From Deltaproteobacteria bacterium (GTDB lineage Bacteria > Desulfobacterota > Binatia > UBA9968), in contig SHYW01000010.1 in the NCBI GenBank assembly GCA_009692615.1, positions 2,670 to 66,669 of the forward strand: 64,000 nt of DNA, given 5' to 3'. Positions 1 to 64,000 of this stretch are shown piece by piece. Position 1 is the stretch's first letter. Each line of letters begins with the position of its first letter. The notes beneath the pieces were generated by a model. That model saw only the letters and a list, made by a program, of their open reading frames with translations. It searched no databases and was not told the DNA's origin. The translations under genes and the position numbers were made by a program.

Positions 1-634
1 TCGCCAGCAAAGCATTGCCGCCGTAACCGGAGCCGACGCTCCAGATGGTGTTGTCTTGCGGGAAGTGACAGATGAAGCGCCGCTCCATGTCGAGGTCGGC
101 CTTGGAATGCAGACAGCGCGTGAAGTCGTCCGAATCGCCGAGATGATCGAGCGCCACTTTGCCCATGCGAGTCATGAGCCGCATGTTGAGCACGACGTAG
201 ACGCTGTCGGTGACTTGAATGCCGACCTTGCTAAACGTCGAACCCAGCGGTCCCATCAGAAACGGAATCACATACAACGTGCGGCCCTGCATCGAGCCAG
301 TGAAAATCTTCGACAGCTTATCGTAGGCCTCCGACGGCGCCATCCAATTATTGTTCGGCCCAGCTTCTTCTTGCTGCTCGGTGCAAACGAAGGTTAGATT
401 TTCCGTGCGCGCGACATCGTTCAGCGCGCTGCGATGGAGGTAACTTCCCGGCTGCTCTTTCTGGTTGAGCGGCATGAGATCACCGCACTGCACCGCGACT
501 TGTGTCAACTTTTCCCGCTCGGCCTCAGAACCGTCGCACCAGTAGACATTGTCCGGCCGGCACATCGCCGCCATTTGGTTGACCCATTTTAGGATATGTT
601 GGTTATTGGGAATGGTGCCAGAGGAATTACTCAT
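1..634 (-). CDS. pckG: GTP-dependent phosphoenolpyruvate carboxykinase, N-terminal ~211 aa (gene continues beyond window start)
   Basis: Not in the ORF track because it runs off the edge. My translation of the minus strand from ATG 634-632 gives MSNSSGTIPNNQHILKWVNQMAAMCRPDNVYWCDGSEAEREKL...LYVIPFLMGPLGS...RFICHFPQDNTIWSVGSGYGGNALLA, which carries hallmark GTP-PEPCK motifs. Confidence 0.85.
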   Translation of the reverse strand, partial: MSNSSGTIPNNQHILKWVNQMAAMCRPDNVYWCDGSEAEREKLTQVAVQCGDLMPLNQKEQPGSYLHRSALNDVARTENLTFVCTEQQEEAGPNNNWMAPSEAYDKLSKIFTGSMQGRTLYVIPFLMGPLGSTFSKVGIQVTDSVYVVLNMRLMTRMGKVALDHLGDSDDFTRCLHSKADLDMERRFICHFPQDNTIWSVGSGYGGNALLA

Positions 635-924
635 GAGCGGCGACGATGTCCTTTCCGAAATCCGAATTGTCGTAAACCCCGCATGCCATCGGCGCTGCCA
701 AAAATTCCGTAAAATGGGCGGTGAATACCTGCCAAACAGCTGGAGTCATTGAGCATTATACTAACTGTGTAACCTACTAATTCAGTGCGGCGAAGTCAAC
801 CAGAGAAAGCCTAGCGGTAGTGATCTGAGTTGAACAATAGAGAGATGTTCACTTGAAGATGACAACGTGAATTCCTCGGAACGATCGCATGCCCCGCGTT
901 TCGCATTTCCATTTCCGAGCTACG

Positions 925-1298
925 CTATTTCTTGGCGCGGTATCTAACGTCGGAGATGCCGGCGAAATCGCTGTCTTGGCTCCACAGTGTCGCTCGATAG
1001 GCGCGCGCTGTTGCCAATATGATGCTATCGGCCATCGGGATTCTTTCGTCGAGGCTAACGCGAGCGGCGGTTAGAGCAAGTGGCGCGGTCAACTCAACGA
1101 TCGTTCCTTGGTGCATGAGAGCTACCGCCTGCAGGGCGTCGCTCTCACCGCGTTGCTGTAGAACCCGCTTAAAGACTTCGAATAGAATCAGGGTCGGTAC
1201 AATCAATTCTGTCCTATTTGTAATGGGAGGAGCAAAAAATCCGCGTTCGGCCCATCGGCCAAATATTCAAGCCAGCCGGAGGAGTCGACAACATTCAC
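925..1298 (-). pseudogene. vapC: PIN-domain toxin VapC, disrupted by a 1-nt frameshift
   Basis: GTG 1298-1296 overlaps the vapB stop by 4 nt (GTGA). That frame reads VNVVDSSGWLEYLADGPNADFLLLPLQIGQN*. Track ORF 925..1206 continues the PIN domain in another frame (ELIVPTLILFEVFKRV..MADSIILATA..SQDSDF). Adding one base to the A6 run at 1234-1239 restores ..ADFFAPPITNRTELIVPT... The 374-nt length is not a multiple of 3. Confidence 0.8.
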
Positions 1299-1501
1299 AC
1301 GCGGTCTGTGTTTCGTGGCACGTCGGTATCGATACCTTTGAGAAAGCCTCGCATCTTTTTTATCGATCGCACGGGTATGAGCTCGATGCGGTTTTCGTAG
1401 AGCAACGCCTGGACTTTCTGACCTGGCGTAAGCTTGAGCGTCTCGCGCATTTCTTTAGGGATAACAACTTGGAACTTGGGCGACACCGTTATAGTCTCCA
1501 T
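1295..1501 (-). CDS. vapB: AbrB/MazE/SpoVT-family antitoxin VapB
   Basis: Track ORF 1295..1552. The likely start is ATG 1501-1499 (METITVSPKFQVVIPKEMRETLKLTPGQKV), a SpoVT/AbrB-type N-terminus. It lies directly upstream of vapC and overlaps it. Confidence 0.75.
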   Translation of the reverse strand: METITVSPKFQVVIPKEMRETLKLTPGQKVQALLYENRIELIPVRSIKKMRGFLKGIDTDVPRNTDRV

Positions 1502-1655
1502 AATTTCTCCATCGATACCCGAACGTAGTGTGTGAATTGTATCGGCCCGCAACTAGGTTGGCAAGTCTCGAATTCGTGCTCCGGGAATATCAAATACCAT
1601 GTCCGGTCTCGGTCGCGGCAGACGTTCTTAGAACACTCCGGATCACAATCACATC

Positions 1656-2000
1656 CTAGACATAAATCATTCCTAGCCAAGCAAAAAAAGACGATACGAC
1701 CCACACGCTCGCATTCAGAATGCGGAGTATTTGATATGAACTAAATTGGCGAGACAAAGGCCACACTTTGAAGCTCTTGGTCAGTGCTATGCACCCGACA
1801 ACAATCCAGACGAGCGTTGGACCAACAAAAAACAGCTCAAACAGTTCTTGGCGACCGCGTAAAAGCCATATTTCTAACAAAAAGCCTCCGCCAGGGAGCG
1901 CAGCCATCACCGACGCCCAGAATGCGCTTTGAGGTTGAGCGCCATCTATCATTCGGTTCAGCCACACTATAGCTGCGATGCCAATCGCAACGAGCAACAA
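1656..2000 (-). CDS. Hypothetical small membrane protein
   Basis: The 114-aa ORF has several hydrophobic stretches (LVWIVVGCIAL, VWVVSSFFAWLGMIYV). It sits in a lower-GC patch, the track start is TTG, and I recognise no family. Confidence 0.3.
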   Translation of the reverse strand: MLLVAIGIAAIVWLNRMIDGAQPQSAFWASVMAALPGGGFLLEIWLLRGRQELFELFFVGPTLVWIVVGCIALTKSFKVWPLSRQFSSYQILRILNASVWVVSSFFAWLGMIYV

Positions 2001-2060
2001 CGCCTAGGCGCGTACATCAATCATTGAAACACGACGACTCCGTGAAGTCTCATCGAGTGC

Positions 2061-3305
2061 TCACTCCAACGGCAACGTTAGCAACTTCTGCTCCGGATGA
2101 ATCAGATGTTCGTGGCCGGTCTGCGTCACAACGCAGGTGTATTCCACTTGCACCGTGCCCCAGCCGGCTTCGTGGTTCGAGGCTTCGAGATTCATCGTCA
2201 TGCCGGGCTCGACCGGAATGTTGGTGGTGTTGGGGAGAAACGGATCGTCGACTTCTTCAGCAGGACCGAGCAGGAACGGAAACTCGCGCGCTTCCAAACC
2301 TATCGTGTGGCCGAGAAAGAAGTTCGAATAATTCGGCAAGCCGTTGGCGCGCACGCCGGCGATCATAGTTTCATAAAGTTCTTGCGGACGAACGCCGGGC
2401 TTGAGCGTTTCCACCGACTTCAACACGCCCGCTTGGATCGCGTCGTAGCGTTTGCGATGTTCCGCCGTCGGCGCGGCGCCGACCGAGCCAGATTTGCACA
2501 CATCGGCATGATAGCCGTTGATCGAGCAGCCCATGTCGACACGAAAGATATCGCCCTTCTGCAAAACGTTATCTTTGATCGCCGGAAAGTTGCCGCCGCG
2601 GGTCACCGCCATGTGCATCCAATAAACTTGCCCGCCAGCCTTGGCGATCTCACCTTTGTAAATGCTCGCCAGCTCATTCTCGGTCACGCGCGGACGGCAG
2701 GCGCGCAGCATTGAATTGATCGCCTCTTCGTTGACCTCGGCGGCCTCGCGCAGCCGCTGAATTTCATCCGGCGTCTTGATCATGCGCACGTAGCGAAAAA
2801 ACATCGACGCGGGCAAGAGCGTCGCCTGGGGCAAATTGGCGCGAATCTTTTCGTACTGCGTGATCGGAATCGCGAAGTGATCCATGCCGATGCGCCCGTT
2901 GGCCATGCCTTTATCTTGAATCAATTGCGCCAACGCTTTTTCCGGCGTCAGTCCTTTCGAATCGCTCCCGGCCAACTTCACCGTGCGCTGCTCGACGGCG
3001 GTGAGCTTATTCATATCGGCGACATGCGGATTGCGTGGCCGGCCGTAGATATATTTTTCTTCGATGCGCACGTCTTCCAGCGACGCGTAACCGACGTCGC
3101 CGCCGGGAATCAGCAGCGCCGGCTTGTGCGCCGGATCGCGCGGATAAACGACGTAGACTTGCGAGCCGCCGTAGCGATAACCGTTTTGGCTCCACGACGC
3201 ATGACCGCTCAAGTAAAAAATATTCTCCGGCGTCGCCGCGACCACGCCGGCGAGATCATGTTTGTCCATCAACGCCAGCAACCGTTCTTTGTTATAAAGC
3301 ATCAA
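2061..3305 (-). CDS. M24-family metallopeptidase (Xaa-Pro aminopeptidase / creatinase-like)
   Basis: 414 aa. A creatinase/prolidase-type N-domain is followed by pita-bread fold motifs (DMGCSINGYHADVCKSG, GHTIGLEAREFP, MNLEAS). Confidence 0.85.
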   Translation of the reverse strand: MMLYNKERLLALMDKHDLAGVVAATPENIFYLSGHASWSQNGYRYGGSQVYVVYPRDPAHKPALLIPGGDVGYASLEDVRIEEKYIYGRPRNPHVADMNKLTAVEQRTVKLAGSDSKGLTPEKALAQLIQDKGMANGRIGMDHFAIPITQYEKIRANLPQATLLPASMFFRYVRMIKTPDEIQRLREAAEVNEEAINSMLRACRPRVTENELASIYKGEIAKAGGQVYWMHMAVTRGGNFPAIKDNVLQKGDIFRVDMGCSINGYHADVCKSGSVGAAPTAEHRKRYDAIQAGVLKSVETLKPGVRPQELYETMIAGVRANGLPNYSNFFLGHTIGLEAREFPFLLGPAEEVDDPFLPNTTNIPVEPGMTMNLEASNHEAGWGTVQVEYTCVVTQTGHEHLIHPEQKLLTLPLE

Positions 3306-3354
3306 AATCTCCTAAATAATTTTGAATTTGAAATTTGGAATCTTGAATTCTCCC

Positions 3355-5031
3355 TCACACTCCGCCTTCCGACCGCCACGGCCGTGGCTCCAACGGCTTC
3401 ACGGCAACTTCCAACACGGATGGGCCTTGATGCGCTAGCGCGCGAGCTAACGCCGGTTTCAGTTCATCCGGTTTCTCGACGCGCTCGCCGTAAGCGCCGA
3501 GCGCCCGCGCCACGCCGGCGTAGTCGCCGCGCAACGAGATGCCGATCTCATGGCCTTTGAAGCGCTCGTGCAAAGTTTCCCGGCTGGCGCCTAAACTTTC
3601 GTTGTTGAGAATCACGGTCAACGTGCGGATGTCATTGCGCGCCGCGGTTTCGATCTCCATGCCGGTCATGCCAAACGATCCGTCGCCGGTAAAATTCACC
3701 ACGGTCTTGTCGGGATTGCCAAGCTTAGCGCCCATCGCCGCCGGCGTCGACCAGCCCATGGCGCTGGTGCCGCCGAAGCCGATGAAGCCCAACGGATTGA
3801 GTGCTTCATAATGATGCGAAACGTAGGCCCGGGTCACGCCGGCGTCGTGCAGCAAGATCGTTTTCTTGGCATCGAGCTGATGGGTAATGTCCCAACAGGC
3901 GCGATACGGATTGATCGGGACTTCGTCGGATGTGAGCCGCGGATTCCAGGAATCGAGCCACTTGTTTTTGAGATCTTGAATTTCCGCCGCGACATCCGCC
4001 GCCATGCCCTTGCGATAAGCCGCGAGCTTTTCTTTTCCCTGTAACAGCATCGCGCGCAGAAAAAGTTGAATGTCGGAAAGAATCACCAGATCGGCGGGAT
4101 AATTTTTGTGCAGCTCCGCGGCGTCGATGTCGACTTGAACCAGTTTCGCGTGCGCCGGCTTGGGCAGCCAACCTGAAGTCGCGTGCTGGCGAAAACTGCA
4201 TCCAAGCGCAATCACCAAATCCGCTTCCTCGGCAAACTTGCGCGACTGCCCAGTGCTGTAAACCGCGCGCGGAAAACCACCGAGGCCTAAACACAATGGA
4301 TGATCCTCCGGCATCGCGCCCTTCGCCGGCAGCGTCGCCATCACCGGCAGCGCGTAGGATTCGGCGAGTTTAACCAGCGCCTCGGTCGCGCCCGACCAGA
4401 GCGCGCCGCGGCCGACGTAGATCAGCAGCTTTTTCGACTGCTGCAAAAGTTCGATCAACTTTTCGACATCGTCAGGATCGGGACCGAAACGCACGCGCCG
4501 CGTTTTGAAATAGGGCGGCATCTCCGCCTGCGCCATGCTGATGTCCTGCGGCATATCGATGATCACCGGCCCCGGCCGTCCCGAGCGCGCCAGCGTAAAC
4601 GCGCGGCGAAACACTTCAGGGATGCGCTCCGCAGACGGCACGCTGAAGGTCCACTTGGCCATCGATTGAAACACGTCGAGATAAGGCACTTCTTGCAGCA
4701 TGCCCTTGGCCAACTACTTGCGCGAGCTGTGGCCGAAGATGACCACGAGAGGAACGCAGTCGGTAAACGCATTGACGATGGCGGTGAAGGCATTGCAGCG
4801 CCCCGGCCCTTTGGTCACCATCGCCACGCCGACTTCACCGGTGCTGCGCGCGTAGCCGTCGGCGATGTACACCGTCGCTTGCTCGTGACGCGTGAGGATC
4901 AAAGGGATCGTGCCGTTTTCATGCAAGGCATCGAAGATCGGTAAAATATCGTCGCCGGGAAACGTCGAGACGAATTTCACGCCTTCGGTTTGAAGAATAT
5001 CGACAAGAGCATCCGCGCCACGCATAGTCAC
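3355..5031 (-). pseudogene. Thiamine-pyrophosphate enzyme of the acetolactate-synthase superfamily, interrupted by an in-frame TAG
   Basis: Track ORFs 4714..5031 (TPP N-domain, ..ATVYIADGYARSTGEVGVAMVTKGPGRCNAFTAIVNAFTDCVPLVV) and 3355..4713 (middle and PP-binding domains, ..FGGTSAMGWSTPAAMGAKLG..VVNFTGDGSFGM) are in the same frame. Only TAG at 4716-4714 separates them (..IFGHSSRK*LAKGMLQEVPY..). Confidence 0.8.
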
Positions 5032-5037
5032 TTCTTT

Positions 5038-6081
5038 CTATTTGGTCGCAAGCTTTTTGAAGAAGCCTTCCTCCTCAAGCTTGCGGACAAATCGGCCATC
5101 GATAAAATCGTAGGGGTTCTTGTTCTTCAACGCCGGCTGCCGCTCGGCGAGCACATCCAAGACGAACTTGATGCCCTCGGGCGACGGCGTCAGATACTGA
5201 TTTAAAAATTTGCCCAGTGTTTCCTGCGCCTGTGCCACCGCCGGATCGTCCTTGGGCACGCGCATGTATTTCGCCACTACCGGCAAAGTCAGATCGGGCC
5301 GCGTCTTGTAGAGATAAATCGCTTCCGAAGTCGCGCACAACACGTTGAGAATCACTTCGGCATTGGCGTCGATGAATTTGCGCGTCGCGACCACGGAGAT
5401 CACCGGAAACGGAAAATCCAAACCGGCAAGATCGAAAACTTCGCGATAACCCGCTTTCGCCGCGGCGAGCGAAGACGGCGGCGTCAACACACCGGCTTGA
5501 AATTTTCCCTGCAACAGTCCGGCGAGCACTTCGGGAGAACCGCCGGCCGGCAACACGCCGACATCGCGATTGGCCGCCCAATTGAAATGGCGCAAGAACG
5601 CCAACGCAGCGAAATAGCTGTTGCCTCCCACCGCGCCGGCGGCGAGCGTCTTACCTTTGAGATCGCCGATCTGCTTGATCTGCGGACTGGCGTGAATCGC
5701 GAAGGTCAGCCGCGTGAAAACCGTGCCGAGCAGCGCGATCTCCGCGCCACTGGCCGCGGCCGCTACCGCCGCCGCGCCGCCGACTTGTGAAACGTCGATG
5801 GAGCCGCCGAGCATCGCTTGAATCGGCCGCGACCCGCCGACGTAGATCAACTCGGTTTCGTAGCCGCCATATTTCTCAAACAGTTTTAACTCGTGAGCAA
5901 TCCAGAACGGCGGGTTCGCGTAAGCAAAAGCGCTAAACGCCAGGCGCAGCTTCTTCGCTTGAGCCGCGTGCAATGGCGTAGAGGCGAACACGCAAACCGC
6001 GAGCATTGCCAAAAACAGTCGAGCAAAATTTGGCATCATCGGCATCATCATTGCGGCGAACAGACGAAGACATATTGGCAA
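5038..6081 (-). CDS. NMT1/SsuA-like ABC substrate-binding protein (NitT/TauT family), secreted
   Basis: 347 aa with a signal peptide (..AMLAVCVFASTPLHAAQA) and a periplasmic-binding-protein pattern shared with the array at 12.5-22.8 kb. The track start is TTG; the real start is probably one of the ATGs near 6051. Confidence 0.75.
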   Translation of the reverse strand: MPICLRLFAAMMMPMMPNFARLFLAMLAVCVFASTPLHAAQAKKLRLAFSAFAYANPPFWIAHELKLFEKYGGYETELIYVGGSRPIQAMLGGSIDVSQVGGAAAVAAAASGAEIALLGTVFTRLTFAIHASPQIKQIGDLKGKTLAAGAVGGNSYFAALAFLRHFNWAANRDVGVLPAGGSPEVLAGLLQGKFQAGVLTPPSSLAAAKAGYREVFDLAGLDFPFPVISVVATRKFIDANAEVILNVLCATSEAIYLYKTRPDLTLPVVAKYMRVPKDDPAVAQAQETLGKFLNQYLTPSPEGIKFVLDVLAERQPALKNKNPYDFIDGRFVRKLEEEGFFKKLATK

Positions 6082-6107
6082 TTCACTAAGCAGTCAAGTT
6101 GATTTCG

Positions 6108-6180
6108 CTTGCCCTCACCCTTCCCTCTCCCGCAGCCGCCTGAGGCGGATCAGCCTTCGGCTGAAGCGGGCGAGGGTAAG
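6108..6180. repeat. Nested-hairpin intergenic element with core CGCCTGAGGCGGATCAGCCTTCGGCTGA
   Basis: The outer arms are CTTGCCCTC..CCCGC and GCGGGCGAGGGTAAG. Inner hairpins are CCGCC-tga-GGCGG and CAGCC-ttcg-GCTG. A related core occurs at 22867-22895. Confidence 0.5.
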
Positions 6181-6205
6181 AATTAGGAAAGCTGAAGACC
6201 AAGCG

Positions 6206-7057
6206 TTAAGTTGTTTTTTTGCTGGAGAGTACAGAGGGCGCCCGCGCAGCGACCTCGGCAATGAGCGCGCCCATCTTCGGATGCACCGGTTCAATATCCG
6301 GCGTGAGACCGAATTGCCCAAGCACTTGCGTGCATACCGGGCCCACCGAACCGACGACGATTTTCTTACAAGCCTGTCGCAAGCCCTCCTCCGCTTTGTC
6401 ATAGGCGCCGATCTTGAACAGATGCTCCACCTGAGCGCCGTTGGTGAACAACGCAATGTCGACTGCGCCGTCGAGAATCTTTTCCATCGCCCCACGTAGC
6501 GGCGCGAGATCTTCCGGCAACGCCCAGCGATAGATCGGAATCGACACCACCGTTGCGCCGTGAACTTGCAGCGCAGAAATCAATTCCGCATTGGTGACGC
6601 CGTATTCTTGAATCGCGATGCGCTTGCCGCGCAGATCCAGCGTTGCCGCCAACGTCGAGATAACTTCGCGCCAAGTATTGGGCTCCGGCACGATCAGCCC
6701 TGCTTGGAGTCCCAACTCTTTCAACGCCGCGGCCGGCTTGGGCCCGCGCGCGACAAGCTGCACAATTTTCAATGCCGCGACAATTCTATCTTGAGAAAAT
6801 TCACTCAATAGAATTTCGTTGAGCGTCTTGGTGCCGACGCCGGTCATGAGAATGACAATGTCGAAGTTGCCCGCTTCGATGGCCGGCAAGAGATCGAGCG
6901 CGGCGCGGTTCTCGGTCAAAGGAATTTCGCGCATGGACGGCGCGACGATCGGCTCGCCGCCATAGCGGCGAATCAGCTCCGCCATCTCCTTAGCGCGCCG
7001 GCTCTCAAAGGAGACAACTTTCAAGCCTTGCAAGTTATTTCGCGGGTTGGATTCCAT
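6206..7057 (-). CDS. hemD: Uroporphyrinogen-III synthase (HemD-like)
   Basis: 283 aa with a HemD-like pattern (VVSFESRRAKEMAELIRRYGGEPIVAPSMREIP..FDIVILMTGVG). It sits in a siroheme gene context with sirC and cobA. Confidence 0.7.
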   Translation of the reverse strand: MESNPRNNLQGLKVVSFESRRAKEMAELIRRYGGEPIVAPSMREIPLTENRAALDLLPAIEAGNFDIVILMTGVGTKTLNEILLSEFSQDRIVAALKIVQLVARGPKPAAALKELGLQAGLIVPEPNTWREVISTLAATLDLRGKRIAIQEYGVTNAELISALQVHGATVVSIPIYRWALPEDLAPLRGAMEKILDGAVDIALFTNGAQVEHLFKIGAYDKAEEGLRQACKKIVVGSVGPVCTQVLGQFGLTPDIEPVHPKMGALIAEVAARAPSVLSSKKTT

Positions 7058-7073
7058 GAGATTGAATATCGAA

Positions 7074-7703
7074 CTATGCGGCCACGCCCAATTCTCTGAG
7101 CAACAGACTCTTCGCCCGCACCAAGTCGCCGCGCATGAGCAGTTGGCGCACCTCGCCGCTCAAGGCGCGCTGCCAAGCTTCGAACGGCGCTGTAATTGCC
7201 CGCGCATGCAATTCATCGCGCACTTGCGCGGCGAGATTCGCCAGCAAGGCGTATTCGTCGGTGAAATAAACTTCCAGCTCTTCGCGGATGGTCCGCGCCA
7301 ACGCCGGACTCTTACCGCCGGTGGAAACCGCAACCGTGAGATCGCCGCGGCGCAGCACCGAGGGCAAAATGAAATCGCAGTGCGCCGCATCGTCCGCCGC
7401 GTTGACCCAGACGCCGAGCTTGCGCCCCTCGGTGAAAACCTGCCGGTTCACGCCGCCATCGTCGGTGGCGACGAAGGCAATCTCGTATTCAGTCAAATCG
7501 CCGGACCGATACTGACGCGCGATCCAGTCAACGGACTTCTCTTTGGACCAGCGCAAAATATTGCCGCTCACTTCAGGACTGATCACGACCACATCCGCCC
7601 CCGCTTCCAGTAAGCCGGCAACCTTGCGCTCCGCCACCGCGCCGCCGCCGATCACCAAACAGCGCCGACCGGTCATTTCGAGGTAGATCGGAAAGTAGCT
7701 CAT
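7074..7703 (-). CDS. sirC: Precorrin-2 dehydrogenase / sirohydrochlorin ferrochelatase (siroheme synthase N-terminal domain type)
   Basis: The sequence MSYFPIYLEMTGRRCLVIGGGAVAERKVAGLLEAGADVVVISPE has a Rossmann motif typical of CysG-N/Met8/SirC. I prefer ATG 7703-7701 over the track TTG at 7718. Confidence 0.85.
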   Translation of the reverse strand: MSYFPIYLEMTGRRCLVIGGGAVAERKVAGLLEAGADVVVISPEVSGNILRWSKEKSVDWIARQYRSGDLTEYEIAFVATDDGGVNRQVFTEGRKLGVWVNAADDAAHCDFILPSVLRRGDLTVAVSTGGKSPALARTIREELEVYFTDEYALLANLAAQVRDELHARAITAPFEAWQRALSGEVRQLLMRGDLVRAKSLLLRELGVAA

Positions 7704-7800
7704 GTTCGTTGCGCACAATCTAACTCTTGGACGCCAAGATAGACAAGCCGAACGGAAGATAAAATCCGCGCGCTATGGGAAACACGCCAACAAGAGAATC

Positions 7801-7886
7801 CCACACGGGAGAACTACGAAAAGCACGAAGATCGGATTTGAAGACTCTCTTATTTCGTGTGGTTCGTGTTTTTCGTGGGTGAATTT
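7801..7886. repeat. CACGAA-periodic hairpin repeat, copy 1
   Basis: ACTACGAAAAGCACGAAG .. TTTCGTGTGGTTCGTGTTTTTCGTGGGTGAA. The arms are imperfect reverse complements built from CACGAA/TTCGTG units spaced about 8-10 nt apart. Confidence 0.6.
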
Positions 7887-7945
7887 TTTACGATCTTGTA
7901 AAGCAGGTCTTGACGCGGGGCGAGCGGGACAGTGTGGCGCTGCGT

Positions 7946-8746
7946 CTACGGTCGCAACGACAAATCTTCCCGTCGATCCGACAATTCGTCGCAGGACGGC
8001 ACGAAGTCGTGGGCGAACCAATCCAATTTATCCGCCAACCGCACCACCTCGCCGACGACGATCAGCGCCGGCGCTTTGAGTGCCGCACTCTTCTCGACGA
8101 TGTCGACCAACGTGCCGATCGCTTTTTGCTGCTGCACCGTGGTGCCCTGCTGAATCACCGCCGCTGGAGTTTGCGGCGACCGGCCATGAGCGACCAGCGC
8201 GGCGACGATCGCCGGCAGATTGTGCAACCCCATGAGAATCACCAGCGTGTCGACTGCGGTGGCGAGCTTGGCCCAATCGACGGAAGACTTGGATTTGATC
8301 GCCTCATGTCCAGTGACCACAGCGAAAGACGAAGCGTAATCTCGATGAGTCAGAGAAATGCCGGCGTAGGCCGGAACCGCGACCGCCGAACTCACGCCCG
8401 GAACTATTTCGAAAGCTATGCCGGCATCGGCCAACGCTTCCGCTTCTTCGCCGCCCCGGCCAAAGACAAACGGATCGCCGCCCTTCAAGCGCACGACTTC
8501 ACAGCCGCGCTGGGCGTAGTTGATTAAAACCGAATTGATTTCGCCTTGGGCGATGCAGTGGCGCCCCGCCTGCTTGCCGACGAAGATTCGTTCTGCATCA
8601 AGCGAGACTTCTTCAAGCAGCACCGGATTGACCAGTTGATCGTAAACGACGACTTGCGCCGCATGAAGCAATTGCATCCCGCACACGGTCATCAACCCTG
8701 GATCGCCCGGTCCAGCGCCGACGAGATAAACTTTGCCAGTAGCCAT
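7946..8746 (-). CDS. cobA: Uroporphyrinogen-III C-methyltransferase
   Basis: MATGKVYLVGAGPGDPGLMT..VVRLKGGDPFVFGRGGEE is the classic tetrapyrrole methylase motif set. I prefer ATG 8746-8744 over the track TTG at 8755. Confidence 0.9.
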   Translation of the reverse strand: MATGKVYLVGAGPGDPGLMTVCGMQLLHAAQVVVYDQLVNPVLLEEVSLDAERIFVGKQAGRHCIAQGEINSVLINYAQRGCEVVRLKGGDPFVFGRGGEEAEALADAGIAFEIVPGVSSAVAVPAYAGISLTHRDYASSFAVVTGHEAIKSKSSVDWAKLATAVDTLVILMGLHNLPAIVAALVAHGRSPQTPAAVIQQGTTVQQQKAIGTLVDIVEKSAALKAPALIVVGEVVRLADKLDWFAHDFVPSCDELSDRREDLSLRP

Positions 8747-8762
8747 GTCAGTCAAGTCACTC

Positions 8763-9338
8763 TCAATCCCGCGGCAAATTCGCCAATGCCTTACTCAGAT
8801 CGAGAGCCGCGGCAGTTTTGATGTGAACGTTCAGCCGTTGGCGCGAATCATCGTCGCGCGCCACGTTCACCGCCGCGCCGCCGAACAACTGTGACGCCAC
8901 CACTTGAACATCGCCTTTGATGGCGTCGAACGCTGCTTGCGAATTCTCGCCGCGCCGCCGGTCATTGAGCGAAATCACCGCTTCGTTGGCCGCGAAGCGC
9001 AGCTTGCCGCGTAACGCCGGCTCGGCTTCGAGCTTGCGGCAATTTTCCAGCGCGCCGCGTAACACCGCCCGTAGTTTCGCTTGTTTGGAACCGGCCAGCT
9101 GCGCCTTCTGTGCGAACACCAAACCGCGCCGATTGCCGCTTTCGTCAATACTGACGTGCGAATCATTGGCGACCAGAACGATTCCTGGCCCGGCCTGCAT
9201 GTGGCTGTAATCGGCAACGTCGTGATAGACGCCGTCGGTGGCCTGAATCCAACCGTGAAAGATATCGATGAAATCCGTCAGGGCAATCCTATCAGGCTGT
9301 TCGACGAATAATTTGACGTTCATTTTTTGCAGTTCCAT
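8763..9338 (-). CDS. Conserved-looking hypothetical protein embedded between sir and cobA
   Basis: Track ORF 8763..9344. ATG 9338-9336 is preceded by GGGAG. The ~191-aa product is not low complexity, and I recognise no family. Confidence 0.55.
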   Translation of the reverse strand: MELQKMNVKLFVEQPDRIALTDFIDIFHGWIQATDGVYHDVADYSHMQAGPGIVLVANDSHVSIDESGNRRGLVFAQKAQLAGSKQAKLRAVLRGALENCRKLEAEPALRGKLRFAANEAVISLNDRRRGENSQAAFDAIKGDVQVVASQLFGGAAVNVARDDDSRQRLNVHIKTAAALDLSKALANLPRD

Positions 9339-9387
9339 TTTCACTCCCGGTCTTTGCTGCGATCGATATCTGGTGCCGCGCGAGAAA

Positions 9388-9478
9388 AGAAAATCTCCCC
9401 TAACCCCTCTTTTTCAAAGAGGGGAATCGATCTCGGTTTTTCCCCCTTTGAAAAAGGGAGACCAAGGGGGATTTTCTT
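9388..9478. repeat. Two-module G/C-tract hairpin repeat, locus A (modules adjacent)
   Basis: Module 1 is GAAAATCTCCCCTAACCCCTCTTTttcAAAGAGGGG (9-bp stem 9404-9412 / 9416-9424). Module 2 is TCCCCCTTTgaaAAAGGGAGACCAAGGGGGATTTTC. The outer GAAAATC..GATTTTC ends are also inverted. The same modules occur at 62934-63085. Confidence 0.65.
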
Positions 9479-9503
9479 CACGTTCACTTCGTACCTAAGT
9501 CCA

Positions 9504-11794
9504 TCACGCGCTCGCCTGCGCCGTCGGTGCGATCGTCGCCGCGCCCGGCGCGACGCCGCGCGTCTTGATATGGCAATCATGCGCCGCGTCGATGAACAAC
9601 TGCGCTTCTTGGAGCAACTGCACGGCGCGGTCAGCGTCGGCGCTTTTGCCCGCGCCGACAAACTCCTTGGCTTTAAATAAATACTCGGCGAATTTTCCGC
9701 CGGCGTATTTGTCCCAGAAAAGCTGGGTGTCGTAGAAGCGCTGGGTGAACTCGGCGATAATCTGATCGTCATGTTCCGAAATCGCCGGGTTGTAATCCTT
9801 CACTAAACCCTGCGCCGCGCGCACCATGGAAGCGTAAGCCGCCTTGACTGCCGGTTGGGCGTGGCCCGCATCTAATAATAATTGAGCCTCGAACAGCTCG
9901 CGTTCGCTGGCGGCCAGCGTGAATTCCGCTTGGCTCACCACTTCGCCGGCGCATTCGCCGACGCCCATGTCGGCGAGGGTAAACTCGCGCGGATCGCCCC
10001 AGTCGCTGTAATAACTGCGGTCCACGTCGTGGGCGGGAATCTTGGTCAAATCGTCGAGCAAATCTTTTACGGCTTTTTTACCCACCCGCGCGACGAAGTC
10101 TTGAAACCGCTCGTCCTTCAGCCGCTGGCGCACGTAATATTCTGTGATAGACGAAACCGCTTCGGGAATCCGCTTCGACGGCACCGCGCCGATGGCGAGG
10201 CCGTACTCGCCGGCGTTATCGTGAAACTTGCCGCCGAGAATCACTTGGAAATGCGGCACGGCGAAGCCTTTGATATTGCGATTGATGCCGTAGAAGCCGA
10301 TGTCGGCGATGTGATGCTGGCCGCAGGAGTTGAAACAGCCGCTGACTTTGATGCGGAGATTTTTCACCGCTTCGTCCAACTGCAAACTCTTCTCGCCCAA
10401 ACGCTGGCGCAGCTCCCGCGCCAAACCGCGCGACGACGCAATGCCCAACTTGCAAGTGTCGGTGCCGGGGCAAGAGGTCACGTCAACGATCGTCGCCGCG
10501 TCCGCCGCGCCCAAACCGATCGCCTTGATCGCTTGATAAAATTCCGGCAAATCCGCTTCGCTGACCCAGCGAAAAAGTATGTTCTGCTCCACCGTCGTGC
10601 GCAGCGTGTCTTTGACGAAGCGGCGCGCGATGTCGGCCAGCGCGCGCATCTGATCAGCGCTGGCATCGCCCAACGGCAGCGTCACCGTCGCCGCGACGTA
10701 GCCGGGCTGTCTTTGTTTGTAAACGTTGGTCGCGTACCAAGCAGCGAAACCCTCCGGCCGTTGCTGGCCGTTGAGATTCACGCCGGGCTTGAGTTGCGCC
10801 TCGGAGCGATCGTCTACGCAGGCGAGGAAATCGGTCCAGCGCCGATCGGGAGAAAGTTTTTGCCGCTCCTCCACCACCAGTTTTTTGAATTCGTCGATGC
10901 CCAAGTGGGCGATCAGAAATTTGATTCGCGCGCGCGCACGATTGCGTTTCTCACCCAAGCGCGCGAACACCCGCGAGATCGCCTGCATGGTCGGCAGTAA
11001 TTCCGCTTCGGGCAGAAACTCGTCGAACAATTTAGCTTTGTAGGCACCGAACCCAAACCGCCGCCGACGTAAAAAGCAAAGCCGCGCTGTTTTTTGCCGT
11101 CGACCACGCGAGTCTTGGCGATGGCGCCCATGTCGTGCATCGTCACCAGGCCGCAGGGATTTTGCTCGCAGCCAGAAAAGGCGATTTTAACTTTGCGGCC
11201 AAAATCTTGGGTATCGGGATGGCCCATGAGAAATTTCGCGCAAGCTTTGGCGTAAGCAGTCGTATCAAAAGTTTCTTCGTGGCAGATGCCCGCCAGAGGG
11301 CAAGCCGTGACATTGCGCACGACGTTGCCGCAAGCTTCTTGAGTCGTCACGCCAACCGCAGCCAACCGCCGCATCAGGTCGGGTGTGTCGTCGATATGAA
11401 CGAAGTGAAACTGAAAATCCTGCCGCGTGGTCACGTGCGTCACGCCGTCGGCATACTCTTCGGACAGGTCGGCGAGCGTATACAACTGTTCGGGCGTGAC
11501 GCCGCCGAAGGGAATCTTGATCCGCATCATCCCCGGCGCGTCCCACATGGTATCCGGCCCTTTGACCAGATCGGCGGAGAGATTTAACTTTTGCACGCGC
11601 TTGCCGTCGTGGCGCTGGCCGTTGTCGTAGCGCTGGCCGTAGATGCCGCGGCGCAGACGGGTCTCGGCGAAAACTTTCTCGTCGATCTTACCCTGCTTGC
11701 GCAGCTCCATCTGCTGCTCGAAGATATCGATCTCGCGGCCGAGCTCGGCGGGGATTTTCTCCGCGAGTTTGTCTTTCCAAGTTAGCTTGTCCAT
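9504..11794 (-). pseudogene. sir: Assimilatory ferredoxin-type sulfite/nitrite reductase (siroheme-[4Fe-4S]), split by a 1-nt frameshift
   Basis: Track ORFs 10913..11794 (N half, ..FAFYVGGGLGSVP then out-of-frame tail) and 9504..11030 (C half, from LFDEFLPEAELLP..). The cluster-ligand motifs TSCPGTDTCKLG and VSGCFNSCGQHHI are present. The frames rejoin if one base is added in GTGCC^TAC (about 11043-11045). The 2291-nt length is not a multiple of 3. Confidence 0.85.
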
Positions 11795-11839
11795 GGTCTA
11801 TGACCTCCAGCGCGATTGGCAAACGGCACCATTACAAAA

Positions 11840-11861
11840 GTAAGTTGATTGAGTTAGTCAG
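11840..11861. promoter_or_regulatory. Candidate Rrf2 operator upstream of sir
   Basis: The AT-rich GTAAGTTGATTGAGTTAGTCAG lies between the Rrf2 stop and the sir start. It matches the reverse complement of 12350-12371 at 15 of 22 positions by hand alignment. Confidence 0.35.
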
Positions 11862-11892
11862 TTATTGTCTCAAAAAAAATCCGCAGCACAAA

Positions 11893-12327
11893 CTAGATAT
11901 AATACATGTACGATTCCTGCTCCGGCTTACACAGATCGGCGAGGGTCGTGTCTTCCAAGACCGCCTCCATCGCCGCCACACCCTTGCCCCACGCCTGCAT
12001 CAAGCGCTCCGTCGCCAGCGCGCCGCTGCCGTTTTTTTTCTTCGGTCGGACATCTGGGCTGACGAACGGCCCTTCCAAAACCTCGATCACTTCCTTGACA
12101 GAAATCGTCTCCGGCGGCCGCGCCAAGATGTAGCCGCCGCCGGGCCCGCGCGAACCATGCACCAAGCGCGCGCGATTGAGTAGCACCATGATCTGACCGA
12201 GGTATTCGGAAGGGATATCTTGATCCTTGGCGATCTCTTTGACTTGAGTGGTGCGGCGGATTTTATAATTGTTCGCCAACTCAACCAAAGCGAGGAATCC
12301 GTAATACGCTTTAGAACCGACTTTCAT
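11893..12327 (-). CDS. Rrf2-family transcriptional regulator (IscR/CymR-like)
   Basis: MKVGSKAYYGFLALVELANNY..VKEIAKDQDIPSEYLGQIMVLLNRARLVHGSRGPGGGYILARPPETISVKEVIEVLEG is a typical Rrf2 winged-helix N-terminus. Confidence 0.9.
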   Translation of the reverse strand: MKVGSKAYYGFLALVELANNYKIRRTTQVKEIAKDQDIPSEYLGQIMVLLNRARLVHGSRGPGGGYILARPPETISVKEVIEVLEGPFVSPDVRPKKKNGSGALATERLMQAWGKGVAAMEAVLEDTTLADLCKPEQESYMYYI

Positions 12328-12349
12328 ATTGCATGCTCCAAGGAAGGTT

Positions 12350-12371
12350 CAAACTAAGTAATTCAACTAAC
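12350..12371. promoter_or_regulatory. Candidate Rrf2 operator in the divergent Rrf2 / SBP-array intergenic region
   Basis: CAAACTAAGTAATTCAACTAAC contains two ACTAAGT near-palindromic heptamers 17 nt apart. It begins 23 nt upstream of the Rrf2 ATG. Confidence 0.35.
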
Positions 12372-12547
12372 TAAGTCAAGAATAGATTTGGCTCGCCCTT
12401 TCCGACCTAACGAACCAACGCAACCACCAAAATCCCAGCGGGCGCGGGCGCGCCTCTTTTTAATTTGCTTGGCTCATTCGATTAAAGCTATATTTGGAAC
12501 AACTAATCCCAGACAAGTCGTTCACAGCAGTTTTGGAGGCCACTCTA

Positions 12548-13582
12548 ATGAAATGTTTAGGCCGATCGGTCTTATCCGTCATATTCGTCTTGATCGTTAT
12601 CGCTATATCTCAAACCAATCTCCACGCTGCACCGGGCGAGGTGATCATTTCCCACGCCAGCATGAGCACAACCTCGATCCCGCTTTGGGTCACCCAGCGG
12701 CGAAACTTTTTCGGCAAATACGGCGTCAATTCGAAAGTCGTCTGGGTGCGCGGCAATCCCGCGCAAATCGCTACGCTGGTTTCCGGCGACACGCAGATCG
12801 CCTACGGCGGCGCACCCACCGCCATCGCCGCAACCCTCGGCGGCCGCGACATGAAGATCATCGCCAGCTTGAGCAGCCGCGAGAGCCTCGACATCGTCGC
12901 CCGGCCCAACATCAAGAGCGCCAAAGAGTTGGCCGGCAAACGCTTCGGCGTACAAAGCGTCGGCGGCGGCGTGTGGAAAACCGCGCCCGTATGGTTGGAA
13001 CACCTCGGCATGGACGAGCGGCGCGACAATATTCAGATGCTCGTCATCGGCGACGTCACCGTGCTCGCCCAATCGCTGGAATCCGGCCTCATCGACGCCA
13101 CGGTGGTGCCGCCGTTTTTAAGCCGCCGCCTCGGCGCTAAAGGCTTCACCGTCCTCGGCCGCTGCGAAGAAACCCGGCTTTCATCGGTCGGCATGACGGT
13201 CTTAGTCGAGCGCCCCTATTTGCAGCAAAACGCCGAGACCTTGCAAAACGTCATGATGGCGCTCATCGAAGGCATGCTCTACACCGGCCACCCGAGAAAC
13301 AAAGCCGTCGTCATGGAAACCCTGACCAAACAATTCCGCATGACCGATCCCGCCATCGCCGAAGGCGCCTACCAAGACGTGTCCACGCTCGTGCGTTTAG
13401 AAGAAGCGCGCAAACCCGATGTCTCGTTAGAAGGCATGCGCATCCTGCAACGATTGCTGGCGCCGGGGAATCCGAAAATCGGCAGCTTAAAAATAGAAAC
13501 CCTGATCGACTCCAGCATCGTCAAGAAAATTGAGGACAGCGGGTTTTTTGAGAGGATGACTGCGGAATACGGAGGGAAGTAG
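12548..13582 (+). CDS. NMT1/SsuA-like substrate-binding protein, array member 1
   Basis: Track ORF 12494..13582. ATG 12548 is preceded by GGAGG and followed by a signal peptide (MKCLGRSVLSVIFVLIVIAISQTNLHAAPG). It shares family blocks with the other SBPs (RPNIKSAKELAGKRFGV, WLEHLGMDERRD). Confidence 0.8.
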   Translation: MKCLGRSVLSVIFVLIVIAISQTNLHAAPGEVIISHASMSTTSIPLWVTQRRNFFGKYGVNSKVVWVRGNPAQIATLVSGDTQIAYGGAPTAIAATLGGRDMKIIASLSSRESLDIVARPNIKSAKELAGKRFGVQSVGGGVWKTAPVWLEHLGMDERRDNIQMLVIGDVTVLAQSLESGLIDATVVPPFLSRRLGAKGFTVLGRCEETRLSSVGMTVLVERPYLQQNAETLQNVMMALIEGMLYTGHPRNKAVVMETLTKQFRMTDPAIAEGAYQDVSTLVRLEEARKPDVSLEGMRILQRLLAPGNPKIGSLKIETLIDSSIVKKIEDSGFFERMTAEYGGK

Positions 13583-13672
13583 CTTTGAATTTCTCGCCTA
13601 GAAGCCAACTCCGCGCGTCCGGCAAGCGGTATCGGAAATCTTGTTCGAGGTCCTTAGTCCCCCGACATTACG

Positions 13673-14065
13673 TCACGCGCCCGAATCCGAAAACGGCTCG
13701 GCGACAACTTGAAAATCATCTTCGTAGACAATGAACCCCGGCCGATCGGTTGTTACCGTTTCCACGACGACACCATGAAGGCGCATGAGTTCAACAACTT
13801 CTCTAGCCAGACGAATGTGATCTACCGCTGTGTCTTTGAACCACGCTAGTCCACGATGGTTCTTGTGAGAGTTATTTCTTTTCCGGGAGACGCGGGCTGG
13901 CACGGGTAGATTTTTATTGAACCATTTGAAAATCTCTTCGAGTCGCTCGTCCTCATAATCCGGCAATACCCCGCGCTTCTGAATGACCTCGGCACCGCGC
14001 AGAAATCCGTAGCGATACCCAGACTCCTCGCTTCGGTTAGGAATTACGAATCGGAGATAACGCAT
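13673..14065 (-). CDS. Hypothetical protein (no family recognised)
   Basis: A 130-aa ORF on the opposite strand inside the SBP array, in a lower-GC patch. It has no signal peptide or TM segment. Confidence 0.45.
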   Translation of the reverse strand: MRYLRFVIPNRSEESGYRYGFLRGAEVIQKRGVLPDYEDERLEEIFKWFNKNLPVPARVSRKRNNSHKNHRGLAWFKDTAVDHIRLAREVVELMRLHGVVVETVTTDRPGFIVYEDDFQVVAEPFSDSGA

Positions 14066-14205
14066 CGTAGTCCTGTTTACGACTCAAGCTCACCGACACA
14101 CGCTTCGTTAGCTTTGCGGTATTTACAGTAATTCATCGATGTTTATGCAAGATTCGAACGCTAGTCATTGACGCATTTTCATTGTCGTTGTCAATTTTGA
14201 TCACC

Positions 14206-14234
14206 TTGACAGCAGCCAAGCATCATATCATAAA
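14206..14234 (+). promoter_or_regulatory. Possible sigma70-type promoter for the hydrolase gene
   Basis: TTGACA (14206-14211), a 17-nt spacer, then CATAAA (14229-14234), ending 14 nt before ATG 14249. No clear SD follows, so this is weak. Confidence 0.25.
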
Positions 14235-14248
14235 CGTTAAAATTATTT

Positions 14249-15085
14249 ATGAACTACCAAACCCATATCCACAGTTTCAAAACCGCCGACAATGAGCGGC
14301 TCCACGGCGCGCTGTTGACGCCGCCGGATCAGCAATCCGATCTGGCGCTAATCTTAGTCCACGGCGTGGCGATGAATTTTTATTTGCCGCCGCTGTTTAG
14401 TTTCGGTCAAGAACTTGCAGCGCGCGGCCATCACAGTTTCGTCATCAACACGCGCGGCCATGATTGGATCGCGCGGGCGGGGAATTTGCAGAAGTTCGGC
14501 GGCTCGGCCTATGAGAATCTCGAAGACTGCGTTGCGGATCTCGACGCGGCCATCGACTTTCTCAAAGCGCGCGGCTACCGGCGCTTCATTCTCATCGGCC
14601 ACAGCCTGGGTGCCATCAAGTCGATTATTTATCAGGGCACGCAACAGCGCGCTGACATCGCGAGCATCGTTGCCTGCTCGGCGCCGAAGCAGTTCTACTC
14701 GGAGCGCGTCGAACGCTATCCTGAGTTTCGCGAGTTAATCGCCAACGCCGAGCAGATGGTAGCGGAAGGAAAGAGCGAGGAACTGATGATGGTGCCGGTG
14801 GGCGTCAATCCAGGGATCTTCACCGCGCGCACGCACTTGAACAAGTATGCCAAAGACGATCGCAACGACTGCCGGCCCCACGCGAAAAACGTCGGTTGCC
14901 CAGTGCTTGCCATCGCCGGCGGCGCCGAGCCGCCGTTCTTTCACGAGTACGCCCAAGAAATCGTCGCCGCCGCCGGCGGCCGCTCGAAGTATCAAAGGGT
15001 CGACGGCGCCAACCACTTCTACAACCGCCACACGCCGCAGATGGTCGAAGTCATCGCCCAGTGGCTAAAACAATTTCAGGATTAG
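14249..15085 (+). CDS. Alpha/beta-fold hydrolase
   Basis: 278 aa. It has LILVHGVAMNF (oxyanion region) and the nucleophile elbow GHSLGA. Confidence 0.8.
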   Translation: MNYQTHIHSFKTADNERLHGALLTPPDQQSDLALILVHGVAMNFYLPPLFSFGQELAARGHHSFVINTRGHDWIARAGNLQKFGGSAYENLEDCVADLDAAIDFLKARGYRRFILIGHSLGAIKSIIYQGTQQRADIASIVACSAPKQFYSERVERYPEFRELIANAEQMVAEGKSEELMMVPVGVNPGIFTARTHLNKYAKDDRNDCRPHAKNVGCPVLAIAGGAEPPFFHEYAQEIVAAAGGRSKYQRVDGANHFYNRHTPQMVEVIAQWLKQFQD

Positions 15086-15100
15086 AAAATTTAATCACGT

Positions 15101-15137
15101 AGGGTCGCGATTCATCGCGCCCTCTTCCGCTTTTTTC
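15101..15137 (+). terminator. Probable intrinsic terminator after the hydrolase gene
   Basis: AGGGTCGCGAttcaTCGCGCCCT is a hairpin (9 bp with one bulge), followed by CTTCCGCTTTTTT. Confidence 0.5.
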
Positions 15138-15194
15138 CTATGTGAACTTTGCGCTCTTTGTGGTTAGATCGATCCGAAAGGAACTTTCACGACA

Positions 15195-16217
15195 ATGAAA
15201 CGGTATCACCGCATCCGATTCGCCGCGTTTCTCTTCGGAATCCTAAATTCTTTGCCGTCTCTCTCCGTCCTAGCCGCGGCGGCGCCGACCAAAATCGCCG
15301 TCGGCTACGCCACCATCAGCAGCGCGTCGACGACGCTTTGGGTTGCTCAGGACGAAAAGTTTTTCACCAAGTACGGCATCGATGCCGATTTAGTTTTCAT
15401 GCCGGGAGCACCGACGCTGATCGCGGCGATCAATTCCGGCGCGTTGGCAATCGGTTACACCGGCGGCACGGCGATCCTCGGCGCGGTGGCCGGCGGCACG
15501 GACTTGAAAATCATCGCCGCCAGCCAGGGGCGCGTGCTGCACGATCTGGTGGTGCGCCACGACATCAAGAAAGCCGAAGACCTACGCGGCAAGCGCGTCG
15601 GCGTCACCAGCATCGGCGGTTCCGGCTGGATGGCGGCGATGTTGGCCTTCGAACAGTTGGGGATCAATCCCGACAAAGATAAGTTAATCGTCTCCGCCTT
15701 CGGCGATATGCGCATCATCGCCAAGGCGTTCGAAGCCGGCAATCTCGACGGCGCGCTGGTCACCGGCAATCTAATCTCGCAATTCAAACGCGCCGGCTAC
15801 AACGTCTTGAGCGAACTCGAAAAGGTGCAAATGTTAGGCTCGGCAGTGGTCGTGAAGCAGAGCATGATGACGACGCAAACCGAGCTGCTGCGCAATGTCA
15901 TCCGCGCCCTAACCGAAGCCCATGCCTTTGTATTAAGCCCGAGCAAACATGGCGCCGTGCTGCGCGTGATCAGCAAACGGCTCAACATCACCGACCCCAC
16001 GGCCGCCGAAGACGGCCTACAGGATCTGCTCAAACGTATCGACAAGAAACTGTTTCCCTCCCTCGACGGCCTGCGCAACATTCAACGCCTCCTGCAAACG
16101 CGCAATTCGAAGATCGGCCAGATCAAACTCCAAGAGGTCATCGACGACTCCTTGGTCAGAGAACTGGAAAAGAGCGGCTTCAACGACCGCGTGCTCGGCG
16201 ACTACGGCGTAAAATAA
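15195..16217 (+). CDS. NMT1/SsuA-like substrate-binding protein, array member 2
   Basis: 340 aa with signal peptide ..SLPSLSVLAAAAP and family blocks (DIKKAEDLRGKRVGVTSIGGSGWM). Confidence 0.85.
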   Translation: MKRYHRIRFAAFLFGILNSLPSLSVLAAAAPTKIAVGYATISSASTTLWVAQDEKFFTKYGIDADLVFMPGAPTLIAAINSGALAIGYTGGTAILGAVAGGTDLKIIAASQGRVLHDLVVRHDIKKAEDLRGKRVGVTSIGGSGWMAAMLAFEQLGINPDKDKLIVSAFGDMRIIAKAFEAGNLDGALVTGNLISQFKRAGYNVLSELEKVQMLGSAVVVKQSMMTTQTELLRNVIRALTEAHAFVLSPSKHGAVLRVISKRLNITDPTAAEDGLQDLLKRIDKKLFPSLDGLRNIQRLLQTRNSKIGQIKLQEVIDDSLVRELEKSGFNDRVLGDYGVK

Positions 16218-16240
16218 TTTCCGACTGGAGATGAATTCCC

Positions 16241-17260
16241 ATGCTCGTGCTCAGAACCTTCGTCATCATTGCATTGCTATTCATACACTCGCGTCCACCC
16301 GCCATGGCAGCCGCGGCTCTGACCAAGGTAGTCATCGGCTTCGCTGCGATGAACGCGCGCGTGGCGCCCCTGTGGATCACCGAGGAACAAGGCATCTTGG
16401 CGAAATATGGGCTTCAATCTCAGCAAGTTTATCTGCGCGGCGCGCCGACTTTGGTAGCCGGCATGGCGTCGGGCGATATTCATTTCGGCCGCAGCGGCGG
16501 CAGCGCGACGCTTGCCGCGGTGGGCGCCGGTCATGATTTTAAAGTCATCGCCAGCTTCTCGAGCCGCAACAGCTACGACCTGATGGCACGGCCCAATATC
16601 AAACGCGCCGAAGAGCTGCGCGGCAAAAAAATCGCCGTCACCAGCATCGGCGGCAGCTCCTGGATGGGCGTGATGTTGTGGCTCGAACATTTCGGCCTCG
16701 ATGCCCAGCGCGACAACATTCAGCTGTTAGTCGTCGGCGATCAGTTGGTGCAGATGCAAGCGGTGGAGACCGGCATCGCCGATGCCGCCGGCTTGGACGG
16801 CGTGTTCAGCAAGCAGCTGCGCGCCAAGGGCTTCAACATGCTCGGCGAATATTCCGATTTGAAAGCCGCCATCGTCGGCCAAGCGATGGTGGTGCCCCAA
16901 GCGTTTCTCAACCGCCATGCCGACATCGCCGAGAACTACTTGAAGTCCGAGGTCGAAGCATTGGCGTTCGCCGTGGCGCCGAAAAACAAACCGGCGGTGT
17001 TGAAGCTGCTGATGAAACGGCTCAAGACCGAAGCCGCCGGCGCCGAGGAAGGCTACCAGGATCTTCTGCGCGGCGTCGACCGCAAACCGTTTCCGTCCCT
17101 TGAAGGCATGCGCAACATTCAGAGAATTTTAAGACCGCGCAATCCCAAACTCGCCGATATCAAAGTCGAAAACGTCGTCGACGATAGAATCATGCGCAAG
17201 CTCGACGAGTCCGGCTTCATCGACCGCGCCTACGCCGCCCAGGGCGCGAGCTTGAAATGA
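16241..17260 (+). CDS. NMT1/SsuA-like substrate-binding protein, array member 3
   Basis: 339 aa with a signal peptide ending PPAMAAAA. It is a close paralog of members 4-8 (GGSATLAAVGAGHDFKV, LWLEHFGLDAQRD, KLDESGFIDRAYAAQG). Confidence 0.9.
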   Translation: MLVLRTFVIIALLFIHSRPPAMAAAALTKVVIGFAAMNARVAPLWITEEQGILAKYGLQSQQVYLRGAPTLVAGMASGDIHFGRSGGSATLAAVGAGHDFKVIASFSSRNSYDLMARPNIKRAEELRGKKIAVTSIGGSSWMGVMLWLEHFGLDAQRDNIQLLVVGDQLVQMQAVETGIADAAGLDGVFSKQLRAKGFNMLGEYSDLKAAIVGQAMVVPQAFLNRHADIAENYLKSEVEALAFAVAPKNKPAVLKLLMKRLKTEAAGAEEGYQDLLRGVDRKPFPSLEGMRNIQRILRPRNPKLADIKVENVVDDRIMRKLDESGFIDRAYAAQGASLK

Positions 17261-17266
17261 AGACTA

Positions 17267-17380
17267 TTCACCACAGAGCACACAGAGATCACAGAGCAAA
17301 AGATTCACAAGTCGGGCGGGTCACGACCCGCCCTCCGAATCCTCCGAACCTTTCGTGTGTTTCGTGTTTTTCGTGGTTAA
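17267..17380. repeat. CACGAA-periodic hairpin repeat, copy 2 (variant left arm plus central GC hairpin)
   Basis: The left arm is TTCACCACAGAGCACACAGAGATCACAGAG. The centre is GGGCGGGTcacgACCCGCCC (8-bp stem, 17314-17333). The right arm is TTTCGTGTGTTTCGTGTTTTTCGTGG. Confidence 0.6.
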
Positions 17381-17411
17381 ATCCGAACTTCTTTTCGACG
17401 GAGGACAGGCC

Positions 17412-18431
17412 ATGAATTATCGACACCAACATTGCGCCGTGATCTTCCTCATCCTATCTCTCTGCCAATTCCCTAGTGCCTTCGCCGCCGCGCCGTCGAA
17501 ACTCGTCATCGGCTACGCCGCCATGAGCGCGCGGGTGATGCCGCTGTGGATCGCCGAGGAGCAAGGTATCTTCGCCAAGTACGGCATCGACTCGCAGCAG
17601 ATTTTCATCCGCGGCGCGCCAACTCTGGTCGCCGGACTGGCGTCGGGCGATATTCAAATTGCCAGCACCGGCGGGAGCGCAACGCTCGCCGCCATCGCCG
17701 CCGGCCATGATTTGAAAATGCTCGCGGCCTTTTCCAGTCGTAACACCTACGATCTGGTCACCCGGCCGTCGATCAAGCGAGCCGAAGACCTGCGCGGCAA
17801 ACACTTTGGCGTCACCAGCATCGGCGGCACCGTGTGGATGGGGATCATGCTCTGGCTCGAGCACTTCGGCCTCGACGACCAGCGCGACAAAATCCAGATC
17901 CAAGTCATCGGCGACCAGACCGTGCAAATGCAAGCTTTGCAAAACGGCATCATCGACGCCGCGGTGCTCGACGGCGTCTTCAGCCGGCGCTTAAAGCAAC
18001 AAGGCTTCAACATCACCGGCGAATTTGCCGATCTTAAGCAGCAATACACCAGCCAGGCCATCGTCGTGCAGGGCAAGTACGTGCAGCAACGGCCCGATAT
18101 GCTGGAGAATCTCTTGAAGGCCCAAGTCGAAGCCATCGCCTTCTCGCTGGCGCCGAAAAATAAACCGACGGTGATTAAAACATTCATGCGCCGGCTGCGC
18201 ATCGACGCCGCCACCGCCGAGGAAGGCTACCTCGACCTGCACCGCGCCGTCGACCGCAAGCCCTACGCCTCCGCCGAAGGCATGCGCAACGTGCAGCGGC
18301 TCATGGCGCTGCGTAATCCCAAGATCGGCGAGGTCAAAATCGACAACGTGATCGACAACCGCATCGTCAAGCGGTTGGACGACAGCGGATTTATTGATAA
18401 AGCCTATGCAGCCCAGGGGACCAAACCGTAA
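17412..18431 (+). CDS. NMT1/SsuA-like substrate-binding protein, array member 4
   Basis: Track ORF 17355..18431. The first 19 codons run through the repeat element. ATG 17412 follows GGAGGA and gives signal peptide MNYRHQHCAVIFLILSLCQFPSAFAAAP. Confidence 0.9.
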   Translation: MNYRHQHCAVIFLILSLCQFPSAFAAAPSKLVIGYAAMSARVMPLWIAEEQGIFAKYGIDSQQIFIRGAPTLVAGLASGDIQIASTGGSATLAAIAAGHDLKMLAAFSSRNTYDLVTRPSIKRAEDLRGKHFGVTSIGGTVWMGIMLWLEHFGLDDQRDKIQIQVIGDQTVQMQALQNGIIDAAVLDGVFSRRLKQQGFNITGEFADLKQQYTSQAIVVQGKYVQQRPDMLENLLKAQVEAIAFSLAPKNKPTVIKTFMRRLRIDAATAEEGYLDLHRAVDRKPYASAEGMRNVQRLMALRNPKIGEVKIDNVIDNRIVKRLDDSGFIDKAYAAQGTKP

Positions 18432-18485
18432 CCGCCGGCGGTTAGAACGGAACCCGCGCTGGAATTAGAAAATGTTGGAGGCAAG

Positions 18486-19520
18486 GTGAAACTCGATCGG
18501 TTGTGCGCCAAATTATTCGCCGTTGCGTTAATCATATCGGCTTCGTTTAGTCTTGCGGTGTATTCCTTCGCCGCCGCGCCGGGGAAAATCATCCTCGGAT
18601 ACGCCGCGCCCGGCGCTCGGGCACTGCCCTTTTGGATCGCCCAGGAACTCGGCCTATTCAACAAATACGGCCTCGATGTCGAGCCGGTATTCATTCGCGG
18701 CGCGCCGCTGTTAGTCTCGGGCCTGGCCTCGGGCGACATCCATATCGGCAGCACCGGCGGCAGCGCCACCTTGGCGGCGGTCGCCGCCGGCCAGGATTTG
18801 AAAATCATCGCCACCTTCGGCAGCCGCAACACTTTCGATCTGATCTCCCAGCCTAACATCAAGCGGCCCGAAGACTTGCGCGGCAAGCGCATCGGCCTCA
18901 CCAGCATCGGCGGCACCACCTGGATGGCGCTCCTGCTCTGGCTCGAACACTTCGGCCTCGATGTCCAGCGCGATAAAATGCAATTGCAGCCCACCGGCGA
19001 GCAGGCGCTGACCGTCCAAGCCCTCGACGCCGGCGTGGTCAACGCGGCGATCCTCGACGGCATCTATTCGAGCCGCGTCAAGCCCAAGGGCTTCACCGTC
19101 TTGGGCGAATATTCCGATCTAAAATACCAGTTCATCAGCCAGGCGCTAGTGGTGCAGAAGAGCCTGCTGCAACAGCGCGGCGACATGTTGGAGAATCTGT
19201 TGAAAGCGGAGATCGAAGGGCTGGCTTACGTATTGGCGCCGAAGAATAAAGCCGCGGTCATCAAAACTCTCATGCGCCGAATGAAAACCGCCGCCGGCCC
19301 CGCCGAGGAAGGCTACCTCGATCTGCTGCGCGGCATGGACCGCAAACCCTTCCCCACCGTCGAGAGCCTGGTCCATGTGCAGCGTTTGATGAAAGCCCAG
19401 AACCCCAAGATCGGCGCGGTCAATCTCGAAGAGCTGAACGACGCGCGTTTGGTCAAAAAGCTCGACGACAGCGGCTTCATCGACAAGGCCTACGCGGCAC
19501 AGGGGATCAGTCTGAAATAA
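18486..19520 (+). CDS. NMT1/SsuA-like substrate-binding protein, array member 5
   Basis: 344 aa. The GTG start follows GGAGG. It has signal peptide ..SFSLAVYSFAAAP and the paralog blocks. Confidence 0.9.
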   Translation: MKLDRLCAKLFAVALIISASFSLAVYSFAAAPGKIILGYAAPGARALPFWIAQELGLFNKYGLDVEPVFIRGAPLLVSGLASGDIHIGSTGGSATLAAVAAGQDLKIIATFGSRNTFDLISQPNIKRPEDLRGKRIGLTSIGGTTWMALLLWLEHFGLDVQRDKMQLQPTGEQALTVQALDAGVVNAAILDGIYSSRVKPKGFTVLGEYSDLKYQFISQALVVQKSLLQQRGDMLENLLKAEIEGLAYVLAPKNKAAVIKTLMRRMKTAAGPAEEGYLDLLRGMDRKPFPTVESLVHVQRLMKAQNPKIGAVNLEELNDARLVKKLDDSGFIDKAYAAQGISLK

Positions 19521-19558
19521 TCGAGCAAGGCTCTGGAAGGATTACTTCGGAGAACCCC

Positions 19559-20605
19559 ATGTTACACGGCGCGAGCATAACCATCAGGCGGCATCCGACA
19601 AATTTCGTCATCAGCCTTATTATTCTAATTGCACTGCAGCACCCGCTCGCGTCCAACGTTTTCGCGGCCACCAAGCTGATCGTCGGCTACGCCACCCACA
19701 ACGCCCGCATCGCGCCGGTCTGGGTCGCCCAGGAACAAGGCTTCTTCAACAAGTATGACATCGACACCGAGCAAGTGTACGTGCGCGGTGCTCCGATCCT
19801 GGTCGCTGGCATGACCTCGGGCGAGATCCAGATCGGCCGCAGCGGCGGCAGCGCGACCTTATCGGCCATCGCGGCCGGCCATGATTTCAAAATCATCGCC
19901 AACTTTTCTTCACGCAACCCCTACGACTTGGTCGCCCGCCCCAACATCAAACGGCCGGAGGACTTGCGCGGCAAAAAAATGGCCGTCACCAGCATCGGCG
20001 GCACCACTTGGATGGGCGCGCTACTGTGGCTGGAACAGTTGGGCCTCGATCCACAGCGCGATCAAATTCATTTGCAGGCGATCGGCGATCAAAACACCCA
20101 AACCCAATCGGTGGAAAGCGGCATCGTCGACGCCGCCGTGCTCGACGGCGCCTATAGCCGGCGGCTCAAGCAAAAGGGCTTCACGATTCTTGGCGAATAC
20201 GCCAATCTGACCAAGCCCGTGCTCGGCCAAGCCGTCGCCGTGCCGCGGCAGTATCTGCAACAACGTGGCGACCTGGTGGAAAATTACTTGAAAGGCGAGA
20301 TCGAAGCCCTGGCGTTTTGTTTCGCGCCGAGAAATAAATCCGCGATGATCAAGCTGCTCATGCGGCGCCTAAAAACCGATGCGGCTGGCGCGGAGGAAGG
20401 CTACGCGGATTTGATCCGCGGCATCGACCGGCGACCGTTTCCTTCCGTCGAAGGCATGCGCAATATTCAGCGCTTGATGAAACTCCGCAGCCCAAAGGTC
20501 GGCGAACTGCGCGCCGAAGATGTCATCGACGGCCGTATCATGCAAAAACTCGACGACAGCGGCTTCATCGACCGGGTTTACGCGGCACAGGGGTTGAAAC
20601 CATAA
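19559..20605 (+). CDS. NMT1/SsuA-like substrate-binding protein, array member 6
   Basis: 348 aa with signal peptide ..LQHPLASNVFAA and the paralog blocks. Confidence 0.9.
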   Translation: MLHGASITIRRHPTNFVISLIILIALQHPLASNVFAATKLIVGYATHNARIAPVWVAQEQGFFNKYDIDTEQVYVRGAPILVAGMTSGEIQIGRSGGSATLSAIAAGHDFKIIANFSSRNPYDLVARPNIKRPEDLRGKKMAVTSIGGTTWMGALLWLEQLGLDPQRDQIHLQAIGDQNTQTQSVESGIVDAAVLDGAYSRRLKQKGFTILGEYANLTKPVLGQAVAVPRQYLQQRGDLVENYLKGEIEALAFCFAPRNKSAMIKLLMRRLKTDAAGAEEGYADLIRGIDRRPFPSVEGMRNIQRLMKLRSPKVGELRAEDVIDGRIMQKLDDSGFIDRVYAAQGLKP

Positions 20606-20680
20606 TCATTCGTTCAAGGTTCAAAAGTTCTAAGTCGGACACATTGAGAAGTCTTCAGTATTTTAAGGAGAGCCGGGTTG

Positions 20681-21727
20681 ATGCCTATTGAGCATAATCT
20701 ACGAATCACAGCCAATATTCTCGGAACTGCAATATTTGGATTTATACTCCTGCTTGTTTCAACGATCCTTCATGCCGCAACCGCCCCAACGCGGCTGGTC
20801 ATCGGTTATGCCTCGACGACGCCGCGCTTAATGCCGCTGTGGATGGCGCGCGATCAAGGCTTCTTCGCCAAGTATGGCATTGAGTCCGAGCCGGTGCTGT
20901 TGCGCAGCGGCGCGACGCTGGTGACCGGCATGGCGTCGGGCGACATCCAGATTGGCCGCACCGCCGGCGCTGCGGTCTTGTCCGCCGTGGCTGCCGGCCA
21001 TGACATCAAGATGTTGGCGACTTTTTCCAGCCGCAATTCCTACGACGTCGTCACCCGGCCGAACATTAAACGAGCCGAAGAGCTGCGCGGCAAAAAGCTC
21101 GCCATCAACAGCGTCGGCGGCGGCACCTGGATCGGCGCCATGTTGTGGATCGAACACTTTGGCCTCGACGTGCAGCGCGATCAGATCCTGCTCCAATCCA
21201 TCGGCGATCAGGGCACGCAATCTCAGGCTTTGGAGTCCGGCACCGTCGACTGCGTCTTCGTCGACAGCGTTTACAGTAAGCTGCTGAAACAGAAAGGCAT
21301 GAACATCATCGCCGAATCCAACGAGCTGAAACAGCCGTTGGTCAGTCAATCGACGATCATGCCGAATAACTTTCTTCGTCAATATCCCGATGTCGCCGAA
21401 AACTATATCAAAGGCGAGATCGAAGGCATCGCGTTTGCCACCGCGCCCAAGAACAAACCGGCGGTCATCAAAATGCTCATGCGCCGGCTGCGGGTCGACG
21501 CCGTCACCGCCGAAGAAGGCTATAATGATATGCTGCGCGGCGTCGACAGAAAACCGTTCGCGTCGATGGAAGGCATGCGCAATCTCCATCGATTGTTGAG
21601 ACCGCGAAATCCCAAGATCAGCGAGGTGAAAGTCGAAGACGTGGTCGACAACCGGATCATGCGCAAACTGGATGAGTCCGGCTTTATCGATAAAGTCTTC
21701 GCGCTGCACGGAGCGAGTTTTAAATAA
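20681..21727 (+). CDS. NMT1/SsuA-like substrate-binding protein, array member 7
   Basis: The track ORF starts at TTG 20678. ATG 20681 follows AAGGAG. It has signal peptide ..LLLVSTILHAATAP and the paralog blocks. Confidence 0.9.
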   Translation: MPIEHNLRITANILGTAIFGFILLLVSTILHAATAPTRLVIGYASTTPRLMPLWMARDQGFFAKYGIESEPVLLRSGATLVTGMASGDIQIGRTAGAAVLSAVAAGHDIKMLATFSSRNSYDVVTRPNIKRAEELRGKKLAINSVGGGTWIGAMLWIEHFGLDVQRDQILLQSIGDQGTQSQALESGTVDCVFVDSVYSKLLKQKGMNIIAESNELKQPLVSQSTIMPNNFLRQYPDVAENYIKGEIEGIAFATAPKNKPAVIKMLMRRLRVDAVTAEEGYNDMLRGVDRKPFASMEGMRNLHRLLRPRNPKISEVKVEDVVDNRIMRKLDESGFIDKVFALHGASFK

Positions 21728-21809
21728 CTATTAGCGATCAACGGTCATTTATTAATTTTGGGCTTGCGCTGGTAACCGATAACTGAATACTGACGGCTCA
21801 CGGAGGTCG

Positions 21810-22847
21810 ATGTCCATGAAGCGTTCAAAACAACTCGCTCTAGTCGTTGTCACTTCTATTTTCTTGCTCACGTCCGGCGTTTATGACGCGCGCGCCGCCG
21901 CGGCGCCGGCCAAATATGTCGTCGGCTACGCCACCTTCACGGCGCGCATCGTGCCGCTCTGGCTCGCCCAGGAACAAGGCTTCTTCACCAAGTACGGTAT
22001 CGAGGTCGAACCGGTGTTTATCCGCGGCGCGCCGACATTGGTGGCCGGATTAGCCGCCGGCAGCATGCACATCGGCCGCACCGGCGGCAGCGCCATGTTG
22101 GCCGCGGTGGCCGCCGGCCACGATTTCAAAGTCGTCGCCGCTTTCAACACACGCAACACCTACGATCTAGTCGTCCGTCCCAACATCAAGCGCGCCGAAG
22201 ATTTGCGCGGCAAGACCTTTGGCATCACCAGTATCGGCGGCACCAGCTGGATGGGCGTCATCCTCTGGTTGGAGCATCTGGGTTTGGATGAAAAGCGCGA
22301 CAACATTCGTCTCCAAGTGATCGGCGACCAGAGCGTCCAGGTGCAGTGCATGGAAAGCGGTCTGTGCGACGCCATCGCTGTCGACGGCGTCTACACCAAG
22401 CAAGCCAAAGCCCGCGGCATGAATGTGCTGGGCGAATACACCCAACTCAAATCTCTATTGATCGGTCAATCCATGGTGGTGCCGAGTGCGATGCTGCAAC
22501 AGCGCCCGGACGCCGCCGAAGCGTATTTGAAGGGTGAGATTGAAGCTCTGGTCTTTTCCTTGGCGCCGAGAAACAAACCGGTGGTGCTCAAGACTTTGTC
22601 GAAGTGGCTCAAGGTCGACGCCGCCGGCGCCGAGGACGCCTACCTGGATCTCATCCACGGCGTCGATCGAAAACCCTTCGCCGTCCTCGAAGGATTACGC
22701 AACGCCCAACGCCTGTTGAGAACGCGAAACCCAAAAGTCGGCGAAGTCAAAGCCGAAGACGTTATCGACAACCGCTTGATGAAAAAACTCGACGACAGCG
22801 GTTTCATCGACAAGCTCTACGCAAGCTACGGCGTCAGCCTGAAATAG
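21810..22847 (+). CDS. NMT1/SsuA-like substrate-binding protein, array member 8
   Basis: 345 aa with signal peptide ..LLTSGVYDARAAAAP and the paralog blocks. An alternative ATG lies at 21816. Confidence 0.9.
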   Translation: MSMKRSKQLALVVVTSIFLLTSGVYDARAAAAPAKYVVGYATFTARIVPLWLAQEQGFFTKYGIEVEPVFIRGAPTLVAGLAAGSMHIGRTGGSAMLAAVAAGHDFKVVAAFNTRNTYDLVVRPNIKRAEDLRGKTFGITSIGGTSWMGVILWLEHLGLDEKRDNIRLQVIGDQSVQVQCMESGLCDAIAVDGVYTKQAKARGMNVLGEYTQLKSLLIGQSMVVPSAMLQQRPDAAEAYLKGEIEALVFSLAPRNKPVVLKTLSKWLKVDAAGAEDAYLDLIHGVDRKPFAVLEGLRNAQRLLRTRNPKVGEVKAEDVIDNRLMKKLDDSGFIDKLYASYGVSLK

Positions 22848-22851
22848 GTTG

Positions 22852-22906
22852 CCGGGGCGCAGCATCCGCCAGAGGACGGATCAGCCTTGGCTGATGCTGC
22901 GCCCGG
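22852..22906. repeat. Hairpin element sharing the GGATCAGCCTTGGCTGA core with 6108-6180
   Basis: The stem is CCGGGGCGCAGCATC / GATGCTGCGCCCGG, and the loop CGCCAGAGGACGGATCAGCCTTGGCT. It begins 5 nt after the stop of array member 8, so it may also terminate the array. Confidence 0.55.
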
Positions 22907-22942
22907 TCTCAATTCGGCAGCGACAACAAGGTCGAATTCTAA

Positions 22943-22992
22943 TTCACCACGAAGGCGCGAAGAACACCAAGCTCGTGAGCACGAACACTCAC
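22943..22992. repeat. CACGAA-periodic repeat, copy 3 (single arm)
   Basis: TTCACCACGAAGGCGCGAAGAACACCAAGCTCGTGAGCACGAACACTCAC. Confidence 0.5.
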
Positions 22993-23094
22993 AACCGATT
23001 CCCCGAGTAGCCACGTCGCGTGGCGTAGCGAGGGGTCCCTCGATACGCGCTGCGCGCGACTCGGGAAAACGGATTTCGGAAGTTAAATTCAAAA

Positions 23095-24096
23095 CTACTT
23101 AGCGAAAAAAATCTGCCGAAACTCCGCGCTGAGTTTCTTATACTCCTCCGCCGTCGGGCTATCCATGAAGATGCTATTGGCGCTCACTTTGTCGGCGTCC
23201 TTGATCGCTGGGTAGACACCGGGATAGAGCACGAACTCGCCGTGCTCGGCGGCGATCTTTTGACCTTCCTGGGAGCAGAGATATTCGATGTATAACTTGC
23301 CCGCGTTGGCATTGGCCGCCTTGGCGCCCAGACCGAGATCGTTAGTGTCCGTGAGTATTTTATCCATTAAGACAAAGGCGAACGGCGCCTTGGCAAATTG
23401 CTGGACATATTGAATGTAAGTAAAGCCCAGCGTCACCTCGCCGCGCAAAATATCGTTGGGTACCGGCGCGAAGGACTCTCGTAGCAGCGGCTCTTGTTTG
23501 GCCAGCGCCTTGACGTAGTCGAGCCAACCGTCGCCTTTGATTTTTTTCAAACTATAAAGAAACTGTGCCGTGGTGGTGTGGCGCGTCGGATCGGGAATCG
23601 CGATCTTGCCTTTCCACTTCGCTTGCAGCAAATCGTCGAGACTCTTGGGCGCGTCGGTGCTTTTGATCATATCGGTGTTGTACAGAACGCCGATGGGCGT
23701 GTGCCGCCACGAGGTGAGGATACCGTCTTTGTCTTTGAACTTGGCGGGGAACTTTTCCGCCGACGGCGGCGTGTATTTGGCCAACGCGCCGGCCTGCTTG
23801 ACCAGATCCTGGGCGCTCTGCGCCGCGAAGATCACGTCGAAGCCCGGCTTGCCGGTTTGCCACTCGGCGACGGCGCGCTCCATCACTTGGGTCGCCGAAG
23901 CACGCCAGTAGTCGACTTTGATACCGTACTTTTTTTCAAAGCCGCGGTGAATCGGGTCCATGACTTGGGGCAGAATGGTGCCGTAGGCAATCACCTTGCC
24001 CTCTTTCTTAGCGGCATCAATGTTGAGCGGCTGCGCCTGGGCACTGGAACTGAACAACCAAGATAGCGCCAGCGCGACTAATAAATTATTTTTCAT
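23095..24096 (-). CDS. Extracellular solute-binding protein, Fe3+/AfuA-like family 1 SBP
   Basis: Track ORF 23095..24126. ATG 24096 gives signal peptide MKNNLLVALALSWLFSSSAQA. The block KKEGKVIAYGT..GFEKKYGIKVDYWRA is typical. It resembles the SBP at 32137. Confidence 0.75.
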   Translation of the reverse strand: MKNNLLVALALSWLFSSSAQAQPLNIDAAKKEGKVIAYGTILPQVMDPIHRGFEKKYGIKVDYWRASATQVMERAVAEWQTGKPGFDVIFAAQSAQDLVKQAGALAKYTPPSAEKFPAKFKDKDGILTSWRHTPIGVLYNTDMIKSTDAPKSLDDLLQAKWKGKIAIPDPTRHTTTAQFLYSLKKIKGDGWLDYVKALAKQEPLLRESFAPVPNDILRGEVTLGFTYIQYVQQFAKAPFAFVLMDKILTDTNDLGLGAKAANANAGKLYIEYLCSQEGQKIAAEHGEFVLYPGVYPAIKDADKVSANSIFMDSPTAEEYKKLSAEFRQIFFAK

Positions 24097-24336
24097 TGGC
24101 CCATCCCTTCGTGATTCAAATCGCATACCTGCGGCGGCGGCGCTGCCAGAAACTGCCTACCACGACAGCTATCTAGTGGATCCCATCGAGTCTCAGCTCA
24201 AACAGAGATATGCCACCAACCCATCCGGCGCGCAACGAATGAAAACACAGGGGCGCGAAAATTCGGTTGCCGAAGCGGACGGATCGCAGCTATAGTCCGC
24301 TCAAGTTCGACGCTATCAAAATCCCACGGAGGTCAG

Positions 24337-25140
24337 ATGCCCTTTCTCAACATCAACGACGCCGAAGTCTACTACGAAGTGCACGGCGAAGGCGCGCCGT
24401 TTCTTTTCTGCAGCGTCACCGGTCTCGACCATCAAGCCTGGAAGTTTCATCAGGTGGCGGAGTTTTCCCGCGATCACAAAGTCATCCTGTTCGACTACCG
24501 CGGCACCGGCAAATCGACCAAGGCGATACAGAAATATTCGATCAAGATGTTCACCGACGACGCCGCGGCGATTCTAAATCATTTGAATGTCGAGCAAGCC
24601 GTCGTCTGCGGCCACTCCATGGGCGGTGTGGTCGCGCAACTGTTCGCCCTCGACTATCCGAGCAAAGTGAAAAAGTTGATTCTCGCCTCCAGCGGCGCGG
24701 CGCATCCTGGAGCGCACGGCATCCCATTGGCGATGTGCCGCGACATGGTCAAGCAAGGCTTCGAAGGTTATATCCGCGCGCACACCATCGAAACCGGCTG
24801 GACCAAAGAGTTCGTCGCCAAGAATCCCGCGCTGATCGAAAAGTTTTTACAAGTGAGAATGTCCGGCATCGCCGGGATCGACAACTATCTATATTTCGTT
24901 TTAGCGCGCCAAGAACACGATCACACGGCGCGCTTGAAAGAAATCAAAGTACCGACGCTGGTCTTGGTCGGCGACGACGAAAACCACGGCGCCACCGACA
25001 CCACCCACTGGGCCGCGGCGCACCAACTGGCAAAGGCGATTGCCAACGCTAAGCTGGTCGTCCTCGCCGGCGAAGGTCATCACTACTTGGCGACGAATCC
25101 GGCAGCGGCGCACAACGCAATACGAGAATTTATTAAATAG
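24337..25140 (+). CDS. Alpha/beta-fold hydrolase
   Basis: 267 aa with FDYRGTGKS and the nucleophile elbow GHSMGG. An RBS (GGAGG) lies upstream. Confidence 0.85.
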   Translation: MPFLNINDAEVYYEVHGEGAPFLFCSVTGLDHQAWKFHQVAEFSRDHKVILFDYRGTGKSTKAIQKYSIKMFTDDAAAILNHLNVEQAVVCGHSMGGVVAQLFALDYPSKVKKLILASSGAAHPGAHGIPLAMCRDMVKQGFEGYIRAHTIETGWTKEFVAKNPALIEKFLQVRMSGIAGIDNYLYFVLARQEHDHTARLKEIKVPTLVLVGDDENHGATDTTHWAAAHQLAKAIANAKLVVLAGEGHHYLATNPAAAHNAIREFIK

Positions 25141-25150
25141 GAGACGCGAT

Positions 25151-26287
25151 ATGGTGAAACACCCAGCAAACGATTTAAGCCGCCGCGACTTTCTCAAGAT
25201 CGCCGGCAAGAGCGCAATCATATCGTCCGGCTTGTTAGCCAGTTGCGCGACCACGGCAACACCGACTCGAACTACGGCGAGCGCCATCGACGTTCATCAT
25301 CACTATATTCCGATGGAGCTGATCGATGAGGTCAAAAAGAACGGCAAAGCGCTCGGCGTCGAATATTTTCCGCCCAAGGACGCTAAAGACAATCCCCTAC
25401 GCATTCAATTTCCCAAAGGCAATCGGCTCAATCCCGATCCGCGCATGGCCGAAGTGCCCAATCGTCTCGAAGCGATGACCAAGGGCAATATCGGCATCGC
25501 CACGGTGGAAGCCCACACCGCCTGCGTCGGCTACGAACTCGACGGCGAGCGCGGCGAAACCTGGTCGAAACTCTACAACGAAGCGATCATGAACTTGGTC
25601 AAGCGCCACCCCAACCGCTTCGCCGGCATCGCCACCGTGCCGTTGCAAGATCCCACCCGCGCCGCCAAAGTGTTGGAACACGCCGTCGTCAGTTTAAAAA
25701 TGTCCGGCGTCACCATCGCGTCGAATGTCGTCGGCAAATATTTCAACGACAAGAGCTTCGATCCATTCTGGAAAAAAGCCGAAGATCTCGACGTGATGAT
25801 GATCATGCATCCGGAATGGGTCGCCGGCGCCGACAAGATGGATCCTTTCAGCCTACGCAGCATTTGCGGCAATCCGGCGGACACCACGCTCTCGGTCACC
25901 TACATGATTTACACCGGCATCTTCGACCGCTTCCCCAGTCTGAAACTCTGCCTGCTGCACGGCGGCGGATATTTCCCCTACCACCTGGGCCGCTTGGACC
26001 AGGACAAAACCGGCGGCTCTGGAGCATCCGCGATCCCGTCAAAATATCCGCCGAGTAAATATCTGAAGAACCTCTACTTCGATAATTTGGTCTACCGCGT
26101 TGAAACTCTCGAATATTTGAAACGCATGGTCGGCGCCGATCACATCATGGTCGGCACCGATTATCCCTTCGACTTGGGCGACTGGATGGCGGCGGACAAA
26201 CTTCAGACGATGGAATGCACCAGCGCGGAACGGGAAGCGATGCTGCACGGTAATGCCCGGAGGCTGTTGAGGATGACCGCCGCGTAA
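25151..26287 (+). CDS. Amidohydrolase-2 (ACMSD-type) family protein with twin-arginine signal
   Basis: Track ORF 25040..26287. ATG 25151 gives MVKHPANDLSRRDFLKIAGKSA (Tat motif). IDVHHHYIP and the C-terminal GTDYPFD are typical of the PF04909-type fold. Confidence 0.75.
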   Translation: MVKHPANDLSRRDFLKIAGKSAIISSGLLASCATTATPTRTTASAIDVHHHYIPMELIDEVKKNGKALGVEYFPPKDAKDNPLRIQFPKGNRLNPDPRMAEVPNRLEAMTKGNIGIATVEAHTACVGYELDGERGETWSKLYNEAIMNLVKRHPNRFAGIATVPLQDPTRAAKVLEHAVVSLKMSGVTIASNVVGKYFNDKSFDPFWKKAEDLDVMMIMHPEWVAGADKMDPFSLRSICGNPADTTLSVTYMIYTGIFDRFPSLKLCLLHGGGYFPYHLGRLDQDKTGGSGASAIPSKYPPSKYLKNLYFDNLVYRVETLEYLKRMVGADHIMVGTDYPFDLGDWMAADKLQTMECTSAEREAMLHGNARRLLRMTAA

Positions 26288-26373
26288 GATAGTCAGATGT
26301 CCGCTTTACAACGTTGCAACTACTGCCAGATGGCACTACACTAGCTGCCAGTAGAAATTTTAGGAGCAATCAA

Positions 26374-26808
26374 ATGCAATCAATGGAATCACTCGTAGAC
26401 GCACTTGGTGGCCGCAAAGTTTTGAAGCGGCGAATCGCGAACTTGGCCGACTTGAGAGAAACGGTTAAGGGAGGCCTCCCGTATGCATCCTTCGAGGCAT
26501 TGTCGGCACGACTCGGCTTGGGACGGGAAGAAGCAGCAAACGCCCTACATTTACCTCATCGAACCAATGCAAGAAGGAAAAAGCAGCGGAGATTGCTTGC
26601 CGACGAGTCCGATCGCGTGCTGAGAATGGCGCGCGTTGGCGCCCAGGCCGCGGAAACTTTAGGTAGCGAAGCCAAAGCCGCCGAGTGGTTGCGCCGCCCG
26701 AATCGCGCCTTGGGCAATGTACCGCCGCTAGAACTGCTCGACACCGACATCGGCATTCGGCAGATCGAAGAAGTTCTAGGTCGCATCGAGCACGGCATCG
26801 TAAGCTAG
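26374..26808 (+). CDS. Xre/ParS/MbcA-type antitoxin (DUF2384 C-terminal domain)
   Basis: ATG 26374 follows AGGAG. The C-terminus AAEWLRRPNRALGNVPPLELLDTDIGIRQIEEVLGRIEHG is characteristic of RES-partner antitoxins. Confidence 0.85.
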   Translation: MQSMESLVDALGGRKVLKRRIANLADLRETVKGGLPYASFEALSARLGLGREEAANALHLPHRTNARRKKQRRLLADESDRVLRMARVGAQAAETLGSEAKAAEWLRRPNRALGNVPPLELLDTDIGIRQIEEVLGRIEHGIVS

Positions 26809-27263
26809 TGCGAGTCTGGCGCATTGCGTTGAGAAAATTTCGCCGCTTCGACGGCGAAGGCGCACGGCAATATGGCGGCCGATGGAATCACTCGGGCGGG
26901 TCAGCCGTCTACACCTCTGAGTCATTGTCGCTCGCCGCATTGGAACTATTTGTTCACTTCGACACCGATCTTGCCCCCGAAGATTTGGTCGCCATACCCG
27001 CTGAAATTCCAGACAACGTGAAGATCGAACATCTCGAGACTGCGATGTTGCCGAGAAACTGGCGGGACTTCCCCGCTCCCGAAGCGCTCAAGGATATTGG
27101 CTCATCCTGGTTAGTCAGGAACACCACTGCGATCATGTCCGTCCCGTCCGCGCTAATCCCAACGGAGTGCAATTATCTGCTGAACCCAAAACAGAAAGAC
27201 TTTAGACGCATTCGAATCGGTACACCGATCCCGTTTCGTTTCGACCCGAGGATGTGGAAATAA
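26808..27263 (+). CDS. RES-domain toxin (NAD+-targeting ParT/MbcT family)
   Basis: GTG 26808 overlaps the antitoxin TAG by 1 nt. VRVWRIALRKF..GEGARQYGGRWNHSGGSAVYTSESLSLAALE is the RES signature region. Confidence 0.85.
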   Translation: MRVWRIALRKFRRFDGEGARQYGGRWNHSGGSAVYTSESLSLAALELFVHFDTDLAPEDLVAIPAEIPDNVKIEHLETAMLPRNWRDFPAPEALKDIGSSWLVRNTTAIMSVPSALIPTECNYLLNPKQKDFRRIRIGTPIPFRFDPRMWK

Positions 27264-27276
27264 TCACTGCGTCCAT

Positions 27277-29211
27277 ATGAATCGAATCATTTCCCCCTAT
27301 GGCTCCTGGAAGTCGCCGATCAGCGCCGACATCGTCGCCGGCGGCGAAATCGGTCTGGAGCAAATCCGCATCAATCTCAACAGGGGCGACGACATCTATT
27401 GGATCGAACGCCGCTCTCAAGAAGGCGGCAGAAAAGTCATCGTCCGCCGTTCTGCAGACGGCAACATAACGGATGTGACGCCAACCGGATTCAACGCCCG
27501 TAACCGCGTGCACGAGTACGGCGGCGCCGACTATGCAATTTCGAATGACGCCATCGTCTTCTCAAACTTCGCCGATCAGCGGCTGTATCGGCAAACCCTG
27601 GCTGGAGAACCGCAGCCGTTAACGAAGCAAGGCAACTATCGTTACGCCGACGGCCAGATCGACCGGCCCAGAAATTTATTTTACTGCGTGCGCGAAGATC
27701 ATTCCGCTCCGGGCGAAGCCGTCAACGCGATCGCACGCGTCGACCTTAACGGCGACAACTCTGGCGAGATCGTCGTTTCGGGAAATCATTTCTATTCTTC
27801 GCCGCGTCTGAACCCCGACGGCTCACAACTCGCTTGGCTGACTTGGAATCATCCTAATATGCCGTGGGACGGCACCGAGCTTTGGCTCGGCAAACTAGGC
27901 GACAACGGCGCAGTGATTGAGCAAATAAAGATCGCCGGCGGCGTTGATGAATCGATCTACCAGCCCGCATGGTCGCCTGACGGCGTGCTCCACTTCGCTT
28001 CCGATCGTACCGGCTGGTGGAATCTCTATCGGTGGCGTGAAAATCAAATTGAAGCGCTGTGCCCGATGGCCGCCGAGTTCGGCCAACCGCAATGGACATT
28101 CGGCGGCTCGCTTTACGGCTTCGCATCCGACAAACAAATTATTTGTAGCTACACGAAGAACGGCAACGATTATCTCGCCACGCTCGACATAGAAACGAAA
28201 AACTTGCGCGACATCGAACTTCCCTATTCAGCCATTTCACAAGTCCGCGTCACTGGAAACCGCGTCGTCTTCATCGGCGCGTCCGCAACCGAGACAAGCG
28301 CGGTTGTCGCCTTGGATCTTTCGACGAAACGATTCGAAGTGTTGCGCAGGTCGCGCGACACCGCCGTCGAAGACGGTTATCTCTCCGAAGCGCGGGCGAT
28401 CGAATTCCCAACCGAACAAGGTTTAACCGCGCACGGATATTTTTATCCGCCGCGGAATCGCGACTACGCCGCGCCGGCAAACGAAAAGCCGCCGCTATTG
28501 GTGCTGAGCCACGGTGGACCGACCTCGTCGAGTTCCGGCTCATTGAAATACTCGATTCAATATTGGACCAGCAGAGGCGTCGCAGTGCTGGATGTCAACT
28601 ACGGCGGCAGCTCCGGCTACGGCCGCGCCTATCGCGAAAGATTGAACGGCCAGTGGGGTATCGTCGACGTCGACGACTGCGCCAACGGCGCGCGCTATCT
28701 CGCGGAGCGAGGCGAAGTCGACGCTAATCGCTTGGCGATACGCGGCGGTAGCGCCGGCGGCTACACGACGCTGTGCGCGCTGACATTTCGCGATATATTC
28801 AAAGCCGGCGCCAGCCACTACGGCATCAGCGATCTCGAAGCGCTCGCCAAAGACACCCACAAGTTCGAGTCGCGCTATCTCGACCGTCTGATCGGTCCGT
28901 ATCCCGAACGCCGCGATCTCTACGTCGAACGTTCGCCGATCCATTTCACCGACCAATTAAATTGCCCGATGATCATCTTCCAAGGCCTAGAAGACAAAGT
29001 TGTCCCACCCAATCAAGCTGAGAAAATGGTCGAGGCCGTGCGGACGAAAAAACTTCAGGTAGCCTATCTGACTTTTGAAGGCGAGCAACACGGCTTTCGC
29101 AAAGCCGAAAACATCAAGCGCGTGCTCGAAGCGGAGCTGTATTTCTACTCGAAGGTGTTCGGATTCGAGCTGGCCGTGCCGGTGGAGCCGGTTGAGATCG
29201 AGAATCTGTAA
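27277..29211 (+). CDS. S9-family serine peptidase (prolyl oligopeptidase / acylaminoacyl-peptidase-like)
   Basis: 644 aa. A beta-propeller N-region is followed by an alpha/beta catalytic domain with GGSAGGYT (nucleophile Ser) and ..FQGLEDKVVP..EGEQHGF (Asp/His regions). Confidence 0.9.
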   Translation: MNRIISPYGSWKSPISADIVAGGEIGLEQIRINLNRGDDIYWIERRSQEGGRKVIVRRSADGNITDVTPTGFNARNRVHEYGGADYAISNDAIVFSNFADQRLYRQTLAGEPQPLTKQGNYRYADGQIDRPRNLFYCVREDHSAPGEAVNAIARVDLNGDNSGEIVVSGNHFYSSPRLNPDGSQLAWLTWNHPNMPWDGTELWLGKLGDNGAVIEQIKIAGGVDESIYQPAWSPDGVLHFASDRTGWWNLYRWRENQIEALCPMAAEFGQPQWTFGGSLYGFASDKQIICSYTKNGNDYLATLDIETKNLRDIELPYSAISQVRVTGNRVVFIGASATETSAVVALDLSTKRFEVLRRSRDTAVEDGYLSEARAIEFPTEQGLTAHGYFYPPRNRDYAAPANEKPPLLVLSHGGPTSSSSGSLKYSIQYWTSRGVAVLDVNYGGSSGYGRAYRERLNGQWGIVDVDDCANGARYLAERGEVDANRLAIRGGSAGGYTTLCALTFRDIFKAGASHYGISDLEALAKDTHKFESRYLDRLIGPYPERRDLYVERSPIHFTDQLNCPMIIFQGLEDKVVPPNQAEKMVEAVRTKKLQVAYLTFEGEQHGFRKAENIKRVLEAELYFYSKVFGFELAVPVEPVEIENL

Positions 29212-29331
29212 GGCACGCACGAGTGAAGGCTTGTCAAATTGCCCGTCAACGCGCAACTAAATTTCCTTATCCATTGACTGTTCAGATTTAGATAGTTTAT
29301 AACTACCTCCTGACACTGGAAGTGTCCCCCG

Positions 29332-30432
29332 ATGATCAACCCATCACAGACTTTCGACGATTGGTACGTAAAAAGCTCTTATCAGGATTTTGTTAAGCAA
29401 GAAGGAGTCCCTCTATACGAAGGCAGCGCGATCGAGGATCTCGCCGCGCTGCCCCTGAGCGATTGGGAGAGAAGAGGGGGAAAGGCCGCGTATACCCGCC
29501 TGGGCGACCAGGAAATCTACAACCTTCAAATCGTGGAGATCCCGGCCAAAGGCGAATTGAAACCCGAGCGCCACATGTACGACTCGGTCATGTACGTCAT
29601 GCAAGGGAGAGGAGCCACGGCGGTTTGGCAGCCGGGTGAGCCCAAACACACCATCGAATGGGAAGAGGGAGCGCTGCTAGCGATCCCTCTGAACGCGTGG
29701 CATCAGGAATTCAATAGCTCGGGCACTGAACCCTGCAGAATACTTTTCGGCACCAACATGGCTCAGGTTATTAACCTGTACCACAATCTGGAATTTGTCT
29801 TTAACAACGACTTTTGTTTCCGCGATCGGTACTCGTTTGCGATGCAGGATTACTTTTCAGGGAACGGCAAACACTGGAATTTACGACTCCACGAAACCAA
29901 TTTCATTGCAGACATCCGCAAGTTGAATCTCGACCCTTATCCTGAACGGGGCAACCGAACATCGATCATGCGCCTTGCGATGTCCAACACCTCCATCGGC
30001 ATGCACGTAATGAGCGCTTCCGAAGGAACCTACGTCACCGCGCACCGGCATGATGCGCGCGCGCACGTGATTGTCATCGAGGGCCAAGGCTATGAGCTGC
30101 TCTTCATGCCCGGGGAAGAAAAGAACCGCCGCAAGGTGCGGACTCGTCCTTACGGGGTGGTGGCCCCTCGGACCAACGAGTTCCATCAACACCACAACAC
30201 CGGGAAGGGTGACTATAAAATGTTGGCCTTTCGGGGTAGCGGTTTGCGTTACGGGAGTGGCAGAAGCTACAACCCGGCGCTCACCGCGCAGGATAAAGAT
30301 CCGTACTCCAAGTACGGCTTCAAGATCTCCTATGAGCGGGAAGATCCCGCGATCCGAGAGGACTATTACAAAGAGCTGGAAAAAAATAACATCCCGCACC
30401 GACTCAACCCGGTCGAGCAAAGCGGCGGCTGA
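29332..30432 (+). CDS. Bicupin-domain protein (dioxygenase-like)
   Basis: 366 aa with two cupin-like cores (..ERHMYDSVMYVMQGRG.. and ..TAHRHDARAHVIVIEGQGYELLF..EFHQHHN). The precise activity is unknown. Confidence 0.55.
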   Translation: MINPSQTFDDWYVKSSYQDFVKQEGVPLYEGSAIEDLAALPLSDWERRGGKAAYTRLGDQEIYNLQIVEIPAKGELKPERHMYDSVMYVMQGRGATAVWQPGEPKHTIEWEEGALLAIPLNAWHQEFNSSGTEPCRILFGTNMAQVINLYHNLEFVFNNDFCFRDRYSFAMQDYFSGNGKHWNLRLHETNFIADIRKLNLDPYPERGNRTSIMRLAMSNTSIGMHVMSASEGTYVTAHRHDARAHVIVIEGQGYELLFMPGEEKNRRKVRTRPYGVVAPRTNEFHQHHNTGKGDYKMLAFRGSGLRYGSGRSYNPALTAQDKDPYSKYGFKISYEREDPAIREDYYKELEKNNIPHRLNPVEQSGG

Positions 30433-30459
30433 GAACAATGAAACGAAGATGACCTGCCT

Positions 30460-31929
30460 ATGGAATCCGAGCATACCGTAAAGAGCCTCCACAGTTTTCT
30501 CGACGATGTCCGTGCTTTGGACCCGGGATACTTGCTGAACGTGGAAGAAGAGCTGGATCCCCGGTTCGAAATTTCCGCCTTACTGGTAAAGTTGGACCAC
30601 GCGCGCAAATTCCCCATTGTGATGTTTCGCCGGGCGAAAGATGTTCAGGGAAATCCGTCCCGCTTTCCGCTCCTTTCCAATCTCTTTGCCAGTCGCCGGC
30701 TCTGCGCGCTGGCGCTGGACTCCACCGTCGAGAGAGTGGGCCTAGACTTCGACTTGAAAAGCCAGAACACAAGACCGCCACTGGTGATCGCCAAAGAGCA
30801 AGCGCCGGTCAAGCAGTGCATTCTCGTCGGCGATCAGGCCAACCTTTATGACTTTCCTGTCCCGCTGCCCTATCACATGGAGGGAGGCCGCACGATCCTG
30901 GGTTCTATCATCACGACGGTGGATAAGGACACCCGGAAAATTTACAACTGCGCGTACCAGACCCTGAGGGTTTTGGGACCGAGACGAGCGACGATGGGTT
31001 TAGGAGAGGGTAGTCATAATTGGGAACGTTTCCGCGAACGGCGAATCCACGGCGAGCCTACACCCTTTGCAGCTTGGATCGGCCACCATCCCGCCGCGTG
31101 TCTAGGCTCCCTAACACGCGCCTCCATCGATGTCGACGAGTATTCGGTCATCGGCGGCATCCTCGATCAACCGCTTCGGCTGGTTGCATCGGAAACCTGG
31201 GGCGAGGATTTTCTTGTGCCGGCCGACGCGGAAATTGTCATCGAGGGAGTGATCCTGCCAAACGAGAAAGGCCGCCACGGGCTCCGCGCCGATTTCGCGC
31301 GCTATTATTCGCCGGAAACGCTTCGGCCCATTGTGGAGATCCACGCGATCACCCACCGCCGCGGCGCCATATATCACGACATCCACCTGGGCGGACGGGA
31401 CCAAGACCACTTGGGAGGAATTCCCCTCGAAGGGGCGGTGTATCGTGCCGTCAAACAGGCCGTGCCCACGGTAAGAAACGTTCATCTTCCCTCATCGGGC
31501 TGCAGCCGCTTTCACGCCTACGTGCAAATCATGAAAACCGCTCCGGGCCAAGGAAGAGAGGCGATCGTCGCCGCCCTTGCCGTTGATCGGCGCTTAAAAC
31601 ATATCGTGGTGGTAGACGAAGACATCGATGTTTTCGATGACGCGGATGTGCTTTGGGCGGTAGCGACGCGCAGCCGCTGGGATCGAGATCTGGTGGTTAT
31701 TCCCAATATGGTTTCAACCACTCGCGACCCGACGGCCTACGCGGTTGGCCCTGAAGATCTTAGTTACCAGGCCTATACTGTCGCCAAGGGCGGCATCGAC
31801 GCAACCAAACCGGCGGCGCCGGAGCCCTTCGAAATCAAGATTCAGGTGCCAGAGGAAACCATGCGCAAGGTTGATTTGGAGAAATGCGTCGGCAGCGCTA
31901 ATTTGGCACGAATCCCATCTGACGCTTAA
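30460..31929 (+). CDS. UbiD-family (prenyl-FMN-dependent) decarboxylase
   Basis: 489 aa. The N-terminus LHSFLDDVRALDPGYLLNVEEELDPRFEISALLVKLD..PIVMF and the overall length fit the UbiD family. Confidence 0.75.
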   Translation: MESEHTVKSLHSFLDDVRALDPGYLLNVEEELDPRFEISALLVKLDHARKFPIVMFRRAKDVQGNPSRFPLLSNLFASRRLCALALDSTVERVGLDFDLKSQNTRPPLVIAKEQAPVKQCILVGDQANLYDFPVPLPYHMEGGRTILGSIITTVDKDTRKIYNCAYQTLRVLGPRRATMGLGEGSHNWERFRERRIHGEPTPFAAWIGHHPAACLGSLTRASIDVDEYSVIGGILDQPLRLVASETWGEDFLVPADAEIVIEGVILPNEKGRHGLRADFARYYSPETLRPIVEIHAITHRRGAIYHDIHLGGRDQDHLGGIPLEGAVYRAVKQAVPTVRNVHLPSSGCSRFHAYVQIMKTAPGQGREAIVAALAVDRRLKHIVVVDEDIDVFDDADVLWAVATRSRWDRDLVVIPNMVSTTRDPTAYAVGPEDLSYQAYTVAKGGIDATKPAAPEPFEIKIQVPEETMRKVDLEKCVGSANLARIPSDA

Positions 31930-32117
31930 TGGGAGAAAGTCGCATTATGGCCAGCTCAATCAGAATTACATGTCCCGGTTGTAATCAGGAGTTCTTGGTT
32001 TCTCCCCAGTTCGAAAAGCTAAGGATCGCAGCCAAGTGTCCGTTTTGCGAAAACGAATTCGCTATCGCAGATGGCAAGAACGTCGTCCGGCCAACTCCTA
32101 TCTTACTAGTCAAATAA
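31929..32117 (+). CDS. Small zinc-ribbon protein (CPxC..CPxC)
   Basis: ITCPGCNQEF..AKCPFCENEF. ATG 31929 overlaps the UbiD stop (TAATG). An alternative ATG 31947 follows GGGAGAAAG. Confidence 0.5.
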   Translation: MGESRIMASSIRITCPGCNQEFLVSPQFEKLRIAAKCPFCENEFAIADGKNVVRPTPILLVK

Positions 32118-32136
32118 TTCGACAAAGAAAGATACC

Positions 32137-33237
32137 ATGCTACGAAGAACGCGCCCTCGCTGGTGGTACTTCGTACCGGTTTGCGCGGTTTTCCTGCTCT
32201 CCTCGTTTTGGCTCAGCGTTCAGGGGGCGGAAATGGCCAGTCGGCTTCCCGAGCGAATAAACAATCTCGCCGCACCGGAGCGAGAAAACTTGTTGGTGGA
32301 GGGGGCAAAAAAAGAAGGCGCGGTCATGTGGTACGCGAACTGGGCGGGCGACGAGGTCGAGAAGATCTCGCAGGGATTCAAGAAAAAATATCCACTCATC
32401 AACGTTCTCGTCTTTCGCGGTGTCAGCGGTAAAGTTGAAGACAAAATTACCACCGAGTACCGGGCGGGGAAGCACCTTGCCGATGTAGTTCTCGCCGGCA
32501 CGTCGAAGATGGCGCTTTTTCGCGAAGGTGGAATCATCGGTCGCTATCTGTCGCCCCAAGTGCGCGCTCTGCAGCCCAAACTTTACGATAGAGACGGTTG
32601 GTGGGTGAGCTTGGCCATGAGTCCGACGGTGATCGGGGCGAACACCAATCTCGTTGCTCCTCAGGAAACTCCCAAAGAGTGGCGCGACCTGCTCGACCCT
32701 AAGTGGAAAGGGAAAATAGGACTCGATACGGAGCCTGACATCATGATTTTGGGGATGGTTCAGGCTTGGGGCGATGAAAAGACTCTGGAATTTATCCGCG
32801 CGCTGGCGCGAAACCAACCGCAGATCCGCAGCGGCCACACGCTCCTCGCCCAGCTGGTGGCTGCCGGCGAGCTTCCAGTTGGAGCGGAGTTGTACGGCTA
32901 CCGGGTGGCCGAGCTGATTGCAAAAAAGGCGCCCTTGCGGATGTCATATCCTAACCCGGCCATTTTTAGTCTGTCACCGATCATGACGGCCGCGTTGCCG
33001 CCTCACCCGCATGCCGCGGCGCTCTTTTATGATTTCCTCCTCTCGGAAGAGGGCCAGACTATAATTGGAACGGACATCGGCAGAACCCCGGTGCGCAAGG
33101 GTATTCCCGCGCGCAATCCCGAATTCGTCAAAGTGCAGGAATCCGACGCGTTCCTCCCTTTGGACCCGTTGATGGCCGGCAAAAAGAGCAACGAAGCGAA
33201 ACGCTGGATCAAAGAAATCCTTCTTGTTCGCAAGTGA
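32137..33237 (+). CDS. ABC transporter substrate-binding protein, Fe3+/AfuA-like family 1
   Basis: 366 aa with a signal peptide. KKEGAVMWYAN..GFKKKYPLINVLVFRG resembles the SBP at 23095. Confidence 0.8.
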   Translation: MLRRTRPRWWYFVPVCAVFLLSSFWLSVQGAEMASRLPERINNLAAPERENLLVEGAKKEGAVMWYANWAGDEVEKISQGFKKKYPLINVLVFRGVSGKVEDKITTEYRAGKHLADVVLAGTSKMALFREGGIIGRYLSPQVRALQPKLYDRDGWWVSLAMSPTVIGANTNLVAPQETPKEWRDLLDPKWKGKIGLDTEPDIMILGMVQAWGDEKTLEFIRALARNQPQIRSGHTLLAQLVAAGELPVGAELYGYRVAELIAKKAPLRMSYPNPAIFSLSPIMTAALPPHPHAAALFYDFLLSEEGQTIIGTDIGRTPVRKGIPARNPEFVKVQESDAFLPLDPLMAGKKSNEAKRWIKEILLVRK

Positions 33238-33333
33238 TTTTGTAACCGTGGCCGATTCGATCTGACGGCCGCAATGACCGCCTGACCGGATTCCATCAGC
33301 GCGCACACGCGCGATGATTCGCCTCAAGCCATA

Positions 33334-35040
33334 ATGCAAGCGGAGACAAGCCGACTGGACTGGAGGTCGCTCATTCTTCTCGGGACCGCCGGGATCGTGG
33401 TCTATCTCACCTTGATCCCCGTCATCATGGTCATTTACGGAAGTTTCCAGGACGGCCCGCCCGGAACCAAGACCCATTTCACCCTGCAGAATTATGCCCA
33501 GGCCTTTGCCAATTCAAATCTCGGCCGGGCCACCTGGAACTCTCTGATCTTTGCGCTCGGCGGCGGCAGCCTGGCGTTTTTCATCGGCTGCTTGCTCGCG
33601 TGGCTGACGGAGCGAACCAACATCCCTTTCCGCGGGTTGATCTATGGCGCCGTTTTCACGGAGATCATGATCCCCGGCATTATCGAGAGCATTTCACTCG
33701 TGCTGCTTTTCAGCCCCAAGATCGGCCTCGTGAACCTCGCTCTCATGAACCTGTTCGCGCTACCAGATCCGCCGTTCAACGTATACAGCATGGGAGGAAT
33801 GATCTGGGCGTTCGGCACGGGAAGCTTTACTACGGCATTTCTCCTCATCGCGGCGGCTTTCCGTTCCATGGACCCATCGCTGGAAGAAGCGGCAATCATG
33901 TCCGGTAGCGGCATCCTCCAAACGCTTCATCAGGTCACCTTGCGACTGATTTCTCCCGCCCTCCTGGCGACTTGGTTGTTGCTGTTTATTCGTGCGGTAG
34001 AGACCTTCGAAGAGGCGGTGATCCTGGGGCTTCCCGCGGGAATCACCCTGCTCGCGACCGAAGTATACTTGAGCGTCCGCGAGGTGCCGACCAATTACAA
34101 CCTCGGTGCCACGTTCGCGATGATTTATCTAGTCATCGCCGGAGCGGGACTGTTGCTCTACTTTCGCGCGACGCGCCACGCCGAGAAATACGCGGTCATT
34201 ACCGGCAAAGGCTTCCGCCCTTACGTCATGAATCTCGGCCGAGCGCGCTATCTGTGCGGTTCTCTCGCTCTGTCTATCTTGAGCTTGGTTCTCGGCCTCC
34301 CTGTCCTGGTGATTCTCTATGCGTCTTTTCTTCCTTGGTACGGGTCCCCGTCCGCGAGCATGTTTCGGCTATTCTCCCTGGACAACTACCGTTGGCTGAT
34401 CACCTACAACGCGATTCTAAACGCGCTGGGCAATAATTTGATCGTCGGTCTCGGCAGCGCCAGCATCTGCGTATTTCTCACCTCGATCGTCGCTTGGATC
34501 GTCATCCGCACGAACATCCCCGGACGCAAGCTCCTCGATGCGCTCGCCTTCTCACCCATCGCCTTTCCGGGCATGGTCTTCGGCCTTTCACTCCTTTGGC
34601 TGTATCTGACCGTTCCGATCCCAGTCTATGGCACGCTATGGATTCTGGTGATTGCCTACGTGAGCAAGTATATGCCGATCTGCATGCGCGCCTGCAGCAC
34701 CGCTCTCACGCAGGTGCATAAAGAGCTCGAAGACGCTTCGCTGATGAGCGGCGCCTCCTGGTGGTATACTTTTTCCCGCGTACTCGTGCCGTTGATCCTT
34801 CCGGGAATGTTTGTCGGCTGGGTCTACGTGCTGACCATGAGTTTTAAAGTCCTGTCTCTGCCCGTCCTTCTCGGGCACGCGGGCACGGAGGTCATCCCGG
34901 TTCTTATCTTCGACCTTTACGAAGGCGGGCAGTACACCCAGCTCAACGCGCTTGGCGTCGCCGTAGTGGCTCTGGTTACCGCTCTGACTTTGCTAGCACG
35001 GCGCGTAAGCCAGCGGTTCAGCGTGGCGGAGATCCGATAG
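33334..35040 (+). CDS. ABC transporter permease, fused double-TMD (FbpB/AfuB-like)
   Basis: 568 aa, highly hydrophobic, with two repeated permease halves. It sits between the SBP and the ATPase. Confidence 0.85.
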   Translation: MQAETSRLDWRSLILLGTAGIVVYLTLIPVIMVIYGSFQDGPPGTKTHFTLQNYAQAFANSNLGRATWNSLIFALGGGSLAFFIGCLLAWLTERTNIPFRGLIYGAVFTEIMIPGIIESISLVLLFSPKIGLVNLALMNLFALPDPPFNVYSMGGMIWAFGTGSFTTAFLLIAAAFRSMDPSLEEAAIMSGSGILQTLHQVTLRLISPALLATWLLLFIRAVETFEEAVILGLPAGITLLATEVYLSVREVPTNYNLGATFAMIYLVIAGAGLLLYFRATRHAEKYAVITGKGFRPYVMNLGRARYLCGSLALSILSLVLGLPVLVILYASFLPWYGSPSASMFRLFSLDNYRWLITYNAILNALGNNLIVGLGSASICVFLTSIVAWIVIRTNIPGRKLLDALAFSPIAFPGMVFGLSLLWLYLTVPIPVYGTLWILVIAYVSKYMPICMRACSTALTQVHKELEDASLMSGASWWYTFSRVLVPLILPGMFVGWVYVLTMSFKVLSLPVLLGHAGTEVIPVLIFDLYEGGQYTQLNALGVAVVALVTALTLLARRVSQRFSVAEIR

Positions 35041-35042
35041 AG

Positions 35043-36152
35043 ATGATGATCCGCGCTCACAATTTGAAGAAAGCGTTTGCCACCCAGGAGGAAAAAGTTT
35101 CCGCTTTAAATGGGATCGGCTTTGACGTCGAGTCCGGCAGCTTCTTTACTCTCTTGGGGCCTTCGGGATGCGGCAAGACCACCACCCTTCGCTGTATCGC
35201 GGGACTGGAGAGGCCCGATGAAGGAGAGATCGCGATCGGCGACAGGACCGTCTTCTCCTCTTCGCAGCGCATTTTTATTCCCGGAAATAAGCGCGATATC
35301 GGAATGGTTTTCCAGTCCTATGCGATCTGGCCGCACATGACCGTATACGGGAACGTTGCCTATCCTTTGCGGGCCAGGGGGCGGCCGCGAGCCGAGATTG
35401 AAGAAAAAGTTCATGCCGCGCTCAAGCTGGTGGGATTAGAGGATTTCCACGACCGGCTGGCGCCGCGGCTTTCCGGTGGGCAGCAGCAACGCGTCGCGCT
35501 CGCGCGCGCGTTGGTTGCGGAGCCGAGCGTCCTTCTCTTGGATGAGCCACTCAGCAACCTCGACGCCAAGCTGCGTAACCAGATGCGCTGGGAACTCAAG
35601 GACCTGCAGCGGCGGCTCGGAACCACGACGATTTACGTGACCCACGATCAAGTCGAAGCGCTGGCGATTTCGGATCGCATCGCGCTGATGAATAAAGGTC
35701 AAATCGCGCAGATCGGGACTCCGCGGGAGATCTATGCCAACCCGGTGAACGAGTTTGCCGCTGACTTTATCGGCGCCGCGAATATCATCAGTGGGGAGCT
35801 GAGCGAGGAGATAGACCATCGTAGCTTTGCGCGCATCACGACATCCTTTGGGGTGCTGATGGCGACGCAAAAGGGAGAGCTGAATAAGGCGTCGAAGGAT
35901 GTGCTGATCGCTTTCAGACCCGAGGATGTGTCACTAGTGAGCCAAGCGACTTGCGCCGAGGGTCAGCATAATGTTTTCCAAGGAATTGTCCAGGGATCGA
36001 CCTACCTTGGGGACTCAAGCGAATTTAGGATAACGGTTGGAGAACAGAGAATCCAGGCCAAAACAGATAGTACCACCCATTTCCCCGTCGGCGCCGTCGT
36101 CTATCTCAGTATCGCGCCGGCAGCGTGTCTAGTTATTCGCCGCGGCGATTGA
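35043..36152 (+). CDS. ABC transporter ATP-binding protein (FbpC/PotA-like)
   Basis: It has Walker A GPSGCGKTT, the signature LSGGQQQRVALARAL and Walker B LLLDEPLSNLD, plus a C-terminal regulatory/TOBE-like region. Confidence 0.95.
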   Translation: MMIRAHNLKKAFATQEEKVSALNGIGFDVESGSFFTLLGPSGCGKTTTLRCIAGLERPDEGEIAIGDRTVFSSSQRIFIPGNKRDIGMVFQSYAIWPHMTVYGNVAYPLRARGRPRAEIEEKVHAALKLVGLEDFHDRLAPRLSGGQQQRVALARALVAEPSVLLLDEPLSNLDAKLRNQMRWELKDLQRRLGTTTIYVTHDQVEALAISDRIALMNKGQIAQIGTPREIYANPVNEFAADFIGAANIISGELSEEIDHRSFARITTSFGVLMATQKGELNKASKDVLIAFRPEDVSLVSQATCAEGQHNVFQGIVQGSTYLGDSSEFRITVGEQRIQAKTDSTTHFPVGAVVYLSIAPAACLVIRRGD

Positions 36153-36425
36153 GAATAACCCTGCGGAGCGTGATCATTATCGCCTCAACACCTGCGTCAT
36201 ATTTGCATTCGTCTTTAGGCACTCAATCCTGGTTTGGATTTGTCGGAGCCTTGTGGGCGATACGCCACACTGCTCGTCAACCGCCCCAAAACAAAGATTT
36301 CCAGCCCTGCGCGTGTCCGCGCCGTTCTTAATCTACAAGGAGAAAAACTTACTTGACATCAATAATAATTAAATCTAAACAATAGGCTCCGCGACGATTT
36401 TAACCGAGAAGAACAAACCCTGAAT

Positions 36426-37409
36426 ATGTCGATCCTCTTCCTTCTCCAACTTTTGGGTACATGTCTCGCCTTGATATTAACGTTTGGGCAGGGGTTTAGC
36501 GCCGAGCCGCAAAAACTCGATCGCCTGAAGATCGGCTATGCTTCGATCAGCGGCAACCGGATCTCGCTATGGGCGACGCAAGATGCCGGTTTTTTTTCCC
36601 GTCATGGCATTCAAAGCGAGCTTATTTTTTTTCCTACGTCTGCACAGGGAATGCCGGCTCTTCTGGCTGGGGAGGTGCCGATATACTTAGGATCGGCGGA
36701 CACCGCAGCCCTAGCGGCGGCGCGGGGCTTTGAACTGGTCATATTTGCGAGCAATGAACCGACTCAATATAAGCTTATCGTCCAGCCCCATATTAGGAGC
36801 GTGAATGAATTGAGGGGACAAAGAATCGGCGTCGATCGTATCGGCAGCTCGAGCTATTACGCGACCAAAAGGATGCTAGAGAAGCTTGGGCTAAAAGCGC
36901 AAGACATGAAATTCTTGCCGGTCCCCGGCGGTGGGAATCAAAGAGCAGCGGCTTTCAGCTCGGGCAATCTCGAAGCGGTTGTCTCCACTGTTGAACGGTT
37001 CGAGCGCGCGAAGATTCCGTATCATGTTTTGGCAGATGCTGTCAGCATGGGTATTCGGGTGTTCGGCAATTCGTTTATCACGCCGCGTGTCTTTCGCGAT
37101 CAGAATCGAGATATTCTCACGCGATTTATCAGAGCCTTGGTCGACGCGAGTTACTGGCTCAAGGATCCAAAGAACCGAGAGAGTGCGCTCAAGATAGTGA
37201 GCCAGAGGCTCAGAACCTCGGACCCGGCGGTATTGAGTCTTAATTATCGCCTCTACATAGAACCGCTAATACCTTTACCGTATACCGACATCAATGACCT
37301 AAGGACAAACATCGAAGATCTCGCCCAAGAAAATGCCAAGCTTCGAGATTTCGATGTCGCTCGGATGGTAGATAATAGTTTCATACGTCAGGTCCAGCAG
37401 GATCGCTAG
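36426..37409 (+). CDS. NMT1/SsuA-like substrate-binding protein
   Basis: 327 aa with a signal peptide and family blocks (IRSVNELRGQRIGVDRIGSSSYY, LEKLGLKAQD). Confidence 0.8.
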   Translation: MSILFLLQLLGTCLALILTFGQGFSAEPQKLDRLKIGYASISGNRISLWATQDAGFFSRHGIQSELIFFPTSAQGMPALLAGEVPIYLGSADTAALAAARGFELVIFASNEPTQYKLIVQPHIRSVNELRGQRIGVDRIGSSSYYATKRMLEKLGLKAQDMKFLPVPGGGNQRAAAFSSGNLEAVVSTVERFERAKIPYHVLADAVSMGIRVFGNSFITPRVFRDQNRDILTRFIRALVDASYWLKDPKNRESALKIVSQRLRTSDPAVLSLNYRLYIEPLIPLPYTDINDLRTNIEDLAQENAKLRDFDVARMVDNSFIRQVQQDR

Positions 37410-37938
37410 CTGGTCTCGCCCACTGGGGCAGATAGTATTTTCTGATTCTATACGTTCGGCAACTCCATCCGTAGCGCCAACCCCAGCACATAAACTAAAC
37501 GGCATTTTCCTGGTTCAGCGCACAAAGCAAGTGGGCTTGTGATTGAACGCGCCATCGACCGACGCGGCGCTAACCGTTTGGCATCGGGGTCGCTCGCCCA
37601 ATCCATTTAGTCGATCGGGGCAAAGAGTTCTTCAATCTTGAGGCGCCGATCGGTTAGCCTTAAACCGACAATAAAATTGGCGTCAGGCAGCCAATTTGAG
37701 TTTGTCCTCGATGGGTTCGATCCGTTCTTGCGCCGCAGGAGTCACCGAGAAGCGCCGCACTGAGTAGCCTTGAGGCCAGATAAGACATGCCGAATGGTGA
37801 ATCCGCTTGAATCGGATCGTTTTCAACCTGTGTAGCAAGTAACCGCAAGTCCGTTTGCGCGATCTGGGCTTTGTTGTCGCCAGCGTCTGGAGCTGAAAGT
37901 TTCGTAGCAGGTTGTGGCTCAACACCGAGATCCGTTGC

Positions 37939-38136
37939 CAGGCCGAGAAAATGATCCAAGCCGTGCGCGCGAAAAAACTCCCGGTGGCCTATCTGACGTT
38001 CGAAGGCGAACAACACGGTTTCCGCGAAGCGGAGAACATCAAGCGCGTGCTTGAAGTGGAGCTATATTTCTACTCGAAAGTGTTTGGATTCGTACTGGCT
38101 GACCCGGTTGAGCCGGTGGAAATCGAAAATCTATAG
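37939..38136 (+). pseudogene. Displaced 3' fragment of an S9 peptidase gene (last 65 codons), copy 2
   Basis: [65 protein letters not shown] compares with the intact gene end [65 protein letters not shown]. Of 65 residues, 57 are identical. Homology stops abruptly upstream of codon Q. Confidence 0.85.
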
Positions 38137-38234
38137 AAACTCGCTGGCGCTTTTTCTCGCGCCGATGATCGGTGGTTTTTTGCCGGGTGCGCTGGTAGAA
38201 TTACGTTACTGACGCCCTTTAAACGTTAATATTT

Positions 38235-38585
38235 ATGGATACAGCCGCGGATCGGAAAAGCATCTATCCGGAAGTTGACGAAGAACTTCTCAAGGGAGTA
38301 GTTCGCCGTATTTGTGAAGCAGGAAGCCCTCACAAGATCGTTCTCTTCGGTTCCCGGGCTCGTGGCGATGCCCGTCCTGACAGCGATCTCGATGTGCTCA
38401 TTATTGAAGACTCAAACCTACCTCGGTACCAGCGAGCTACACGTTATCGCCGCGCGCTCTTGGGTTTGTTTCCAGCCAAGGACATTGTGGTTTGGACGCC
38501 GGCAGAAATTCACGAGTGGAGCGAAGTGCCCCATGCTTTCATCAGTATGGCGCTAAGAGAAGGCAAAGTTCTTTATGAAGGATAA
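38235..38585 (+). CDS. Nucleotidyltransferase-domain antitoxin (MntA-like)
   Basis: IVLFGSRARGDARPDSDLDVLII is the minimal-nucleotidyltransferase GS..RG..D.D motif. Confidence 0.85.
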   Translation: MDTAADRKSIYPEVDEELLKGVVRRICEAGSPHKIVLFGSRARGDARPDSDLDVLIIEDSNLPRYQRATRYRRALLGLFPAKDIVVWTPAEIHEWSEVPHAFISMALREGKVLYEG

Positions 38586-38961
38586 GGTCGCCCACGCCCG
38601 CGGCTGGTTCCTGAAAGGGGACAGCGACTTCGCGGATGTGCGGCGCACGGTGATCAGTGAAGGCCCTTTCGACACCGCGTGTTTTCACGCCCAGCAGGCG
38701 GCGGAAAAATATTTGAAGGGTCTGCTAGCGCACTTCGACGAGCCGATCCCCAAGACCCATGACATCGAGGAGCTCCAGCGACTCTGCCTCCCCCTTGCGA
38801 AAAACCAAAAGCTAGCTGAAATGGATCTGACGGTGCTTTCAGATTACGCTGTCCCCGCCCGGTACGACTTGGAGTTTTGGCCGGATCGGGACACGGCTGC
38901 TGACGCTCTGGCTCTCGCCGAACAGGTTCGCGAGATTGTCCTTGCCATTGTGTCACAATGA
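38575..38961 (+). CDS. HEPN-domain toxin (HepT-like)
   Basis: 128 aa overlapping the MNT gene by 11 nt. It has the HEPN helical pattern (FHAQQAAEKYLKGLL..KTHDIEEL..PARYD). Confidence 0.8.
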   Translation: MKDKVAHARGWFLKGDSDFADVRRTVISEGPFDTACFHAQQAAEKYLKGLLAHFDEPIPKTHDIEELQRLCLPLAKNQKLAEMDLTVLSDYAVPARYDLEFWPDRDTAADALALAEQVREIVLAIVSQ

Positions 38962-38982
38962 CGACCATCCTCGAACGCGTCG

Positions 38983-39015
38983 GAAGTGGAAACGGTGCAG
39001 ATCGAAAATCTTTAA
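38983..39015 (+). other. Possible third, very short remnant of the S9 peptidase 3' end
   Basis: GAAGTGGAAACGGTGCAGATCGAAAATCTTTAA encodes EVETVQIENL*. The intact gene ends [10 protein letters not shown]. By hand alignment, 21 of 26 nt match copy 2 just before the stop. Confidence 0.4.
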
Positions 39016-39027
39016 ACCGACAAAGTT

Positions 39028-39753
39028 ATGCCTGGTATAGATTCACTATCTCCGACGACGCTCATCATGGCAACGGCCATCATGATGCTTGGCGCCGCCA
39101 TTCAATCAGCGGTTGGAATCGGATTAGCGCTCGCTGCGGCTCCGCTACTGACGCTTCTTGAGCCACGATTCGTACCGGGACCGATGCTCTGTGCTTCAAT
39201 AGTCCTAGCGCTGGCAACCGCATGGCGCGAGAGAACAGCCATAGCGCAGGATCAACTTAACACATCGTTGCTGGGGCTGGTGATTGGCACTGGGATTGGA
39301 GCGAGCGCACTCACTATCATTACTCCCGACATTCTCCCGAAAGTTTTCGGCGTGTTCGTTCTCATTGCAGTGGCAATCAGCGTTTCTGGATTTTCGCTTC
39401 AGCCCACTTTGCTCGCGCTGGTTTTAGGTGGCACCGCGTCCGGCATTATGGGAACCATGATCGGAATTCACGGACCGGCGATAGCTTTGGTATATCAGAA
39501 CGTCGCGCCAGCGCGCGCACGCGCGACCCTGGGAGCATTTTTTACGGTGGGGTATTTGATCACTGTACTAGCTCTGGTTTGGATAGGCGTTTTCGGTTCG
39601 ACGGATCTTGCATTGTCGGTTATTCTTACTCCTGGAGTTCTCCTCGGTTGGGCCATCGGACCCAAACTCACACCGTTTTTGGACCCGCGCAGAACGAGAG
39701 CAAGTATCCTGACACTTTCCGCTCTCACGGCGTGTGCAAACTTGCTGAAATAA
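39028..39753 (+). CDS. TauE/SafE (TSUP) family membrane transporter, sulfite-exporter-like
   Basis: 241 aa, polytopic and glycine-rich in the helices (AIQSAVGIGLALAAAPLL). This is the DUF81-type pattern. Confidence 0.7.
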   Translation: MPGIDSLSPTTLIMATAIMMLGAAIQSAVGIGLALAAAPLLTLLEPRFVPGPMLCASIVLALATAWRERTAIAQDQLNTSLLGLVIGTGIGASALTIITPDILPKVFGVFVLIAVAISVSGFSLQPTLLALVLGGTASGIMGTMIGIHGPAIALVYQNVAPARARATLGAFFTVGYLITVLALVWIGVFGSTDLALSVILTPGVLLGWAIGPKLTPFLDPRRTRASILTLSALTACANLLK

Positions 39754-39778
39754 CGCACAGCTTAAACAATAAATAGCC

Positions 39779-40480
39779 ATGACCTACCGCGCAATCATTT
39801 TCGATCTCTTCGGCACCTTGGTGAACGACTTTATGTCGGTCACTGGCCAAACCCACGATGAACTCGCGGCGATTCTCCGCGTGCCTTATGAACCGTTCAT
39901 GAAACAGTGGCGCGAGATAACCGGACGACGCACGATGGGAGAGTTTCAGACTGTCGAAGCCAGCATCGACCACGTCTGCGCTGCGCTCGGTGTGATGGTG
40001 AATGCCGATCAAATGGTCCAAGCCGTCGAGTTTCGCTTGGCGTACACCCGGCGTGCGCTCGTGCCCAAATTGGATGCCGTCTCAACATTAACGCAATTGA
40101 AACAAACAGGTTTCCAAGTCAGCCTGCTGAGCAACTGCTCCATCGAGATTCCGATCTTGTGGCCGGAAACCGAATTCGCCGACTTAATCGAAAGCCCTAT
40201 CTTCTCTTCTCGCGAGCGGCTGAAGAAACCCGACCCGCGCATCTACCGAATCGCCTGCGAGCGCCTGGGCGTCGCGCCGAAAGATTGTCTCTACATCGCC
40301 GACGGAGAAAATCACGAGCTGAAAGCTGCCGCCGATTTTGGCATGAGCCCAGTGTTGATCCGACCCACTTCGCATGAGCCTCGCGGCGAATTGCGCCAGG
40401 AAGCAAGAGAGTGGCAAGGGACAAATATTTCGACGTTGTCTGAAGTATTGGTCATCGTCGGCAACGAGCGCAGATTGTGA
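39779..40480 (+). CDS. HAD-superfamily hydrolase
   Basis: Motif I is IIFDLFGTLV. The later SN and ..YIADGENHELKAA motifs are also present. Confidence 0.85.
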   Translation: MTYRAIIFDLFGTLVNDFMSVTGQTHDELAAILRVPYEPFMKQWREITGRRTMGEFQTVEASIDHVCAALGVMVNADQMVQAVEFRLAYTRRALVPKLDAVSTLTQLKQTGFQVSLLSNCSIEIPILWPETEFADLIESPIFSSRERLKKPDPRIYRIACERLGVAPKDCLYIADGENHELKAAADFGMSPVLIRPTSHEPRGELRQEAREWQGTNISTLSEVLVIVGNERRL

Positions 40481-40492
40481 AAACTAAGCAGT

Positions 40493-40984
40493 ATGACGAT
40501 TCGCGACGCCACTGAAACCGATCTGCCAGCCATCTTAGAAATATACAACGCGGCAATCCCCGGCCGCATGGCTACCGCGGATACGCAAACGGTAACAGTC
40601 GAAAGCCGGCGCAACTGGTTCCATGAACATGATCCAAACACGCGGCCACTTTGGATCGCTCTAGAGAATGATGTCATCGTCGGCTGGCTAAGCTTTCAAT
40701 CGTTCTACGGCCGCCCTGCTTATCATGCGACGGCTGAGTTGAGCGTTTACGTAGCCTCCCAACATCGGCGCAAAGGAATAGGCAGCGCGCTTCTCACCGA
40801 AGCGATCGCACGGGCGCCGCGCTTGACACTAAAAACTCTCGTCGGCTTCATATTCGCGCACAATGAACCGAGCCTGCGGCTGTTCGAAACGTTCGGCTTT
40901 CAACGCTGGGGAGTTTTGCCGAGGGTTGCCGAGCTCGACGGCGTGGAGCGCGATCTGGTAATTGTTGGGCGACGCTTGGCGTGA
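40493..40984 (+). CDS. GNAT N-acetyltransferase, phosphinothricin/methionine-sulfoximine acetyltransferase-like
   Basis: IRDATETDLPAILEIYNAAI..HRRKGIGSALL..GFQRWGVLPRVAELDGVERDLVIVGR is typical of PAT-type GNATs. Confidence 0.8.
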   Translation: MTIRDATETDLPAILEIYNAAIPGRMATADTQTVTVESRRNWFHEHDPNTRPLWIALENDVIVGWLSFQSFYGRPAYHATAELSVYVASQHRRKGIGSALLTEAIARAPRLTLKTLVGFIFAHNEPSLRLFETFGFQRWGVLPRVAELDGVERDLVIVGRRLA

Positions 40985-41016
40985 ACTGAATACAGGACCG
41001 GTCTCTGAAGGAAACC

Positions 41017-41670
41017 ATGAGTCGACTCCCCCGCAGATTGTACTTTACATTATTGCTTTTGCTGGTTGGCAGTTCTGCCGCCGCTGAACCGAATGTTTGG
41101 GAAGATTCGTTCAACGCCCAAACCAAAGAGCGCTATTTCCCGGTCGAACTCTGGGCTGGCGTCGAATGGGATGGCAATCGCGAGTTGAAGATGCCGAAGT
41201 CCGATTTCACCTTCCGTCATCGATCCGAATACCGCATCAAAGGCCCGGTGGAGTGGGAACATCCGGTGATGCGCCAAACGTTTACGGTTTACGAACGATT
41301 GAACCCAGGCCGCGGCGGAATGAAAACTCAGAGATTCACGATCAACCAAGAAAGAAACGGCCTGGGCCGCGTCTACGACGACCGATCGGAGCTGGGCACG
41401 CGAATGTTTTCCGACGGCCTCAAGTTTCCCTTGGGAGTTTGGAAAGAGGGCGAGACGCGCAAGTTTGTCTACAAACATTTTGAAGGCGCGCGGGTCAGCG
41501 ACCGCGCCGAGACGATCACGATCAAGCAAATCGATTTTAAATTTTTCCAAAGCTCCCACTGCGTAGAATTCTATTGGACCGCCACCGATCGCGACGAGAA
41601 ACGCTATTACGATCGCCAGACCTATGTTTACTGCCCCGGCAAAAGCATGGTCAGTCAGATTCAGCACTGA
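41017..41670 (+). CDS. Hypothetical secreted protein
   Basis: 217 aa with signal peptide RRLYFTLLLLLVGSSAAAEP. I recognise no family. I prefer it over the 401-aa antisense ORF. Confidence 0.5.
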   Translation: MSRLPRRLYFTLLLLLVGSSAAAEPNVWEDSFNAQTKERYFPVELWAGVEWDGNRELKMPKSDFTFRHRSEYRIKGPVEWEHPVMRQTFTVYERLNPGRGGMKTQRFTINQERNGLGRVYDDRSELGTRMFSDGLKFPLGVWKEGETRKFVYKHFEGARVSDRAETITIKQIDFKFFQSSHCVEFYWTATDRDEKRYYDRQTYVYCPGKSMVSQIQH

Positions 41671-41673
41671 AGG

Positions 41674-42408
41674 ATGACCGATTCGATGACCGCCTACGAC
41701 CGATTTGCAAAATACTACGACCGGGTCATGGGCGATCGCTCGGCGGCGGCGGATTACATTGGCGATCTCATCGAGCGCTACCACCCAGAGGCGAAGACAG
41801 TTTTGGAAATCGCCTGCGGCACCGGCGGCATAACGGGCCGGCTGTCCGAATCCTACGATGTCACCGGCCTCGACCGCTCGCGGAAAATGTTGGCTATCGC
41901 GCGCCAACGGTTGCCGCACATCCATTTTCACCGCCAAGACATCACCAGCTTTCGCGTCAACCGGCGCTTCGACGCTATCGTCTGCGCCTTCGACTCGATC
42001 AATCATTTGCATCGATTCGCTGACTGGCGGAAAACCTTTCGTTGCGTTGCTCGCCATCTCAACAGCGGCGGCGTTTTCGTTTTTGACGTCAATACCAACG
42101 GCAAACTTCAGCGTCTTGTCGAAGGGTCGGCGTGGATCAAACCGTTCGGCCGCGATCTCGTGGTGATCAAAGTTAACCAAGGACGCAGAGCAATTTTCAC
42201 CTGGGATGTAAAAATCTTTGCGCATCGGAAAGGCGATAGCTATAAACTCATTCACGAGACCATTGAAGAGATTGCCGTTCCAATGACCCGCATTTTGACT
42301 TGCTTACGAAGTAAATTTACGGCAGTCAAAGTGTTCGATCCCGAAGGCGGGCGGCCATCGGATCGCTCGGAGCGGCTGTACTTCGTCTGCAAAGCAAAAG
42401 CGAAATGA
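41674..42408 (+). CDS. Class I SAM-dependent methyltransferase
   Basis: Motif I is VLEIACGTGG, followed by post-I VTGLDRS and ..FDAIVCAFDSINHL. Confidence 0.85.
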   Translation: MTDSMTAYDRFAKYYDRVMGDRSAAADYIGDLIERYHPEAKTVLEIACGTGGITGRLSESYDVTGLDRSRKMLAIARQRLPHIHFHRQDITSFRVNRRFDAIVCAFDSINHLHRFADWRKTFRCVARHLNSGGVFVFDVNTNGKLQRLVEGSAWIKPFGRDLVVIKVNQGRRAIFTWDVKIFAHRKGDSYKLIHETIEEIAVPMTRILTCLRSKFTAVKVFDPEGGRPSDRSERLYFVCKAKAK

Positions 42409-42425
42409 CGCAGATCTAAATTCGC

Positions 42426-42932
42426 ATGATAATCCGCCAAGCGACAATCGCAGACGCAGCCGACTTGGTCGCAGCGGAGCAAGAAACCGCGCGCACCGCG
42501 GGCTTGCTCGTCTCCCGCCCCGATGAACTGAAGCGCGCTGCGTTCGAGCACAAGATCGCCGAACTCGCCACCACGGGTCGTTATATAGTTGCGGAGAGCA
42601 ACGGCGAGATCGTCGGCCATGCGCTGTTAGATCCAATGCCACTGACGGCGACCGCTCATGTCCTTCGTCTGACGATCGTCGTGCACCCAGGTTTTCTCGG
42701 CCGCGGCATCGGCGAAGCCCTCATGCGCGACCTCATGGATTGGGCGGAGCGAACAACCAAGGCGCGGAAAATTGAATTGCTGGTTCGCGCTACAAATGCG
42801 CGTGCGATTCATTTATATTCCAAGCTCGGCTTTGTCGAAGAAGGGCGCTTTAAAAACCGCTTACGTTTGCCGGATGGAAACTATATCGACGACATCGCCA
42901 TGGCGTGGTTTCCAATGCGCAAGCATGATTAA
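42426..42932 (+). CDS. GNAT-family N-acetyltransferase
   Basis: 168 aa. ..VHPGFLGRGIGEALM.. is the acetyl-CoA binding motif, and ..YSKLGFVEEG is also present. Confidence 0.8.
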   Translation: MIIRQATIADAADLVAAEQETARTAGLLVSRPDELKRAAFEHKIAELATTGRYIVAESNGEIVGHALLDPMPLTATAHVLRLTIVVHPGFLGRGIGEALMRDLMDWAERTTKARKIELLVRATNARAIHLYSKLGFVEEGRFKNRLRLPDGNYIDDIAMAWFPMRKHD

Positions 42933-43033
42933 TTGCGGCGCATCGGTGGCAAAAGGGTCGGCCATTTTGTTCCGCATGATCGACACATTGTGCTATTGTT
43001 CACCGACCGGAAATTCCATTTAGAAAGTTGAAT

Positions 43034-44206
43034 ATGTCACATCAGCCCCCGACTCACTTCGAACAGCCTCAGGGATTTCTATCGCTGGCCAAGAACGTCG
43101 GCATCAAAGACGCCACGCTCGATCTCACGGTCATTTACTTGACCGTACGCGCCCGCGCGGCGGCGATGTTTACGCGCAACCGCTTTCCTGGCGCGCCGGT
43201 GATCGTTGGACGCAAGCATATCGCCAACGGTTTCGCACAAGCGCTTGTCATCAACAGCAAGAATGCCAACGTGGCGATGGGAAAACTCGGCATCGACAAC
43301 GCGGTGGAAACTTGCCGCATCGTCGGAACCGAGCTCGGCATCGATCCCTACGATGTCCTGCCGTTTTCCACCGGCGTCATCGGCCGGCCGTTGCCGATGG
43401 ATAAAATCCGCGCTGGACTCAAAGGCATTCGCAGTGAGCTGAAGCCGGATAACCTGAAGCTCGCCGCCGAAGCGATCATGACCACCGACATGTATCCCAA
43501 ATATATTTCCGTGCGCGTCGGCAAGGCGATCATCGCCGGCATCGCCAAAGGCGCCGGCATGATCGAACCGAACATGGCGACGATGCTTGTCTATCTCATG
43601 ACCGACGCCGAATTGCCAAAGACGGCGCTCAAGCCGATGCTCAAGCGCATTGTTGACCGTACGTTTAACGCCATGAGCATCGATACCGACACCAGCACCA
43701 GCGACACGGTGGTGCTGATGGCCAACGGCTTCGCCGGCAAAGTGAAGTTGCCGCAGTTTGAAAAAGGCTTGCTGCAAGTCTGCGAATATCTCACCCGCGA
43801 GATCGCCCGCAACGGCGAAGGCGTGACTAAACTCATCACGGTCGACGTCAGCGGCGCAAAGACTTCAGCGCAGGCGAAACGCGTCGGCAAGTTGGTGGTA
43901 AATTCGCCGCTGGTCAAAACCGCCGTCTATGGCGCCGATCCCAATTGGGGCCGAGTCATCATGGCGGTCGGCAAAAGTTTCGATCCAAGCATCGAACCGG
44001 CGAAAGTCACCATCCGCTTCGGCGCCACCGCGGTATTCAAGAAGGGTTCACCCGTCGACTGCGACCTCGAAGCGCTGCGTAAATATTTGAGCCAGGGCGA
44101 AGTCAGCATCGGCGTCGATCTCGGCATCGGCAAAGCCAAGGCGCGCGTCTGGGGCTGCGACTTGACCGAAGGTTATGTGAAAGAGAACGCGTACTACACA
44201 ACGTGA
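43034..44206 (+). CDS. argJ: Bifunctional ornithine acetyltransferase / N-acetylglutamate synthase
   Basis: GIAKGAGMIEPNMATMLVYLMTDA contains the autoproteolytic ATML-T site, and the C-terminus ..GCDLTEGYVKENAYYTT is typical. The track start is TTG 43028; ATG is at 43034. Confidence 0.9.
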   Translation: MSHQPPTHFEQPQGFLSLAKNVGIKDATLDLTVIYLTVRARAAAMFTRNRFPGAPVIVGRKHIANGFAQALVINSKNANVAMGKLGIDNAVETCRIVGTELGIDPYDVLPFSTGVIGRPLPMDKIRAGLKGIRSELKPDNLKLAAEAIMTTDMYPKYISVRVGKAIIAGIAKGAGMIEPNMATMLVYLMTDAELPKTALKPMLKRIVDRTFNAMSIDTDTSTSDTVVLMANGFAGKVKLPQFEKGLLQVCEYLTREIARNGEGVTKLITVDVSGAKTSAQAKRVGKLVVNSPLVKTAVYGADPNWGRVIMAVGKSFDPSIEPAKVTIRFGATAVFKKGSPVDCDLEALRKYLSQGEVSIGVDLGIGKAKARVWGCDLTEGYVKENAYYTT

Positions 44207-44239
44207 TCGGAATTCCTCACGCAAGATTCGGAGAAGAGA

Positions 44240-44325
44240 TTCACCACGAAAAGCACGAAACACACGAAATGATTGAGAAGATCGATTTCTTTTTTTCGTG
44301 ATTGTCGTGTGTTTCGTGGTTTGAT
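44240..44325. repeat. CACGAA-periodic hairpin repeat, copy 4
   Basis: TTCACCACGAAAAGCACGAAACACACGAAAT .. TTTTTTCGTGATTGTCGTGTGTTTCGTGGTTTGA. The arms are imperfect reverse complements of about 30 nt. The element sits between argJ and the amidohydrolase gene. Confidence 0.65.
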
Positions 44326-44328
44326 TTT

Positions 44329-45504
44329 ATGACCGCACGAAATTTATCGAACTTTCTACTCAAAGGCGGACGCCTCATCGATCCGGCAATTGGCACCGAC
44401 GGCGTGCTCGACATCCGTGTGCGCGACGGCAAGGTTGACGCCATCGGCGCCAATCTCAATGCCGACGGCGCGACGGTCGTCGACGTTAAAGGCCAGATCG
44501 TCACGCCGGGATTGATCGATGTCCATCTCCATTTAATGAAAGGTCTCGGCGCCTTCGGCGTCGATCCGGATATTTTCGGCGTCGGTTCCGGCGTCACCAC
44601 CGTCGTCGACGCCGGCAGCGCCGGCCACACCATGCTCAACGTCTTTCGCAACTACGTCACCGACAACGCCAAGACGCGAGTGCTGAATTACATCAACCTG
44701 TCCACGCTCGGCGGCGTCGCCGGACCGGGATTCAGCATTCTCGCCGATCCGCGCTTGATTGATGAAGCGAAGATCGAGCAGGCGGTCGAGGCCAACCGCG
44801 ACATGATCGTCGGCATCAAGATCATGGCCACCGGCGGCGCGCTGGGCGCGCAGGGGCTGAAGCCGTTGGAGCGCGCGCGCAAACTCGGCGACGAACTAAA
44901 AATTCCGCTGCTGGTTCACATCGGTGAGAGCTGGACCCAGGGTACCGAGCCGGTCGCCGTCGGCGACGTGCTCAAATATTTGCGTGCCGGCGATATTGTC
45001 ACGCATATGTTCACCGTCCATCCCGGCGGCTTGCTCGACGGCAATGGCAAACTCTGGCCGCAAGTTCGAGATGCAAAGGCATCCGGTGTATTGATGGACG
45101 TCGGCCACGGTTTGCATAATTTGAACTTCGACGTCGCCCGCAAAGTCCTCGACCAAGGCCTCCATCCCGACGGCGTTTCCACCGACGGCCACCGCGGCAA
45201 CCGCGCCGGGCCCGTATACGATCTGCCGACGACCATGGGGAAGTTAATGGCGCTGGGATTTTCCCTGAATCAAGTGATCGAGATGGCGACTGCCAACGCG
45301 GCGAGACTGCTTGGCAGAAGCGGCGACCTCGGCACACTGAAAGTTGGCGCACCGGCGGAAATATCAGTGCTGAAGATCGAAGACAGAGAGTGGAAAGCGC
45401 TGGACTCGCAAAAAGGCACGATTCCCGCGCATCAAACCATCACTCCGGTCTACGCCATCCGCGGCGCGTCGATTTACGAGCCACTGCCGGTCGAGCGGCC
45501 GTAA
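44329..45504 (+). CDS. Metal-dependent amidohydrolase/deacetylase-family protein
   Basis: Track ORF 44302..45504. The first 9 codons run through the repeat, so I prefer ATG 44329. LKGGRLIDP..VTPGLIDVHLHL carries the HxH metal motif. Confidence 0.85.
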   Translation: MTARNLSNFLLKGGRLIDPAIGTDGVLDIRVRDGKVDAIGANLNADGATVVDVKGQIVTPGLIDVHLHLMKGLGAFGVDPDIFGVGSGVTTVVDAGSAGHTMLNVFRNYVTDNAKTRVLNYINLSTLGGVAGPGFSILADPRLIDEAKIEQAVEANRDMIVGIKIMATGGALGAQGLKPLERARKLGDELKIPLLVHIGESWTQGTEPVAVGDVLKYLRAGDIVTHMFTVHPGGLLDGNGKLWPQVRDAKASGVLMDVGHGLHNLNFDVARKVLDQGLHPDGVSTDGHRGNRAGPVYDLPTTMGKLMALGFSLNQVIEMATANAARLLGRSGDLGTLKVGAPAEISVLKIEDREWKALDSQKGTIPAHQTITPVYAIRGASIYEPLPVERP

Positions 45505-45812
45505 ATGGAACTGACCTGAATTAGCTTTGGTGTCACAATATTTTTTCGGGGCATGGAGGGACCGGGGTCCACTGGCTGCGCGGCGTTTGAAGAAAAAGCG
45601 AATGTGAGTGGAATCGTAAGTACGAGAAACAAGATTATTGTTGGAGAGATGAAGTCATCGGGAGATCCGGCCTGCAAGGATTCTCAAAATCGGCACTTTT
45701 CAGTTCCCTATCTCGTAGAACCAGCACAAACAAAGCCTCGCAATCGACGGGTTTGGAACAATAGTAGTCATTCTGTTTTACGCGCTACGCATCGCATAGC
45801 TGTCATTGATGG

Positions 45813-46103
45813 TCACACCAACTCAAGGCGCAGTCGGCGGCCGATTGCTGACGCCGCTCGGCTCAAGGTAGCCAAAGTGACGCCGTCATTGTTTGGATCG
45901 AGCAAGCGGTTAAGCTGTACGCGGCTGGTAGCCATACGCCGCGCCATTTCGGTGCGAGTGAGATTTTGTTTTTGCATGGCTTGTTCGATTTGCCACGCCA
46001 CGACTTTCTTGATGGAGGCGTTGGTGGCTTCTTCGTAGATGCCTTCCTCTTTGAGCCAATCCTCGAACCGTCCACCGATATGGCGGTTTTTGCGCTTCTT
46101 CAT
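45813..46103 (-). CDS. higA: XRE-family HTH antitoxin (HigA-like)
   Basis: This is the internal ATG 46103-46101 of track ORF 45813..46310. MKKRKNRHIGGRFEDWLKEEG..QKQNLTRTEMARRMATSRVQLNRLLDP is the HTH. Its ATG overlaps the toxin stop (ATGA). Confidence 0.8.
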   Translation of the reverse strand: MKKRKNRHIGGRFEDWLKEEGIYEEATNASIKKVVAWQIEQAMQKQNLTRTEMARRMATSRVQLNRLLDPNNDGVTLATLSRAASAIGRRLRLELV

Positions 46104-46444
46104 CGTTTTGCCTCTCCCATTCGTTTTATGGCCAGCGCCAGATCGCCCTTTGGAGTCTTTTGCGTCTTCTTGATGAAGCCATGCAGCAATAGCAACTCGC
46201 CGTCGATCACACAAAACAGCACTCGGACGATGCGCCGGCTTGGTAAATCGCTGCGTATTTCCCAAAGCCCGTCGCCGAGCGATTTGCATAACGGCATGCC
46301 AATCGGCCAACCAAATTCAACATCACGGATGTCATGCCCGACATGTTTACGGTCGGTAACCGGCAAGCGCATCAACCAGTCACGAACCGGATTGGCTCCA
46401 GCTGCCGTGAGATAGAAACGAGCCACGACACGCTTAATCGGCAT
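46100..46444 (-). CDS. higB: RelE/ParE-superfamily toxin (HigB / Gp49-like)
   Basis: This is the internal ATG 46444 of track ORF 46100..46507. MPIKRVVARFYLTAAGANPVRDWL..LGDGLWEIRSDLPSRRIVRVLFCVIDGELLLLHGFIKKTQKTP is the typical pattern. Confidence 0.8.
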   Translation of the reverse strand: MPIKRVVARFYLTAAGANPVRDWLMRLPVTDRKHVGHDIRDVEFGWPIGMPLCKSLGDGLWEIRSDLPSRRIVRVLFCVIDGELLLLHGFIKKTQKTPKGDLALAIKRMGEAKR

Positions 46445-46575
46445 CGATCCTTGCACACCTTCATGTTGTACCAATATCGGTACGCCGTCAATCGCAATGG
46501 TTGGCACGCTGACTTCGGATCGTGGGCTGCTTTCTTTTGAGTCGGGTTCAGAATGAATCCCAGCTAAGTTGACTA

Positions 46576-46689
46576 TGGTAAGCGCTCGACTCGCAAAAAG
46601 ACTCGATCCCCGCCCACCAAACTATCACGCCCGTCTACGCCATCCGCGGCGACGCGATCTACGAGCCGTTGCCGGTCGAGCGACCGTGA
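46576..46689 (+). pseudogene. Displaced 3' fragment of an amidohydrolase gene (last 37 codons plus stop)
   Basis: It reads W*ALDSQKDSIPAHQTITPVYAIRGDAIYEPLPVERP*. The intact gene end (45391-45504) reads WKALDSQKGTIPAHQTITPVYAIRGASIYEPLPVERP*. The two are equal in length, and 96 of 114 nt are identical by hand alignment. Eleven of the 18 differences are synonymous third-position changes. Confidence 0.85.
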
Positions 46690-46698
46690 CACGTTACG

Positions 46699-47997
46699 CT
46701 AAGCTAATTCACTCTCGGTTGCCAGCCGGCGAACCAGCAACGCCCAAGCGATGAGGATCGGCACGCTGATTTGCACGGCAAAGCGCGGCCAGCCCAACGC
46801 CGGACCGATTTGCAACATCCCCAAACTTAAGTAGGAGCCGACGAAAACCGCGACGTAGACCAAAGCGGACCAGACCAGCAATCGACCGCCATCCAGCGCG
46901 CGGCTGTTGGTACCTTGCGCGTAATGCGACCAGACGATGGTCAGCGGCAAGAGCAAAATCATCAGATCGTAAAACATCAGGTGCGGACTGATCACCAGTG
47001 CCAACGCCAAAGTCGCCGCCATGCGGAAATCCCAAGAGCGCGTTGCCGGCTGCCATGGCGACGAACGCCAGCAGCAATAAACCAGCGCCAAGCCGGCGAG
47101 CGTTAACAACACGGAAAGTAATTTGACGACTTCAACCGGCAAGAAACCGCTGAACAGCAAAATGCAAAAGCCGTAGAGATTATGCAGCTTGGCGATCGGA
47201 TAGCTTGGCAGAAACGGCAGCTGCGCGATCTGCGGTATGACGCGCAAGTAATCCAATGTGGCGGTCAGACTGAGCAAGCAACCGACAGCGATCCACAGCG
47301 CCGAGGTTAACAGACAACCGCTAAGCGCGCGCCAACGCCCGTTGAGCAAAAGTAGAAACCCAGGCACGATCATGAGCTGCGGTTTGTAGAGCAGACAGCC
47401 GAGCGCAACGCCGGCGCTCAAGTCCGCGCCGCGGCGCAAGCGAACAAAGAGAATCGTCAACAAAAGAAACGACAGCGCTGAGTTCTGGTTCGCGAGGAAC
47501 CAAGCGATCGTCGGATAAAAACAAAAACTCAGCAGCATAAGCGCCGCCGTCGAGTAACTAGCCAGCGGCGCCAATTCCCAACGCAGCATGTTCCACGCGA
47601 ACGCCAACGCCGCCAAGCCGGCGACAGTCCACAGCATGAGGCCGATTTCGAAACTCGCCAGCGCGAACGGCGCGTAGAGCAAAACTGTATGAGGCGGATG
47701 GTTGAAGGGCGTGAACTGATCGGCGCTCAGTTTGAGCGTCGCCATCTGAAAGGTTTGCTGGGCGGCGAAATCGTATAACTCACTCAACCGTCCATCCAAA
47801 AAAAATCGCCCGCCGGTGAAGAATTAAATAAAATCGCCGTCGTGAAACAACGAACGCGCCGACGGATGGAATAACGTGCTCAACGCAATCGCCAGGGCAA
47901 CTAGCGGCAGCGCTCGAGTATAAATTTTTATCCGGCGCGAATTGAGCCAGCCGGCGACAGCGGCAATCAAGCGCGAAGAACAATCGATGGCAGCCAA
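46699..47997 (-). pseudogene. GT87/DUF2029-like polytopic membrane glycosyltransferase with in-frame TAA
   Basis: Track ORF 46699..47799 continues upstream in the same frame (..LPLVALAIALSTLFHPSARSLFHDGDFI*FFTGGRFFLDGRLSELYDF..). It is interrupted only by TAA at 47826-47824. The start codon is uncertain (TTG 47997 or CTG 48003). The family call is moderate. Confidence 0.55.
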
Positions 47998-48010
47998 GAG
48001 CAGGCCTAAG

Positions 48011-49459
48011 TCAGCGCCGCCGGCGCGTCGTCGATCCGAATATCGAGCCTAAGGCGCCGCGAATGATTTCCCGTCCCACCTGGCTGCCGATGGCACGCAC
48101 CGCGCTGGTCGCCATGGCGCCGAGCAACTTGCCGGCGGTGGATTGCCATTCACTTGGCGCCGCGGCCGTTCCGGTTTCCGCTTGCGGCGCGCGGGCTTTG
48201 AGCAGTTCGTAGGCCGATTCGCGGTCGACAACTTTTTCGTAGTGGCCGAAGAGCGACGATTGTTTGATCAAGGTGTCCCGCTCGCCGGCGCTCAAGGGCG
48301 GCAGTTGGCTTTGCGGCGGAAAGATCTGCGCGCGGTCGACCACGTTGGGTTGGCCTTTGTCGTTGAGAAACGACACCAGCGCTTCGCCGACGGCCAGTTC
48401 GGTGATCGCGCTTTCGACGTCGATATCGGGATTCTGGCGAAAAGTTTGCGCCGCCGCTTTCACCGCCTTCTGATCCCGCGGCGTGAAGGCGCGCAAAGCA
48501 TGTTGCACGCGGTTGCCCAACTGGCCGAGCACGACATCGGGAACGTCGAGGGGATTTTGCGTGACGAAGTAAACCCCGACGCCCTTGGAGCGAATCAAGC
48601 GGATCACCTGTTCGATTTTTTCCAAGAGCGCGTCGGGCGCGTCGGTGAATAGTAAATGAGCTTCATCGAAAAAAAATACCAGCTTGGGTTTCTCCGGATC
48701 GCCGACCTCGGGCAAGCGCTCGAACAGTTCCGAGAGCAGCCAGAGCAAAAACGTCGCGTAAAGCTTCGGCGCGGCGATCAATTTGTCGGCGTTAAGAATA
48801 TTGATCACGCCACGGCCGGCGCCATCAGTTTGCATCAGGTCGTCGAGATCGAGGGCCGGTTCGCCAAAAAATTTGTCGGCGCCCTGCTCTTCCAAACCGA
48901 GCAAGCCGCGTTGGATCGCGCCGATGCTCGCCGCCGAAACGTTGCCATATTGGGTTTTGAACTGCGCCGCGTTGTCGCCGACATACTGGAGCATGGCGCG
49001 CAGGTCCTTCAAATCGAGCAGCAGCATGCCGTTGTCGTCGGCGATTTTGAAAACCAGCGTCAGCACGCCGCTCTGGGTTTCATTGAGGTTGAGCAAGCGC
49101 GCCAACAGTAGCGGCCCCATGTCAGAGATGGTCGTGCGCACCGGATGGCCCTGCTCGCCGTAGAGATCCCAAAACACCGTCGGGTAACCGGCGAAGCTGA
49201 AATCTTTCAAACCGATCTGAGCGGCGCGCTCGGCGATCTTAGGGTTGTCGACGCCCGGCCGGGCGATGCCCGACAAATCGCCTTTGACATCCGCCATGAA
49301 CACCGGCACGCCGATGGCACTGAAGTGTTCGGCGATCACCCGCAGGGTCACCGTCTTGCCCGTGCCGGTGGCGCCGGCGATCAGCCCATGGCGATTGGCC
49401 AGACGTGGCAGGAGTAAATGAAGCGCTTTTCCTTTGCCGATCGGCAAACCTACAATCAT
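48011..49459 (-). CDS. HerA-like helicase-domain ATPase (DUF853 / YjgR family)
   Basis: 482 aa. It has Walker A GATGTGKT in ..[26 protein letters not shown].., and ..[12 protein letters not shown] (Walker B). Confidence 0.85.
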
Positions 49460-49606
49460 CCGTGGAACCCTCTCATTTCAGCGATTTATAGAGCTTTTCT
49501 AGCATGATTACGCTTGAGAAACAGCGCCGATTCGGATATAAATACCTCCTAGCGTGAATGAAAACTCTCAGTCACGCGTCCAAGTCACCAGAACCAACAA
49601 AATGAA

Positions 49607-49633
49607 GCCGTGACGAACGGAGGGCCGCACGGT
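49607..49633 (+). promoter_or_regulatory. Leader hairpin with loop AACGGAGGG upstream of lysine-rich gene 1
   Basis: The stem is GCCGTG (49607-12) / CACGGT (49628-33), with inner C-G and G-C pairs. The loop carries AACGGAGGGC. The same loop sits on a different, compensating stem at 50287-50309. Confidence 0.5.
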
Positions 49634-49688
49634 CATCGAGTGGGTTCCAAAAAATTTAGAAACTGATTCCATGAAAGGGGATTACTTA

Positions 49689-50072
49689 ATGAAACGTTTT
49701 CTAGGCGTATTAGTTGCTTCGATGTTTCTCGCCTCGGCGGCTTTTGCGGCGGATGCCATGAAAGAAGAGAAGAAGGCCGATGCCAAAGCTGATGCCAAGG
49801 CAATGAAAGAAGAGAAGAAGGCCGATGCCAAAGCGACCAAAGAAGAGAAGAAGGCTGATGTGAAGGCCACCAAGGAAGAGAAAAAGGCCGACGCCAAAGC
49901 CGATGCCACGGCAATGAAGGAAGAAAAGAAGGCCGATGCCAAGGCAATGAAGGAAGAGAAGAAGTCTGATGCCAAGGCTACCAAGGAAGAGAAAAAGGCC
50001 GACGCCAAAGCCGATGCCAAGGCAATGAAGGAAGAAAAGAAAGCCGAGAAGAGCGACAAGCCCAGCAAGTAA
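49689..50072 (+). CDS. Secreted lysine/glutamate/alanine-rich tandem-repeat protein
   Basis: Track ORF 49671..50072. ATG 49689 follows AAAGGGGA and gives signal peptide MKRFLGVLVASMFLASAAFAADA. Eight units of [M/T]KEEKKADAKA follow, some with an extra DAKA. Confidence 0.75.
   Translation: MKRFLGVLVASMFLASAAFAADAMKEEKKADAKADAKAMKEEKKADAKATKEEKKADVKATKEEKKADAKADATAMKEEKKADAKAMKEEKKSDAKATKEEKKADAKADAKAMKEEKKAEKSDKPSK
49758..50060 (+). repeat. Coding tandem repeat, 33-nt and 45-nt units with a 111-nt higher-order period
   Basis: ATGAAAGAAGAGAAGAAGGCCGATGCCAAAGC.. is repeated eight times. The pattern of 15+11+11 aa units recurs about 2.7 times. Confidence 0.85.
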
Positions 50073-50091
50073 TCTTCCCGATTCGAATCTA

Positions 50092-50132
50092 GCGAGCAAG
50101 GTAGCCCTCCCTACTTTGCTCGCTTTTTTTTG
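50092..50132 (+). terminator. Intrinsic terminator after lysine-rich gene 1
   Basis: A 14-bp stem AGCGAGCAAGGTAG / CTACTTTGCTCGCT with loop CCCTCC is followed by T8. Confidence 0.85.
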
Positions 50133-50286
50133 CCCGCTAGTTTCAATTCACGATACACGTCGCGCAAGTAGCGCGCCGACGCCGTTCACTAACTTTTCCT
50201 TGAGCCGGAAATTCAACTGAGCTATAAACAGTGCATCCTAACTTGAAGCGAAACTCATTCGCTCCGTCTAATTATTTAGAATCACG

Positions 50287-50309
50287 CCAACCGAACGGAG
50301 GGCGGTTGG
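50287..50309 (+). promoter_or_regulatory. Leader hairpin with loop AACGGAGGG upstream of lysine-rich gene 2
   Basis: The stem is CCAACCG (50287-93) / CGGTTGG (50303-09), with loop AACGGAGGG (50294-50302). It ends 46 nt before ATG 50356. Confidence 0.5.
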
Positions 50310-50355
50310 TTGATCACGACAAATCAACAATTAGCCAAACAAGGAGAACTTCGCC

Positions 50356-50682
50356 ATGAAAAACAAACTCGCACTCTTGATCGCCGTCATCTTCTTCAGC
50401 TCGGTTGGATTAGTCGCAGCCAAAGACTATCAAGTCACCGGTCCCGTGGTTGACGTCAAAGACGATGTCATCGTCGTCAAAAAAGGCGCCGACAACTGGG
50501 AACTCGCCCGCGACAAGGACACCAAAGCCACCGGCGAGTTCAAAAAAGGCGACAAAGTTACGATCAAATATAAAATGATCGCCACCAGCATCGAAGGTAA
50601 AGAAGCGCCCAAGGCCAAAGCCGAAACCAAGACCAAGGCCGACGACAAGATGAAGGGCGACGCCAAAGCTAAAACCAAGTAA
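50356..50682 (+). CDS. Small secreted protein with lysine-rich C-terminal tail
   Basis: 108 aa. The RBS AAGGAGA lies upstream. The signal peptide is MKNKLALLIAVIFFSSVGLVAA. A compact domain (DYQVTGPVVDVKDDVIVVKKG..KVTIKYKM) precedes the tail KAKAETKTKADDKMKGDAKAKTK. Confidence 0.7.
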   Translation: MKNKLALLIAVIFFSSVGLVAAKDYQVTGPVVDVKDDVIVVKKGADNWELARDKDTKATGEFKKGDKVTIKYKMIATSIEGKEAPKAKAETKTKADDKMKGDAKAKTK

Positions 50683-50713
50683 CTTTCGCTTAACTCACCC
50701 TCCAAAAACCAAC

Positions 50714-50747
50714 CAACGGGCCGCTTCATGCGGCCCGTTGCATTTTT
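50714..50747 (+). terminator. Intrinsic terminator after lysine-rich gene 2
   Basis: An 11-bp stem CAACGGGCCGC / GCGGCCCGTTG with loop TTCAT is followed by CATTTTT. Confidence 0.85.
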
Positions 50748-50815
50748 AGCCCGGCTTTTCTTTTCACCGGGCTTTTGCTAGGGTTTCGGTAATTTTGCGA
50801 ACGGGAAAAGTGATT

Positions 50816-51526
50816 ATGACCCCACATCCGGAAGTCACCATCGTCCATAGCTCCGACCTCCATCTCGGCACCGACGATAGCTTTAGCGATCGCGATCGCT
50901 TGGCCAATTTACCCAGAGTGCTCGCCGCCGCCAACGACGTCGACGCCAATGTCGTCCTGCTCGCCGGCGATTCCTTCGACAACCACCGCCAACCGGTGGA
51001 GCTGCTCGAGCGCGCCGCGCAAATCCTGCGCGACTACAACAAGCCGGTGGTGATCCTGCCCGGCAATCACGACCCGCTCACGCCCGACTCGGTGTACCGC
51101 CGCGGCGGTTTAGGCGAAGTCGCCAACGTCAGCATTCTCGGCTTGAACGCCGGTGACGCCGTGCTGTTTCCTGAATTGGAGTTGGAGATTTGGGGCCGCG
51201 CCCATCTCGACTACACCGACATGTCACCGCTGGCCAATCCGCGCCCACGCACAACCCGGTGGCAACTCGCCGCGGCCCACGGCCACTACGTCGATGAAGC
51301 GCGCGATCCCAATCGCATGATCGGCTCCTGGTTGATTCACCGCGAAGAGCTGATGGCCATCGACGCCGATTATGTCGCGCTCGGCCATTGGAACCAGCGC
51401 ACGCCGGTAGGCAACGGCGAAGTCGCCGCCCACTACTCCGGCTCGCCGGAATACACCGGTACTGTGAATGTCATTCGCTTCAAAAAAGACGGTAGCGTCG
51501 AAGTCGGCAAAACCGCGCTGCGATAA
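50816..51526 (+). CDS. Metallophosphoesterase (calcineurin-like / SbcD-Mre11-type fold)
   Basis: VHSSDLHLG, LLAGDSFD and LPGNHD motifs are present. I prefer ATG 50816 over the track TTG 50795. Confidence 0.8.
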   Translation: MTPHPEVTIVHSSDLHLGTDDSFSDRDRLANLPRVLAAANDVDANVVLLAGDSFDNHRQPVELLERAAQILRDYNKPVVILPGNHDPLTPDSVYRRGGLGEVANVSILGLNAGDAVLFPELELEIWGRAHLDYTDMSPLANPRPRTTRWQLAAAHGHYVDEARDPNRMIGSWLIHREELMAIDADYVALGHWNQRTPVGNGEVAAHYSGSPEYTGTVNVIRFKKDGSVEVGKTALR

Positions 51527-51598
51527 CTCGGCGGATAACCGACGAGCCGCTTTGCCCGCCGGCGGTTTCCCGGCGGCGCCGAACCATTTCAAATCATC

Positions 51599-52657
51599 GT
51601 GAAGAGATATTTCTTTCTCGCCGCGCTGTGGCTGGGCTATGCCTCGGTGTGTCACGCGGCCGCGGCAACCAATCGCGAAAACTTCGATGCACTTTCGGTC
51701 GCGAATTTCTATCGCGGCAAGGTTCTGCGCATCGTCGTCGGCTTCCCGCCCGGCGGCGGCGCCGATGTCTACTCCCGCTTGATCGCGCGCCACCTCGGCC
51801 GCTTCATTCCGGGAAATCCCACCTTAGCGGTCACCAACATGGCCGGCGCCGGCAGCATGATCGCCGGCAATTATATTTACAATAGCGCCGCCAAAGACGG
51901 CAGCGAGATCGGCATGCTCAACGGCGCGGTGATCTTGGAGCAGCTGTTCGGCCATCCTGGCGTCCACTTCGACATGGCCAAGTTTCGCTATCTCGCCGTG
52001 CCAGTCAACGAGACCTACGTGATGATCGTCGCCCGCCAGTCGGCCATCGGCAAATTTAGCGAACTGATCGGCGCCAACGCCAAGCAGGCGATCCTTGGCG
52101 CGATTCCCAACTCGACCTTGGAGCATGCGCCGATCTTGCTGCGCGAAGCGTTGGACGCCAACTTGAAAGTCGTCTCCGGCTACAAAGGCAGCGCCGACAT
52201 TCGACTCGCCGTCGACTCCGGTGAGATCGGCGGCTTTTTCAATCCCTGGAGCACGGTCAAGCCGAGTTCGACGGACAAATTCAAAAGCGGCGAATGGTCC
52301 GTGCTGCTGCAACTCACCGATCAACCGCTGCGCGACTTGCCTGCGACTAATATTCCGACGATCAACGACATCGCCAAGGACGAAAACCAGCGCGCGCTGT
52401 TGCGCTACGGCACCAGCGCGCCCAATCAATTCGGCAAAGTGTATATGTTACCGGCGGCGGTCCCCGCCGAGCGCGCCGCGGTTTTGGAATCGGCCTTTGC
52501 GAAAACGCTCGCCGACAAATCTTTCTTAGCCGACGCGGAAAAAGGCAAGCTTGAGATCACCCCGATCTACGGCGCGGCGATCCAGCGCATCGTCAGCGAG
52601 TTTCTCACGATGCCGCCGGCGATCAAGTCACGATTGGAAAAAGCTCTCAGAAAATGA
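51599..52657 (+). CDS. Tripartite tricarboxylate transporter substrate-binding protein (Bug/TctC family)
   Basis: 352 aa with a signal peptide. ..LRIVVGFPPGGGADVYSRLIARHL..NMAGAGSMIAGN is the Bug-family signature region. No tctA or tctB is adjacent. Confidence 0.85.
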   Translation: MKRYFFLAALWLGYASVCHAAAATNRENFDALSVANFYRGKVLRIVVGFPPGGGADVYSRLIARHLGRFIPGNPTLAVTNMAGAGSMIAGNYIYNSAAKDGSEIGMLNGAVILEQLFGHPGVHFDMAKFRYLAVPVNETYVMIVARQSAIGKFSELIGANAKQAILGAIPNSTLEHAPILLREALDANLKVVSGYKGSADIRLAVDSGEIGGFFNPWSTVKPSSTDKFKSGEWSVLLQLTDQPLRDLPATNIPTINDIAKDENQRALLRYGTSAPNQFGKVYMLPAAVPAERAAVLESAFAKTLADKSFLADAEKGKLEITPIYGAAIQRIVSEFLTMPPAIKSRLEKALRK

Positions 52658-52658
52658 C

Positions 52659-52734
52659 AAGCCGTAAGGGGTGAAGGGTAAAGCGTCTGCGGAATCCCAA
52701 CGCCTCACCCCTGACCCTTCACCCCTTACGGTTT
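52659..52734. terminator. Long palindrome between convergent genes (likely bidirectional terminator or REP-like element)
   Basis: AAGCCGTAAGGGGTGAAGGGT (52659-79) pairs with ACCCTTCACCCCTTACGGTTT (52714-34) at 20 of 21 positions, with a 34-nt loop. It fills the gap between the TctC stop (52657) and the dehydrogenase stop (52738). Confidence 0.6.
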
Positions 52735-52737
52735 GTC

Positions 52738-53724
52738 TCACGCCGTCAACAACAGCCGCGCTTCATCAGCATCGACCACCGGATTCTTGGGCCGCTTATG
52801 TTCTAGTACGCGGATGACTTCCTGCGCCGCGCCCCACTCGCCGCGCTCTGACGCTTCCAATGTCACAGCACCGAGATGCGGCGTCCACAGCACGTTGTCG
52901 AGTTTAAATAGCGGAGGATCTTTGGCCGGCGGTTCCTCAGCGATGACGTCCAACGCCGCGCCGGCGATTTTTTTCTGCTGCAATATCTGACCGAGTGCGT
53001 CTTCGTCGACGATGCCGCCGCGCGCGGCGTTGATCAGAAATGCCGACGGCTTCATCAACACGAGATCTTTCGCGCCGATCATGGCGCGGGTCTCGCGGTT
53101 GAGTGGACAGTGAAGGGTGACGAAGTCGGATTCTGCGAGCAACTCGTTCAAGCCCACCCACTTGCCGGCCAATGACGTGACATGAGACTCCGGAATGTAA
53201 GGATCGTAGACGAGGAAATCCATTTCAAACGCCCGGGCGCGCAGCGCCATGCGCGCGCCGATGTTGCCCATGCCGACGATGCCGAGGGTCTTGCCGGCGA
53301 GCTCCGTGCCGATGAATTGCAGATAATCGCTCCAACGATTCTCTTTGACCGCGCGGTTCGCTTCGTGGGTGTGGCGCACCAGGGCGATCATCTGACCGAA
53401 GACCAATTCGGACACCGACACGGCGTTGCTGCCGGGCTGATTGGTCACCCAGATTTTTAATGCCGCCGCCGCTTCCAAATCGACCCGCGACGGATCGACG
53501 CCGACACCGGTGCGGGCGATGATCTTTAGCCGGCCAGCGCTTTTTTCCATCTGCTCGCGGCTGATTTTACCTTTGCGGCTGATCACCGCGTCGACCCGCG
53601 ACGCTTCCAATTCCCAACGCTCGGGCTCGACCCACGGATTGACGACGATCAATTCGACCCGCTCGCGCAGCCACTGGAGCACTTCGGCTTGAAACTCTTC
53701 CACCAACACTCGGCCAAGAATCAT
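52738..53724 (-). CDS. D-isomer-specific 2-hydroxyacid dehydrogenase (PGDH-like)
   Basis: The NAD motif is GIVGMGNIGARMA. The catalytic region ..NAARGGIVDE..TPHLG is also present. Confidence 0.9.
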   Translation of the reverse strand: MILGRVLVEEFQAEVLQWLRERVELIVVNPWVEPERWELEASRVDAVISRKGKISREQMEKSAGRLKIIARTGVGVDPSRVDLEAAAALKIWVTNQPGSNAVSVSELVFGQMIALVRHTHEANRAVKENRWSDYLQFIGTELAGKTLGIVGMGNIGARMALRARAFEMDFLVYDPYIPESHVTSLAGKWVGLNELLAESDFVTLHCPLNRETRAMIGAKDLVLMKPSAFLINAARGGIVDEDALGQILQQKKIAGAALDVIAEEPPAKDPPLFKLDNVLWTPHLGAVTLEASERGEWGAAQEVIRVLEHKRPKNPVVDADEARLLLTA

Positions 53725-53848
53725 ATTCGCCTCCCCATCGACGCCATCATTTTAAACTCGCCATGCCGCGCATGCCATCGTGATCGAACAGTTGCGTCAT
53801 TTTTCCATGTCGCTATACTGACCAGCAATTCCCTTCGGAAACCACAAT

Positions 53849-54808
53849 ATGAAACTCGTCCATCGCCTTGCCTTGATCGCAGCCATCGCGGCGTCGCTCG
53901 CCAGCGCGGAAATCGCCAGCGCGGAAAAAATTCGCCTGGCCTTGCCGTCGCGCTCCATGGGTTATCTGCCGATGTTCGTCGCCCTGCACCGGGGTTTTCT
54001 CAAAGACGAAAATCTCGAATTGGAATTACCGGCGCTGTTGCCCAACATCGCCCACAACGCGCTGCTCGGCGGTGAAGTGGAATATCATGGCGTCGCCGAT
54101 TCGGCGCTGCGCTTGGCCGCGAAAGGCGCGCCGCTGAAAAGCATCTTTTTTAGCGCCCGTTTGCCGAATTATTTCTTGATGGCCAAGCCCAACATCAAAT
54201 CGGTGGCCGAGCTGCGCGGCAAATTGGTCGCGGTGAGCCGTTTCGGCGGGACCACTGACTTAGCCGCCCGCGTCGCCCTGCAAACCAACGGCCTCGACCC
54301 GCAGAAAGACGTGACGCTGATCATGATCGGCCTCGGCAATACGCGCAACGCCGCGCTGATCGCCGGCTCGGTGGACGCCAACATCGCCAATCCGCCGGAC
54401 AACTCCATGCTCAAACAAAAAGGTTTTCGCGAGCTGTTGTTTCTCGGCGACGCCATCGAGTTTCCAAGCAACGGCTTCACCACCACCGAACGCAGGTTGG
54501 CGGAAAATCGCGATCAAGTTAAACGGCTGATGCGGGCGTTTTACCGCGGCCTACTGTTTTCCCGCGACAACGCCGAGGAGACGGTGCGAATCGTCGAGCG
54601 CGAGTGGAAACTCGATCCGGTCACCGCGCGGGACTCCTACACATCGATCATGAAAGCCGCGAGCCGCGACGGCGCTTCGTCGGACAACGGCCTAAAAGTC
54701 CACGTCAAATTGATTCAGCAAGCCGAGAAAACTCTCGGCGATATTCCGCTCAACAAGATCGTCGACTTTCGCGTCCTCGAAGAAGTGCGCCGGGAGAGCG
54801 CGCGATGA
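53849..54808 (+). CDS. NMT1/SsuA-like substrate-binding protein
   Basis: 319 aa with a signal peptide and family blocks (IKSVAELRGKLVAVSRFGGTTDL, LQTNGLDPQKD). Confidence 0.8.
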   Translation: MKLVHRLALIAAIAASLASAEIASAEKIRLALPSRSMGYLPMFVALHRGFLKDENLELELPALLPNIAHNALLGGEVEYHGVADSALRLAAKGAPLKSIFFSARLPNYFLMAKPNIKSVAELRGKLVAVSRFGGTTDLAARVALQTNGLDPQKDVTLIMIGLGNTRNAALIAGSVDANIANPPDNSMLKQKGFRELLFLGDAIEFPSNGFTTTERRLAENRDQVKRLMRAFYRGLLFSRDNAEETVRIVEREWKLDPVTARDSYTSIMKAASRDGASSDNGLKVHVKLIQQAEKTLGDIPLNKIVDFRVLEEVRRESAR

Positions 54809-55773
54809 AAACATGCGTCCTATTCGTCTTATCGGTCCTATTCCCCCTCCACGCTTTCGCCGAACGAGTGCGCACCGTCGTGCCGCGCGCCACGCTCAAC
54901 TATCTGAGCATCCCCGTCGCCGAAGCCAAAGGCTACTTCCGCGATCAAGGTTTGGAAAATGAAACCATCGTCATCCCCGGCAGCACCGCCATCGCCGCTC
55001 TGGTCAGCGGCAACGTCGACTATAGCGGCGCCGGCGGCACCGGCATGCGCGCGGCGCTGCGCGGCGCGCCGATCAAAGCGGTGATGTTTCAGACCGAGAA
55101 AGTGACTTGGTACTTGCTCGCCGCCGCCGACATTCAGAAAATTTCCGATCTCAAAGGTAAACGCGTCGCCGTCGGCACCGTCGGCGACACCCAAGACACA
55201 TTGATCACGATGATGGTCGAACGCGAAGGTTTGTCGAGCCGCGACATCACGCGCATCGCCATGCCGTCGCGCAACACCACCAGCACGATCCTGTCCCTCA
55301 AGAGCGGCGCCTTCAGCGCCGCGGTGGTCAACGCCGACGAATCGCTGCTCGGCGAAAAAGAAGGGCTGCGCACGCTCGGCTTCATCGGCGATCTGTTCCC
55401 TTATCCGTTTCAAGGTTTTATGGCCGCCGACAAGATGATCGCCGAGAAGCCCAACGACATAAAAAGGTGGCTGCGCGCCATGGCCCGTTCGTTGATGTTC
55501 ATCCGCGAACGGCCCGAAGAAGCGGCCGACATCGCGCTAAAAAAATTGCCCATGGGCAACATGAGTCGTGCTCTAGTCGTCGAAGGCATCCGCCGCTTCG
55601 CCAAGGCGCTGCCCGACGGTGTGCCCGGCTTGCCGTCGGCGCAAGGCATCAAGAACGTCATCGAGTACGATGTCAAAGCGCCGCTCAAAACCAAAGAAGA
55701 TGTGCCGGTGGAAAAAATCATGAGCCTGCGCTTGATGCGCGAGGTCAAAGAAGAGTTGGAAAGCAAACGCTAA
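54805..55773 (+). CDS. NMT1/SsuA-like substrate-binding protein
   Basis: This is the internal ATG 54805 of track ORF 54604..55773, overlapping the upstream stop (ATGA). It has signal peptide MKTCVLFVLSVLFPLHAFA and family blocks (IQKISDLKGKRVAVGTVG). Confidence 0.8.
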   Translation: MKTCVLFVLSVLFPLHAFAERVRTVVPRATLNYLSIPVAEAKGYFRDQGLENETIVIPGSTAIAALVSGNVDYSGAGGTGMRAALRGAPIKAVMFQTEKVTWYLLAAADIQKISDLKGKRVAVGTVGDTQDTLITMMVEREGLSSRDITRIAMPSRNTTSTILSLKSGAFSAAVVNADESLLGEKEGLRTLGFIGDLFPYPFQGFMAADKMIAEKPNDIKRWLRAMARSLMFIRERPEEAADIALKKLPMGNMSRALVVEGIRRFAKALPDGVPGLPSAQGIKNVIEYDVKAPLKTKEDVPVEKIMSLRLMREVKEELESKR

Positions 55774-55798
55774 GCCGAGCAAAAGAGGAACTTCCACA

Positions 55799-56797
55799 AT
55801 GAAGCCAATGATCTCTGGATTGTTATTGTCGATCACGGTGCTCTGCTGTGGCAACGCGGCACACGCCGCCAAGGCTTCCGTGCTCATCGATTTCGATCCC
55901 AAGAGCGCCGAGCAAACCGTTATCGTCGAAAGCATCGCCGCCGATCACAAAGGACTGCTCTATGCCTGCGACCGCGTCACCGGCAACGTCTGGCGCATCG
56001 ATCCGAAAAATCCCAAGCTCGTGGTCGTCGGCAAAGTTCAAGAACGCGACATCGGCGGCAAAAAAGTTCGCGCCGATGTTTCCGGCATTGTCTTCAATCA
56101 AGCCGGCGATCTCTACTTGACCGCCGGCGGCTTCAAAGAAGTGCTGCGCATCCGCGCGCGCAATCTCGATGCGGACAATCCCGGTGTCGCACAGACCTTC
56201 GCCATCGAAACCGAAGGCGCCAACGGCATCGACTTCGATAAGAACGGCTATCTCTTCGTCAGCGGCGGGCGCAACGGCAGAATTTACCGCACCGGACCCG
56301 AAGGTGGCCGCGCCGAAGTGTTCGCGCAAATTGCGTTGCACACGCGCGTCCTTCCCGACGGTAAGACCGAGCAGGCGGTGACGGCGAACGGAATGGTTTT
56401 CGACAAACAAGGCACCACCCTTTACATCACCGACACCGCCCGCGGTGCGATCTGGAAACTCGCCATCGGCGCCGACGGCAAAGCCAGCCAGCCGGCACTC
56501 ATGACACAGAGCGCTTTGCTGGAAGGCGCGGACGGCCCAGCCTTCGATCCCCAAGGCAATCTCTGGGTCGCCGCCAACGAACGCAACGCCGTTGTCCTGG
56601 TGCAACCCGACGTCCGCGTCTTCGACGTGCAAAAAAACGACAGCAAAGGCCCGCTGGAGTTTCCCACTTCGGTGGTATTTGTCGATGGCACAGCTTACGT
56701 CAGCAATTTCGACACGCCGCGGCGCGACAATCTGGCCGCAGACGGTAAATCATCCGTCGACGGCATCGGCGCGTCGATCGTCAAGATCGAACGGTGA
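55799..56797 (+). CDS. Secreted SMP-30/gluconolactonase/LRE-like beta-propeller protein
   Basis: 332 aa with a signal peptide and repeated propeller-blade-like segments (..GLLYACD.., ..GDLYLT.., ..GYLFVS.., ..TTLYITD.., ..GNLWVA..). Confidence 0.55.
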   Translation: MKPMISGLLLSITVLCCGNAAHAAKASVLIDFDPKSAEQTVIVESIAADHKGLLYACDRVTGNVWRIDPKNPKLVVVGKVQERDIGGKKVRADVSGIVFNQAGDLYLTAGGFKEVLRIRARNLDADNPGVAQTFAIETEGANGIDFDKNGYLFVSGGRNGRIYRTGPEGGRAEVFAQIALHTRVLPDGKTEQAVTANGMVFDKQGTTLYITDTARGAIWKLAIGADGKASQPALMTQSALLEGADGPAFDPQGNLWVAANERNAVVLVQPDVRVFDVQKNDSKGPLEFPTSVVFVDGTAYVSNFDTPRRDNLAADGKSSVDGIGASIVKIER

Positions 56798-56803
56798 CGT
56801 CCT

Positions 56804-57796
56804 GTGAACCGAGCCAAAATTATCATTCTGTCATTGGTCGTATCGGTCCTATTCTTTCCATCGGCCCACGCCCAAGAAAAGAAAAATCTCCGCGTCGTCT
56901 TCGTCAGCTTGTCGTGGAACGCCCAACTACCGTTCCGCATCGCCAACGCCAAAGGTTTTTTCAGAGAGCAAGGACTGACGGTGGAGCCGATCTTCGTGCG
57001 CGGCGGGCCGATCGCGATCGCCGCGCTGGTCTCCGGCAATGTCGATTTCGCCAGCATCGGCGGAGCCCAGGCGGCGATGCGCAGTAAAGCGAAAGGCCTC
57101 GATCTCAACATCATCTCGTCGTTGTCCAATTACACCAACTACACGCTGATCGGCGGCAAGGAGAATAAACGGCTCGAAGATCTGCGCGGCAAAACCGTCG
57201 GCATCACCGGCGCCGGCACGTTTTCCGATTTTACCATTCGGCTTTATCTCAAGCGCAACAATATCGATCCCGACAAGGACGTGGCGCTGCGCGCCATCGG
57301 CCAAACCGTGGTGCGTGCCGGCGCGCTGGAAAAAGGCTTGATCGCCGCCGCGCCGTTTTCTGCCGAGGACGCGGTCAAACTCCTCGACAAAGGTTTTCCA
57401 TTGATCGTCAACTTGAATGAAGCCCTGCGCGTGCCGCAAAGCGTCTACGTCACCCGCGGCGATTTTCTCGAAAAGTTTCCCGACACGTCCAAGCGATTTC
57501 TTAAGGCGGTGATTCTCGGCATGCAGTTGGCCAAATACAACAAACAGGAAGCGATCAAGATCGGCTTCGCCGCCGGACTCCAAGGCGACCCCTACATCGT
57601 CAACCGCTCCTACGATCTGTTCAGCCCCGGCTACGCCGGCGATCTCTCGGTCGCCTGGGACGGCATCCAGATCATGCTCGACGACGACATCCGCACCGGC
57701 CTGGTCGACAAAAAATTTACGCTGGACCGCGTCATCAACGACCGGATCTTGAAACAAGCGCAGCAGGAGTTGAGGAACGAAGGACGGCTGAGGTAA
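56804..57796 (+). CDS. NMT1/SsuA-like substrate-binding protein
   Basis: 330 aa with a GTG start, signal peptide ..VLFFPSAHA and family blocks (LEDLRGKTVGITGAGTFSDF, LKRNNIDPDKD). Confidence 0.8.
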   Translation: MNRAKIIILSLVVSVLFFPSAHAQEKKNLRVVFVSLSWNAQLPFRIANAKGFFREQGLTVEPIFVRGGPIAIAALVSGNVDFASIGGAQAAMRSKAKGLDLNIISSLSNYTNYTLIGGKENKRLEDLRGKTVGITGAGTFSDFTIRLYLKRNNIDPDKDVALRAIGQTVVRAGALEKGLIAAAPFSAEDAVKLLDKGFPLIVNLNEALRVPQSVYVTRGDFLEKFPDTSKRFLKAVILGMQLAKYNKQEAIKIGFAAGLQGDPYIVNRSYDLFSPGYAGDLSVAWDGIQIMLDDDIRTGLVDKKFTLDRVINDRILKQAQQELRNEGRLR

Positions 57797-57839
57797 GACA
57801 ATGCCACGAAGCAACTGAATTCGGGAAGGAGCTTCAGTT

Positions 57840-58652
57840 ATGAACCAAGAACTGACCGCCGGCATCCCCTATACCGTGGACACAGGTGAAAAACTCGTCA
57901 ACGAAACCTTCGGTCCGAATAATATTCGCCGTCGTAAAACCGGGACCCATGAATTAATGCGCATGCCGGTGCGCAATGGTCGCTTGTATGCCAATGAGAT
58001 TTCATTTGAGAGAAACGGCTTTGTCCTGGTCGAGCATCAAACCAAAGTCGCCGACTTCTTCGACACCAAGCAACTGGAAACGGTGTACTACCCGGAGGTC
58101 GAGCAGTTGATCAAACGGCAATCGGGCGCGGCGCGGGTGGCGATCTTCGACCACACGTTGCGCTCGGGCGACGAAGCGGAACGCGAAACCAAACTCATCC
58201 GCGAACCGGTGATGTCGGCGCACAACGATTATACCGAATGGTCCGGGCCTAATCGGCTGCGCGAATTTCTTCCCGACGAAGCCGAAGCTTTGCTGACCCG
58301 CCGCTTCGCCATCATTCAAGTTTGGCGCGCGATCAACCAAACGATCCAAGCCAATCCACTGGCGCTGGCCGACGCACAGAGCGTAGCGACGGAAGATCTC
58401 GTCGTCGCCGAGCGCCGCTACCCGCACCGCGTCGGCCAAACTTATCGCTTAAAGCATCGCGGCGATCATCGTTGGTATTACTTTCCCGAAATGCGCCGCG
58501 ACGAAGCGCTGGTGTTCAAAGTCTACGATTCGAAAAAAGACGGCTGCGCCCGCTTCACGCCGCACACGTCGTTCGACGACCCGACCTCGCCACCGAACGC
58601 GTCGCCGCGGCAAAGCATCGAAGTGCGGGCGTTCGCGTTTTTCGCTGCCTAG
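57840..58652 (+). CDS. CmcJ/NvfI-like oxidoreductase-family protein
   Basis: 270 aa. ..REPVMSAHNDYTEWSG.. and ..FAIIQVWRAI.. resemble the CmcJ/AsaB-type family. The call is from memory of the family pattern only. Confidence 0.5.
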   Translation: MNQELTAGIPYTVDTGEKLVNETFGPNNIRRRKTGTHELMRMPVRNGRLYANEISFERNGFVLVEHQTKVADFFDTKQLETVYYPEVEQLIKRQSGAARVAIFDHTLRSGDEAERETKLIREPVMSAHNDYTEWSGPNRLREFLPDEAEALLTRRFAIIQVWRAINQTIQANPLALADAQSVATEDLVVAERRYPHRVGQTYRLKHRGDHRWYYFPEMRRDEALVFKVYDSKKDGCARFTPHTSFDDPTSPPNASPRQSIEVRAFAFFAA

Positions 58653-58734
58653 CAAATTGTCTCAAGCTGCTAGTCGTTTATTCTGATCAACTCACCATGA
58701 AGAGTAAGAAGGTTCGGATAATTTAAAGTCCGAA

Positions 58735-58764
58735 CTTCGTGCTCTTCGTGTCCTTCGTGGTGAA
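58735..58764. repeat. CACGAA-periodic repeat, copy 5 (single arm, TTCGTG orientation)
   Basis: CTTCGTGCTCTTCGTGTCCTTCGTGGTGAA. Confidence 0.5.
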
Positions 58765-58815
58765 ACCATCATTCTAGTCGCTGTGAAAATTTCCCGGCAA
58801 TTTTTCTTACAGCCA

Positions 58816-58843
58816 TTCACAAGATCGCCGTCTCTGCTATAAT
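58816..58843 (+). promoter_or_regulatory. Sigma70-type promoter candidate with extended -10
   Basis: TTCACA (58816-21), a 16-nt spacer ending in TGC, then a perfect TATAAT (58838-43). It lies about 140 nt upstream of the Sel1 gene ATG. Confidence 0.45.
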
Positions 58844-58984
58844 CGGTGGCGAAGATCAAACCTACCAATGTGTAATCGATGTGATATAGGGTGCGCTTGC
58901 GCACCGTCGGCATCCACGATGCCAACATTGAATTGATGTGGCAAAACTACGACCGCGAATCCTAATCATACATCACGGTTAGTA

Positions 58985-59560
58985 ATGACGGTAAAAATCG
59001 ATCCGAAACAGAGACTACGGGATATTGAGAAAACGATATTTTCCGGCAATTTTGCTCGCGCCCACAAACTTCTCAAGCCATTGCTTCTTCAAAAAAATGC
59101 AGAAGCATACTTTTTCTCCTCATCCATTTCCAAGCATAAGGAATCAATAAGAGCCTTCGAAAAGCGGCACGTAGCGGAGCTGACAGAGTCCGCTGACCTT
59201 GGCTATCCCCGAGCGATTTATGGCCTTGGTGCTTGTTATGACTGTGGCGACTTCGTTCCACAAGATAAACAAAAAGCGTCTGCACTTTTCAAACGCGCGG
59301 CTGATTTAGGACACGTACACAGTCAGTGGATACATGGCGTGGAATTGCTTTACGGCCTTGGTTCCTTTCGAAAAAATCAAAGAGCTGGCGCCAGATATCT
59401 GATCCGGGCAGCGGAAGGAAAGCACAAATACGCACTTGAGATACTTGCTGAGTGCCATGCAAAAGGAACAAACGGATTTCCTCGCGATCCCAAACTCTCG
59501 AAGCGATATTCTACCGCGGCTCGTAAAGCTAAAGCGTTCTGGGAGCGTGATGACACATAA
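58985..59560 (+). CDS. Sel1-like repeat (SLR/TPR-type) protein
   Basis: 191 aa with repeated ..A..Y.LG.CY..G.GV.QD...A..WF.KAA.-like units (GYPRAIYGLGACYDCGDFVPQDKQKASALFKRAADLGH). The segment is lower in GC. Confidence 0.8.
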   Translation: MTVKIDPKQRLRDIEKTIFSGNFARAHKLLKPLLLQKNAEAYFFSSSISKHKESIRAFEKRHVAELTESADLGYPRAIYGLGACYDCGDFVPQDKQKASALFKRAADLGHVHSQWIHGVELLYGLGSFRKNQRAGARYLIRAAEGKHKYALEILAECHAKGTNGFPRDPKLSKRYSTAARKAKAFWERDDT

Positions 59561-59687
59561 CGATCCGTTGAACGGGGAGCGCAGCCAAAATTACGAGCTG
59601 TGTACTCGGAATTTACCATTCTGGAACTTGCCGTCAGCGATATTCGACCAAACCGTTCAATAGCCCCACGGAGAAACCAAAGACGCC

Positions 59688-61739
59688 ATGTTTAAGCCCA
59701 TGCCCAAATCCGAAACGGCAACCGGCGAAAGCCAACCGGCAGAACCGAAGAAAAACGTCACCGCCGCCGAGATGGGCGCGCGCCAGCGGAATATTTCCGT
59801 CTCGGAGTTTTTCACCAAGAACCGCCACTTGTTGGGCTTCGACAATCCGCGCAAAGCGCTGCTCACCTGCATCAAAGAAGCCGTCGATAACGCGCTCGAC
59901 GCCTGCGAAGAAGCGGGCATCTTGCCGGAAGTGACCGTTAAGCTCGAAGTCGTTGCCAACGGCGGCCCCATGCCCACGCCGGCCCAAGCGACGCGCTTTC
60001 GCGTGACGGTCATCGATGACGGCCCCGGCATCGTGCGCCAACAGATTCCGCCGATCTTCGCTAAGCTGCTCTACGGTTCGAAGTTTCACCGCCTGCGCAT
60101 GAGCCGCGGCCAGCAAGGCATTGGCATCTCGGCCGCCGGCATGTACGCACAGTTGACCACCGGCAAACCGGTGCAGATCATCTCACGCACCGGCCCACGC
60201 GCGCCGGCGCACTATTTCGAAGTGCAGATCGATACCAAAAAAAATGAACCGCGGATTTTCGAAAATAAAAAGATCGACTGGGAAATTCCGCGCGGCACCC
60301 AGGTTAGTCTTGAAATCGAAGGCCGATATCAAAAAGGGCGCGCCTCGGTGGACGAGTATCTGGAACAAACCGCGATCGCCAACCCGCATGTGAAACTCGT
60401 CTATCACACACCGGAAGGCGAGGTAAAACAATATCCGCGCACCATCGCAGAGCTGCCGCCCCAGCCGCGCGAGATCAAGCCCCATCCTTACGGCATCGAA
60501 TTCGGCATGATGCTCAAGATGCTGCACGACACCAAGAGCCACTCGCTCTCGGGATTTCTCTCGAGCGAATTTAGCCGAGTGTCCTCCAGTGTCGCCCAGG
60601 AGATCTGCAAGGCAGCGAAGCTTTCGCCGGACACCCGGCCAAGAAACCTGCACGGAGCGGTAGCCGAGAATTTTTATAAGACGATCCAGGCGACAAAAAT
60701 CATGGCGCCACCGTCGAACTGCCTCTCGCCCATCGGCGAGAGGGCGATTCTGCACGGCTTGTATAAACAGATCAAAGGCGAATTCTACACCGCGGTGACC
60801 CGGCCGCCGGCGGTTTACCGCGGCAATCCGTTTGTCATCGAAGCAGGCTTGGCCTTCGGCAAAAATCCAGAACTAGCGGCGAAAGTAAAAGAACAAAGTA
60901 GCCCCCGCGCCGAAGGCGAAGACAAAGACGACGACAGCGAGTTGGCGAGCGTCATCCGTTACGCCAACCGCGTGCCGCTGCTCTATCAACAATCGGCCTG
61001 CGCAACATTTAAATCGGTCCTCGACACCAGTTGGCGCAACTACGGCGTGGCCCAATCGCGCGGCGCGCTGCCAGCCGGGCCGATGGTCATCTTCGTTCAC
61101 ATGGCCTCGGTCTGGGTGCCGTTCACCAGCGAATCGAAAGAAGCCATCGCCGAATACGACGAGATCAGAAAAGAAATCAAACTGGCGCTACAGGAATGCG
61201 GCCGGCGCCTGGGCGTATTTTTACGACGACGAGAACGCGCCAAGGGCGAGTTTCGCCGGCGTAATATCTTCGCCCTGTATATCGAAGAAGTGGTCGACGC
61301 CTGCGCGCGCTTGAAAGGCGGCAAGCTCGCCAAGGAGAAACTCAAAGCGCAGCTGCAAAAGATCGCCGCCAAACGCACCGGCGGCGAAAAGACCGACGAG
61401 ATCCTCGGCCGCGACGGCGGCGGACCGGAAGGACTGCCGCACTCGATCATTGTCACCGCCGAGGGCATCGAAGGCGATGCGCCGGTGGTGCCGTCGACTC
61501 AAGAGAACGATGTCGAAGTTGGCCAAGAAGAAACGTCCGATGAGCAGGAGCCGACGTTGCCAACATTGGCGCTGAAAAAAACTAAATCTGCGAAAAAGAA
61601 CAAAGCGATAAAAGCAAGTCCTTCGCACGGCGCAAAATTCGCAAGTGCCAAGCAGATGACGTTGGGTTTCGACAAACGGAGCGGCAAAACAGCAAAGAAA
61701 CCAGGAAAGAACCATGGCGGCAAAAAAAGCAAAAAATAA
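59688..61739 (+). CDS. top6B: DNA topoisomerase VI subunit B with long acidic-then-lysine-rich C-terminal tail
   Basis: ISVSEFFTKNRHLLGFDNPRKALLTCIKEAVDNALDA is the Bergerat N-box. VIDDGPGI (G1) and GQQGIGISAAGMY (G2) are also present. The tail reads ..ETSDEQEPTLPTLALKKTKSAKKNKAIK..GKTAKKPGKNHGGKKSKK. Confidence 0.9.
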   Translation: MFKPMPKSETATGESQPAEPKKNVTAAEMGARQRNISVSEFFTKNRHLLGFDNPRKALLTCIKEAVDNALDACEEAGILPEVTVKLEVVANGGPMPTPAQATRFRVTVIDDGPGIVRQQIPPIFAKLLYGSKFHRLRMSRGQQGIGISAAGMYAQLTTGKPVQIISRTGPRAPAHYFEVQIDTKKNEPRIFENKKIDWEIPRGTQVSLEIEGRYQKGRASVDEYLEQTAIANPHVKLVYHTPEGEVKQYPRTIAELPPQPREIKPHPYGIEFGMMLKMLHDTKSHSLSGFLSSEFSRVSSSVAQEICKAAKLSPDTRPRNLHGAVAENFYKTIQATKIMAPPSNCLSPIGERAILHGLYKQIKGEFYTAVTRPPAVYRGNPFVIEAGLAFGKNPELAAKVKEQSSPRAEGEDKDDDSELASVIRYANRVPLLYQQSACATFKSVLDTSWRNYGVAQSRGALPAGPMVIFVHMASVWVPFTSESKEAIAEYDEIRKEIKLALQECGRRLGVFLRRRERAKGEFRRRNIFALYIEEVVDACARLKGGKLAKEKLKAQLQKIAAKRTGGEKTDEILGRDGGGPEGLPHSIIVTAEGIEGDAPVVPSTQENDVEVGQEETSDEQEPTLPTLALKKTKSAKKNKAIKASPSHGAKFASAKQMTLGFDKRSGKTAKKPGKNHGGKKSKK

Positions 61740-62820
61740 CGGCGTAGTCGAGAAAAAACTCATCGGCGTCGCCGATATCGTGATCGGCGCGGCGCAGCGC
61801 AGTCAGGACCCGGCGCTGTCGATTCCCGTGCGCAGCCTGGCCAACGTCAACTTCAACGCCAAGCGTGGCCTCATCGAGATGGGCAAGCGCAAACAGACGC
61901 GGACCTTTTTCAACGTCGGCATGGCCAAGAAATTCATGCAGACCATGCTGGTGGCCGACGCCCTAGCCGAACTCCAGCGCGCCAATCTGACGACGTCGCT
62001 GCGGGAAATTTATTACCGCACCAAACACACGATGAAGAACTCCAACGAGAACACCTTCGACGACCAGAACGAGTCCGATCCGTTGATAGAAGATCTCGAA
62101 GTCACCCTCGAAGCGCTGCGCGAAGAACTCCATGTCCGCGCCGAAAACCGCGGCACCGTGGTCGGCCCGTTGACGATTGTCGACGATGGCGACCGCGTCG
62201 ATTGCACCAAACTCGGCAACGGCGGCTACTCGGTGCCGTCCATCGTCGAGCCGGAATATATTCAGATCAGCAAATGCACCGCCGACTTCGTTCTGCTGGT
62301 CGAAAAAGGCACCCAGTGGAATCGCTTGTCGGAAGATAAGTTTTGGCGCCGCTATAATTGCATCCTGCTCACCGGCAATGGCCAACCGCCGCGCGGCGTG
62401 CGCCGTCTAGCGCGCCGGCTGCACGAAGATTACAAACTGCCGGTCTACGTGCTCGTCGACAACGATCCCTGGGGCTACTACATCTATTCCGTCATCAAGC
62501 AGGGATCGATCAATCTGGCCTTTGAAAGCGAACGCATGGCGATTCCAAAAGCCAAATTTATCGGCTTCTCCAGCGCCGATCCCGAGCGCTACGGCCTGCC
62601 GCGCAACGTCGGTATTAAGTTGAACGACAAAGACATCAACCGCGCCAAGGAACTGATGAAGTACAAATGGTTTCAGAAAAAGGAATGGCAAAACGAAATC
62701 AAGGGCATGCTCACCAGCGGTTTGAAGTTCGAACTCGATGCCTTGGCGAATAAAGATTTTCAGTACCTGACGAAAACCTATCTGCCAAGAAAGCTCAAAG
62801 ACAAAGACTGGCTGGATTAG
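61714..62820 (+). CDS. top6A: DNA topoisomerase VI subunit A (Spo11-type)
   Basis: It has the catalytic-Tyr region LREIYYR, the Toprim Glu in VLLVEKG, and DxD in YVLVDNDPWGYYIYSV. It overlaps top6B by 26 nt. Confidence 0.9.
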   Translation: MAAKKAKNNGVVEKKLIGVADIVIGAAQRSQDPALSIPVRSLANVNFNAKRGLIEMGKRKQTRTFFNVGMAKKFMQTMLVADALAELQRANLTTSLREIYYRTKHTMKNSNENTFDDQNESDPLIEDLEVTLEALREELHVRAENRGTVVGPLTIVDDGDRVDCTKLGNGGYSVPSIVEPEYIQISKCTADFVLLVEKGTQWNRLSEDKFWRRYNCILLTGNGQPPRGVRRLARRLHEDYKLPVYVLVDNDPWGYYIYSVIKQGSINLAFESERMAIPKAKFIGFSSADPERYGLPRNVGIKLNDKDINRAKELMKYKWFQKKEWQNEIKGMLTSGLKFELDALANKDFQYLTKTYLPRKLKDKDWLD

Positions 62821-62933
62821 CGCGACGCTGTCGGCAAACGCGTGCATCGTGATGTCATTGCAAAGCTAAGCCAAGGAATTTCGCCTGGGCAAACAACTGA
62901 AACGGCGAAGAGCGATCCGATGGCTCTTCTCGG

Positions 62934-62969
62934 TTCCCCCTTTTGGAAAAGGGGGATCAAGGGGGATTT
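62934..62969. repeat. Two-module G/C-tract hairpin repeat, locus B, module 2
   Basis: TTCCCCCTTTTggAAAAGGGGGATCAAGGGGGATTT has a perfect 9-bp stem (62936-44 / 62947-55). Confidence 0.65.
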
Positions 62970-63042
62970 GATTGCGTGGTGGGGCGGTTTTCTTTGTAGC
63001 CGTGCGGTTGTCCTCTGAAACGACGGAGCCAATTGCGAGAAA

Positions 63043-63085
63043 GAAAATCTCCCCTATCCCCTCTTTTCCAAAGAGGGGCACCCGA
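63043..63085. repeat. Two-module G/C-tract hairpin repeat, locus B, module 1
   Basis: GAAAATCTCCCCTATCCCCTCTTTtccAAAGAGGGGCACCCGAG has a perfect 9-bp stem (63058-66 / 63070-78). It is nearly identical to 9390-9424. Confidence 0.65.
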
Positions 63086-63241
63086 GAAAAAGCCACTTCT
63101 TGAGCGCTGGAGAAAAATTGTTCGTGCGTTCCGCGAAGCCCCCATGTCCAGCCGAAACTTATAGATAAGAATCCGCTTTCAAAAGGAGAATACTCCGAAC
63201 CTCATATGTGAATTTGTGTAAAAGAGTTAAGACTCACAACA

Positions 63242-64000
63242 CTACCGCACCAACGCGCGATCCAACGGGCCATTGTCACGAAACAATTCCGGCTTGGCGA
63301 AAAACTCCTTCGGCACCGCGCGCCGCGACGCCAAGTCTTTGAGAATATTTTCGATGCCCTTGTCGGGCACGTAGGGCGCCGACTTCACGGTGCGCGCGTG
63401 GGATTCGATGGATTTGCTGACGACGTAACTATCTTTCTCCCGCGTCCATTTGACCAACGAGCGTTCGGCGAAGGCCGAATCTTTTTTGATCACCTGAATG
63501 CCCGCCACATAGGCGGCTAAAAAATCCTCCACCACTTTCGGTTCGCTTTTGACATAGCCACGGCTGGCAGTGACGCAGGCCGACGGATAGACCAGATCGG
63601 TCTTGGTGAGATCGACCAGTACCGGCCAGTTGCGCCGTAGAAACGGCAAAGCGTAACGGGTGTTCAGCGCAGCGACGGCGATGCGACCACTCTCCAACGC
63701 GGTGGCCATCTCCGGCCCCGCGCCCAATTGCAAAATCGTCATGTCCTTGTCGGCATCGAGGCCGACCTGACGCAGCGCCGCGCGCAGATAGAAATGCGTC
63801 GACGATCCGATGCGCGTCACCGCGCTTGATTTACCCTTGAGTTCGGCCGCCGATTTAATTTCCGGCCGGGTAATGAGAAAGATCGGTTCGAGATTGCTCG
63901 GACAAGCGAGCAAAACGAGCTCAGCGCCTTCGACCCGCGCCGCGACAACCGATTCCGCGCCGGCGCCGGAAAATTGCAACTGCCCGCTCATGATTCCCAG
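63242..64000 (-). CDS. NMT1/SsuA-like substrate-binding protein, C-terminal part (N-terminus beyond window end)
   Basis: Track ORF 63242..63991. The protein begins mid-domain (..RPEIKSAAELKGKSSAVTRIGSSTHFYLRAALRQVGLDADKD), so the true start lies past 64000. Confidence 0.75.
   Translation of the reverse strand: MGIMSGQLQFSGAGAESVVAARVEGAELVLLACPSNLEPIFLITRPEIKSAAELKGKSSAVTRIGSSTHFYLRAALRQVGLDADKDMTILQLGAGPEMATALESGRIAVAALNTRYALPFLRRNWPVLVDLTKTDLVYPSACVTASRGYVKSEPKVVEDFLAAYVAGIQVIKKDSAFAERSLVKWTREKDSYVVSKSIESHARTVKSAPYVPDKGIENILKDLASRRAVPKEFFAKPELFRDNGPLDRALVR

Follow-up and report, generated by a model that had tools for sequence, protein, structure and literature searches.

In suicide-vector practice, a circle that carries the 3' end of a gene leaves that gene intact and duplicates the cloned fragment around the insert. 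Homology-facilitated illegitimate recombination, which de Vries and Wackernagel reportedly described in 2002, is said to consist of one homologous crossover and one non-homologous joint. Insertion with long target duplication has been described for restriction-modification gene complexes (Nobusato et al. 2000; Furuta, Abe & Kobayashi 2010, PMC2853133; PMC3874152). In cases from Tables 2-3 of one of these accounts (PMC2853133) the flanking repeats are about 93-100% identical, and the repeats sometimes overlap the 3' ends of genes. The e14 element and phage 21 integrate into icd of E. coli and give rise to the icdC pseudogene (Hill et al. 1989; PMC13626634). The locus that we describe here consists of a displaced C-terminal pseudogene and an intact, reconstituted amidohydrolase gene, and between the two lies a 1071-nt insert with a higBA-like gene pair. 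It was found in a 64,000-nt stretch of DNA from a soil bacterium of the Binatia, which is called the window. Its features and those of its neighbours are the following.

44329-45504, plus strand: intact gene for an amidohydrolase/deacetylase-family metallohydrolase, 391 aa (Pfam Amidohydro_1, 3.7e-18)
45391-45504, plus strand: copy A, the functional last 37 codons and stop TAA, in frame with the gene
45505-45812: filler, non-coding, 308 nt, GC 0.474 (window average 0.565)
45813-46103, minus strand: higA, putative antitoxin of 96 aa with HTH (Pfam HTH_37 7.8e-5 and HTH_26 5.8e-4, both under the gathering score)
46100-46444, minus strand: higB, putative toxin of 114 aa, Gp49/RelE-ParE superfamily (Pfam PF05973, 1.5e-19)
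46445-46494, minus strand: predicted higBA promoter/operator and end of the conserved module, from an alignment of seven contexts
46448-46452, minus strand: predicted higBA ribosome-binding site
46463-46468, minus strand: predicted higBA -10 box, CAACAT
46468-46483, minus strand: palindrome GTACCGATATTGGTAC in the predicted higBA promoter
46486-46491, minus strand: predicted higBA -35 box, TTGACG
46495-46575: spacer from the higBA module to copy B; its right edge is junction J2
46576-46689, plus strand: copy B, a dead fragment of the last 37 codons (AAA to TAA at codon 2; Gly to Asp)
46699-47799, minus strand: gene for a GT87-family glycosyltransferase, convergent with the amidohydrolase gene (Pfam GT87, 1.7e-15)
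48011-49459, minus strand: gene for a HerA-like ATPase, the ancestral convergent neighbour, which adjoins the amidohydrolase gene in many relatives

Ungapped realignment of copy A with copy B, in the amidohydrolase frame, gave 96 identities in 114 positions, exactly as an earlier note on this DNA had counted by hand. Elsewhere in the window, with both strands considered, copy A has no ungapped match better than 52/114, and against the background of such matches (mean 29.3, sd 4.9) the score of copy B corresponds to a z of about 13.6. The homology starts with the TGG of Trp354 and ends with the stop codons, TAA in A and TGA in B, and the 60 nt flanking the copies on either side are mismatched. 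Copy A translates as WKALDSQKGTIPAHQTITPVYAIRGASIYEPLPVERP followed by a stop, and copy B as W, a stop, ALDSQKDSIPAHQTITPVYAIRGDAIYEPLPVERP and a stop. The note had counted eleven synonymous third-position changes; there are indeed 11 third-position changes among the 18 differences, but only 10 of them are synonymous, the other one lying within a GCG to GAC change, and a first-position change (CTG to TTG) brings the synonymous total to eleven. The amidohydrolase matches the NCBIfam equivalog PRK09237 with 393 bits (cut-off 371), and since this model spans residues 9-383 the last 37 codons are part of the conserved fold. Copy A differs from the ortholog consensus at 16 sites, 13 of them third positions, with one private change (D/E to A). 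The Gly to Asp change in copy B hits a Gly that is invariant in all orthologs, and copy B is a decaying fragment of the gene end. The nonsense codon and this replacement in the remnant support part of the note's interpretation.

The insert had been described as higB, higA and about 300 nt of non-coding DNA of lower GC, and it does consist of the filler, higA, higB and, in addition, 131 nt upstream of higB. The filler has no ORF with a Pfam match, no Rfam match below E = 0.2 and no similarity in a comparison against the collected locus sequences, and the spacer likewise has no Rfam or Pfam match and no match elsewhere among the compared sequences. The HigB protein scores 70 bits against PF05973 (cut-off 23.9) and matches the PDB entry 6AF3, 'HigB toxin', at 1.2e-7; its plasmid homologs are annotated as RelE/ParE family toxins, and neither protein matches an NCBIfam model. 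The toxin would thus be, by homology, a RelE-superfamily HigB and the antitoxin an HTH protein. The two genes are on one strand with higB upstream of higA and a 4-nt overlap (ATGA). Homologs of higA with 84-94% identity are paired with a toxin gene in all relatives examined except L173-L176, in which the higA homolog is followed by only about 60 nt of the 3' end of higB. The palindrome, GTACC-N6-GGTAC, lies between the predicted -35 and -10 boxes and is kept in seven contexts, which suggests that it is an autoregulatory operator. Relatives of the cassette lose homology at 46491-46495 on one side and at the stop codon of higA, 45813, on the other in every case, and they occur with the same break points in three or more other contexts, ParA/ParB plasmid-like contigs among them, in none of which flanking repeats or gene-end repeats were found. 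From homology, the module 45813-46494 is probably an ordinary autoregulated type II toxin-antitoxin operon.

Orthologous loci without higBA, which the earlier note had proposed to look for, are common. ArgJ-amidohydrolase synteny is shared by about 75 orthologs, and about 75 related loci of Candidatus Binatia relatives have a single gene end; when 77 orthologous loci were compared with their own gene ends, a second copy was present only in one, L007. The empty site is seen in L101, where the amidohydrolase gene with its single end converges directly on the GT87 gene. The GT87 gene, whose stop codon is 9 nt from that of copy B in the window, occupies this place only in the window, L007 and L101. 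In many relatives the stop codons of the HerA and amidohydrolase genes are 4-10 nt apart, and across the loci the spacer between the two genes ranges from 4 to 2922 nt and contains IS200-like transposase genes, substrate-binding protein genes or GT87. This spacer is a hypervariable hotspot in the relatives.

The metagenome-assembled genome locus L007 and the ENA contig L162 carry the same insertion, collinear with the window to the left and right of each junction, and their lineage is about 16% diverged from the window. Thus the insertion has a single origin and is old, has since spread, or both, which bears out the note's statement that it is not a fresh target-site duplication. The filler aligns with L007 only at its ends (about 45505-45550 and 45752-45812), and in place of the middle L007 has 693 nt with a 110-aa ORF. 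Of the spacer, 46495-46519 is kept in L007, the next 34 nt of the window are absent from it, and the last 20 nt or so before copy B align loosely, not significantly when taken alone; the common position of J2 in the window and L007 rests on this weak alignment. No microhomology is evident at J2. Copy B of L007 no longer ends in a stop codon and has four private changes at first or second positions. In L007 the copies differ from each other at 33/111 sites, as compared with 17/111 in the window (P = 0.015), and they fall in different clades. The gene body and copy A of L007 belong to the L004/L089/L008 clade, copy A matching at 9/9 marker sites, while copy B matches at 0/9 and has window copy B as its nearest relative. 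The two copies in L007 are clearly from different alleles, and on these markers the remnant would be the foreign copy, or else the gene was replaced later. The opposite reading, of a native remnant and an imported functional end, is not shown by these data.

Divergence between the window and L007 forms a trough over the insertion. At third positions it is 0.39 in ArgJ and 0.31 in the amidohydrolase gene (0.38 in copy A), falls to 0.19 in higA and 0.22 in higB, is 0.12-0.28 in the 3' half of GT87, and returns to 0.36-0.40 in the 5' half of GT87 and 0.39 in HerA; for copy B it is 0.17 at all sites. There is a sharp step at the left junction and a renewed rise inside GT87. The relative rates of the two lineages are equal.

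The window pair itself gives a less decided answer. The note had asked which copy groups with the gene body, and the result is the one that it had itself named as speaking against its reading, because both copies are equally close to the gene body (mean residuals -0.000 and -0.001). Third positions hold 11 of the 17 differences that remain without the stop codon, against an expected 0.43 under in-place duplication with A selected and B neutral (P = 0.06), and on these 17-18 differences the synonymous bias is barely distinguishable from what in-place duplication would give. This bias, which had been offered as proof of two alleles, does not serve as such for the window pair. Polarised by the ortholog consensus, copy A has 11 unique changes and copy B has 4 (P = 0.005), the opposite of what in-place duplication with a neutral B predicts, though these counts depend on the outgroup, and with L087, L141 or L121 the two copies have equal numbers. 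The remnants have 3 unique changes in the window and 14 in L007 (P about 0.013), which is unlike the prediction of a single neutral history. The end of the homology at the stop codon is expected if the copies are alleles with different downstream DNA and is unexpected if the recipient's own target was duplicated through staggered cuts.

The window has a second gene-end duplication, in which the end of an S9 peptidase gene (identified by Pfam Peptidase_S9 on the cluster representative) is repeated 8.9 kb downstream.

29014-29211, plus strand: copy A2, the last 65 codons and stop of the S9 peptidase gene 27277-29211
29212-37938, plus strand: insert of 8.7 kb with six plus-strand ORFs
37939-38136, plus strand: copy B2, the displaced last 65 codons with the frame still open, 164/198 identical to A2 without gaps

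The differences between A2 and B2 are distributed over the three codon positions as 4, 4 and 26, including the stop codons (TAA and TAG) at which the homology ends. Without the stop, 33/195 sites differ (4, 4 and 25), a third-position bias with P = 7.5e-7, and in amount and pattern this is similar to L178-L179, orthologs from different lineages (0.144; 2, 0 and 26). The copies at this locus are allelically different. The changes that are B2's own are at third positions in 13 of 18 cases (P = 8.5e-4), so B2 evolved as a functional gene end, and it also has five replacements at sites that more than 100 of the 119 homologs have in common. By reading of the translations, the ORFs of the insert are putatively cupin-like, UbiD-like, an ABC substrate-binding protein, a permease, an ATPase and an NMT1-like substrate-binding protein. 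In relatives, PCMT or HAD genes of the same backbone come immediately after the S9 peptidase gene, and the arrangement of S9 peptidase followed by cupin was not found in the three relatives examined. The claim that two functional alleles were brought together is only partly supported: it is favoured, indirectly, by the end of the homology at the stop codon, by the 33/111 differences between L007 copies of different clades and by the 25/33 third-position changes at the S9 locus, but it does not draw support from the window pair, where the bias is marginal and both copies fit the gene body equally well.

The explanation that we prefer, and that we regard as about evenly balanced between right and wrong, is that the locus records a gene import that took place without a recombinase and left the host gene whole. 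A segment made up of the amidohydrolase 3' end, the filler downstream of it and the self-contained higBA would have come from a related lineage into one Binatia lineage. On one side it would have been joined by homologous recombination inside the shared gene and on the other by the illegitimate joint J2 at Trp354, either by homology-facilitated illegitimate recombination or, equivalently, by a Campbell-type single crossover of a circularised fragment. This would leave two allelic copies, of which the upstream one would complete the gene and stay selected while the downstream one, being dead, would decay. Later, a block from just after the stop of copy A to about the middle of GT87 may have passed between lineages and spread by ordinary homologous recombination, with the amidohydrolase gene and GT87/HerA as arms, and such spread would explain why the second lineage has identical junctions with a native-looking A and a foreign B. 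Counting against this mechanism, homology-facilitated illegitimate recombination usually deletes recipient DNA and does not duplicate it, and the donor arrangement, in which the amidohydrolase gene is natively followed by filler and higBA without copy B, was not found among about 77 loci. If import is true, then addiction modules and ordinary gene clusters share one recombinase-free entry route, and gene-end remnants could serve as markers of when and by what path uncultured lineages such as the Binatia gained genes horizontally. The movement of chromosomal toxin-antitoxin pairs that have no mobility genes of their own is poorly documented, and here a clean empty site, another lineage with the insert and a sister case within the same 64 kb let target duplication be told from allele import.

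In-place insertion with long target duplication, in which 114 bp of the recipient's own target were duplicated and the copies were identical at birth and then diverged, is unlikely in our judgement. The locus does have the features by which the published account defines the class (PMC2853133), namely direct repeats of more than 30 bp around an insert that is shorter than 20 kb and lacks mobility genes, and an empty site with a single copy. The divergence of 0.153 between A and B in the window would fit an event somewhat older than the ancestor of the block shared with L007, the excess of third-position changes in the window pair over the expectation is not significant, as given above, and the differences in L007 would be put down to homologous recombination that later replaced the allele of the gene. 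However, that the repeats end exactly at the stop codon, at both loci in the window, is not predicted by such an event. Neither is it predicted that the S9 remnant's own changes should have the third-position bias of a functional end or that B should have fewer unique changes than A, since a dead B should evolve faster.

It is also conceivable, but we think it quite improbable, that higBA and the 114-nt gene end together form a selfish unit which propagates itself by targeting homologous DNA, without a recombinase. Recombination between A and B would release a circle, which would re-enter this gene in related genomes through one crossover by the host's RecA, so that each integrant would have a mosaic A and B with identical junctions; the gene would never be broken because the unit carries the gene's own tail. 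The identical junctions in two lineages whose A copies are of different clades and a cassette that is younger than its flanks are as this predicts. The unequal decay of the remnants would fit displacement at different times, and because a repeat-flanked insert can be aligned with a single-copy target in more than one register, either copy may be the donor-inherited one. Against this, the known integrant lineages number only two, neither a circular form nor an empty-site allele was seen in the same population, the relatives of the cassette in other contexts are without gene-end repeats, and the trough reaches into GT87, which fits an ordinary double crossover better than a 1.2-kb circle. If it were true, the same route would move ordinary gene clusters, for example the 8.7-kb insert at the S9 peptidase gene, and duplicated gene ends would generally mark gene gain in these soil bacteria.

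Integration of a site-specific element, be it a phage, an ICE or an island, which targeted the 3' end of the amidohydrolase gene, brought a replacement end and later lost everything but the addictive higBA, is a decidedly doubtful explanation. Toxin-antitoxin pairs resist deletion, which would account for what was left, module relatives are found on plasmid-like contigs, and copy B adjoins GT87 in the way the intact end does in L101. The architecture is also that of icd, e14 and icdC (PMC13626634). But no integrase or recombinase gene or recognisable fragment of one is present in the 1071 nt or in the 1.5-kb insert of L007, no transposase or terminal inverted repeats are present in the window insert, and a scan of viral contigs with the last 58 residues of the gene gave no match. 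The longest identical run between A and B, about 20 nt, lies within codons conserved in all orthologs and is therefore not evidence of a core site. The copy at the gene body of L007 is native-like, the opposite of what this explanation predicts, and the S9 insert holds six ordinary-looking ORFs that, as read from their translations, are mostly apparent transport and metabolic genes. An integron gene cassette is unlikely: neither end of the insert has an inverted repeat that would suit an attC-type imperfect palindrome, there is no Rfam match, and the neighbourhood holds no tandem cassettes or integrase. Lastly, an assembly artefact or a contig chimeric for two strains has a negligible probability, because, although higB is cut off at the end of one 48.9-kb contig from the source sample, this explanation is refuted at the level of assemblies by a second contig of that sample covering the whole region, by a Logan assembly of another run (L001, SRR8561391, 4608 nt) that is 99.96% identical over 45180-49787 and spans both junctions, by a 57.7-kb ENA contig that also covers both, and by the same architecture in the diverged L007 and L162.

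When compared with the closest known systems, the locus resembles insertion with long target duplication in that an addiction-type module was inserted without transposase or integrase and in that direct repeats of about 100 bp are single copy in relatives that lack the insert (PMC2853133). It differs in that the cargo is a type II toxin-antitoxin pair and not restriction-modification genes, in that the repeats are 84% identical and end exactly at the stop codon, and in that the L007 copies look like alleles of different lineages, which goes against duplication of the recipient's own target. As with e14 in icd, the gene body continues into a functional replacement 3' end, and a C-terminal fragment has been displaced to the other side of the insert. 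In both cases most differences between the two copies are synonymous, and recombination between the copies would give back a single chimeric gene. However, e14 is a 15-kb element with an integrase and site-specific excision whereas the insert here is 1.07 kb without a recombinase, and in L007 it is the native copy that adjoins the gene body. Campbell-type insertion-duplication likewise allows the two copies to be different alleles, but compared with it and with homology-facilitated illegitimate recombination, no donor genome, circular intermediate or J2 microhomology was observed here. The likeness to HigBA systems (S. pneumoniae HigBA, PDB 6AF3) lies in the toxin gene coming first, the 4-nt overlap, the RelE-superfamily toxin with an HTH antitoxin, the palindrome inside the promoter and the homologs that are common on plasmids. 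The differences are the distant similarity to characterised HigB (E = 1.2e-7), the Pfam matches of the antitoxin under the gathering score and the lack of an NCBIfam match for either protein. The cassette is an ordinary higBA-like operon and not a new molecular system, and the footprint of foreign DNA added without gene breakage is real and of a largely known kind.

The end of the intact amidohydrolase gene (44329-45504; copy A, 45391-45504) recurs downstream as a displaced fragment (copy B, 46576-46689), and, as the earlier note on this DNA had described, the two are direct repeats of equal length, identical at 96 of 114 nt without a gap and in the frame of the gene. The next-best match to copy A anywhere in the window, on either strand, is at most 52/114, with a background mean of 29.3 (sd 4.9). 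The homology runs from the TGG codon of Trp354 to the stop codons, with no match between the copies in the 60 nt on either side; an extension of the repeat upstream of Trp354 was not significant and was dropped. The copies differ at 18 sites. The earlier count of eleven synonymous third-position changes needs a small correction, because 11 differences are indeed at third positions but only ten of these are synonymous, the eleventh synonymous change being at a first position. Copy B opens with W-TAA, as had been read. The insert of 1071 nt between the copies contains what had been claimed for it, namely, higB, higA and about 300 nt of lower-GC DNA, plus a stretch upstream of higB:

Directly after copy A, 308 nt: filler, GC 0.474 (window, 0.565)
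45813-46103, minus strand: higA
46100-46444, minus strand: higB, with an ATGA overlap with higA
Upstream of higB, 131 nt: includes an 81-nt spacer, 46495-46575

A perfect 11-nt inverted repeat (TGAATTAGCTT / AAGCTAATTCA) has its arms at 45517-45527 and 46701-46711, which is 12-13 nt past the stop codons of A and B, respectively. The second arm consists of the final codons of GT87, one of the genes beyond copy B, and by chance alone this 1.3 kb would yield about 0.2 matches of this kind.

This structure is not an assembly artefact because independent assemblies cross both junctions: L001, the Logan assembly of another sequencing run (SRR8561391), is 99.96% identical over 45180-49787, and a 57.7-kb ENA contig likewise spans them. 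In the source sample, ENA ERZ1305449, a 48,879-nt contig terminates within higB and another contig spans it. Strain heterogeneity may explain this end, as may a break that the repeat induced at the cassette. A common intergenic element unrelated to the gene, which the earlier note had considered, was ruled out since the copies elsewhere are ortholog gene ends only.

Self-comparison of the window returned only the A/B pair, a second pair at an S9 peptidase gene, and one 45-nt element (9380-9424 and 63035-63078, 93% identical) with the hairpin CCCCTCTTTTTCAAAGAGGGG; this element is possibly a REP-like repeat. About eight tandem paralogous genes, 60-78% identical with a period of about 1.03-1.17 kb, lie at 12740-22820 and probably encode NMT1-like substrate-binding proteins; 73-nt segments similar to this array occur at 36775, 54177, and 57147. 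Just past the HerA-like gene, 49671-50072 encodes a small protein of 11-residue KEEKKADAKA(T/M) repeats (33-nt DNA period), whose hydrophobic N-terminal stretch resembles a signal peptide.

The amidohydrolase is a metallohydrolase of the amidohydrolase/deacetylase family; it scores 393 bits with NCBIfam PRK09237, whose cut-off is 371. Because that model extends to residue 383 of 391, the conserved fold includes the last 37 codons, and DNA inserted at codon 354 would cut the protein short unless it brought a replacement end. HigB is a toxin of the Gp49/RelE superfamily (Pfam, 1.5e-19; HigB of PDB 6AF3, 1.2e-7) with homologs in 440 plasmid records of PLSDB. HigA is a small HTH protein whose Pfam matches are under the gathering score, and neither protein matched an NCBIfam model. 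Relatives of the cassette with 74-84% nucleotide identity were found in at least three other contexts, namely, L163, L172/L177, and the ParA/ParB plasmid-like contigs L164-L171. In all of them the homology ends at the higA stop codon (45813) and at 46491-46495, about 50 nt upstream of the higB start, and the conserved upstream stretch has a -35 TTGACG, the palindrome GTACCGATATTGGTAC occupying the spacer, a -10 CAACAT and an AAGGA ribosome-binding site. These shared break points and promoter elements show that the module is a complete operon of 683 bp. The cassette is an ordinary higBA-like operon and is presumably autoregulated. In L173-L176, beside a Fic-domain gene, a higA homolog (89% identical in amino acids) is accompanied by no more of higB than about 60 nt of its 3' end, and this looks like a derivative of the module that has lost its toxin gene.

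Scans of genome and metagenome collections gave about 77 orthologous loci, mostly in soil MAGs labelled Candidatus Binatia or "delta proteobacterium". Their usual arrangement is argJ followed by the amidohydrolase gene, which faces a convergent HerA-like ATPase gene; in many loci these two stop codons are 4-10 nt apart, and the spacer can reach 2.9 kb. It holds IS200-like transposase genes in L083, L094, L136, and L144, a substrate-binding protein gene in L117 and L132, and GT87 in the window, L007, and L101, and is a hotspot. The IS200-like genes (Y1 transposase; L083 2146-2718, L136 1809-2387, L094 3826-4382, L144 459-1076) are intact or frameshifted and possibly REP-associated. In other relatives the spacer is 300-430 nt of non-coding DNA. 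Orthologous loci without higBA, which the earlier note had suggested looking for, were thus found, for example L101, where the amidohydrolase gene faces GT87 with a single gene end. When the gene end of each locus was compared with its own downstream DNA, a second copy was found in L007 only. L007, and L162 from another sample, carry the same higBA, remnant, GT87, and HerA as the window, and L007 is collinear with the window from the gene through 45512 and then from 45752 to 49081. The two lineages thus have both junctions in common, the right-hand one on a loose alignment of the last 20 nt or so before copy B, and the insertion would have a single origin; the earlier view that this is not a fresh target-site duplication holds.

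The middle of the filler is 239 nt in the window and 693 nt in L007, where a 110-aa ORF (5285-5617, minus strand) with no Pfam or PADLOC match fills the differing part. In the window the filler and the 81-nt spacer have no blastn or tblastx match to the compared sequences and no Pfam match, which ruled out protein remnants in either. An RNA gene in the filler was also rejected (the only two Rfam hits had E = 0.24 and 0.53), as was a terminator or promoter in copy B: a scan of 45300-46900 gave no promoter-like site, and its sole terminator-like site is within copy A on the minus strand, such sites not being enriched over shuffles.

In the gene tree the loci radiate like a star, the nearest neighbours being at about 0.175. 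A sister relationship of the window and L007 did not emerge from it: the locus nearest to the window body was, depending on the bootstrap, L084, L002, L007, or L082. The earlier note held that the two ends are different functional alleles and proposed asking which copy groups with the gene body. With end-versus-body divergence calibrated on 1225 ortholog pairs, window copies A and B fit the body equally (mean residuals -0.000 and -0.001), which by that test counts against the claim for this pair. The L007 gene body belongs to the L004/L089/L008 clade (unique changes relative to those loci: window, 94-103; L007, 49-56), and all 9 marker sites of the clade are present in its copy A, as far as 6 nt from the stop codon. 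None of the 9 is present in its copy B, which is nearest to window B. Between A and B, 33/111 sites are different in L007 and 17/111 in the window (P = 0.015). These markers and differences show that the L007 copies are different alleles, and remnant B of L007 is the foreign one unless the gene and its end were later replaced. A donor strand carrying A, insert, and B could pair with a single-copy target in two registers, so that either copy may be donor-inherited.

The C-terminal 37 residues are strongly conserved among the orthologs. Window B has two private changes, AAA to TAA and Gly to Asp at an invariant Gly, and L007 B has four at first or second positions and no longer ends in a stop codon. 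Between the two remnants, 19 of 111 sites are different (0.17). Selective constraint on the remnant need not be invoked, because this value equals the local synonymous divergence of higBA and the GT87 3' half (0.19-0.22), and B thus evolves close to the neutral rate of its surroundings. Between the window and L007, third positions diverge by 0.19 in higA, 0.22 in higB, and 0.12-0.28 over the 3' half of GT87; the values are 0.31 for the amidohydrolase gene (copy A, 0.38), 0.36-0.40 for the GT87 5' half, and 0.39 for both argJ and herA. This trough has a sharp step at the left junction and a renewed rise inside GT87. The rates in the two lineages are equal (unique changes: higBA, 29 and 26; GT87, 67 and 74) and therefore the block is younger than its flanks; such a trough is what transfer by homologous recombination between lineages would produce. 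The remnants have decayed unequally (3 unique changes in window B, 14 in L007 B; P about 0.013), and the equal rates ruled out a faster clock in L007 as the cause.

A second gene end is duplicated in the window:

27277-29211, plus strand: S9 peptidase gene, whose last 65 codons and stop codon are copy A2, 29014-29211
37939-38136: copy B2, displaced 8.9 kb downstream

B2 is identical to A2 at 164/198 nt, ungapped and in frame with the frame intact, the differences falling 4, 4, and 26 at first, second, and third positions, and as at the amidohydrolase locus the homology ends at the stop codon. Over 195 sites, 33 differ (4, 4, and 25), an amount and pattern matching orthologs of different lineages, for example, L178 and L179 (0.144; 2, 0, and 26). 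The changes of B2 itself are third-position biased (13/18, P = 8.5e-4), and five replacements are at positions conserved in more than 100 of 119 homologs. The 8.7 kb between A2 and B2 is spanned by six plus-strand ORFs that by their sequences look metabolic or transport-related (cupin-like, UbiD-like, ABC transporter components, NMT1-like binding protein). In relatives nothing separates the peptidase gene from the backbone genes that come next (PCMT/HAD ... ArgJ, amidohydrolase), which marks this segment, too, as inserted into a syntenic backbone. Directly past B2 are genes with the Pfam labels of a nucleotidyltransferase (MNT)/HEPN toxin-antitoxin-like pair (38235-38585 and 38575-38961), absent in the three relatives examined.

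The two-allele claim is thus supported in part, indirectly, by the L007 pair, the stop-codon boundary, and the S9 locus, and little by the window pair. In the window pair 11/17 differences are at third positions (P = 0.008 against uniformity), and against the 0.43 expected for in-place duplication with A selected and B decaying, P = 0.06, which is weak alone. An in-place long target duplication, as described for restriction-modification genes, can accommodate that bias. It predicts, however, more changes on the dead copy, and unique changes polarised by the consensus of 20 close orthologs are 11 in A and 4 in B (P = 0.005), a count that is outgroup-dependent. The repeat end exactly at the stop codon also favours two alleles, whose coding sequences would be alignable and downstream DNA not, as does the second case at the S9 peptidase; we consider in-place duplication unlikely.

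The most likely explanation, to which we give roughly an even chance, is import, an illegitimate joint, and spread between lineages. A segment consisting of the gene 3' end with its own downstream DNA (filler and higBA) would have been imported from a related lineage, and attached on one side through homologous recombination within the shared gene and on the other through an illegitimate joint at Trp354, as in homology-facilitated illegitimate recombination or when a circularised fragment enters by a Campbell-type crossover; the block would then have spread between lineages through ordinary homologous recombination. The donor-type arrangement was not found among the roughly 77 loci. A self-propagating, homology-targeted cassette seems rather improbable: the search for the cassette elsewhere that had been proposed did find its relatives in other contexts, but no direct repeats flanking them. 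The insert has neither an integrase or transposase nor a terminal inverted repeat or attC-like structure, a scan of viral contigs with the gene's tail for an integrative phage carrying it was empty, and a decayed site-specific element of the e14/icd kind is about as improbable.

A replacement 3' end and a displaced fragment with synonymous differences are known in classic form from e14 at icd, where the fragment is the icdC pseudogene (PMC13626634), but an integrase, absent here, defines that kind. The operational features of the long target duplication class are all seen here, cargo excepted, but here the repeats are diverged and appear allelic. What gives the present locus its value is a comparative context of unusual completeness, together with the second case, which is statistically clearer and lies within the same 64 kb.
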